Below are positions 1 to 38,902 of a stretch of DNA of 38,902 nt, piece after piece (the stretch's first letter is position 1; the number at the start of each line of letters is the position of its first letter). Below the pieces are notes generated by a model. The model ran no database searches, was not told where the DNA came from, and saw only the letters and a program-made list of their open reading frames with translations. The stretch covers positions 1-38,902 of the forward strand of contig JAQBPH010000262.1 of the NCBI GenBank assembly GCA_028287625.1, written 5' to 3'. Made by a program: the position numbers and the translations under genes. This DNA comes from Chloroflexota bacterium. Lineage in GTDB: Bacteria; Chloroflexota; Dormibacteria; Aeolococcales; Aeolococcaceae.

Positions 1-942
1 CAGCTCCACCAGTCCGTCGGCTTCCGCCGGAGCGGCCGCCTCGGCGCCGATGCCGAGCCGCGCCGCCGCCCGCCACAGCAGCTGCGCATCGCCGGTGGGC
101 TCGGCCGCCGCCGCGAGCAGCAGCAGCCGGGTCGCGGCCGGCAGCTGCTCGACCCGTCGTGTGAAGCTCTCCTCGATCCGGTGGGGGATGGGCGGCGTCC
201 CCGGCAGGCCGAACCTGGCGACCAGGTCCGCCGGCTCGCGACCGTGGGGAAGCTCCAGCAGGGCGAGCGGGTTCCCGTGGGTCTCGGCGACGATCCGGTC
301 ACGCACACGCGCGTCGAACCTGCCCGGGGTGACCGCTTCGAGCAGTTCGCGGGCGTCCCGGTCGGCGAGCCCGACGACGCGCAGCTCGGGGAGGCCCTCG
401 AACTCGGGCGCCGCGCAGGGCTCACGGATCGCGACGAGCATGGCGACGGACTCCGCGTACAGCCGGCGTGCAGCGATGGCCAGCACCTGGGCCGACGCCT
501 GGTCGAGCCACTGGGCGTCCTCGACGACGCACAGGAGCGCCTGCTCCTCGGCAACGTCGGCCAGCAGGCTGAGCACGGCCAGGCCGACGAGAAAGGGATC
601 CGGCGCGGCGCCCGCGGTCAGCCCGAAGGCGGCGCCCAGCGCCTCGCGCTGGGGTGCCGGCAGACGATCGAGCCGGTCGAGCATCTGCCCACAGAGCTGA
701 TGCACACCGGCGAACGACAGCTCCATCTCGGACTCCACGCCGGTGACGCGGGCGACGCGAACGCCGGACGCGCTGCCGACGGCGTGGTCGAGGAGGGCGG
801 TCTTGCCGATTCCCGCCTCGCCGCGGAGCACCAGCACGCCGCTCCGCCCCTCGTGGACGGCTCCGAGCAGCCGGTCGAGAGCGTCGCGCTCCCTGCGGCG
901 ATCGCGCAGTCTCTTCCGGCCCGGCGGCTGCGTCTCGACCAT
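1..942 (-). CDS. LuxR/LAL-type ATP-binding transcriptional regulator, N-terminal part (gene continues beyond the window start)
   Basis: Absent from the ORF track because it runs off the edge. Own reverse-strand translation from ATG at 942: MVETQPPGRKRLRDRRRERDALDRLLGAVHEGRSGVLVLRGEAGIGKTALLDH...VVEDAQWLD...ETHGNPLALLEL. Shows Walker A (GEAGIGKT), a Walker B-like VVEDAQWLD and the GNPLAL motif typical of large AAA+/LuxR regulators. Plus-strand ORFs 50..700 and 181..948 are shadow ORFs of it. Confidence 0.75.
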   Translation of the reverse strand, partial: MVETQPPGRKRLRDRRRERDALDRLLGAVHEGRSGVLVLRGEAGIGKTALLDHAVGSASGVRVARVTGVESEMELSFAGVHQLCGQMLDRLDRLPAPQREALGAAFGLTAGAAPDPFLVGLAVLSLLADVAEEQALLCVVEDAQWLDQASAQVLAIAARRLYAESVAMLVAIREPCAAPEFEGLPELRVVGLADRDARELLEAVTPGRFDARVRDRIVAETHGNPLALLELPHGREPADLVARFGLPGTPPIPHRIEESFTRRVEQLPAATRLLLLAAAAEPTGDAQLLWRAAARLGIGAEAAAPAEADGLVEL

Positions 943-1124
943 GGCTGAGGCAGGATCCTAACGGCATGGCTCGCTGGTGGAAAGACGCTGGGGGACGACT
1001 GAATCTCTCAGACGCGACTGGGGGTTGCGACCAGGCCCGAGCGCCCACTCTGACAATCGCGTAATCTGAGGGGCATGGCTGCCCGACTGCCGGAACACGC
1101 CGAGGCGAGAGCGGGGCCGGCGGC

Positions 1125-2759
1125 ATGACCCGCCTTCCGCGGGACGTCACGCCGCTTCCGGATCTGCTGCACGGGCGTGGCCGCGCCGGGCCGGTCCGGG
1201 AGCGCCGCCCCGTCTACGTGGACCTGCTGCCGACGTGCAACGCCGGCTGCCCGGCCGGAGAGAACATCCAGGCCTGGCTGGCGCACGCCGAGGCCGGCCG
1301 CCACGAGGCGGCGTGGCGCCAGCTGGTGCAGGACAATCCGCTGCCGGCGATCCACGGGCGGGTCTGCTACCACCCGTGCGAGAGCGTCTGCAACCGAGCC
1401 AACCTCGACAGCGCCGTCTCGATTCACTCGGTCGAGCGGTTTCTCGGCGACCTGGCGCTGGAGCGAGGCTGGATGCTCGACCCCCCGCCCACTCTCAGCG
1501 GCAAGCGGGTGCTCGTCATCGGCGCGGGGCCGAGCGGGCTGTCCGCGGCCTACCACCTGACCCGGCTCGGTCACCAGGTCGAGATCCGCGACGCGGGGGC
1601 CGAGCCTGGCGGCATGATGCGGTACGGCATCCCGGCGTATCGGATGCCCCGCGAGGTCCTCGACGCCGAACTGGCCCGGATCGTGGCGCTGGACGTGCGG
1701 ATCACCTGCGAGCACCGGGTCGAGCACCTTGCCATCGAGCGGAACGAGGGCGACTTCGACGCGGTCTTCGTCGCGGTGGGCGCCCACCTGTCCAAGCGCG
1801 TCGACATCCCGGCGCGGGATGCCGCCCGGATCGTGGACGCGGTGTCGTTCCTCCGCAGCGTCGCCTCCGGCGAGCGGCCGGTGATCGGACGGCGCGTCGC
1901 GGTCTACGGGGGCGGCAACACCGCGATGGACGCCGCCCGGGTTGCCCGACGGCTGGGTGCGGACGAGGCTCTGATCGTCTATCGCCGCACCCGCGAGCAG
2001 ATGCCGGCCCATGTCGAGGAGGCCGAGGACGCCGAGCGCGAGGGCGTTCGGATCAACTGGCTCCGGACGATCACAGCCTTCGACGGCCCGGCGCTGACCG
2101 TTGAGGTCATGGACCTGGACGAGTCCGGGTATCCGCGGCCGACCGGACGCTTCGAGACGCTTGCCGCGGACACCGTGATCCTGGCGCTCGGCCAGCAGAC
2201 CGACACCGCGTTCCTGCGCGAGCTGCCGGGACTGGAATTCGAGCCCGACGGCACCGTGCTGGTGTCGACCTCGCTGATGACCGGATGTCCCGGTGTGTTC
2301 GCCGGCGGGGACATGGTGCCGAGCGAGCGCACCGTGACGGTCGGCGTGGGGCACGGCAAGAGGGCCGCTCGCCACATCGACGCGTACCTGCGCGGCGCTC
2401 CCGTGTCCAGCCCGCCGAAGCATGGCCTGGCCACGTTCGACGGGTTGAACCTGTGGTATTTCGGCGATGCCGTCCGGCGGCAGCAGCCTGAGCTCGCGCC
2501 CCAGGACCGCGTCGCCGATTTCGGCGAGGTGGTCGGTGGCCTCTCCGTCGAGGAGGCGACCTACGAGGCGCGCCGGTGCCTCTCGTGCGGCAACTGCTTC
2601 GAGTGCGACGGCTGCCTGGGTGCGTGCCCCGAGGTTGCGGTCGTCAAGCTGGGCGTCGGGCACCGCTACCGGTTCGACTACGACCGGTGCACGGGCTGCG
2701 GGGCGTGCTTCGAGCAGTGCCCGGTCCACGCGATCGAGATGGTGCCGGAGCGGGGATGA
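1125..2759 (+). CDS. GltD/PreT-like NAD(P)H-dependent FAD oxidoreductase with C-terminal 2x[4Fe-4S] ferredoxin domain
   Basis: N-terminal Fe-S motifs CNAGCPAGENI and GRVCYHPCESVCNR. Two Rossmann motifs: VLVIGAGPSGLSAA and VAVYGGGNTAMDAA. C-terminal CLSCGNCFECDGCLGACP and CTGCGACFEQCP. Its stop overlaps the next start (ATGA at 2756-2759). Confidence 0.85.
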   Translation: MTRLPRDVTPLPDLLHGRGRAGPVRERRPVYVDLLPTCNAGCPAGENIQAWLAHAEAGRHEAAWRQLVQDNPLPAIHGRVCYHPCESVCNRANLDSAVSIHSVERFLGDLALERGWMLDPPPTLSGKRVLVIGAGPSGLSAAYHLTRLGHQVEIRDAGAEPGGMMRYGIPAYRMPREVLDAELARIVALDVRITCEHRVEHLAIERNEGDFDAVFVAVGAHLSKRVDIPARDAARIVDAVSFLRSVASGERPVIGRRVAVYGGGNTAMDAARVARRLGADEALIVYRRTREQMPAHVEEAEDAEREGVRINWLRTITAFDGPALTVEVMDLDESGYPRPTGRFETLAADTVILALGQQTDTAFLRELPGLEFEPDGTVLVSTSLMTGCPGVFAGGDMVPSERTVTVGVGHGKRAARHIDAYLRGAPVSSPPKHGLATFDGLNLWYFGDAVRRQQPELAPQDRVADFGEVVGGLSVEEATYEARRCLSCGNCFECDGCLGACPEVAVVKLGVGHRYRFDYDRCTGCGACFEQCPVHAIEMVPERG

Positions 2760-5700
2760 TGCGGGCGACGATCGATGGGAACGAGGCGGCGGTGTCGGTC
2801 GCCTACCGGCTCAACGAGGTCTGCTGCATCTACCCGATCACGCCGTCGTCGCCGATGGCGGAGCTGGCGGACGAGTGGGCCAGCCAGCGGCGGCCCAACG
2901 TGTGGGGCACCGTGCCCGCCGTGGTTGAGATGCAGAGCGAGGGAGGCGCGGCCGGGGCTCTGCACGGCGCGCTGCAGGGCGGGGCGCTGGCCACGACCTT
3001 CACCGCCTCGCAGGGCCTGCTGCTGATGATCCCGAACATGTACAAGGTCGCCGGAGAGCTGACTCCCGCGGTGCTGCACGTCGCCGCCCGGTCGCTGGCG
3101 GCGCAGGGACTGTCCATCTTCGGCGACCACTCGGACGTGATGGCGGTGCGGCAGACGGGCTTCGCGATGCTCGCCTCGGCGTCCGTCCAGGAGGCCCACG
3201 ACCTCGCGCTGGTGGCGCACGCCGCCACGCTGCAGACGCGGGTGCCCTTCGTGCACTTCTTCGACGGCTTCCGCACCTCCCACGAGCTGAACACGGTCGA
3301 GCTGCTCTCCGACGACGACCTGCGTGCCCTGGTGCCGGAGGAGCTGGTCCGCGCGCACCGCGGACGGGCGCTGTCGCCGGACCGGCCGTTCATCCGCGGC
3401 ACCGCGCAGAACCCGGACGTCTACTTCCAGGCGCGGGAGACCGTGAACCCGTTCTACGCCCGCACCCCGGGCGCCGTCGAGAACGCGATGGCGCGCCTGG
3501 CCGAGCGCACCGGTCGCCGCTACCACGTCGTCGACTACGCCGGTCACCCGGAGGCGGAACGGGTGCTCGTCGTGATGGGCTCGGCCGCCGAGACCGTCCG
3601 CGAGACCGTGGCCCACCTCACCGCACGTGGCGAGCGGGTCGGGGTGCTGCAGGTGCGGCTGTTCCGGCCGTTCCCGGCCCGGGCCCTGCTCGAGGCGCTG
3701 CCTGCGAGCGTGCGCCGGCTCGCCGTCCTCGATCGGACCAAGGAGCCCGGTTCGAACGGTGAGCCGCTCTTCCTGGACGTGGTCGCGGCGCTGCTGGAGT
3801 CGCATGAGGACGGTGATCGGGCGGTCCTGCCGGTGGTGACCGGTGGCCGGTACGGCCTGTCGTCGAAGGAGTTCACCCCGGGCATGGTCGCCGGGGTGTT
3901 CGCGGAGCTGGAGCGCGAGCGGCCGCGGCGGGGGTTCACGATCGGCATCATCGACGACGTCTCCGGGACGAGCCTGCCCTACGACGCCTCGCTGGACATC
4001 GAGCCGGCCGGCACCGTCCGTGCGGTGTTCTACGGCCTGGGCTCGGACGGCACCGTCGGTGCGAACAAGAACACCATCAAGATTCTGGGGTCGGAGGAGC
4101 ACCTGCACGCCCAGGGGTACTTCGTCTACGACTCCAAGAAGTCGGGCTCCCAGACGGTGTCACACCTGCGCTTCGGATCCCAGCCGATCCGTGCGCCCTA
4201 CCTCGTCCAGCAGGCGAGCTTCGTCGGCTGCCATCACTTCGGGTCGCTGGACCGGGTCGACATGCTCGGGCGGGCGGCCACCGGCGCCACCCTGCTCCTC
4301 GACTGCCCGCACCCGCCGGATGGGGTCTGGGACGCGCTGCCTCGCCCGGTCCAGGAACAGATCCTCGCCAAGCGCATCGAGGTGTACGCGATCGACGCCG
4401 GCCGGATCGCCCGAGAGGTCGGTCTCGGCGGGCGGACCAACACCATCCTGCAGACCTGCTTCTTCGCCATCTCCGGCGTGCTGCCGCGCGAGGAGGCGAT
4501 CGCCCGGATCAAGGCCGCGATCGACAAGACCTACGGCCGGCGCGGCGCCGAGGTCGTCGAACGCAACCATGCGGCGGTGGACAGCGCGCTGGAGGGATTG
4601 CACCGGATCGAGGTGCCCGACCTGGTGACCTCCACTCGCGAGCTGCCGCCGGTCGTGCCCGCGGACGCGCCGGAGTTCGTCCGCAGCGTCACCGCGGCGA
4701 TGATCGCCGGCCGCGGCGACGACCTGCCGGTCAGCGCGCTGCCGGTCGACGGCACCTACCCGAGCGGCACCGCGGCGTACGAGAAGCGCAACATCTCCGA
4801 GCTCGTCGCGGTCTGGGACCCCGACCTGTGCATCCAGTGCGGAAACTGCAGCTTCATCTGCCCGCACAGCGTGATCCGGTCCAGGTACTACGACCAGTCC
4901 CGCCTGGACGGCGCGCCGGCCCAATTCCACTCGGCTCCCCTGGACGCCCGCGGCCTCCCGGACACCCGCTACACGCTCCAAGTGTACGTCGAGGACTGCA
5001 CCGGATGCGCTCTCTGCGTCGAGGCCTGCCCGGCGCTGGCGCCGGGCGACCCGGCGCGCAGGGCCATCAACCTCGCGCCACGCGAGCCGCTGGTGGCCGC
5101 CGAGCGGGAGAACATCGCCTTCTTCGAGACCCTGCCGCGAGCCGACCGGTCCCGGGTGGACTTCGGCACGGTGCGCGGCACGCAGTTCCTGGAGCCGCTC
5201 TTCGAGTTCTCCGGCGCCTGCGCGGGCTGTGGCGAGACGCCGTACATCAAGCTCCTGTCGCAGCTGTTCGGTGACCGGCTGACGGTCGCCAACGCCACCG
5301 GCTGTTCCTCGATCTACGGTGGGAACCTGCCCACCACACCGTGGACGACCGACGCCGACGGGCGCGGCCCAGCCTGGTCGAACTCGCTCTTCGAGGACAA
5401 CGCCGAGTTCGGGCTCGGCTTCCGGCTCACCGCCGACCAGCACACCGAGCTGGCGCGAAGGCGTCTTGCCGAGCTGCGGGAGGTGGTGGGGGCCGAGCTG
5501 GTGGACGGCATCCTCACCGCGCCGCAGCTCCGCGAGTCGGAGCTGCGTTCGCAACGCGAACGGGTGACCGAGCTGAAGCGGCGACTCGAGAGGCTCGACG
5601 GCCCCGCGGCAATCGACCTGCGCAGCGTTGTCGATCACCTGGTCCGGCGCAGCGTGTGGATCGTCGGCGGCGACGGCTGGGCCTACGACATCGGGTCCGG

Positions 5701-6328
5701 CGGGCTCGACCACGTCCTGGCCAGCGGGCGCAACGTGAACGTGCTGGTGCTCGACACCGAGGTCTACTCCAACACCGGCGGGCAGATGTCCAAGGCGACG
5801 CCGCTCGGCGCCGTCGCCAAGTACGCCTCCGCCGGCAAGACCGTGCCGAAGAAGGACCTCGCCCTCCAGGCGATCGCCTACGGCAACGTGTACGTCGCCC
5901 GGGTCGCGATGGGCGCCGATCCACAGCAGACACTGCGGGCCTTCCGCGAGGCGGAGGCCTACGACGGGCCGTCCCTGGTGATCGCCTACAGCCACTGCAT
6001 CGCGCACGGCATCGAGATGCGGGATGGGCTCAACCAGCAGTACCGCGCGGTGGCCAGTGGGCACTGGCCGCTGCTCCGCTACGATCCGGTCGCGCGCGCG
6101 GGGGACGGCAACCCGTTCCTGCTCGACTCGCCGCGGCCGCGCATCCCACTGGCCGACTACATCTACCGGGAGCTGCGGTACCGCGTGCTCGCGAACAGCG
6201 ACCCGGCGGAGGCTGAACGGCTGCTCGGCCTGGCCCAGCAGGCCGTCGAGCAGCGCTGGACCGTGTACGAGGAGATGGCGACCCGTGGCGCGCAGCGGTT
6301 CCCGGCGGACGCGCGGAAGGATCACTGA
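2756..6328 (+). CDS. nifJ: Pyruvate:ferredoxin (flavodoxin) oxidoreductase, single-polypeptide NifJ/YdbK type
   Basis: About 1190 aa from MMRATIDGNEAAVSVAYRLNEV. Internal ferredoxin domain CIQCGNCSFICPHS and CTGCALCVEACP. TPP domain GGDGWAYDIGSGGLDHV...LVLDTEVYSNTGGQ. The track ORF starts at 2576, but the ATG at 2756 overlaps the upstream stop and matches the usual PFOR N-terminus. Confidence 0.93.
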   Translation: MMRATIDGNEAAVSVAYRLNEVCCIYPITPSSPMAELADEWASQRRPNVWGTVPAVVEMQSEGGAAGALHGALQGGALATTFTASQGLLLMIPNMYKVAGELTPAVLHVAARSLAAQGLSIFGDHSDVMAVRQTGFAMLASASVQEAHDLALVAHAATLQTRVPFVHFFDGFRTSHELNTVELLSDDDLRALVPEELVRAHRGRALSPDRPFIRGTAQNPDVYFQARETVNPFYARTPGAVENAMARLAERTGRRYHVVDYAGHPEAERVLVVMGSAAETVRETVAHLTARGERVGVLQVRLFRPFPARALLEALPASVRRLAVLDRTKEPGSNGEPLFLDVVAALLESHEDGDRAVLPVVTGGRYGLSSKEFTPGMVAGVFAELERERPRRGFTIGIIDDVSGTSLPYDASLDIEPAGTVRAVFYGLGSDGTVGANKNTIKILGSEEHLHAQGYFVYDSKKSGSQTVSHLRFGSQPIRAPYLVQQASFVGCHHFGSLDRVDMLGRAATGATLLLDCPHPPDGVWDALPRPVQEQILAKRIEVYAIDAGRIAREVGLGGRTNTILQTCFFAISGVLPREEAIARIKAAIDKTYGRRGAEVVERNHAAVDSALEGLHRIEVPDLVTSTRELPPVVPADAPEFVRSVTAAMIAGRGDDLPVSALPVDGTYPSGTAAYEKRNISELVAVWDPDLCIQCGNCSFICPHSVIRSRYYDQSRLDGAPAQFHSAPLDARGLPDTRYTLQVYVEDCTGCALCVEACPALAPGDPARRAINLAPREPLVAAERENIAFFETLPRADRSRVDFGTVRGTQFLEPLFEFSGACAGCGETPYIKLLSQLFGDRLTVANATGCSSIYGGNLPTTPWTTDADGRGPAWSNSLFEDNAEFGLGFRLTADQHTELARRRLAELREVVGAELVDGILTAPQLRESELRSQRERVTELKRRLERLDGPAAIDLRSVVDHLVRRSVWIVGGDGWAYDIGSGGLDHVLASGRNVNVLVLDTEVYSNTGGQMSKATPLGAVAKYASAGKTVPKKDLALQAIAYGNVYVARVAMGADPQQTLRAFREAEAYDGPSLVIAYSHCIAHGIEMRDGLNQQYRAVASGHWPLLRYDPVARAGDGNPFLLDSPRPRIPLADYIYRELRYRVLANSDPAEAERLLGLAQQAVEQRWTVYEEMATRGAQRFPADARKDH

Positions 6329-7341
6329 TGGACCTGTCGACCGACTACATGGGCCTGCGGCTGCGCAACCCGCTGGTGGCGTCGGCGTCCCCGCTGTCCC
6401 AGACCGTCGACGGCGTCCAGCGACTGGCGGACGCCGGCGTCGGTGCGGTGGTGCTCTTCTCCCTCTTCGAGGAGCAGCTGCGCCGGGAGGCGGCGCAGAA
6501 CGCGCGGCTGATGGAAGCCGGCACCGAGAGCTTCGCGGAGTCGCTGTCCTACTTCCCCGTCGCGGCCGACAGGGAGGTCGGCCCGGCCCGGTACCTGTGC
6601 CTGCTGGAGCGCGCCGCCGCTGCCGTGGAGGTGCCGGTGATCGGCAGCCTCAACGGGGTCACGCCTGGCGGCTGGGTCGACTACGCGCGGGCGATGGAGG
6701 ACTCCGGGGCTGCCGCGATCGAGCTGAACATCTACTTCGTTCCCGGCGATCCGCACATCTCCGGCCGCGATGTCGAGAAGCGGCACATCGACATCCTGAC
6801 GCGCGTGAAGGCGGCGGTGACCGTGCCGGTGGCGGTCAAGCTGAGCCCGCACTTCAGCTCGACCGGTGAGGTGGCGCTGGGACTGGACCAGGCAGGTGCG
6901 GACGGGCTGGTGCTCTTCAACCGGTTCCTGCAGCCGGACATCGACCCGGAGACCCTCGCCGTGGTGTCGACCATCGACCTCTCCACGCCCGCGGAGGCCC
7001 GGCTGCCACGCACGTGGATCTCGATCCTGCACGGACGGGTGCGTGCCGCACTGGCGGCAACCACGGGCGTCGAGGGCCCGGCCGACGTGGTCAAGTACCT
7101 CCTCGCCGGCGCGAACGTGGTCATGACCGCCTCGGCGCTGCTGCGGCACGGCCCGGAGCATGCGGCCGTGCTCCTCGACGGCCTGTCCAGCTGGATGGAG
7201 CGCAAGGGATTCGCGACCGTCGACGAGCTGCGCGGGATGCTCTCGCTACCGCTCGGCACGGACGAGGCGGCACACGAGCGCGCCGGCTACGTCAGCGTCC
7301 TGCGTGCAGCCAACAGGAGCGCCGCCCACGGTCCATGGTGA
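6328..7341 (+). CDS. Dihydroorotate dehydrogenase-like / PreA-like TIM-barrel flavoprotein
   Basis: MGLRLRNPLVASASPLS...IELNIYFVP...VAVKLSP...GADGLVLFNR pattern of class-1 DHOD/dihydropyrimidine dehydrogenase family. Its start overlaps the nifJ stop by 1 nt (TGATG). Confidence 0.8.
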   Translation: MDLSTDYMGLRLRNPLVASASPLSQTVDGVQRLADAGVGAVVLFSLFEEQLRREAAQNARLMEAGTESFAESLSYFPVAADREVGPARYLCLLERAAAAVEVPVIGSLNGVTPGGWVDYARAMEDSGAAAIELNIYFVPGDPHISGRDVEKRHIDILTRVKAAVTVPVAVKLSPHFSSTGEVALGLDQAGADGLVLFNRFLQPDIDPETLAVVSTIDLSTPAEARLPRTWISILHGRVRAALAATTGVEGPADVVKYLLAGANVVMTASALLRHGPEHAAVLLDGLSSWMERKGFATVDELRGMLSLPLGTDEAAHERAGYVSVLRAANRSAAHGPW

Positions 7342-7363
7342 CCGCGGCAGGTCGAGATCGGTT

Positions 7364-8455
7364 CTAGGCCCTTGCGCCGACGGGAACGGCCAACTCTCGG
7401 TCGCTCCTGGTGCCGCCACTCGTCAGTACGACCTTCAGCGCACCGGTCTCCGCCGCCCTTGCAAACGTGTCGTACGCCGCCGTGATGTCCTCGAGCGCGA
7501 ACCTCTGAGTGACCAGGGAGCCGGTACGGAGCTGCCCCCCCGCCAGCAGGCGGATCAGTGTGGGTGTGGTGAACGTGTCGACCAACCCCGTGGTGATGGT
7601 GACATCGCGTATCCAGAGCGTCTCGAGATGGAGCGTGGCGGGTTTGCCGTGCACGCCGATATTGGCAACCCGTCCCCCCGGACGGACCAGCTCGGTTGCG
7701 AGCTCGAACGTGGCGGGAATCCCGACCGCCTCCATTGCGACGTCGGCGCCGAGGCCATCTGTCAGACCCCGCACCACAGCCAGTGGATCGTCGCGCCCGT
7801 TGTTCACGACGATGTCGGCGCCGAAGGTCTTGGCGGCCTCCAGTCGGGTGTCGGCGAGATCGATGGCAACGATGTGTGCAGGGCTGAAGAGCTTCGCGGT
7901 CATCACGGCGGCCAACCCGATGGGGCCGGCGCCGACGATCGCCACGACGTCACCGGGTGCGACCTGGCCCTTGAGAACCCCGACCTCATAGCTCGTCGGG
8001 AGAATATCCGCAAGCATCAAGAGGTCTTCATCGCTCACGCCGGCGGGGACGGGGTAGGTTGAGGTGTCTGCGAAGGGCACGCGGACGAACTCGGCCTGGG
8101 TTCCGTCGATCAGGTGACCGAGGATCCATCCACCACCCCCGAGGCACTGGCCGTAGCGTCCCTCCCGGCAGAATCGGCATGCGCTGCAGGCCGTGATGCA
8201 CGACACCAGCACGCGATCTCCCGGGCGGACATTCTTCACCGCCGGTCCGACCGATGTGACAGTGCCGACGGCTTCGTGGCCAAGAATGCGGCCGTCGGTG
8301 ACCGCAGGTACATCACCCTTCAATATATGGAGATCCGTGCCACAGATGGTGACCGCGTCGACCCGAACGATCGCGTCCGTGTCCGCGGATATCTCGGGTG
8401 TCGGGACATCCTCCCATGCCTTCTGGTCAGGGCCGTGATAGACGAGCGCCTTCAT
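7364..8455 (-). CDS. Zn-dependent medium-chain alcohol dehydrogenase
   Basis: MKALVYHGP start preceded by AGGAGG. Motifs: CGTDLH, GHEAVG, structural Zn cluster CITACSACRFCREGRYGQC and Rossmann VAIVGAGPIGL. The track start at 8521 adds 22 non-homologous residues. Confidence 0.85.
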   Translation of the reverse strand: MKALVYHGPDQKAWEDVPTPEISADTDAIVRVDAVTICGTDLHILKGDVPAVTDGRILGHEAVGTVTSVGPAVKNVRPGDRVLVSCITACSACRFCREGRYGQCLGGGGWILGHLIDGTQAEFVRVPFADTSTYPVPAGVSDEDLLMLADILPTSYEVGVLKGQVAPGDVVAIVGAGPIGLAAVMTAKLFSPAHIVAIDLADTRLEAAKTFGADIVVNNGRDDPLAVVRGLTDGLGADVAMEAVGIPATFELATELVRPGGRVANIGVHGKPATLHLETLWIRDVTITTGLVDTFTTPTLIRLLAGGQLRTGSLVTQRFALEDITAAYDTFARAAETGALKVVLTSGGTRSDRELAVPVGARA

Positions 8456-8484
8456 GATGGGTCCTCCTGTCGGTGTGGCGGCGA

Positions 8485-8685
8485 TCATGCCGCTGCGCGG
8501 CGCGGTCTCGGCGACGGCCACCAGGTCCAGCGGCCCAGCGAGATGACCACCGCGGGTACGAGCACGGTGAGGATGAGGAGGAGGTCCAAGAGCACGCCAA
8601 CGGCGCGGCGCACCGCCTCGCGGAGCGGGTGATGCTGCGCCTCCTCGCGGGCCGGAGATGATGATGCGCTAATCTTTCGAAATCG
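8485..8685 (-). pseudogene. Possible C-terminal remnant of an MMPL/RND-type transporter (no usable start codon)
   Basis: Own translation: ...HPLREAVRRAVGVLLDLLLILTVLVPAVVISLGRWTWWPSPRPRRAAA*. A TM helix followed by LGRW-x-WW-P, as seen at the C-termini of MMPL proteins. Only 66 open codons, bounded upstream by an in-frame TGA. Confidence 0.3.
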
Positions 8686-8783
8686 TCAACTTGTGGCGTC
8701 CCGCCATCAGCCGAGGATGGGCGCCGCCGGCAGACGGCCAGAGATCACACCGCTGTCACCTCAGACCCTCAGGGAGCCTCTCA

Positions 8784-9116
8784 GTGTTCAAGAGTATCCT
8801 GGTGGCCGTCGATCGCTCGGAGCACGGGCGAGCCGCGGTCCGCGAGGCCGTCGACATCGCCCTGACCCAGGACGCATCGCTCACCATCCTCACGGTGTAC
8901 AGCACGCTGCTCTCCTGGCCGGCGTCGATGGGTGCAGGCATCCCCCAGGACGTCCTCGACGACTTCGCCCAAGGGCGGCTCGCCGAGGCCAGGGAGACGC
9001 TCGAGGAGACGGTCGCATCGCTGCCGCCCGGAGTGGAGGCACGCACGGTGCTCGTCGTCCGCCTTCACGACCTCGGCGCCGAGGATGGTCGCGAAGGACC
9101 TTCCTCGGCGCCCTGA
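8784..9116 (+). CDS. Universal stress protein-like, apparently C-terminally truncated or degenerate
   Basis: GTG start with GGGAG 7 nt upstream. VFKSILVAVDRSEHGRAAVREAVDIALTQDASLTILTV is a typical USP N-terminus. The C-terminal G-x2-G-x9-G(S/T) nucleotide-binding motif is missing. Confidence 0.5.
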   Translation: MFKSILVAVDRSEHGRAAVREAVDIALTQDASLTILTVYSTLLSWPASMGAGIPQDVLDDFAQGRLAEARETLEETVASLPPGVEARTVLVVRLHDLGAEDGREGPSSAP

Positions 9117-9192
9117 CCTTGACGAGACGGCTACCTGTCCAGCCTGCGAACTTCGTGCGCGCGCGCGCGCACCACGATCAGCGTGATGTCCC

Positions 9193-10314
9193 CTACACCG
9201 TCGCCAGCTGCCGGGCGCCGAGGTCGGCCCGGACCTTGGCGGCGCCGTCGGCCAGGGCACGCAGCTTGCTGGCCGCGATCATCCGCGGCAGGTTGATGAG
9301 CCCACAGTCGGTGCTCAGCCCCAGCCGCTCGGCCGGAACGGTCTCGAGCACCTTGTGGATCCGATCGGCGACCTCGTCCGCCGTCTCGGTGATCGTCGAC
9401 TTCACGTCGATGATGCCGGCGACGAAGTCCTTCGACCATCCATGCTCCCGAAGCGGCTTGAGGTCGTCCACGCCGGTACGGCCGACCTCGTAGTTCAGCG
9501 CCGAGATGTTGGCGCCGAGCACCGTGGGGAAGAGCGCCTGGGCGCGCTCCGGGGCCGCCGCCGCGGTGGGCCGCCGGTCCAGCACCCAGGCGCCGAACTC
9601 CTTCTCCTGCTCGTCGGGGAAGTAGCCCGGCGTGCCCGAGTAGTTGCCCCAGCAGGTGTGCACCCAGAACTGGCAGCCCACCCCCTCGACGGCACGGTTG
9701 AGGACCTCCACCTCCCAGTCGCCCATGCCGTAGGGCCAGACGAACTCGTCGAGCTGGATGATGTCACACCCGTTGTCGGCAAGCTCCTTGAAGTCCTCGT
9801 TGTAGGCCCTGGCAATGGCCAGTGCGAGCTCCTTGGTCTCCTTGTAGAAGAGGTCGTTGCTGGCCAGGGCCAGGACCTGGATGCCGGTGTAGGAGATCTT
9901 CACCGGCTTCCGGGTCGCCTTGCGCACCGCGCGCAGGGTGGCCATGTGGAAGGGATGCTCGCGCCGCACCTCGCCGACCACCGTGGGCGCGAACAACGTC
10001 GAGTAGATGGGCAGACCGATGGGCGGCCCGCTCAGCTTGTAGCCGGTCATCCGCTCCACGTAGTGGTAGAGAATGGTGCCGTAGGGCGAGTCCCCGCCGT
10101 AGACGCGCCCGTCACTGATCACGTCGAGGCCGGCCACCTCCTGATCTCGGACGATGGCACCGACCGCGTCCTCCAGGGCCTCGCGGCTGATCGCGTCGTA
10201 GATGAACTCCCCCTTGGGGTACGTGGCGAAGCCGTGACCGTCGTACCACCGAGGGTTGGGGTAGTTGCCGACCATGGCAGTGGGCAGCAGCACCTCGTTC
10301 GATCCGACCCGCAT
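9193..10314 (-). CDS. MetE-like (cobalamin-independent methionine synthase C-terminal family) Zn thiol alkyltransferase; candidate epoxyalkane:CoM transferase by context
   Basis: 373 aa from MRVGSNEVLLPTAMVGNYPNPRWY, with strong SD (AGGAGGAGG) upstream of ATG 10314. Zn-ligand pattern H-x-C in WVHTCWGN and distal Cys in LSTDCGL. Confidence 0.75.
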   Translation of the reverse strand: MRVGSNEVLLPTAMVGNYPNPRWYDGHGFATYPKGEFIYDAISREALEDAVGAIVRDQEVAGLDVISDGRVYGGDSPYGTILYHYVERMTGYKLSGPPIGLPIYSTLFAPTVVGEVRREHPFHMATLRAVRKATRKPVKISYTGIQVLALASNDLFYKETKELALAIARAYNEDFKELADNGCDIIQLDEFVWPYGMGDWEVEVLNRAVEGVGCQFWVHTCWGNYSGTPGYFPDEQEKEFGAWVLDRRPTAAAAPERAQALFPTVLGANISALNYEVGRTGVDDLKPLREHGWSKDFVAGIIDVKSTITETADEVADRIHKVLETVPAERLGLSTDCGLINLPRMIAASKLRALADGAAKVRADLGARQLATV

Positions 10315-10387
10315 GGCTCTCCTCCTCCTGGTGACCTGGCTGGGTTCGACCCTCACACCATAGGCAGGAGCCATGGCGCCGACGCCG

Positions 10388-12520
10388 TCACCGACAGACG
10401 AAGTTCGTCGCAGGACCTCGTCGTGGCCGGACAGTTTTTGCGACGTCGATGCGCCAGTCCACGGCGATGCAGCCCCGCGGTGTGGCGAGCACCGGGTTGA
10501 GGTCGACTGCGATCACCTCGGGGACCCCGACCAGGAGATCGCCGACGGCGGAGACCAGCGAGGCCAGCGCATCCAGGTCCACCGCCGCCGCGCCCCGGAC
10601 GCCGGACAGGACGGCGAATCCGCGCAGCCGGCGCAGGAGCGCGAGCGCGTCCCGGCCGTCGAGCGGTGCCAGCCCGAAGGCCACGTCGTCGAGCACCTCC
10701 ACGAGGACGCCACCCAGGCCGACCATCACCGCCGGACCCAGCTCAGCGTCCCGCAGGCCGCCGACGATGACCTCGACTCCACGCTCCTGCCGCTGCACCA
10801 GCACCTGGGTGCCGGGTCGCAGGAGGAGAAGGTCGGCGGTGGCGGCCGCCAGGGCGGTCGCGTCCACGAGCCCGAGACGCACCCCGTGCGCATCGCTCTT
10901 GTGGAGCAGCGCGGGGTGGATCGCCTTCGCCACGACCGGGTAGCCCATCGCCCCGGCCGCGGCGAGCGCCCCCTCCGTGCTGTCGCACAGCGCGGACTCG
11001 ACGAGCGGCACGCCGGCGACGCGGAGGAGCCGGTCCGCCTCGATGGGCGGCAGCACACCGGGCGGAAGCGGGCCGATCCCCGCCGGTCGTGGCCGGGACA
11101 CCGCGGGCGGGCGCACCGTGTGCCGTGCCTGTGCGTAGCGGGCGGCGTGGCCCACCGCCCGTGCGGTCCGCTCCGGCCATTCGAAGCAGGGCACCCCCGC
11201 CGCCTGGAGGAGGTCCGCGTTGGCCCGCGCCGCCCGGGGCGCCACCCAGCACACGTAGACGGGGACGTCGACGGAGTCGGCGCGCAGCCGCAGCGTCGCG
11301 TCGCGCACCGCGTCCGCGCCGCGCTCGTCGATGGCCGAGCGGTGGAGGAGGACGGGCACCACGATGTCGACCTCACCGGAGCGGGCGATGCGGTCGATCA
11401 GCAGCGGGTAGAGCTCGGTGTAGCGATGCCAGACCGGGGTCATGTCCACCGGATTGGTGGTGCTGCCCAGGGGCGGCAGGACGGCACGCAGCTCCGCCTG
11501 CAGTGCGGAGGAGAGCTCAGGGGTCTGCAGGCCCTCGTCGGCGAGCAGGTCTGTGAGCTCGACGCCGGTGCCGCCCGAGTTGGTGATGATGGCCACCCGC
11601 GGGCCCGGAGGCCAGGGGTGCGCGGCGAGCGCCCGGGCGGTGTCGAGCATCTCCAGGCCAGAGCGTGCCTCGACGATGCCCGCCTGGGCGAATGCGCCCG
11701 CGGTGACCGCGTGGGTGCCGGCCAGGGCGGCGGTATGGAAGCGCGCCGCCCGCGCCCCCGCGCTCGACCTGCCCGTCTTGGCCACGATCACGGGCTTCAG
11801 CGGTGTGGTGAGCCTCGCCTCGGTGATGAAGTCGCGGCCGCCGGCCATGGACTCGAGGTAGAAGCAGAGGATGCCGCTGCTCGGATCGTCGCGGAGGTAG
11901 CGGAGCAGCTCGGCATCGCCGATGTCGATCTTGTTTCCGGCGGCGTAGACCTTGGCAAAACGCGTGCCCTCGTCGACGCCGAGGGCGTGGATGGCCATGC
12001 CGTAGGCGCCCGACTGGGTGACCAGGCTGATCTCGCCCCCACCCTCCGCCGAGCCGGTCGCCAGCGAGGCGTTGAGGCCGAGGTCGCAGTTCTGCACGCC
12101 GAAGCAGTTGGGGCCGACCACGCGGACCCCGCCGGCCCGGGCGGCCGCGACGAGCTCGGCCTGCAGCCGGACGCCCTCCGGCCCCGTCTCGGCGAAACCG
12201 CCACTGATGACCACGGCGGCTGTGATGCCGCGGAGGGCGGCATCCCGGATGACCTCGGGGACATCGGCAGCGGGAACGACGACGACGGCGAGGTCGACCT
12301 CGCCGTCGACCTCGCGCAGGCTGGCCACCGCCGGTCGACCGCCCACCATGCCGCCGCCGCGCGTCACCGGGATCACCTCGCCCGGAAATCCTGACAGGTT
12401 GTGCCAGAACGTCTCGCCGATCCTCCCCGGCCGGTCGGAGGCGCCGACCAGTGCGACCCGCCGGGGCTCGAAGACCGCAGCCAGGCCGAGCGGACGCGGG
12501 GCTTCCGGCCTCAACAGCAC
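10388..12520 (-). CDS. ADP-forming (NDP-forming) acetyl/acyl-CoA synthetase, fused alpha-beta type
   Basis: CoA-binding N-terminus FEPRRVALVGASDRPGRIG, then VVGPNCFGV, then the C-terminal ATP-grasp part. The track ORF extends to 13153, but residues before about 12520 are Arg/Pro junk. GTG 12520 overlaps the stop of the upstream fragment ORF. Confidence 0.85.
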   Translation of the reverse strand: MLLRPEAPRPLGLAAVFEPRRVALVGASDRPGRIGETFWHNLSGFPGEVIPVTRGGGMVGGRPAVASLREVDGEVDLAVVVVPAADVPEVIRDAALRGITAAVVISGGFAETGPEGVRLQAELVAAARAGGVRVVGPNCFGVQNCDLGLNASLATGSAEGGGEISLVTQSGAYGMAIHALGVDEGTRFAKVYAAGNKIDIGDAELLRYLRDDPSSGILCFYLESMAGGRDFITEARLTTPLKPVIVAKTGRSSAGARAARFHTAALAGTHAVTAGAFAQAGIVEARSGLEMLDTARALAAHPWPPGPRVAIITNSGGTGVELTDLLADEGLQTPELSSALQAELRAVLPPLGSTTNPVDMTPVWHRYTELYPLLIDRIARSGEVDIVVPVLLHRSAIDERGADAVRDATLRLRADSVDVPVYVCWVAPRAARANADLLQAAGVPCFEWPERTARAVGHAARYAQARHTVRPPAVSRPRPAGIGPLPPGVLPPIEADRLLRVAGVPLVESALCDSTEGALAAAGAMGYPVVAKAIHPALLHKSDAHGVRLGLVDATALAAATADLLLLRPGTQVLVQRQERGVEVIVGGLRDAELGPAVMVGLGGVLVEVLDDVAFGLAPLDGRDALALLRRLRGFAVLSGVRGAAAVDLDALASLVSAVGDLLVGVPEVIAVDLNPVLATPRGCIAVDWRIDVAKTVRPRRGPATNFVCR

Positions 12521-12825
12521 GCGGACGCGACGCCGTGGCCGAAGCGGCGCTCGAGCTCGGCGGGCGCGAACTCCGGCCGGACGCCCTCGCCGACGCGACG
12601 CTCGAAGCCGCGCTGCCGGCGGAAGAAGTCCGGCGGGTGGGAGAGCGGCGCCTCGGGCGAGCCGATGACACCGCTCACCAGGTAGGGAAGCCCGCAGAGC
12701 CCGTGGGCGGCGTGAGCGGTGGCCTCGAGCACGACCACCTCGAGATCGGGGTCGACCCGGCGCGCCGCGGATGCCGCGGACATGCCGGAGGCTCCGCCGC
12801 CGATGACCACGAGCCGCTCGGTCAC
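12511..12825 (-). pseudogene. N-terminal fragment of an FAD pyridine nucleotide-disulfide oxidoreductase (CoA-disulfide reductase/NADH oxidase-like), only about 104 codons
   Basis: GTG 12825 with GGAGG 5 nt upstream. VTERLVVIGGGASGMSAASAARRVDPDLEVVVLE (FAD Rossmann), then LCGLPYLVSG (single redox Cys motif of the CoADR/Nox family). The ORF stops where the NAD domain should begin. Confidence 0.5.
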
Positions 12826-13004
12826 CTCGCCCTCCGCGTGTCGCCTCGCCGGTCGGGGACAGCGACGACGATAGGCGCAGGCAGCCCGGCAGCCCACAGC
12901 TTGGAGAGGGGAAGCAGGCCATCACATTCGTCTGCCCAGGACAGGGTCCGCGCCGGCTCGGGTGCCTAGTCTTGATCGCGTCGACCATCACCGGAGGTGT
13001 GCAC

Positions 13005-13805
13005 GTGTGGGACCGTCCTGACTTCCTCGATCTACCCGAGCGCTCCTGCAAGCCCAGGCGGGGAGGTCTGACCCACGTGCTCGACAAGGGCATGCCGATC
13101 GCCGAGCTGGAGGGCCTCCTGGCGGGGGCGCGCGACGTCGTCGACGTCATCAAGGTGGGCTGGGGGCTCGCCTACATCGACCGCGACATCGACGCCCGCA
13201 TCGCCGCCTGCCACCAGGCCGGGGTGATCGTCTCGCTGGGCGGTACCCTGCTGGAGATCGCGGTGGGACAGGGCCGCCTCACCGAGCTCTGCCGCTGGGC
13301 GAGACTGCATGGCGTCGACGCCCTGGAGGTCTCCAACGGTCTCGGCCGCATCTCCGCCCGCCGCAAGACCGAGCTGGTCGCCGCTCTGGCCGGGGACTTC
13401 GTGGTTCTGGCCGAGGCGGGCAGCAAGGACGGCAACCTCCCGGTCGTCGCCGGGGCCTGGCTCGACGAGATGGAGGCCGACCTCGCGGCCGGTGCCAGCT
13501 GGGTGATCGCCGAGGGCAGGGAGAGCGGCACCGTGGGCCTGTACCGCGCCGACGGCACCGTCCGCGCCCAGCTGGTCGAGGCGATCGCCGCTCGCGTCCC
13601 CGTCGACCGGGTGATCTTCGAGTCCCCGCAGAAGGCGCAGCAGACGTGGCTGATCGAGCAGGTCGGGGTCGATGTCAACCTTGGCAACATCCCGCCGCAC
13701 GAGGTGCTGCCCCTGGAGACGCTGCGTCTGGGGCTGCGGGCCGACACCGCCCACCTGTACCTGCCGGCCCGCGCCGACGAGTCGAGGATCGTGGCGCTGC
13801 GATGA
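13005..13805 (+). CDS. comA: (2R)-phospho-3-sulfolactate synthase (ComA family)
   Basis: DFLDLPERSCKPRRGGLTHVLDKG...DVIKVGWG...GTLLE...LEVSNG...AEAGSKD...VIAEGRESG is the characteristic ComA pattern. GTG 13005 lies 7 nt after GGAGG. TTG 12972 is an alternative start. Confidence 0.88.
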   Translation: MWDRPDFLDLPERSCKPRRGGLTHVLDKGMPIAELEGLLAGARDVVDVIKVGWGLAYIDRDIDARIAACHQAGVIVSLGGTLLEIAVGQGRLTELCRWARLHGVDALEVSNGLGRISARRKTELVAALAGDFVVLAEAGSKDGNLPVVAGAWLDEMEADLAAGASWVIAEGRESGTVGLYRADGTVRAQLVEAIAARVPVDRVIFESPQKAQQTWLIEQVGVDVNLGNIPPHEVLPLETLRLGLRADTAHLYLPARADESRIVALR

Positions 13806-14710
13806 TCCCCGAGCCCGAGCCGAACACCATCACCCGGCCGTACCGAGGGCTCTCGGTGCAGGAGGTCGACGTCGCCCTGCATCCGAGCGAGCTGGTCCCC
13901 TTCCTGCTCGGACGTGAGGTCTACCGCCGCACCCACTACCTCGTGCTCCGCCACGGCGACGGCCATGCCCTGGTGGCGGTGCGCAAGGCGTCGGAGGTGC
14001 CGCTCTTCTCCCCGGTGGTCGCGGCGCGCGTCCTGGCGGGACCGGAGGCGACCGTCTTCGTGCACGAGCCCGACGTCGACGTGGGCAACGCCACCGCCCT
14101 GGCCCGCGCGGCTGCGCGACACGCCCGGGCCGGGGCACGCGCCTACGTCGTGATGGGCCGCTTCGAGCACATCAACTTCATCTGGGAGCCGCGGCCGCTG
14201 CGGGTCACGGTCACGGAGGTGGTGCCTCCCGAGCCCCCCAAGCTGCTCGCCCAGGCGACGCAGGCCGTGGCCTTCGACGAGGACCTGCCCCCGCTCGAGC
14301 TCGAGCTCGAGGCGGTGGACATCCGTGCGCTCGCCCGCACTCACCCGGCCGAGCGCTACCTGCTGCCCTGCCGGGGCTCCGGCGTCGACCTGCCCGCCCC
14401 GGTGAATTTTCTCGACACCCGGCCCGAGACCCGGCGGGACTGGCTGCTCATCGGCTGCGAGCGCTCGCTCCAGTTCCACCGCCACTTCTACGGTGACGAG
14501 CCCGGCCGGGTGGACCTCTGCCCGCGGAACCGCGACCGAGGTGACGGCTCGGCGCTGAGGCTGGTGAAGTGCTGCCTGCTGGAGCGCGGCATCGAGGTCG
14601 AGGGCCGGACCGCGGTCGTCCCCTGGGGGGCCAACCTCGACGAGGTGCGCGCCGCCCTGCGCCGGCTGACGGGGGTCGACTCCGCCGCACCCGCCCGTCA
14701 GGCGGTGTAG
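13802..14710 (+). CDS. Uncharacterised protein, 302 aa, translationally coupled inside the comA operon
   Basis: ATG 13802 overlaps the comA stop (ATGA). Non-repetitive composition. The C-terminal half is Cys-containing (LLPCRG, LIGCERS, DLCPRN, LVKCCLLERG). No family recognised by eye. Confidence 0.7.
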   Translation: MIPEPEPNTITRPYRGLSVQEVDVALHPSELVPFLLGREVYRRTHYLVLRHGDGHALVAVRKASEVPLFSPVVAARVLAGPEATVFVHEPDVDVGNATALARAAARHARAGARAYVVMGRFEHINFIWEPRPLRVTVTEVVPPEPPKLLAQATQAVAFDEDLPPLELELEAVDIRALARTHPAERYLLPCRGSGVDLPAPVNFLDTRPETRRDWLLIGCERSLQFHRHFYGDEPGRVDLCPRNRDRGDGSALRLVKCCLLERGIEVEGRTAVVPWGANLDEVRAALRRLTGVDSAAPARQAV

Positions 14711-14724
14711 AGGAGAGCGCACCG

Positions 14725-16140
14725 GTGGGAGCACACCCGACGGACTCGGCGATCTTCCGCCACCTCTGGGTCACCTCGGAGCTGTACACGCTCCTCGACG
14801 ACCGCGGCCGGCTCCAGTCCTGGCAGGAGATCCTCGCCGCCCTGGCCGAGGCCCAGGCGGAGGTGGGGCTCATCCCCGAGGAGGCTGCCCGGCAGATCCG
14901 CACCCACGCCTCGGTCGACCGTCTCGACCCGGAGCGCGTCGGCGAGCACACCCGGGCCGCGGCACACTCCACCCTGGGCCTGATCCGGTGCATGCGCGAG
15001 GTGCTGCCCGAGCCGGGGCGCACATGGGTCTACTACGGCGCCACCGTCCAGGATGTCTCCGACACCTGGGGCGCGCTGGTCATGCGCGAGGTGGGGCGCG
15101 TCCTGTACCGCGACCTGCGACGCCTGGAGGCGGCGACGCTCGACCTGGCGGAGCGACATCGTGAGACGGTGATGTCGGGCCGCACGCACGGCCAGCCCGG
15201 GCTTCCCATCAGCTTCGGCTTCAAGGCCGCCGTCTGGGCGGCGGAGCTCCGCCGCCACCTCGACCGGCTCGCCGAGGGGCGGCACCGGTGGGAGGTGGTC
15301 CAGCTGGGCGGGGCTCTCGGCACCATGGAGTTCTGGGGCGACCGGTCGCTGCCCCTGCTCCACGCCTTCGCCACCCGCCTCGAGCTCGGCGTCGCCGAGA
15401 TCACGTGGCTGACCGCCCGCGACCGCGTCGCCGAGTTCCTCACCCTTCTGGCCATGGTCACCGCGACCCTGGCCAAGATCGGCAACGAGGTCTACCAGCT
15501 GCAGCGCCCGGAGATCGGCGAGCTGCGCGAACCCTTCAGCCTCGGCGCGGTGGGCAGCATCACCATGCCGCACAAGCGCAACCCCGAGCTCTCCGAGCAC
15601 CTGGGCACCCTCGCCCGGGTGGTCCGCGCCGACGCCGCCCTGGCGCTGGAGGGCATGGTGCACGAGCACGAGCGCGACGGCCGGGCCTGGAAGACCGAAT
15701 GGCTGGCCATTCCTGAGGCGTGCCTGCTCACCGGCGCGGCGCTGGCCCTCGGGGTGCGGCTGCTCGAGGGTCTGGAGGTGGACATCGGCCGGATGTCGGC
15801 CAACCTTCAGGACCGCGGCGGCTATCCCCTGTCGGCGCTGGCCCTGCGCGCCCTCTCCGACCGGCTCGGCAAGCACGCGGCGCACGAGGCGGTGTACCGA
15901 GCCGCGATGCACGGCCTGGAGACGGGGTTGTCGCTGCGCGATGCGCTGCTCGCCGACGCTGAGGTCGCCGCCGCGCTCGAGCCGGCGGCGCTCGATCGTG
16001 AGCTCGATCCCCGCCGGGCCCTGGGCACCGCGCAGGCGATGGTGGACCGCGTCGTCGTGGTCGCCCGCGCCGCCCGAGCAGCCGAGCCCGAGGAGCTGCG
16101 GCCGCTGCACCCCGCGGTGTCGTATGTCCCGAGTCGCTGA
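14725..16140 (+). CDS. Aspartase/fumarase-superfamily lyase, adenylosuccinate lyase / 3-carboxymuconate cycloisomerase-like (XcbC-like candidate)
   Basis: GTG 14725 lies 7 nt after AGGAGAG. Motifs: TVQDVSDT, MSGRTHGQPG and the signature loop GSITMPHKRNP. Confidence 0.85.
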   Translation: MGAHPTDSAIFRHLWVTSELYTLLDDRGRLQSWQEILAALAEAQAEVGLIPEEAARQIRTHASVDRLDPERVGEHTRAAAHSTLGLIRCMREVLPEPGRTWVYYGATVQDVSDTWGALVMREVGRVLYRDLRRLEAATLDLAERHRETVMSGRTHGQPGLPISFGFKAAVWAAELRRHLDRLAEGRHRWEVVQLGGALGTMEFWGDRSLPLLHAFATRLELGVAEITWLTARDRVAEFLTLLAMVTATLAKIGNEVYQLQRPEIGELREPFSLGAVGSITMPHKRNPELSEHLGTLARVVRADAALALEGMVHEHERDGRAWKTEWLAIPEACLLTGAALALGVRLLEGLEVDIGRMSANLQDRGGYPLSALALRALSDRLGKHAAHEAVYRAAMHGLETGLSLRDALLADAEVAAALEPAALDRELDPRRALGTAQAMVDRVVVVARAARAAEPEELRPLHPAVSYVPSR

Positions 16141-17119
16141 CCGCGCCGCCCTGACCGCACCCCGGCTGCGGCTGGGAACGACGCCGACGCCGCTCGAGCC
16201 CGCGCCCCGCCTCTCCCGCGCCGCCGGGGTGGAGATCTGGCTGAAGCGCGACGACCTGAGCGGGCTGGGCCTGGGCGGCAACAAGGTGCGGGCGCTGGAG
16301 TACCTGCTCGCCGACGCCACCGCCCGCGGCGCCGACTGCCTGGTCACCGGTGCGGGCCCGCAGTCGAACTGGGCCATGCTCGCGGCCCTCGCCGCCCGCC
16401 GCTGCGGGCTCGACGCCTTCCTCGTCCTCTACGGGGATCCCTCGCCACGCACCGGCAATCTCCTCCTCGACCACCTCGCCGGTGCCGACGTCCGCTTCAC
16501 CGGCGACCCCGACCGGGCCTCGGTCGACGCGGGCATCTACGCACTGGCGGCCGAGCTCGCCGCCGCGGGCCGGCGCCCCTACCCCCTTCCCCGGGGCGGC
16601 GCGACCGGCCTCGGCGCGCTGGGCTACGTCCGGGCCAGTCTCGAGCTGCTGGGCCAGCTCGAGGATGTGGGCGTCGGCGCCGCGAGCCTCTGGCTGCCCA
16701 CCGGGTCGTGCGGCACCCAGGCGGGCCTGGTCGCCGGGACGCGCTGGCTGTGCCCGGGATACGAGGTGGTCGGGGTGACCGTCAGCCGGCCGGTCGAGGA
16801 GTGCGTCGACCGGATCTCGCGTCTCGCCGCCGAGGCCACCGCCCGGCTCGGACTCGGCGGCGCCCCCACGCGCGACGGCGAGGATGTCAGGGTTCTCGGT
16901 GGCTTCGCCGGTCCCGGATACGGCAGGCCCTCCGCGCAGGGCGAGGCGGCCGCGCGCCTGGTCGCCCGCAGCGAGGGGGTGCTGCTCGACCCGGTCTTCG
17001 GTGCCAAGGCGATGGCGGCCCTGCTCGACGCCGCCGCCTCGGGGCGGGCGGCCGGGCCGCTGGTCTTCCTGGTGACCGGCGGAGCCCCCACCCTGTTCGC
17101 CGGGGAGGCGTCGCTGTGA
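16124..17119 (+). CDS. PLP-dependent ACC deaminase / D-cysteine desulfhydrase family enzyme (XcbE-like candidate)
   Basis: TPLEPAPRLS...IWLKRDDLSGLGLGGNKVRALEYLL (PLP Lys in GGNK) and the C-terminal LDPVFGAKAMAAL. Overlaps the upstream gene by 17 nt. Confidence 0.85.
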   Translation: MSRVADRAALTAPRLRLGTTPTPLEPAPRLSRAAGVEIWLKRDDLSGLGLGGNKVRALEYLLADATARGADCLVTGAGPQSNWAMLAALAARRCGLDAFLVLYGDPSPRTGNLLLDHLAGADVRFTGDPDRASVDAGIYALAAELAAAGRRPYPLPRGGATGLGALGYVRASLELLGQLEDVGVGAASLWLPTGSCGTQAGLVAGTRWLCPGYEVVGVTVSRPVEECVDRISRLAAEATARLGLGGAPTRDGEDVRVLGGFAGPGYGRPSAQGEAAARLVARSEGVLLDPVFGAKAMAALLDAAASGRAAGPLVFLVTGGAPTLFAGEASL

Positions 17120-18645
17120 GTCAGCCGCCGCCCGACGGCTATCTGGGCGCCGAGGCACGGATCCGCTCGGGGCCGGCGCCCGAGCTGGTGGCGGCGGGCT
17201 ACGCGCTGGAGATCGCCGACGCCCGGGTGCTTCACCACGGGCTCACCGTGGCCGACCTGGCTCACGTCCTCGAGCTCGTCGAGGGGGGCGTCATCCCCGA
17301 TGGCGAGGCAACCCGGCTGCTCTCGGCCCTGATCGAGCTGCTCGACGTCGCCCCCGAGGACTTCCCCTACGACCCCGTCTACGGCGACGCCTACAACAGC
17401 CGGGAACGCGAGCTGGAGCGGCAGCTGGGCACCACCGCCGGCTGGCTGCACACGGGCCGGACGCGCCGCGAGGCGGTGCGCATCGCGACCCGCCTCGCCC
17501 TGCGGCGCTGGCTGCTCGACCTGCATCGCGCCACCACCGCACTGGTCGGGGCGCTGGCCGACACCGCGGAGGCACACGCCGAGACGCTCTGGGCCGACAG
17601 CACGTACCTGCAGCCGGCCCAGCCGGCCACCTTCGGCCATTACCTGGGAAGCTTCGCCGAGGAGGCCATGCGCCACCTCGACCGCCTGGAATCGGCCCAC
17701 GGCTGGGCCGACCGCTCCCCCGCCGGGGCCGGGGGGGTGGGCGGCACGCGCATCCCGCTCGACCGGGCGCGGCTCGCCGACCGCCTCGGCTTCGCCGCGC
17801 CGGGCGCGCACACGCGGGACGCCATGTGGGCGACGGACGGACTCGTCGACGCGGTGCTCGCCGGCGTCCAGGCGGTGACCACCGTCGACCGTCTCGCCGA
17901 GGACCTGGAGATCCTCGCCAGCCCCGGCTTCGGGCTGATCGAGCTCGACGCCTCCCTCTGCAGAGCCTCCGTGCTCATGCCCCAGAAACGCAACCCCTAC
18001 GCCCTGGTCGTCATCCGCGGAGGGGCCGGAGTGCTGGTGGGCCGGCTGACCGGGCTGCTGGTCGTCCAGCGCACGCCGTCGGCGCAGACGGACAACTGGC
18101 TCTACGCCTGCGGCGAGGTGGGCGGCGCGCTCACCCTGGCCCGCAACCTCGTCGACCTGGGCGCGGAGGTGGTGCGCACCCTGCGGGTGGACGCCGCGGC
18201 CATGGCGAGGAGCGCGACCACCAATTTCACCGCGGCCACGGACATCTCCGAGGAGATCAGCCTCCGGTCGGAGCTCGACTACCGCTCCGCCTACCGGGTC
18301 GTCGGCCGGGCGGTCGCGGGAGCGCTCGCTCGCGGCGCCTCGAGCCTCGATCCCGCCAGTCTCGACGACGCCGCCCAGGCGGTGATCGGCCGGCCCCTGG
18401 GCCTCGACCTCGCTCACCTGGAGGCGGCCTCCGACCCGCGCCGGGCACTGACCACACGGGGGTGCCAGGGAGGCTCGGCACCCGCCGCGGTCCGCGATCA
18501 CTGCCGGGCGGTGCGATGGCGGCTGGACGCCGCCCGGCGGTGGCGCGCCGAGCTCGACCGGTCGGCGCGGGACGCGGAGGCCCGGCTGGTCGCAGAGGCT
18601 CGGCGCCGGGCCTCGACGCCCGCCGCGGCGCCGGTCGGAGACTGA
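17116..18645 (+). CDS. Aspartase/fumarase-superfamily lyase, argininosuccinate lyase-like (XcbD-like candidate)
   Basis: GTGA overlap with the upstream stop. Motifs: HTGRTRREA, YLQPAQPATFGH and the signature loop LMPQKRNPY. Confidence 0.85.
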   Translation: MSQPPPDGYLGAEARIRSGPAPELVAAGYALEIADARVLHHGLTVADLAHVLELVEGGVIPDGEATRLLSALIELLDVAPEDFPYDPVYGDAYNSRERELERQLGTTAGWLHTGRTRREAVRIATRLALRRWLLDLHRATTALVGALADTAEAHAETLWADSTYLQPAQPATFGHYLGSFAEEAMRHLDRLESAHGWADRSPAGAGGVGGTRIPLDRARLADRLGFAAPGAHTRDAMWATDGLVDAVLAGVQAVTTVDRLAEDLEILASPGFGLIELDASLCRASVLMPQKRNPYALVVIRGGAGVLVGRLTGLLVVQRTPSAQTDNWLYACGEVGGALTLARNLVDLGAEVVRTLRVDAAAMARSATTNFTAATDISEEISLRSELDYRSAYRVVGRAVAGALARGASSLDPASLDDAAQAVIGRPLGLDLAHLEAASDPRRALTTRGCQGGSAPAAVRDHCRAVRWRLDAARRWRAELDRSARDAEARLVAEARRRASTPAAAPVGD

Positions 18646-18691
18646 CCGCAGCGGGCGCGCGCGGCGCAACGAGGGGGCCGGCAGTGCCCGC

Positions 18692-18868
18692 AACGGGCTG
18701 CCCTTCACCCTGAGCCTGAGCTGCGGCACCTGGGGCGGAAACATCACCACCGAGAACATCAACGCCCGGCACTTCGTCAACCTCACCTGGGTGTCCCGGC
18801 CCGTCGCACCGCACCCGGTGACCGAGGAGACGCTGTTCGCCGACCACTGGCGGCGCCACGGTCGCTGA
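18692..18868 (+). pseudogene. C-terminal remnant of an acylating (CoA-dependent) aldehyde dehydrogenase
   Basis: Own translation in the frame not listed in the track: NGLPFTLSLSCGTWGGNITTENINARHFVNLTWVSRPV...*. This matches the conserved end of the acylating ALDH domain (AdhE-type ...SLTLGCGSWGGNS.SENV..KHL.N.K.V). The roughly 400 N-terminal residues are absent. The fragment abuts the stop of the preceding lyase gene. Confidence 0.55.
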
Positions 18869-18885
18869 GGGCGAGCCGCCGCTGG

Positions 18886-20598
18886 TCAGCAGGTCGGGGC
18901 GCGCCGGCCGGCTCCGGGCGCCGGCGGGGGGACCTCCTCCTCCCGCCGGGCCCTGACCATCTGCCAGGCCCGCGTGGAGAGCTGAAGGCTGAAGCGCGTG
19001 TCGGGGTTGTTGAGGTCGTACCCGGTGAGGTCGCGGATCCGCTGCAGCCGGTACTTCAGCGTGCTGGGGTGCACGAACAGGGCCTCGGCGGTGGCGATGT
19101 AGTTCCCCCCGTGCTCGAGGAACAGGGTGAGGGTCCGGACCAGGTCGCTGTGCTTCCGCCTGTCGTAGTCGAGCAGCCCGCCCAGCCGCTCCCGGACGAA
19201 GCGCTCCACCGCGCCGAGGTCCGGCAGCTCGCAGAACAGACGGTAGACGCCCAGGTCGTCGAAGCTCGAGGCGCGATCGGCGCGGGAGCAGGCGTCCTCC
19301 ATGCGCAGGGTCAGCTCGGCCTCGCGGTGGGAGCGGGCGAAGTCGGCAGGTCGCTCGCAGAGGCCGCCGACGCCGAGCCGGCAGCGGCCGCCTCCGAGCT
19401 CGCGCAGGACGGCCTGGCGGAACTCCTCCCAGGGCACCTCCTGGCTCGCCAGGACGAGCACGGCGCCCTTGCGAGCGACCATGAGCGTGCCCACCGAGAG
19501 GTCGAGGGAGGCACGGCGGACGGCCTGGAAGAAGACGTCGTCGTCGCGGGTCCGGCCCCGGCCCTCGGCGATGACCACCCGGTGGGAGCGACCCAGGTCG
19601 TAGCCCAGCCCCTGGGCGCGGCTCTGCACGGTCTCGTCGTCGGTGCCGTCGAGCAGCGACTCGACGAGGTCGCGCCGGAGCCGGAGCTCGGCCTCGCTCA
19701 GGCTGCGGAGACGGGCCAGCTCCATCGCGAGGATGGTGGCCCCGTGCTCCAGTGCGACCCGCTCGTGCTCTCCGCAGTCCCCCCCCGGGTCGACGAGGGC
19801 GATGACCCCGAGCAGGTCGCCCCGGGGCCGCGCCAGGGCGACCAGGCGATTCCCGTCACGGCTCGGGCGCGCCTCGCGGATCAACCGGCGGAGCAGCTGC
19901 TCGCGCTTGGGTGCCGGGTCCTTCGGATAGGGCTCCGTCCTGTCGGGGCCGGCCCAGGCCCGCAGATTGCCGTAGCGATCCTCGATGGCGACCGGGTAGC
20001 CGGTGAGCTCGTGGATGGCCTGGGCCAATCCCTCCTGGCCCTCGCAGCGCACCGCGACCTGGGTCAGGCGCTTGTGGATGTCCATGCTCCGCTGCAGCGC
20101 GCCGAGCGTCTCCTCGAGCCGCTTGGCGGTGGCCCGCTCCTGGGCGTGAAGGCGCGCATTGGCCAGCGCGACCCCCGTCTCCTGGGCCAGGACCTGAAGG
20201 AGGAACCGGTTCTCGGTGGAGGGCTCCACGGCGGCCCCCACGACCAGGAAGCTGCCGGTGCGTCCGCCCAGCGCGAAGGCCCACGCCCAGGCGTCACCGG
20301 GGATCCGCACCGGGCCGCCGACGCCGTCCAGAGAGTGGAGCTGCGCTTCCAGCTGGGAGAGAGCCGGCTCTGCGCGAGGCCCGTCGAGGGCCTGCCAGCC
20401 ACTGCCCTCGATGTAGAGGGCGCGCAGGCGAGCGGTGCCCAGCGAGGGAATCGAGGAGGTGGCCAGGTGGGTGATCTGGCCCTCGTCGTCGCACTCCGTC
20501 ATCAGGACTGCGAACAGCAGCAGGCCCCGGAGGTTGGAGAGCTGGTCGCGAAGCACCGCGTCGGGTGGATACCCCGGGGTCGGCGCCGCGGCGGTCAT
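18886..20598 (-). CDS. PucR/CdaR-family transcriptional regulator with N-terminal GAF-like sensor region
   Basis: C-terminal PucR HTH GGNYIATAEALFVHPSTLKYRLQRIRDLTGYDL. 570 aa. Its ATG overlaps the stop of the upstream MEDS gene (ATGA at 20595-20598). Confidence 0.85.
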   Translation of the reverse strand: MTAAAPTPGYPPDAVLRDQLSNLRGLLLFAVLMTECDDEGQITHLATSSIPSLGTARLRALYIEGSGWQALDGPRAEPALSQLEAQLHSLDGVGGPVRIPGDAWAWAFALGGRTGSFLVVGAAVEPSTENRFLLQVLAQETGVALANARLHAQERATAKRLEETLGALQRSMDIHKRLTQVAVRCEGQEGLAQAIHELTGYPVAIEDRYGNLRAWAGPDRTEPYPKDPAPKREQLLRRLIREARPSRDGNRLVALARPRGDLLGVIALVDPGGDCGEHERVALEHGATILAMELARLRSLSEAELRLRRDLVESLLDGTDDETVQSRAQGLGYDLGRSHRVVIAEGRGRTRDDDVFFQAVRRASLDLSVGTLMVARKGAVLVLASQEVPWEEFRQAVLRELGGGRCRLGVGGLCERPADFARSHREAELTLRMEDACSRADRASSFDDLGVYRLFCELPDLGAVERFVRERLGGLLDYDRRKHSDLVRTLTLFLEHGGNYIATAEALFVHPSTLKYRLQRIRDLTGYDLNNPDTRFSLQLSTRAWQMVRARREEEVPPPAPGAGRRAPTC

Positions 20599-21200
20599 CG
20601 TCGCGTCGCGAGGAACTCTTCGGGCTCCAGGTAGTACGGGTTCTCGGTGACCGTCCCCCGGACCAGGATCTTCGGATGGGTCTTGAGGATGTCGAGGATC
20701 AGCTCACCGCTGAAGCGCTCCAGGTCGTACAGGCAGAGGATCACCTGGGGATAGAGCGGAAGGAAGCGGTTGAGCCGGGACTCGTAGCCGACCAGCTCGT
20801 CCACCCCGGGGACGTCACGCAGCGCCCAGGTCATCTCACCCACCGCGCGGACGAAGGAGACGCCGTCCTCGCACAGCGCGGAGCTCACCGCCTCGTCCCA
20901 GAACTCGATCATGCGGTCGGTCCGGAAGGCGCCGCCGTCCAGATAGGTGTGCTGCGAGGCGAGGACGTCGAGCTGGTGGGCGGCCACCCGGCGGTCCACG
21001 TCGAGGTCGCAACGCAGCTCGGCGAGCACCGACTCGGGATCCGTGGCATCGACCACGCAGAGGCACTTGTCGCCGGCGGCGAGGCCCGCACGCAGGTACG
21101 GGATGAGCACCCTGTCGCGGTCGCGGAGGCCGCGGTAGAAGGCACAGATGTGGTCGCCCTGGGCGGCCTTGAGGCCTGGGATGCCGAGATCGACCATCAT
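20595..21200 (-). CDS. MEDS-domain (DcmR-like sensory) protein
   Basis: MMVDLGIPGLKAAQGDHICAFYRGLRDRDRVLIPYLRAGLAAGDKCLCVV...VRAVGEMTW...LCLYD resembles the MEDS pattern. The start was moved from 21530 to ATG 21200, which follows GGGGGAAGG. Confidence 0.7.
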   Translation of the reverse strand: MMVDLGIPGLKAAQGDHICAFYRGLRDRDRVLIPYLRAGLAAGDKCLCVVDATDPESVLAELRCDLDVDRRVAAHQLDVLASQHTYLDGGAFRTDRMIEFWDEAVSSALCEDGVSFVRAVGEMTWALRDVPGVDELVGYESRLNRFLPLYPQVILCLYDLERFSGELILDILKTHPKILVRGTVTENPYYLEPEEFLATRR

Positions 21201-21265
21201 GGACCTTCCCCCACACGCGGCGCTATGGGAAGTGTATGGCCATGGCGGGCATCCGTGTCTCCGTC

Positions 21266-21302
21266 TGTGAGGACAGTAGATGGCCGTCAGACTGTCCTCA
21301 CA
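21266..21302. promoter_or_regulatory. Perfect 12-bp inverted repeat with a 13-nt spacer in a divergent promoter region (candidate operator)
   Basis: TGTGAGGACAGT (21266-21277), agatggccgtcag, ACTGTCCTCACA (21291-21302). Lies between the MEDS/PucR operon start (21200) and the 2-KPCC-like gene start (21516). Confidence 0.5.
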
Positions 21303-21515
21303 CGGTGAAGGTGGTGGCCGCGGATCGTCGGTGGGCTCGGCAGGAGCCGCGTGCGCCACGACCACCGTCGACCGACGCCAGGCCGGCCTGGTCGCGGGAG
21401 GACGATCCCTGCACGCTCTTTCATCCCCGAGCGACATCGTCCGAGGTGGCCCGGTGGAGTGACCATGGGCCAACGATTCGGACGTCCGGGACGCACGGAC
21501 ACGCGAGGGCTGAGC

Positions 21516-23081
21516 ATGGACATCAGGCACCGGTCGCTGTCGATGGCAGACTGGCAGTCACTCATCGACCGGGCGTTGGCAGGCGAGATCGCCGAGCCGA
21601 TCTACAACGTCAACCGTGCCGACAGCCACGACTACGACGCCATCTTCATCGGTGGCGGCGCTGGTGGCAGGTTCGGCTCGGCGTACCTGCGCGCCCAGGG
21701 TGGCCGGCAGCTGACCATCGACCGGTGGCCCTTCCTCGGCGGCTCCTGCCCGCACCAGGCCTGCGTCCCCCACCACCTCTTCTCCGAGGCAGCCCGCGAG
21801 CTGGATCTGGCGAGGCACCTCTCCGGCCGGCTCTTCTTCCCCGAGTTCGACGAGAACCGAGCCTCGGTGCTGGACATGGTGGAGCTCTTCCGCCAGGGGC
21901 GCAACTCGGCGCATGCCTTCATGAACTGGCAGAGCAAGGAGCAGCTGGAGATGGAGTACATCCTCAACGCTCCAGCGACGGTGCTCGACGCGCACACCGT
22001 GGAGGTGGCCGGCGAGCGGTTCCGGGCTCGCAACCTTGTCCTGGCCACCGGGGCGCGCACCGAGTGGCCGGACATGCCCGGCATCGGGTTGCCTGGCGTC
22101 TTCGACTTCGCCAGCCTGGTCGAGGAGCTCGACTACAACCCACGCCGCTGCGTCATCATCGGCGGCTCCAAGGTGGCCCTGGAGTACGGCTCCTTCTTCC
22201 ACGCCGCCGGTTGCCACACCACCATCCTCTCGCGCAGCCCGCTGATGCGCACCGCGAGCCTCCATCACGTCGACGAGGATCTCCGCCGGTACGTGGTCGA
22301 CAACATGCGCATGCGCGGCATGGTGATCGAGGAGGGTGCCGACACTCTGGCCATCGTCGGCGGTGGTCGGGCAGAGGGGGTCGTGGCCCGGCTCGCCGAC
22401 GGCAGCTCGGTGACCCTGGACGCGGACATGGTCTTCGTGGCGACCGGAGAGCGGGCCCAGTCGCAGCCCTTCGTCGATGCCCTCGGTGTCGATGTGAATG
22501 CCCGCGGCTCGATCCAGGTCGACGCCCGGATGCGAACCTCGGTACCCGGCGTCTACGCCATCGGCGACATGATCGGCGCGCCCATGGAGATGTTCAAGGC
22601 CCGCAAGTGCGGCATGACCGCGGCCCGGAACATCATGGGAGAGCCGTATGAGTTCGACTTCAGCGAGTACCCGGACTTCCTCCACACCACCTATGAGGTC
22701 ACCTGGGTCGGGCTCACCGAGGCCGAGGCCCGGGAGCGGTACGACGACGTCATCATCATCCAGATGCCGCCGCCGGGTCTCGGGAACGAGGAGCTCCCCC
22801 TTCCCTGCGCGGAGGGCAGCATGCTCTACGCGTTCACCAAGCCGGCGCTCAGCGGCTTCCAGAAATGTGTGATCGACGCCGGCAGCCGCCGAATCGTCGG
22901 CTGCCACCACGTGGGCTACGGAGCCAAGGACGCGTTCCAGTATCTCGACCACCTGATCCACCGACCCGCGGGGTTGACCATCGACCAGATGGCCGAGATG
23001 AACGAGCTGTTCCTCAATCCAGAGCACTTCATCCAGCTCTGCCGCCTTCGTGCCGGGCGGCGCGAGCTGGTCAGCCTCTGA
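21516..23081 (+). CDS. xecC: 2-oxopropyl-CoM reductase (carboxylating) / 2-KPCC-type NADPH disulfide oxidoreductase
   Basis: 521 aa from MDIRHRS, with GAGGG 6 nt upstream. Motifs: YDAIFIGGGAGGRFGSAYL, redox CxxxxC in GGSCPHQACVPHHLF and second Rossmann VIIGGSKVALEYG. The C-terminal ELFLNPEHFIQL has Phe and His (F-x4-H) in place of the canonical DSOR His-x4-Glu dyad, the published 2-KPCC hallmark. Confidence 0.8.
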   Translation: MDIRHRSLSMADWQSLIDRALAGEIAEPIYNVNRADSHDYDAIFIGGGAGGRFGSAYLRAQGGRQLTIDRWPFLGGSCPHQACVPHHLFSEAARELDLARHLSGRLFFPEFDENRASVLDMVELFRQGRNSAHAFMNWQSKEQLEMEYILNAPATVLDAHTVEVAGERFRARNLVLATGARTEWPDMPGIGLPGVFDFASLVEELDYNPRRCVIIGGSKVALEYGSFFHAAGCHTTILSRSPLMRTASLHHVDEDLRRYVVDNMRMRGMVIEEGADTLAIVGGGRAEGVVARLADGSSVTLDADMVFVATGERAQSQPFVDALGVDVNARGSIQVDARMRTSVPGVYAIGDMIGAPMEMFKARKCGMTAARNIMGEPYEFDFSEYPDFLHTTYEVTWVGLTEAEARERYDDVIIIQMPPPGLGNEELPLPCAEGSMLYAFTKPALSGFQKCVIDAGSRRIVGCHHVGYGAKDAFQYLDHLIHRPAGLTIDQMAEMNELFLNPEHFIQLCRLRAGRRELVSL

Positions 23082-23145
23082 TCTGATCTGACCATTGGCG
23101 GGCATGATGCGCTGCGCGCGTGCCTGATCCCCGAGAATCCCGCCC

Positions 23146-23589
23146 ATGGCCACCTCCGTCGACTTCCTCATCCTCTGCGACGCCGCGCAGGTCTCGCCGG
23201 ACAGCAAGCTCCACCTCCTCGGCGGCGCATGGACGCACCACCAGCGCCAGGTCCCCCAGAGCCCGCCGCCGGGCACGCCGCCCCCCATCTCCCAGTTCGC
23301 GATCGCCGCCGGCTTCCTCGTGGACTGGAACGAGACCGACGACCCGCTGGCGGTCAGGATCAGCGTCGAGGACGACGACAACCGGCAGCTCGCCCAGATC
23401 TCGGGCCAGCTGCTGGTCGGCCGCCATCCCCAGGCGATCAGGGGCACCGACCAGCGGGCGCTGATCGCCGTGCCGGTCACCATGGTCTTCGCGAAGGCGG
23501 GGCCGCACCACGTGCGCGCCGGCGTCGAGGGCCGGGGCGTCGACAAGGTCGTCCATTTCACCGTCGTCGACGTGCCCGTCGCGCCGTAG
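23146..23589 (+). CDS. Hypothetical protein, 147 aa
   Basis: Complete ORF with non-repetitive composition (MATSVDFLILCDAAQVSPDSKLHLLGGAW...). No motif recognised. Lies directly upstream of the toxin-like gene. Confidence 0.55.
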   Translation: MATSVDFLILCDAAQVSPDSKLHLLGGAWTHHQRQVPQSPPPGTPPPISQFAIAAGFLVDWNETDDPLAVRISVEDDDNRQLAQISGQLLVGRHPQAIRGTDQRALIAVPVTMVFAKAGPHHVRAGVEGRGVDKVVHFTVVDVPVAP

Positions 23590-23665
23590 GGCGGGGGCGC
23601 GTCAGTCGGTGGTCGGCGCCACCACCACGTCGGCGAGCGTGGCCACACCGTCGCAGCACACCCGG

Positions 23666-23671
23666 TAAGAT
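23666..23671 (+). promoter_or_regulatory. Candidate -10 hexamer TAAGAT, 8 nt upstream of the ATG (possible leaderless or very short-leader transcript)
   Basis: The sequence ggTAAGATcgtcagccATG has no Shine-Dalgarno between the hexamer and the start codon 23680. Confidence 0.3.
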
Positions 23672-23679
23672 CGTCAGCC

Positions 23680-25362
23680 ATGCCCGACGGCGCGCAGACG
23701 ACCACCGGGCCGAGCGGCAGCCAGCAGCCGGAGCAGCAGTCGGTGCTCGGCTTTCCCATCCGCCCCCGGGGGGACGGGGAAGCGGTGACCGGGGGCCGTC
23801 ACCACTGGTACGAGCTCGCCCAGGAGATCCACGGCGCCTTCGCCGACATCGACCGCGCCGTCGCCTCGATGCAGTGGTCCGGCGACGGCCGCAGGGCCTT
23901 CGACGCCGCCTGGTCCCAGCTCTCCGGACACGGCACCGAGGCCGCCCAGCACTCCCAGGAGATGGGCGACCACCTCCTCACGCTCGGTCACCAGATCGAC
24001 GACGCCCAGCACCAGTGGGACATGGCCATGACCGCCATGGCCGCCTCCACCGCCATCGGCATCGGCCTCACCTTCGTCACCTTCGGCATCTCCGACGCCG
24101 TCGCCGAGGGTGCCGCCGCCGCCGCCGTCGGCACCATGGAGGCGATCTGCACCGCCCTCGACATCTACGTCGAGGCCGCGCTCCAGGTGATGATGGCGGC
24201 GATCCGCACCGGCGTGCAGCTGGCGGTGAAGTTCACCTGGCAGTTCGGCATCAGCGTGGTCACCCAGGAGACCGCCAACGTCGTCCAGGGCCAGGGCCTC
24301 GACCACGTCAACCTCCTCCAGGCCGCCGAGTTCGCCGCCGCCACCCTGATCCCCGGCCTGGGAGGGAAGGTGATCATCGGCGGCAAGCAGGTGCTCCAGG
24401 GGACGTCGGGTGCGTTTGTGGGCGGTGCCCTCACCGACACCGCCATCCAGGGCATGGAGGCGGTCACCGAGGGCAGGCCGTTCAGCCCCGGCGAGGTGGT
24501 CGCCTCGGGCATGCTGGCCATGGGCGGCCAGGCCCTCGCCGGGGCGGTGGGCTCCCGCCTCGGACGGAGCGGCGCGGAGTTGGACCAGGAGGCGGCGCAC
24601 GCGCGCTACGAGAAGCTGCTCCAGCAGATCCCTGACGTCACCAAGCTTGATGCCCTCATCGCCCAGATTGGGGACGCGGCCAAGCTCGAGCGCCTGCTGC
24701 AGGTTTTCCGGGCGACGGAGCTCGAGACGATGCTGGCCCAACTCAAGGATGGCGGGAGCCTAGTCGTGGTGCTGGACCACGTCGGGCCCGCTACCTGTAC
24801 AGGCATGATTCGGGATTGGATGGCCAATGGCGAGTTCGCTGAGATGAACCAGTTCGTGGAGCGTCTAGCTGGTGGCGCGGGGAAGGAACTCGCCGAGAAA
24901 GCCGCCCTCGGTGGGAAGTCGCTCGTCATTGATTCGAACACGGCCATCGCATTGATCAATGATGCGGATCCAACCCTGCGCGGGACCATGAATCGGGGCG
25001 AACAGGCACGCGTCGCGTACATCAACTCTGTCCCCGGCGACACGGACCTGCGAGTCGGCAATGTGACGGTGGGCGAGATCCCCGGCGGCGTCCTCGATGT
25101 GAGGGGCGTCCCAATCGAGGTGGCGCGGGAATCAGCCGAGTACCAGAAAGTGCTCGGCGCCCTGGCGAAGGCGAACGTAGGCAAGGCCCAAGGCTTCGCC
25201 GACAGGGGCCTGATCGCCGACGCCTTCTTCGCCAAGACCGAGGCAGGCGTGGTTCCGAGGTTCCTCACCGGCGACAAGAACGTTGTGAATGCGCTGGCTC
25301 GCATGGCGGAGATCGACGTCAATGCGATCGGGGGTTTCCGTACGATCTTGAAGACGTACTGA
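23680..25362 (+). CDS. Polymorphic-toxin-like protein: WXG100-like N-terminal domain, Gly/Ala-rich hydrophobic middle, PIN-like C-terminal domain
   Basis: WXG motif in ASMQWSGDGRRAFDAAW within a helical hairpin. C-terminal KSLVIDSNTAIALI...VTVGEI...FADRGLIADAFF...RFLTGDKNVV gives the D/E/D/D acidic pattern of PIN nucleases. Confidence 0.7.
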   Translation: MPDGAQTTTGPSGSQQPEQQSVLGFPIRPRGDGEAVTGGRHHWYELAQEIHGAFADIDRAVASMQWSGDGRRAFDAAWSQLSGHGTEAAQHSQEMGDHLLTLGHQIDDAQHQWDMAMTAMAASTAIGIGLTFVTFGISDAVAEGAAAAAVGTMEAICTALDIYVEAALQVMMAAIRTGVQLAVKFTWQFGISVVTQETANVVQGQGLDHVNLLQAAEFAAATLIPGLGGKVIIGGKQVLQGTSGAFVGGALTDTAIQGMEAVTEGRPFSPGEVVASGMLAMGGQALAGAVGSRLGRSGAELDQEAAHARYEKLLQQIPDVTKLDALIAQIGDAAKLERLLQVFRATELETMLAQLKDGGSLVVVLDHVGPATCTGMIRDWMANGEFAEMNQFVERLAGGAGKELAEKAALGGKSLVIDSNTAIALINDADPTLRGTMNRGEQARVAYINSVPGDTDLRVGNVTVGEIPGGVLDVRGVPIEVARESAEYQKVLGALAKANVGKAQGFADRGLIADAFFAKTEAGVVPRFLTGDKNVVNALARMAEIDVNAIGGFRTILKTY

Positions 25363-25431
25363 GCGTCGGGTTTCTACGTCGTCATCGAGGGCCGCATCCT
25401 TGTAGTAATACCGGTGCCCTAGGAGGTTGGC

Positions 25432-25944
25432 ATGTTCGATGTATTCGTCGCTCCGCTCCGGTGCCCCGGTTGCGATACGGTGGTGGCGGACGCCGAGATA
25501 CAGACCCACATCCGCGGTGGCTCCGCCGACGGCTCCTCGCTAACAGTCGGCTTCGAGTTCAATCCGCTCCGCCTCACCACCGAAAGAATCGTTGGTGCGG
25601 GCTATGCACTGGTGAACCCTCCCGATCCCGGTGGGCCGATCCGGCTGCTCGACGTCTGGAGTTGCCCGCAATGCGAGACCGAACAGTGGGCGATGGTGGA
25701 GATCGCCGATCGAAAAATCCGCGGCATCGAAGCGGTGACGCTGGACCCTGCGACCTTGGAATCCGCAAACTTCATCTCTGACACTGAAGCGGACCTGCTC
25801 GCGGAGGCGCTGACGGGACCAGTCTCGACTGCGAGCAGCGTAGAGATCCTCCGGCAACGACTTCCCACGAGTCCGGAACGTCGGGATTCAACAGTGGTCA
25901 TCGAGGGCGCATCCTCGCCGTGGTACCGGTGCTCTAGGGGTTGA
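25432..25944 (+). CDS. Candidate immunity protein, paralog 1 (zinc-ribbon-like CxxC...CxxC)
   Basis: AGGAGG 5 nt upstream. MFDVFVAPLRCPGCDTVVADAEIQTHIRG...GPIRLLDVWSCPQCETEQWAMVEI...LESANFISD...VEILRQRLP. It has lost the stop used by the paralogs and reads 23 codons into the next repeat leader. Confidence 0.75.
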   Translation: MFDVFVAPLRCPGCDTVVADAEIQTHIRGGSADGSSLTVGFEFNPLRLTTERIVGAGYALVNPPDPGGPIRLLDVWSCPQCETEQWAMVEIADRKIRGIEAVTLDPATLESANFISDTEADLLAEALTGPVSTASSVEILRQRLPTSPERRDSTVVIEGASSPWYRCSRG

Positions 25945-25945
25945 C

Positions 25946-26389
25946 ATGTTCGATGCCTTCGTCGCTCGGCTTCGGTGTCCCGGTTGCGACACAGTGGCGG
26001 CAGACGCCGAGATACAGACCCACATCCGCGGCAGTTCGGCCGACGGCTCTTCACTCGGAGTCGGCTTCGAGTTCCACCCGCTCGAACTCACCAGTGAGAG
26101 TATCGTCGATGCCGGCTATGCACTCGTGAGCCCTCCCGATCCCGATGGGCCGATTCGGCTGCTCGACGTCTGGATCTGCCCGCAATGCCGGGCCGAACAG
26201 TGGGCGATGGTGGAGATAGTAGATCCAAAAATCCGCAGCATCGAAGCGGTGAATCTGGACCGCGCGACCTTGGAATCCGCGAACTTCATATCTGACATCA
26301 ACGCGGACTTGCTCGCGGAGGCGGTGACGGATGAGGGACCGGCCATGGGCGCGAGCAGCGTGGAGATCCTCCGCCAACGACTTCCATGA
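25946..26389 (+). CDS. Candidate immunity protein, paralog 2
   Basis: MFDAFVARLRCPGCDTVAADAEIQTHIRG...CPQCRAEQWAMVEI...VEILRQRLP*. Full-length paralog of 25432..25944. Confidence 0.75.
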   Translation: MFDAFVARLRCPGCDTVAADAEIQTHIRGSSADGSSLGVGFEFHPLELTSESIVDAGYALVSPPDPDGPIRLLDVWICPQCRAEQWAMVEIVDPKIRSIEAVNLDRATLESANFISDINADLLAEAVTDEGPAMGASSVEILRQRLP

Positions 26390-26474
26390 GATGGAGTGGG
26401 GGGACTCGCCGGGTTTCATGGTCGTCACCAAGGGCCGCATCCTCGCCGTAATACCGGTGCCCTAAGGGGTTAGC

Positions 26475-26924
26475 ATGTTTGATGTTTTCGTCGCCCGGCT
26501 CCGGTGCCCCGGTTGCGACACGGTGGTAGCGGACGCCGAGATACAGACCCACATCCGGGGCAGTTCGGCCGATAGCTCTTCACTCGGAGTGGGCTTCGAG
26601 TTCCATCCGCTCGACCTCACCACCGAGAGTCTCGTTGACTCGGGCTATGCACCGGTGAACCCTCCCGATCCCAATGGGCCGATCAGGCTGCTCGATGTCT
26701 GGATCTGCTGGCAGTGCAAGACCGAACAGTGGGCGATGGTGGAGATCGCCGACCGAAAAATCCGCAGCATCGAAGCGGTGAGGCTGGACCGCACGACCTT
26801 GGAATCCGCGAACTTCATCTCTGACAGCGACGCGGACTTGCTTGCGGAGGCGCTGAGGCGTCAGGGACCAGTCTTGGGCGCGAGCAGCATGGAGATCCTC
26901 CGGCAACGACTTCCCACGGGATAG
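26475..26924 (+). CDS. Candidate immunity protein, paralog 3
   Basis: MFDVFVARLRCPGCDTVVADAEIQTHIRG...CWQCKTEQWAMVEI...MEILRQRLPTG*. Full-length paralog. Confidence 0.75.
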   Translation: MFDVFVARLRCPGCDTVVADAEIQTHIRGSSADSSSLGVGFEFHPLDLTTESLVDSGYAPVNPPDPNGPIRLLDVWICWQCKTEQWAMVEIADRKIRSIEAVRLDRTTLESANFISDSDADLLAEALRRQGPVLGASSMEILRQRLPTG

Positions 26925-26955
26925 ATTCGTTCGCCGCGAGTTCCATGGTCAGTGG

Positions 26956-28155
26956 TCAGCCGAGCAGCCGCTGCGCCTGCAGCGCCAGCCACAGGCGGTG
27001 GCGCACGGCCGGGTCGTCGAGATCGACCGCGAGCCGGGTGGCGATGCGCTCCAGGCGGTACACGACGGTGTGCCGGTGGATGCCGAGCTGCGTTGCGGCG
27101 TCGCCGAGGCTGCGCGCCTCCAGCACCGCCTCGAGGGTGCGGAGCTGCTCGGCGCTGCGGGCGCTGCCGTCGACCATGCCTCCGAGGAGGCGCTCGACGT
27201 GGGCCCGCAGCGCGTCGGGGTCGGCGTCGAGGGCGGCGAAGACGCCCAGCTCGACGTCCTCGTGCACCAGCTCGCCGGGACGCAGCCGGCGGCCCACGTC
27301 CAGGGCGCGGTGGGCGCGGCGCGCGGCCGCGGCGACCTCCTCGAGCGAGGCGGCCACGGGTCCCACCCCGATCACCAGGGCCCCCTCGGCCTCCGGCGCC
27401 ATCGCCCGCATGCCGTCGCCGAGGAGGCGCTCGACCCCTGCCTCCCCGTCCACCAGCGCGGTCCACACCCCCCGGTCGCCGGCCACCAGCAGCCCGCGGG
27501 CGGAGCGCCAGGCGGCGCCGAGCAGGCGGTCGGCGTCGACGCCGGGGGCGACCGCGCAGGCGAGCAGCCGGTAGGGCGGCCGCAGCTCCAGGTCGCAGGC
27601 GGCCGCGAGCCGGCGCAGCTCGGTCGAGGCGTCGCCGGCGAGGAGCCGGCCGAGGACCCGGTCGCGCTCGCGGTCGCGCTGCCGGACCAGCCGCTCGCGG
27701 GTCTCGAGGTAGGCGCTGCCCACCGCCCCGCTGATCTCGTCGAGGTACTCGAGCACCTGCTCGCTCAGCGCCACCACCGTCTCGGGGGGTAGCCCGCCCA
27801 TGCGGGTGGCGGCGTCGACCACCTCGCGCCAGACCACCTTGGCGGCGAGCCGGTAGCCGCGCAGCAGCACCTCCAGGGGCACCCCGAGCTCGGCCTGCTG
27901 GGCGCCGGCGAGGCCCAGGGTGGCGAGCTCCGCAGGGTGGGGCCGCCGGCCGTCGTGGAGCTGCCGCAGCAGCGCATGCAGGCCGTCGCGGCAGGCGGCG
28001 ACGATGGCCCGCAGGTACCGCATCCTGCTGAACTCGGGGGGCAGCTCCAGCTCCTCGCTGAGGCGGCGGGCGAGGCGGCGGGCGATCTCGTCCGAGCCGG
28101 CGAGCAGGGTGGCGCTGACCTCGGCCGGCAGCCGGGGCGTCTCGGTGGTCGTCAT
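26956..28155 (-). CDS. PucR/CdaR-family transcriptional regulator
   Basis: C-terminal HTH LGDAATQLGIHRHTVVYRLERIATRLAVDLDDP. 399 aa. Divergent from the ferritin-like gene. Confidence 0.85.
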   Translation of the reverse strand: MTTTETPRLPAEVSATLLAGSDEIARRLARRLSEELELPPEFSRMRYLRAIVAACRDGLHALLRQLHDGRRPHPAELATLGLAGAQQAELGVPLEVLLRGYRLAAKVVWREVVDAATRMGGLPPETVVALSEQVLEYLDEISGAVGSAYLETRERLVRQRDRERDRVLGRLLAGDASTELRRLAAACDLELRPPYRLLACAVAPGVDADRLLGAAWRSARGLLVAGDRGVWTALVDGEAGVERLLGDGMRAMAPEAEGALVIGVGPVAASLEEVAAAARRAHRALDVGRRLRPGELVHEDVELGVFAALDADPDALRAHVERLLGGMVDGSARSAEQLRTLEAVLEARSLGDAATQLGIHRHTVVYRLERIATRLAVDLDDPAVRHRLWLALQAQRLLG

Positions 28156-28257
28156 GGATGGATATCGATCATATGGTCACGGTGGCCAATTTTTCGGCGT
28201 GGAGCGGTGGTGCGGGGCCGATGACTTGGCCGGGCTGTAGGAACGACAATACTGACA

Positions 28258-29052
28258 ATGCTGTATGGAGAACTCTTCGACCGCCTCGAGCGGGCCCGGT
28301 GGCAGCTGCGCACCGACATCCCGTACCACGAGATCGATCGCTCCAAGGTGAGCGACCAGTGGATCCACGACCTGCGACAGGTCTGCCTCACCGAGTTGAG
28401 CGCCCTGTACGCCACCGAGATGTTCCTCCGCGACTTCTACACGGACATCGACTTCTGCAGCTTCGTCTCCATCTGGTTCTACGAGGAGATGAAGCACTAC
28501 CTGACCCTGCGCCGCTACCTCGAGCACTTCGGGCAGGAGTTCGACGACGAGGGCGAGCTGCCCCGGCTGCGCCTCACCTTCGCCGAGGGGCCGGCGATCG
28601 AGACCCTCACCATGCACTTCTGCGGCGAGCAGCGCCTCGCCCACTGGTACACGGCGTTCAGCCGCGAGGCTCCCGAGCCCGTGCTGGGGCTGATCTTCAA
28701 GACCCTCGCCGCCGACGAGCTGCGCCACGCCGCCTGCTACGCCAGCTACCTGCGCAAGGCGGTCAAGAACCGGCCCGAGGTCCTGCCCGACATCCTGCGC
28801 ATGACCCTGTGGATGCTGCGCAGCACCAACGACGCCCCCAAGCACCCGACCGCCATCACCGTGCCGTCGGTGGTCTCCAAGCTGGAGGACCCGGAGTACG
28901 TCCAGCGGATGCTCAACCTGTACCTCCCGGGCCGTGACCACGAGGCGCCGGTGCAGCGCCGGGTGCTGGCGGTGATGTCGGAGCTCGCCGGCGAGCGCAT
29001 CGAGAAGGTGAAGGACCTGCTGCCGCTGATCCGCGGCGCGCAGGTCGCCTGA
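28258..29052 (+). CDS. Ferritin-like di-iron carboxylate protein (two ExxH motifs)
   Basis: WFYEEMKHY and LAADELRHAACY give the E...ExxH x2 arrangement of four-helix-bundle di-iron enzymes. 264 aa. Confidence 0.65.
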   Translation: MLYGELFDRLERARWQLRTDIPYHEIDRSKVSDQWIHDLRQVCLTELSALYATEMFLRDFYTDIDFCSFVSIWFYEEMKHYLTLRRYLEHFGQEFDDEGELPRLRLTFAEGPAIETLTMHFCGEQRLAHWYTAFSREAPEPVLGLIFKTLAADELRHAACYASYLRKAVKNRPEVLPDILRMTLWMLRSTNDAPKHPTAITVPSVVSKLEDPEYVQRMLNLYLPGRDHEAPVQRRVLAVMSELAGERIEKVKDLLPLIRGAQVA

Positions 29053-29092
29053 GCCGGGCCCGCCGCGGCTCGGGGCCGATCGGGGCCGCTCC

Positions 29093-29098
29093 TATAAT
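29093..29098 (+). promoter_or_regulatory. Consensus -10 hexamer TATAAT, 6 nt upstream of the acyP ATG (candidate leaderless mRNA)
   Basis: The sequence ctccTATAATcggcccATG has no SD. The expected transcription start coincides with the A of ATG 29105. Confidence 0.4.
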
Positions 29099-29104
29099 CG
29101 GCCC

Positions 29105-29389
29105 ATGACCGAGCCCCGCGTCCGCGTCCGCGCCCTGGTGCGGGGACGGGTGCAGGCGGTCGGCTTCCGCGCCTTCGTCCTCCACCACGCCCGGGCGCTG
29201 GGGCTGGGCGGCACCGTCGCCAACCGGCCCGACGGCACCGTCGAGTGCGTCGCCGAGGGCAGCCCCTCCTCCGTCGACGCGCTGGTCGAGCGGCTCCGCC
29301 GGGGACCGCTCGGCGCCCGGGTCGAGGGTCTCGAGGTGCGCCCCGAGGAGCCGCGCGGCGAGGGCGCGCCGATGCGGGTCACCGCGTGA
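29105..29389 (+). CDS. acyP: Acylphosphatase
   Basis: VRVRALVRGRVQAVGFRAFV...GLGGTVANRPDGTVECVAEG. The V-x-G-x-V-Q-G-V-x-F-R type signature is present as GRVQAVGFR. 94 aa. Confidence 0.9.
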   Translation: MTEPRVRVRALVRGRVQAVGFRAFVLHHARALGLGGTVANRPDGTVECVAEGSPSSVDALVERLRRGPLGARVEGLEVRPEEPRGEGAPMRVTA

Positions 29390-30576
29390 CGCTCCGCTTC
29401 GCAGAGCGAATGTCACGGCTGGGCACCGAGGGCGCCTTCGAGGTGCTCGCCCAGGCGCGGGTGCTCGAGGCCCAGGGCCGCGACGTCATCCACCTGGAGA
29501 TCGGCGAGCCCGACTTCGAGACCCCGCCGAACATCGTCGAGGCCGCGGTGTCGGCGATGCGTGGCGGCCACACGCACTACACCCCGGCCAGCGGGATCAT
29601 GGACGTGCGCGAGGCGGTCGCCCGCTCGGTGACCGAGAGCACCGGCGTCGACACCTCGCCGCTCAACGTGGTCCTGACCCCCGGCAGCAAGAACATCATC
29701 CACTTCGCGCTGCTGAGCCTGGTGTCCCCAGGCGACGAGGTGCTCGTGCCCGACCCGGGATACCCGAACTACGCGTCGCTGACCAACTTCGTCGGCGCGG
29801 TGCCGGTGCCGGTGCCGATGCGTGAGGAGCGCGGCTTCCGGCTCGACGTCGAGGAGTTGCGGCAACTGGTGACCGATCGCACCCGGATGATCATCATCAA
29901 CACCCCCGCCAACCCCACCGGCGGCTGCCTCGAGCCCTCCGACGTCGTCGCCATCGCCGATCTGGCGATGGAGCGCGACCTGGTGGTGCTGAGCGACGAG
30001 CTCTACTGGCGGCTGATCTACGAGGGCGAGCACGTCTCGCCGTACTCCATCCCCGGCATGGCCGAGCGCACCGTGCTCATCGACGGTCTCAGCAAGGCGT
30101 GGGCGATGTGCGGCTGGCGGCTCGGGATGGGGGTGATGCCGGTCGAGCTGGCCCGGCGCATGGACACGCTGATGATCAACACGTCCTCGTGCGCCGCCTC
30201 GTTCACCCAGGTGGCCGCGGTCGAGGCGCTGCACTCGCCGCACTCCGACGCTGCCGTCGACGCCATGCGCGAGGAGTTCCGCACCCGGCGCGACCTGCTC
30301 GTCGAGGGGCTGAACCGCATCCCCGGGGTGCGCTGCCACCGTCCCGCCGGCGCCTTCTACGTCTTCCCGAACATCACCGGCACGGGGTGGGACGAGGGCG
30401 CCCTGGCGCACTCCCTGCTCCACGAGGCCGGGGTGGCGCTGCTCCCCGGCACCGCCTTCGGCGCTCACGGCGCCGGCTTCCTCCGGCTCTCCTACGCCAA
30501 CTCGATCCCCAACCTGGAGCGTGCCCTCGACCGCATCGCCGTCCACCTCGCCGCCGCCGAGCCCGCGGCGTCGTAG
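29386..30576 (+). CDS. Class I/II pyridoxal-phosphate aminotransferase (aspartate/aromatic type)
   Basis: GTGA overlap with acyP. Motifs: IHLEIGEPDFETP, NTPANPTGG and PLP-Lys motif LSKAWAMCGWRLG. Confidence 0.88.
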   Translation: MTLRFAERMSRLGTEGAFEVLAQARVLEAQGRDVIHLEIGEPDFETPPNIVEAAVSAMRGGHTHYTPASGIMDVREAVARSVTESTGVDTSPLNVVLTPGSKNIIHFALLSLVSPGDEVLVPDPGYPNYASLTNFVGAVPVPVPMREERGFRLDVEELRQLVTDRTRMIIINTPANPTGGCLEPSDVVAIADLAMERDLVVLSDELYWRLIYEGEHVSPYSIPGMAERTVLIDGLSKAWAMCGWRLGMGVMPVELARRMDTLMINTSSCAASFTQVAAVEALHSPHSDAAVDAMREEFRTRRDLLVEGLNRIPGVRCHRPAGAFYVFPNITGTGWDEGALAHSLLHEAGVALLPGTAFGAHGAGFLRLSYANSIPNLERALDRIAVHLAAAEPAAS

Positions 30577-30586
30577 CCGGTCGACC

Positions 30587-32110
30587 GTGTCCTCGCCCCC
30601 GGCGGTGACCACCCCGCCGAGCTGCCGACCCGGACTGGAGGCGGTGCGCGCGCTCGCCGCCGACCACGACCTGGTGCCGGTGGTCAGCGAGCTGCTCGCC
30701 GACTGCGACACCCCGGTGAGCGCCTTCCTGCGGCTCGAGGAGGAGGGGGCCTTCCTGCTCGAGTCGGTCGAGGGCGGCGAGCGGCTCGCCCGCTACTCCT
30801 TCCTCGCCGCCGCCCCGCTGTCGACGATCGCGCTGGACGGCGGCACGGCGACCGTCACCGGTCCCGCGGGCACCCGCACGGAGAGCTACACCGACCCCCT
30901 CGAGGTGGTCGAGCGTGCGGTCTCGCGGCTGCGGGTGGCCCCGCTCGACGGCCTCGACGTGCCCTTCCGCGGTGGCGCGGTCGGCTTCCTCTCCTATGAG
31001 GCGGCGACCCGCTTCGAGCGGGTGCCGGTGGCCGCCCACGACCGGCTCGGCATCCCCCACGGCTGGTTCGCGGTGGTGGACACCGTGATCGTCTTCGACC
31101 ACGCCCTCCACCGCATGTTGCTCATCACCCACGCGCACACCGGCGAGGGCGCCGACGTCGACGCCGCCTACGCCGGCGCGGTGCGCCGGCTGGGCGACCT
31201 GCGCGACCGCCTGCGCCGGCCGTTGCCGCCCCCGGCGCCACTGCCCGCCGAGCCCGCGGTGGTGCCCGACCGCGAGGCGCTGGCCAACCTCAGCCGCGAC
31301 GACTTCGTGCGCAGCGTCCGCCGCTGCAGCGAGTACATCCTCGCCGGCGACATCTTCCAGGTGCAGATCGGCCGTCGCTTCGCGCTGCCGCTGCGGGTGG
31401 CGCCCTTCGACCTCTACCGGGCGCTCCGCTCCATCAACCCCAGCCCCTACATGTTCTTCCTGCCCACGCCCTCGTGCGCGGTGGTGGGGGCGTCGCCGGA
31501 GATGCTGGTGCGGGTCACCGGCCGCCACGTCGAGTACCACCCCATCGCCGGCACCCGCCGCCGCGGCTCCACCCCCGAGCGCGACCTCGAGCTGGAGCGC
31601 CAGCTGCGCGACAGCGAGAAGGAGCGCGCCGAGCACCTCATGCTCGTCGACCTCGGACGCAACGACCTCGGGCGGGTGTGCACCACCGGCAGCGTGCGGG
31701 TGACCGAGTACATGGAGGTGGAGCGCTACTCCCACGTCATGCACCTGGTGAGCACCATCACCGGGACGCTGCGCAGCGGCGCCACCGCGCTCGACGCGCT
31801 CCGCGCCTGCTTCCCGGCGGGCACGGTCACCGGTGCCCCCAAGCTGCGCGCCATGGAGATCATCGCCGAGCAGGAGCCCGAGACGCGGGGCGTCTACGCC
31901 GGCGCGGTGGGCTACCTCGCATTCGGCGGCAACCTCGACACCGCGATCGCGCTGCGCACCCTGGTGGTGCGCGACGGCGTCGCCTACGCCCAGGCCTCGG
32001 CGGGCATCGTCGCCGACTCCGAGCCCCACGAGGAGGCGTTGGAGATCGACAACAAGGTGGCGGCGCTGCTGGCGGCGGTCGAGCGCGCCAACCAGGGGCT
32101 GGGCCGGTGA
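30587..32110 (+). CDS. trpE: Anthranilate synthase component I
   Basis: LLADCDTPVSAF, LLESVEGGE, INPSPYMFF, ERAEHLMLVDLGRNDLGRV and GAPKLRAMEII...RGVYAGAVGY. GTG 30587 lies 10 nt after the upstream stop. Confidence 0.92.
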   Translation: MSSPPAVTTPPSCRPGLEAVRALAADHDLVPVVSELLADCDTPVSAFLRLEEEGAFLLESVEGGERLARYSFLAAAPLSTIALDGGTATVTGPAGTRTESYTDPLEVVERAVSRLRVAPLDGLDVPFRGGAVGFLSYEAATRFERVPVAAHDRLGIPHGWFAVVDTVIVFDHALHRMLLITHAHTGEGADVDAAYAGAVRRLGDLRDRLRRPLPPPAPLPAEPAVVPDREALANLSRDDFVRSVRRCSEYILAGDIFQVQIGRRFALPLRVAPFDLYRALRSINPSPYMFFLPTPSCAVVGASPEMLVRVTGRHVEYHPIAGTRRRGSTPERDLELERQLRDSEKERAEHLMLVDLGRNDLGRVCTTGSVRVTEYMEVERYSHVMHLVSTITGTLRSGATALDALRACFPAGTVTGAPKLRAMEIIAEQEPETRGVYAGAVGYLAFGGNLDTAIALRTLVVRDGVAYAQASAGIVADSEPHEEALEIDNKVAALLAAVERANQGLGR

Positions 32111-32727
32111 GCGCGGGGTCTCTCCGCGGGGTTGTGGCCGTGGTCGACAACTACGACTCCTTCACCTACAACCTGGTGCAGTACCTGGGCGAGCTGGGTG
32201 CCGCCACCGCGGTCTTCCGCAACGACGCGGTGGCTGTGGAGGCCCTGGCCGCGATGGAGCCGGCCGCGGTGGTGATCTCCCCGGGCCCCTGCGACCCCGA
32301 CCAGGCGGGCATCTCGCTGGAGGTGGTGGCCCGCCTGGGTGCGACCATCCCGCTGCTCGGCGTCTGCCTCGGTCACCAGGCCATCGGGCAGGCGTATGGT
32401 GGGCGGGTGGTGCGCGCCCCACGGGTGATGCACGGGAAGGTGAGCGAGATCCACCACGACGGCGCCGGCATCCTCGAGGGCCTGCCCAGGCCCTTCTCCG
32501 CCACCCGCTACCACTCCCTGGTGGTGGAGCGGGAGTCGATGCCCGCCTGCCTCGAGGTCACCGCCTGGACCGCCGACGGGCTGGTGATGGGGCTGCGCCA
32601 CCGCGAGCACCCGGTCGAGGGGGTGCAGTTCCATCCCGAGTCGATCGCCACCCGCTGCGGCCACGACCTGCTCGGCGGCTTCCTGCGCCGCGCCGGGGTG
32701 CCCTGCGCCTCCGAGGTGCCGGCATGA
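32107..32727 (+). CDS. trpG: Anthranilate synthase component II (glutamine amidotransferase)
   Basis: VVDNYDSFTYNLVQYL, ISPGPCDP, GVCLGHQAIG and GVQFHPESI. 206 aa, too short for a TrpG-TrpD fusion. GTGA overlap. Confidence 0.92.
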   Translation: MSAGSLRGVVAVVDNYDSFTYNLVQYLGELGAATAVFRNDAVAVEALAAMEPAAVVISPGPCDPDQAGISLEVVARLGATIPLLGVCLGHQAIGQAYGGRVVRAPRVMHGKVSEIHHDGAGILEGLPRPFSATRYHSLVVERESMPACLEVTAWTADGLVMGLRHREHPVEGVQFHPESIATRCGHDLLGGFLRRAGVPCASEVPA

Positions 32728-33533
32728 GTGGCCGGCTGGGCGCCCTCGAGCCGATCGTGGCCCGCAAGCACGCCGAGGTGGCGGCGCTGCGCCCTCGCGC
32801 CGCCGAGCTCTGGGCGCTCGCCGAGGCGGCCCCGCCGGTGCGCCCGCTGGAGACGGCGCTGCGCGGCGGCACCATCATCGCGGAGATGAAGCGCCGCTCG
32901 CCCAGTGGCGGCTCGCTCCGGCCCGAGCTCGACTGCGCGGCCACCGCGCGGGGCTACGCCGCCGGCGGCGCCGCCGCCCTCTCGGTGCTGACCGACGGGC
33001 CCTCGTTCGGCGGCTCGCTCGACGACCTGGTCGCCGCCCGCGACGCGGCCGCGCTGCCGGTGGTGCGCAAGGACTTCGTCGTCGACCCGCTGCAGGTGGC
33101 CGAGGCCCGGGCGGCCGGGGCCGACGCGGTGCTGCTGATCGTCGCCGTGCTCGGCCCCGCCGGGATCGACGAGTGCCTCGAGGCGGCGGCGCGCTGCCGC
33201 ATCGCCGCCCTGGTCGAGGCCCACGAGGCCGAGGAGGTGGCCATCGCGGTCGCCGCGGACGCCGCCGTGGTGGGCATCAACAACCGCGACCTGCGCACCC
33301 TGCGCACCGACCTGGCCACCTTCTCCCGGTTGCGGGGCCTGGTGCCGTCGGGGACCGTCTGCGTCGCCGAGTCGGGGGTGGCCAGTGCCGCCGATGCCGC
33401 CCGGCTGGTGGCGGAGGGCGCCGACGCGGTGCTCTGCGGGGAGGCGCTGATGCGCGCCGGAGAGCCCGGGGGGCGCTGCGCGGAGTTCGCCGCCGCGGCC
33501 CGCGCGGCGGCGCTGGAGCGGGCGCCGCGGTGA
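32724..33533 (+). CDS. trpC: Indole-3-glycerol phosphate synthase
   Basis: IIAEMKRRSPSGG, ALSVLTD..FGGS, PVVRKDFVVDPLQV, VEAHE and VVGINNRDLRT. ATGA overlap. Confidence 0.9.
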   Translation: MSGRLGALEPIVARKHAEVAALRPRAAELWALAEAAPPVRPLETALRGGTIIAEMKRRSPSGGSLRPELDCAATARGYAAGGAAALSVLTDGPSFGGSLDDLVAARDAAALPVVRKDFVVDPLQVAEARAAGADAVLLIVAVLGPAGIDECLEAAARCRIAALVEAHEAEEVAIAVAADAAVVGINNRDLRTLRTDLATFSRLRGLVPSGTVCVAESGVASAADAARLVAEGADAVLCGEALMRAGEPGGRCAEFAAAARAAALERAPR

Positions 33534-34188
33534 TCGTCAAGGTCTGCGGGGTGCGCACCGCCGAGGTCGCGGAGGCCGCCGTCGACGCCGGCGCCGACCT
33601 GGTCGGCCTGGTCTTCGTCGCCCGCAGCCCGCGGCACGTCGACGACCGCGCCGCCGACGCCGTCCGCGAGGCGGTGGCGGGCCGCGCCGACCTGGTCGGG
33701 GTGCTGGTCGAGCCCCCCGCCGCGCTCTGCGACCACCTCGCCGCCCGCCACCGGCTCGCCGCCGTGCAGGTCCACGGGGAGGTCGATCCCGGGCTGGTCG
33801 CGGAGACCGCGGTGCCGGTCATCCGCGCCCTCAACGCCCGCAGCGCCGCCCACGCCTACACCGACCCGTGGTGGCCGGCGTCGCTGCTGCTCCTCGACTC
33901 CGCGCCGGATGATCCGGCCGCACTCCCCGGGGGCACCGGCCGCCGCCTCCCCGCGGCGTGGGCCGCCGAGGTCGCCCGGCACCGCCGCGTGATCCTCGCG
34001 GGGGGCCTGGGGCCGGACACCGTCGCCGACGCCATCGCCGCGGTCAGGCCCCGCGGGGTCGACGCCTCCAGCGGCCTGGAGAGCGCCCCCGGCGTGAAGG
34101 ACCCGGCACTGGTGCGCGCCTTCGTGCGCACCGCCCGCGCCGCCTTCGACCTGCTCGCGGCCGCGCCCGCGGCGGCGGGGGGGAGGGC

Positions 34189-34192
<4 letters not shown>
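33530..34192 (+). CDS. trpF: Phosphoribosylanthranilate isomerase
   Basis: [12 protein letters not shown]...GADLVGLVF...QVHGE...GGTG...ILAGGL...[13 protein letters not shown] overlap. Confidence 0.88.
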
Positions 34193-35384
<1,192 letters not shown>

Positions 35385-35388
<4 letters not shown>

Positions 35389-36194
35389 GCGTGGCCACGC
35401 CCGCCTCCCGGCTGGCCCAGGCATTCGCCCGGCGGCCGCCGGACGGCCTGCCGGGGCTGATCCCCTATGTCACCGCGGGCTTTCCCAACCGCGGCGACAC
35501 CCCGGCGCTGCTCGCCGCCGTGGAGCGCGCCGGCTGCCTCGCCGCCGAGGTGGGCATCCCCTTCAGCGATCCCCTCGCCGACGGGCCCACCATCCAGCGC
35601 GCCTCCCAGCAGGCGCTCGCCAACGGGGTCACCGTGGCCGGGGCGCTGGCGGCGGTGGCCGAGGCCCGGAACCGGGGGCTGACCATCCCGATCGCGTTCA
35701 TGACCTACGTCAACCCGGTGCTGGCCTTCGGCCTGGAGCGCTTCTGCACCGAGGCCGCGGCGGCGGGCGCGGAGGCGGTGATCGTCCCGGATCTCCCCGA
35801 CGACGAGGCGGCGCAGCTGCGCCAGGCGGCGGACGCGGCCGGGCTTGCCCTAATCTTGCTGGTCGCACCCACCACGACGGCGGCCAGGCTCGAGGCCGCC
35901 TGTCGCCGGGCGACCGGCTTCGTCTACTGCGTCAGCGTCACCGGGGTCACCGGGGCGCGGGCCCACATCTCCCAGGAGGCGATCGACCTGCTCATGCGCG
36001 TGCGGTCCGTCACCAGCCTGCCCCGTGCCCTCGGCTTCGGCCTCTCCCGGCACGAGCACATGCGGGCTCTGCGCGGCCGCGCCGAGGCCGCGGTAGTGGC
36101 CTCGGCGCTGATCGACCGGATCGGCGCGGCCCCGGCCGCCCCGGTGGCCGCCGCCGAGCGCTTCCTCGCCGAGATGCTGGGGGAGGGGCGGTGA
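35385..36194 (+). CDS. trpA: Tryptophan synthase alpha chain
   Basis: [44 protein letters not shown] and GFGLS. GTGA overlap. Confidence 0.92.
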
Positions 36195-36637
36195 CGGCGG
36201 TGCGCGGCGTCCGCGGCGCCACCACCGTGGAGGCGGACGACCCGGTGGGCATCGTGGAGGCCACCCGGGAGATGCTCGCCGCCCTCATCGAGGCCAACGG
36301 GATCGACCCCGAGCAGGTGGCCGGCGCCTGGTTCACCACCTCGCCCGACCTGCACAGCGAGTTCCCCGCCGTGGCCGCGCGCCAGCTCGGATGGGTCGAC
36401 GTCCCGCTGATCTGCGGACAGGAGATGGACGTCCCCTACGCGAACTCGCGCAGCATCCCCCGGTGCGTGCGCGTCCTGATCCTCGTCAACACCGAGCGCG
36501 GCCAGCGCGAGGTGCGCCACATCTACCTGCGCGGCGCGCGCGCCATCAAAGAGGAGCTGGAGCGCGCCCGCACCGGTCAGCTGCCCGAGCCCGCCACCGC
36601 CAGCCACGGGCAGCGGCCCTCCGAGGTCCACCGATGA
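36191..36637 (+). CDS. aroH: Chorismate mutase, AroH (B. subtilis monofunctional) type
   Basis: [11 protein letters not shown]...FTTSPDL...FPAVAAR..GW..VPL...EM.V......IPRCVRVLI pattern. GTGA overlap with trpA. Confidence 0.85.
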
Positions 36638-37692
36638 TCATCGTCATGAAGTCCGGCGCCAGCCGAGCCGACATCGACCGCATCTGCGGAAGGGTCGAGG
36701 CGCGCGGCCTCAAGACCCATCTCAGCGAGGGTGAGGACCGCACCGTGATCGGCGTCATCGGCCACGACCCGTTCTCGGTGAAGGACGCGTTCACCCACGA
36801 TCCCTCGGTCGAGGACGTCATCCGTATCACCCGGCCGTACAAGCTGAGCGGCCGCGAGTTCCGCCGCTCCGACACCGTCATCACCCTGCCCAACGGGCTC
36901 GCCATCGGCGGCGACGAGGTGGTGATCATGGCCGGGCCCTGCAGCGTCGAGGGCGAGGAGATGCTGCTGGAGACCGCCCGCGCGGTTCGCGACGGCGGCG
37001 GCCACATCCTCCGGGGCGGGGCCTTCAAACCGCGCACCTCGCCGTACGCCTTCCAGGGCCTGGGGCGGGCCGGGCTCCAGCACCTCGCCGAGGCCCGGCG
37101 GCAGACCGGCCTGCCGGTGGTCACCGAGGTGATGACCCCGAGCGAGGTCGAGTCGGTCGCCGAGATCGCCGACATCGTCCAGATCGGCGCCCGCAACATG
37201 CAGAACTTCGACCTGCTCCGCGAGGTCGGCCGCCATAACCGTCCGGTGCTGCTCAAGCGTGGCCTCAGCAACACCATCGAGGAGTGGCTGCTCAGCGCCG
37301 AGTACGTGCTCTCCCAGGGGAACTACAACGTCATCCTCTGCGAGCGCGGCATCCGCACCTTCGAGACCATGACCCGCAACACCCTGGACATCGCCTGCGT
37401 GCCGCTGCTCGAGGAGCTGAGCCACCTGCCGGTGATCATCGACCCCTCGCACGGCACCGGACGCTGGTCGATGGTGGCCGCCTGCGCCCGCGCCGCGGTC
37501 GCCGCCGGCGCCGACGGGGTGATGATCGAGGTCCACCCGCGGCCCGACGAGGCGCTCTCCGACGGCCCGCAGTCGCTCACCCCGCAGAACTTCGCCGCGC
37601 TGGTGCCGCAGCTGCGCCGGGTGGCGGCGGCGGTGGGGAAGCGGCTCGCCGAGCCGGTGCGCACCGGCGCCGACACCGCCGTTGCCGGATAG
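36634..37692 (+). CDS. aroF: 3-deoxy-7-phosphoheptulonate (DAHP) synthase, type I-beta with N-terminal ferredoxin-like regulatory domain
   Basis: [17 protein letters not shown]...VIGVIG N-domain, then [53 protein letters not shown] and IDPSH. ATGA overlap. Confidence 0.92.
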
Positions 37693-37720
37693 GCCCGGGG
37701 GCGTGGGGGAGGGCCCCCCG

Positions 37721-38608
37721 GTGACGGCGGGCGCGGGCCCGCCCGGCAGCGTCGCGGTGGTGGGGCTGGGGCTGATCGGCGCCTCGCTGCTCGCCGCGCT
37801 CCGCGAGCGGCTGCCGGGGGTGCGCCGCATCGGCGTGGCCCGGCGCGCTGAGATCGCCCGGCGCGCCCTGGAGGACGGCCTCTGCGACGCCGCGGGCACC
37901 GGGCCCGAGCTGCTCGCCGGTGCCGGGGTGGTGGTGCTCTGCACCCCCGTCGACGCCATGGAGGGCTGGCTGCGGCGGTGCGCCGAGACCGCGCCGGAGT
38001 CCCGGGTCACCGACTGCGGCAGCACCAAGGCGTGGGTGTGCGAGCGGGGCGCCGAGCTGCTCGGCGAGGGCCGGTTCCTCGGCGGCCATCCCATGGCGGG
38101 CCGCGAGCGCAGCGGCTACGAGGCCGCCGAGGCCGGGCTCTTCGCGGGCTGCACCTGGGTGGTGACGCCCCGCCGCGAGGCCGACCTGGCCGGCTTCGCC
38201 CCCTGGCTGGCGGTGGTCGAGGCGCTCGGCGCCCGCCTCGAGGTGCTCGACGCCGCCACCCACGACGCCGCCGTCGCCGCCATCTCCCACCTGCCCTTCG
38301 CGCTCAGCGCCGCCCTGGTCCGCGCCGTGGCGGCCGGCCCGGCGTGGCCCGCGGCGCAGCGGCTGGCGGCCAGCGGCTTCCGCGACATGGCCAGGCTGGC
38401 GGGCGGTGACCCGGCGATGTACGCCGCGATCGCCCGCACCAACCCGGCGGCGATGCTCGGCGTCCTGGACCTTCTCGAGGCCGAGCTGGGCACGCTCCGT
38501 GGGCTGCTCGAGGGCGGCGAGGGCGGGCGGGAGTGGTTCGCCGCCGCCCGGGAGGTCCGCTCGACATGGCTGGCCGGCCGGGCCGCCGCGGGCAGGGCGG
38601 TCCGGTGA
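37721..38608 (+). CDS. tyrA: Prephenate dehydrogenase
   Basis: [13 protein letters not shown] Rossmann, [29 protein letters not shown] and [14 protein letters not shown] 37721 follows GGGGGAGGG. The track start at 37682 (TTG) is an alternative. Confidence 0.85.
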
Positions 38609-38902
38609 CCGAGGTGCGCCTGGAGGCGGCGCGGCGCGTCGACGGCGAGGTCACCGTGCCCGGCGACAAGTCGATCAGCCATCGCGCGCTGCTGCTCGGC
38701 GCCATCGCCTCCGGCCGCAGCTACCTCGGCAACCTCTCACCGGCGGCCGACGTGGCGAGCACCGCGAGCTGCCTGGCCGCCTGCGGCGCGTGGCTGCGCC
38801 TCTTCGACGAGGGGAAGTGGGTGCTCGACGGCGCCGGGGTGGGACGCTCGCTGCGCAGCCCCGAAGCCGAGCTCGACTGCGGCAACTCCGGCACCACCAT
38901 GC
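38605..38902 (+). CDS. aroA: 3-phosphoshikimate 1-carboxyvinyltransferase (EPSP synthase), N-terminal part; gene continues beyond the window end
   Basis: Own translation from GTG 38605 (GTGA overlap with tyrA): [37 protein letters not shown]...LDCGNSGTTM. These are the canonical PGDKSISHR and GNSGTT motifs. Confidence 0.9.
   Translation, partial: MTEVRLEAARRVDGEVTVPGDKSISHRALLLGAIASGRSYLGNLSPAADVASTASCLAACGAWLRLFDEGKWVLDGAGVGRSLRSPEAELDCGNSGTTM

Follow-up and report, generated by a model that had tools for sequence, protein, structure and literature searches.

An ORF between comA and xcbD in the DNA of an uncultured soil bacterium probably encodes an actinobacterial-type XcbA, the last enzyme of the bacterial CoM pathway

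Previous work reconstituted the bacterial CoM pathway with the proteins XcbA to XcbE of Xanthobacter autotrophicus Py2 (Wu et al., PNAS 2022, PMC9457059). In that study XcbA, which "was not found to be homologous to any known protein", was reddish-brown, showed a rhombic EPR signal of the kind expected for [2Fe-2S]1+, had a redox potential of -372 mV, contained nine Cys without a recognisable motif and reduced sulfoethanethioaldehyde, the product of XcbE, to CoM; the puzzle that accompanied these data was that a [2Fe-2S] centre stores one of the two electrons needed for the reduction (PMC9457059). Before that, a 308-aa hypothetical gene lying directly after xcbB1/comA in Mycolicibacterium strains and in Nocardioides sp. 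JS614 had been described as 'xcbF1' (Cortes-Albayay et al., 2021, PMC8727900). Here we analysed a stretch of DNA of 38,902 nucleotides (the 38.9-kb window), in which a 302-aa ORF is located between comA and a lyase gene. The initial annotation of this ORF had regarded it as uncharacterised and without a recognisable family, and had put it forward as a candidate for a missing or alternative step of CoM synthesis. The question raised in this way is already answered in print (PMC9457059; PMC8727900).

Indeed, the ORF product has a family. It matched the NCBIfam model NF052538 ("XcbA family protein") with 438.4 bits (cut-off 150), residues 4-291 aligning on profile positions 3-290 of 293, and it matched Pfam DUF7714 (PF24830) over its full length (E 1e-90, 304 bits vs 25). 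In BLASTP it was colinear over 285 aa with Xaut_5070 of X. autotrophicus Py2 (46% identity, E 4e-85), all five of its Cys aligning with Cys of that protein, and the identity was 66% to NOCA_RS00560 of Nocardioides sp. JS614 (annotated as "hypothetical"), 64-68% to two plasmid copies of Mycolicibacterium chubuense NBB4 and about 40% to plasmid copies of Methylocystis iwaonis; the closest named relatives were in MAGs labelled Dormibacterota and Pseudonocardiaceae. The plasmid pXAUT01 holds three XcbA-type copies, of which Xaut_5070 is one, and Wu et al. cloned XAUT_RS25610 with a primer whose encoded N-terminus does not match that of Xaut_5070 (PMC9457059). We hold it to be highly probable (about 0.88) that the 302-aa ORF is an actinobacterial-type XcbA orthologue, the last enzyme of the bacterial CoM pathway, and we predict that its product would act as a [2Fe-2S] sulfoethanethioaldehyde reductase. 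The present analysis shows that the protein belongs to the family, is placed among its orthologues, holds a conserved place in the operon, is translationally coupled, evolves under purifying selection and has the conserved set of five Cys, while cluster type, redox potential and reaction are taken from the literature on the Xanthobacter protein; the function given to the window protein would go back to a single in-vitro study, and the homologue studied there shares at most about 46% identity with it. The identity of XcbA is already explained, its role having been published in 2022 and curated family models being at hand. Of the initial proposal, the reduction step that it named agrees with the present assignment, whereas the idea of a missing step falls away, XcbA having already been assigned to it (PMC9457059).

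The gene is part of a complete and tightly coupled operon with the order xcbB(comA)-A-D-E-C (Table 1), the junctions being ATGA at B/A, a 14-nt gap at A-D, a 17-nt overlap at D/E and GTGA at E/C. The length and position of the ORF, the overlap of its ATG (13802-13804) with the comA TGA (13803-13805), and the GTG start of xcbD 14 nt past the xcbA stop with a GGAGAG box between them (14712-17) were all found exactly as first described. The gene that follows does encode a lyase, as had been stated; this lyase is XcbD (adenylosuccinate-lyase-like) and not the phosphate-eliminating XcbC. The comA gene starts at TTG 12972 or at a later start near 13005. The best NCBIfam matches of the window XcbE and XcbC were NF052537 (XcbE, 325 bits, under the cut-off of 450) and NF052535 (XcbC, 400 bits, under the cut-off of 575), both cut-offs being of the strict 'exception' type. 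In the bacterial pathway, sulfite is joined to PEP by XcbB/ComA, phosphate is then eliminated by XcbC, which yields sulfoacrylate, and cysteine is attached by XcbD, which yields 3-sulfopropionylcysteine; the PLP enzyme XcbE decarboxylates and cleaves this compound to sulfoethanethioaldehyde, and XcbA, with its [2Fe-2S] centre, reduces the thioaldehyde to 2-mercaptoethanesulfonate (CoM). For annotation, this means that the gene should be named xcbA and that the window carries the genes of a complete bacterial CoM pathway; the finding exposes no open step of that pathway.

Table 1. Genes of the CoM operon and conserved Cys codons of xcbA in the window
Feature	Coordinates	Strand	Description
xcbB/comA, phosphosulfolactate synthase	12972..13805	+	Pfam ComA PF02679, E 2e-74; 63% identity to JS614 ComA
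xcbA	13802..14710	+	302 codons plus TAG (stop 14708-14710); 302-aa XcbA/DUF7714 protein
Cys190 codon, PC motif	14369..14371	+	invariant in 55/55; candidate Fe-S ligand
Cys219 codon, GC-x-S motif	14456..14458	+	invariant in 55/55; candidate Fe-S ligand
Cys240 codon, CP motif	14519..14521	+	invariant in 55/55; candidate Fe-S ligand
Cys257-Cys258 codons, [KR]CC motif	14570..14575	+	C257 invariant in 55/55, C258 in 54/55
xcbD, 3-sulfopropionylcysteine synthase, adenylosuccinate-lyase-like	14725..16140	+	NF052536, 686 bits vs cut-off 600
xcbE, PLP enzyme, D-cysteine desulfhydrase family	16124..17119	+	PALP domain; 59% identity to JS614 homologue
xcbC, phosphosulfolactate phosphate-eliminating lyase, argininosuccinate-lyase-like	17116..18645	+	57% identity to JS614 homologue

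A HMMER search for the XcbA family gave 486 representative clusters at 50% identity, and 55 diverse members were placed in a maximum-likelihood tree. The window XcbA was located in a clade with support of 100/97, which holds all five members with a known CoM context (the window, Xanthobacter, JS614, Methylocystis and the metagenomic P0164), and the nadA-linked members fell outside this clade, on the other side of the tree. Three such distant DUF7714 members (L087:4187-5026, L091:6001-6915 and L092:6001-6906) adjoin a genuine nadA, which exceeds the NF006878 cut-off, as well as a radical-SAM/SPASM gene, and no comA or xcb genes were seen near them in these related loci; a fourth distant member, on a short contig, adjoins a UbiD-family gene. 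DUF7714, nadA and the radical-SAM/SPASM gene look like a recurrent three-gene module. The nadA-linked branch resembles the window XcbA in belonging to the same fold family, in passing the NF052538 cut-off (186-214 bits) and in keeping all five Cys, but differs from it by an identity of only about 30% and by having no comA or xcb genes nearby. Because these distant members also pass the NF052538 cut-off, belonging to the family would by itself neither settle the substrate nor demonstrate a part in making CoM; in the case of the window XcbA, this is supplied by context and phylogeny.

The window XcbA has only five Cys, all in the C-terminal half: LLPC190RG, LIGC219ERS, DLC240PRN and KC257C258LLERG. 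These four contexts had all been quoted in the initial annotation, which was right to take the Cys-rich half as a functional clue. Among the 55 diverse members four of these Cys are invariant and C258 is present in 54 (Table 1). Other family members carry 5-11 Cys, so the window protein, with exactly the five conserved ones, represents the minimal set. Cys257 and Cys258 are candidates for the fourth ligand and for a redox-active or catalytic thiol. An AlphaFold model built on a 58-sequence alignment had a pLDDT of 95.5 and a pTM of 0.90 (pLDDT 90 for the C-terminal domain, 144-294, modelled separately), and in it the Cys are at or just past the C-terminal ends of successive beta-strands (186-188, 215-218, 235-238 and 252-257) of an alpha/beta C-terminal domain, a placement that, in the model, would be typical of a cofactor-binding edge. 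From this arrangement we infer that the four invariant Cys (C190, C219, C240 and C257) may ligate the [2Fe-2S] cluster, with C258 as a neighbouring redox or catalytic thiol. A C258 thiol beside the cluster could allow a one-electron cluster to join in a two-electron reduction, and would in this way address the puzzle of the one stored electron out of two (PMC9457059).

The modelling and structural search that had been proposed at the outset gave a confident model and no significant relative in the PDB. In Foldseek against the PDB, the best E was 1e-3 for the whole model (TM <= 0.23) and 0.12 for the C-terminal domain (TM <= 0.27), neither significant, and profile searches against PDB sequences yielded nothing significant either (best E 0.9 and 1.2). 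The top names in the Foldseek lists, RsmE and DJ-1/PfpI, were rejected as noise (TM < 0.3, rmsd > 10 A). At the sensitivity of these sequence and Foldseek searches, the modelled XcbA fold has no solved relative. A bolder interpretation, which we offer tentatively and consider doubtful on balance, is that XcbA/DUF7714 represents a structurally new type of Fe-S enzyme, in which, within the pattern C-x28-C-x20-C-x16-CC, four invariant Cys would hold the cluster and the fifth, as a redox thiol, would link a cluster that stores one electron to a C=S reduction that takes two, with a second job in the nadA/radical-SAM module. The minimal set of five Cys offers precise targets for ligand mutagenesis, given that the earlier study could not identify a cluster-binding motif (PMC9457059). 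The residual value of the locus is in this five-Cys minimal signature, in the lack of a solved structural relative and in the sister branch linked to nadA and radical-SAM genes.

When proteins are handled aerobically, their [4Fe-4S] clusters often break down to [2Fe-2S] clusters. It seems unlikely to us that the native cofactor of XcbA is a [4Fe-4S] or other cluster located beside a Cys257-Cys258 redox thiol, in the manner of ferredoxin:thioredoxin reductase or heterodisulfide reductase: the five conserved Cys (four invariant plus C258) are one above the need of a [2Fe-2S] cluster and the Xanthobacter protein was purified by aerobic Ni-NTA chromatography (PMC9457059), but its EPR and UV-visible data fit [2Fe-2S] (PMC9457059), a Pfam scan at E <= 0.1 found DUF7714 alone and matched neither the HdrB CCG nor the ferredoxin:thioredoxin reductase domains, and no structural match to proteins of the CCG/FTR type was obtained. 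The [2Fe-2S] centre is the cofactor that we predict for the window XcbA.

Another account accepts XcbA as an Fe-S protein and gives it an indirect role in vivo: it might work with XcbE by transferring electrons or relaying thiols, or it might carry and protect the reactive thioaldehyde, and the reduction itself would be done by a thiol such as cysteine. The one-pot reaction did give CoM without added reductant, and cysteine caused no visible reduction of the XcbA cluster (PMC9457059); moreover, related proteins of the family are encoded outside CoM clusters, next to nadA and radical-SAM genes, and the CoM cluster of Methylohalobius crimeensis has no XcbA homologue (PMC11507031). However, CoM was formed when XcbA was added to the filtered product of XcbE (PMC9457059), and xcbA is kept, under purifying selection, in nearly all of the xcb clusters examined, so we judge this account very unlikely and retain XcbA as the predicted thioaldehyde reductase.

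The conservation of the locus was followed in a narrow pattern scan with one genome per species, which returned 264 genomes with a relative, and 80 loci were fetched. Homologues beside comA and xcb genes, which the initial annotation had asked for, were found: comA was directly upstream on the same strand in 65/76 related loci with enough upstream DNA, xcbD was directly downstream of xcbA in 66/72, and 41/45 loci flanked by 7 kb on either side contained all four other xcb genes. Further, of the 67 loci that had comA upstream on the same strand, 46 kept both the start codon of xcbA and its 4-nt overlap (RTGA) with comA. Together with the coupling in the operon, these counts agree with the early view of the ORF as a conserved partner co-expressed with the CoM enzymes. 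By the Nei-Gojobori method, dN/dS of xcbA was 0.25-0.26 in comparison with metagenomic copies of 97% identity and 0.17-0.33 with copies of 71-77% identity, far from the value near 1 that would have counted against a functional gene, and xcbA is thus under purifying selection. For expression, contigs from two soil metatranscriptome runs, about 98% identical, cover 14082-14404 and 14416-14677; the evidence is weak, as these contigs belong to relatives at the strain level and may reflect carried-over DNA. None of the three outcomes named beforehand as speaking against the gene (no linkage elsewhere, no purifying selection, no translation) was observed for xcbA.

The GC content of xcbA by codon position was 0.79/0.48/0.94, similar to that of the neighbouring genes in this DNA of 72% GC, and more than 1,997 homologues of its protein were found. 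xcbA is a real gene and not a chance ORF of high-GC DNA, because codon-position GC, dN/dS, the number of homologues and the conserved start and overlap with comA all say so. The reading of 13802-14710 as a chance open frame or a decaying gene, which the abundance of long spurious ORFs in high-GC DNA and the gene remnants flanking the island on both sides might invite, is already refuted by the coding-type GC periodicity, the dN/dS, the full-length profile match and the high model pLDDT. An upstream GTG at 13646, which would make a 354-aa ORF, was rejected as the xcbA start, since alignments to homologues begin at residue 1 and the RTGA overlap has been retained. Neither a sigma-70-like promoter nor an intrinsic terminator was found when 12400-19000 was scanned, a search that is uninformative at 72% GC.

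The window island is similar to the plasmid cluster of JS614, with an EtnE-like epoxyalkane:CoM transferase (85% identity over the 142 aa compared), a CoA ligase, the xcb operon, and PucR-type and MEDS regulators. The CoA-transferases and SDR of the JS614 cluster are missing from the island, and no alkene monooxygenase was found in the 38.9-kb window. An N-terminal stub of an FAD-dependent pyridine-nucleotide-disulfide oxidoreductase (76 aa, residues 4-79 of 455, 63% identity) is located at 12589-12816 (-), whereas the JS614 gene is intact and divergent from comA. At 18668-18865 (+), right after xcbC, there is a C-terminal tail of the JS614 aldehyde dehydrogenase (66 aa, residues 405-470, 83% identity), and because of this second remnant the analysis suggests that the window island derives from an etn-type cluster by trimming.

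The 921-aa ORF at 10388-13153 (-), listed for an ADP-forming acyl-CoA synthetase, extends too far: its resemblance to the JS614 protein begins near 12484, and approximately the first 220 residues are rich in Arg and Pro and come from reading through the opposite strand. Three genes in a row at 1065-7341 (+), upstream of the CoM island, encode a GltD/PreT-like Fe-S flavoprotein, a full-length NifJ-type PFOR (2492-6328) and a DHODH-like flavoprotein; they are a possible source of low-potential electrons, and nothing ties them to XcbA. A pyridine-nucleotide-disulfide oxidoreductase with a dimerisation domain, 2-KPCC-like, is encoded at 21309-23081 (+), divergent from the MEDS/PucR pair, and homologues of it were present in 22/80 related xcb loci.

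In the wider survey, xcb operons with an EaCoMT-like gene were common among soil Actinomycetota, both cultured and uncultured, with Pseudonocardiaceae, Kribbella, Amycolatopsis, Geodermatophilaceae and Streptomyces among them, and the species-level genomes with a match in the narrow pattern search extend far beyond the known degraders of alkenes and vinyl chloride. This spread fits a CoM-dependent epoxide metabolism that is more widespread in soil than one would expect from the small number of alkene oxidisers in culture.

When the window was compared with the known CoM clusters, the Xanthobacter copy Xaut_5070 was found to match the same family models as the window XcbA and to adjoin, like it, a phosphosulfolactate synthase gene in a CoM cluster. 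Xaut_5070 is immediately upstream of that gene on pXAUT01, and the gene order there is A-B-C-D, as against B-A-D-E-C in the window; its product has nine Cys, the number given for XcbA in PMC9457059, as against five. Among the loci inspected, the order B-A-D-E-C was present in JS614, in pMYCCH.01 of NBB4 and in one Methylocystis locus. The clusters of JS614 and NBB4 are on plasmids of ethene and vinyl-chloride degraders and have an intact CoA-transferase, SDR, FAD-oxidoreductase and aldehyde dehydrogenase, whereas the window comes from an uncultured high-GC soil bacterium and its island has lost these genes or keeps them as stubs. JS614, NBB4 and the window have in common a divergent EaCoMT/CoA-ligase arm and MEDS/PucR regulators, and the 'xcbF1' genes of JS614 and NBB4 resemble the window xcbA in sequence (64-69% identity), in their identical position and in the B-A-D-E-C order.
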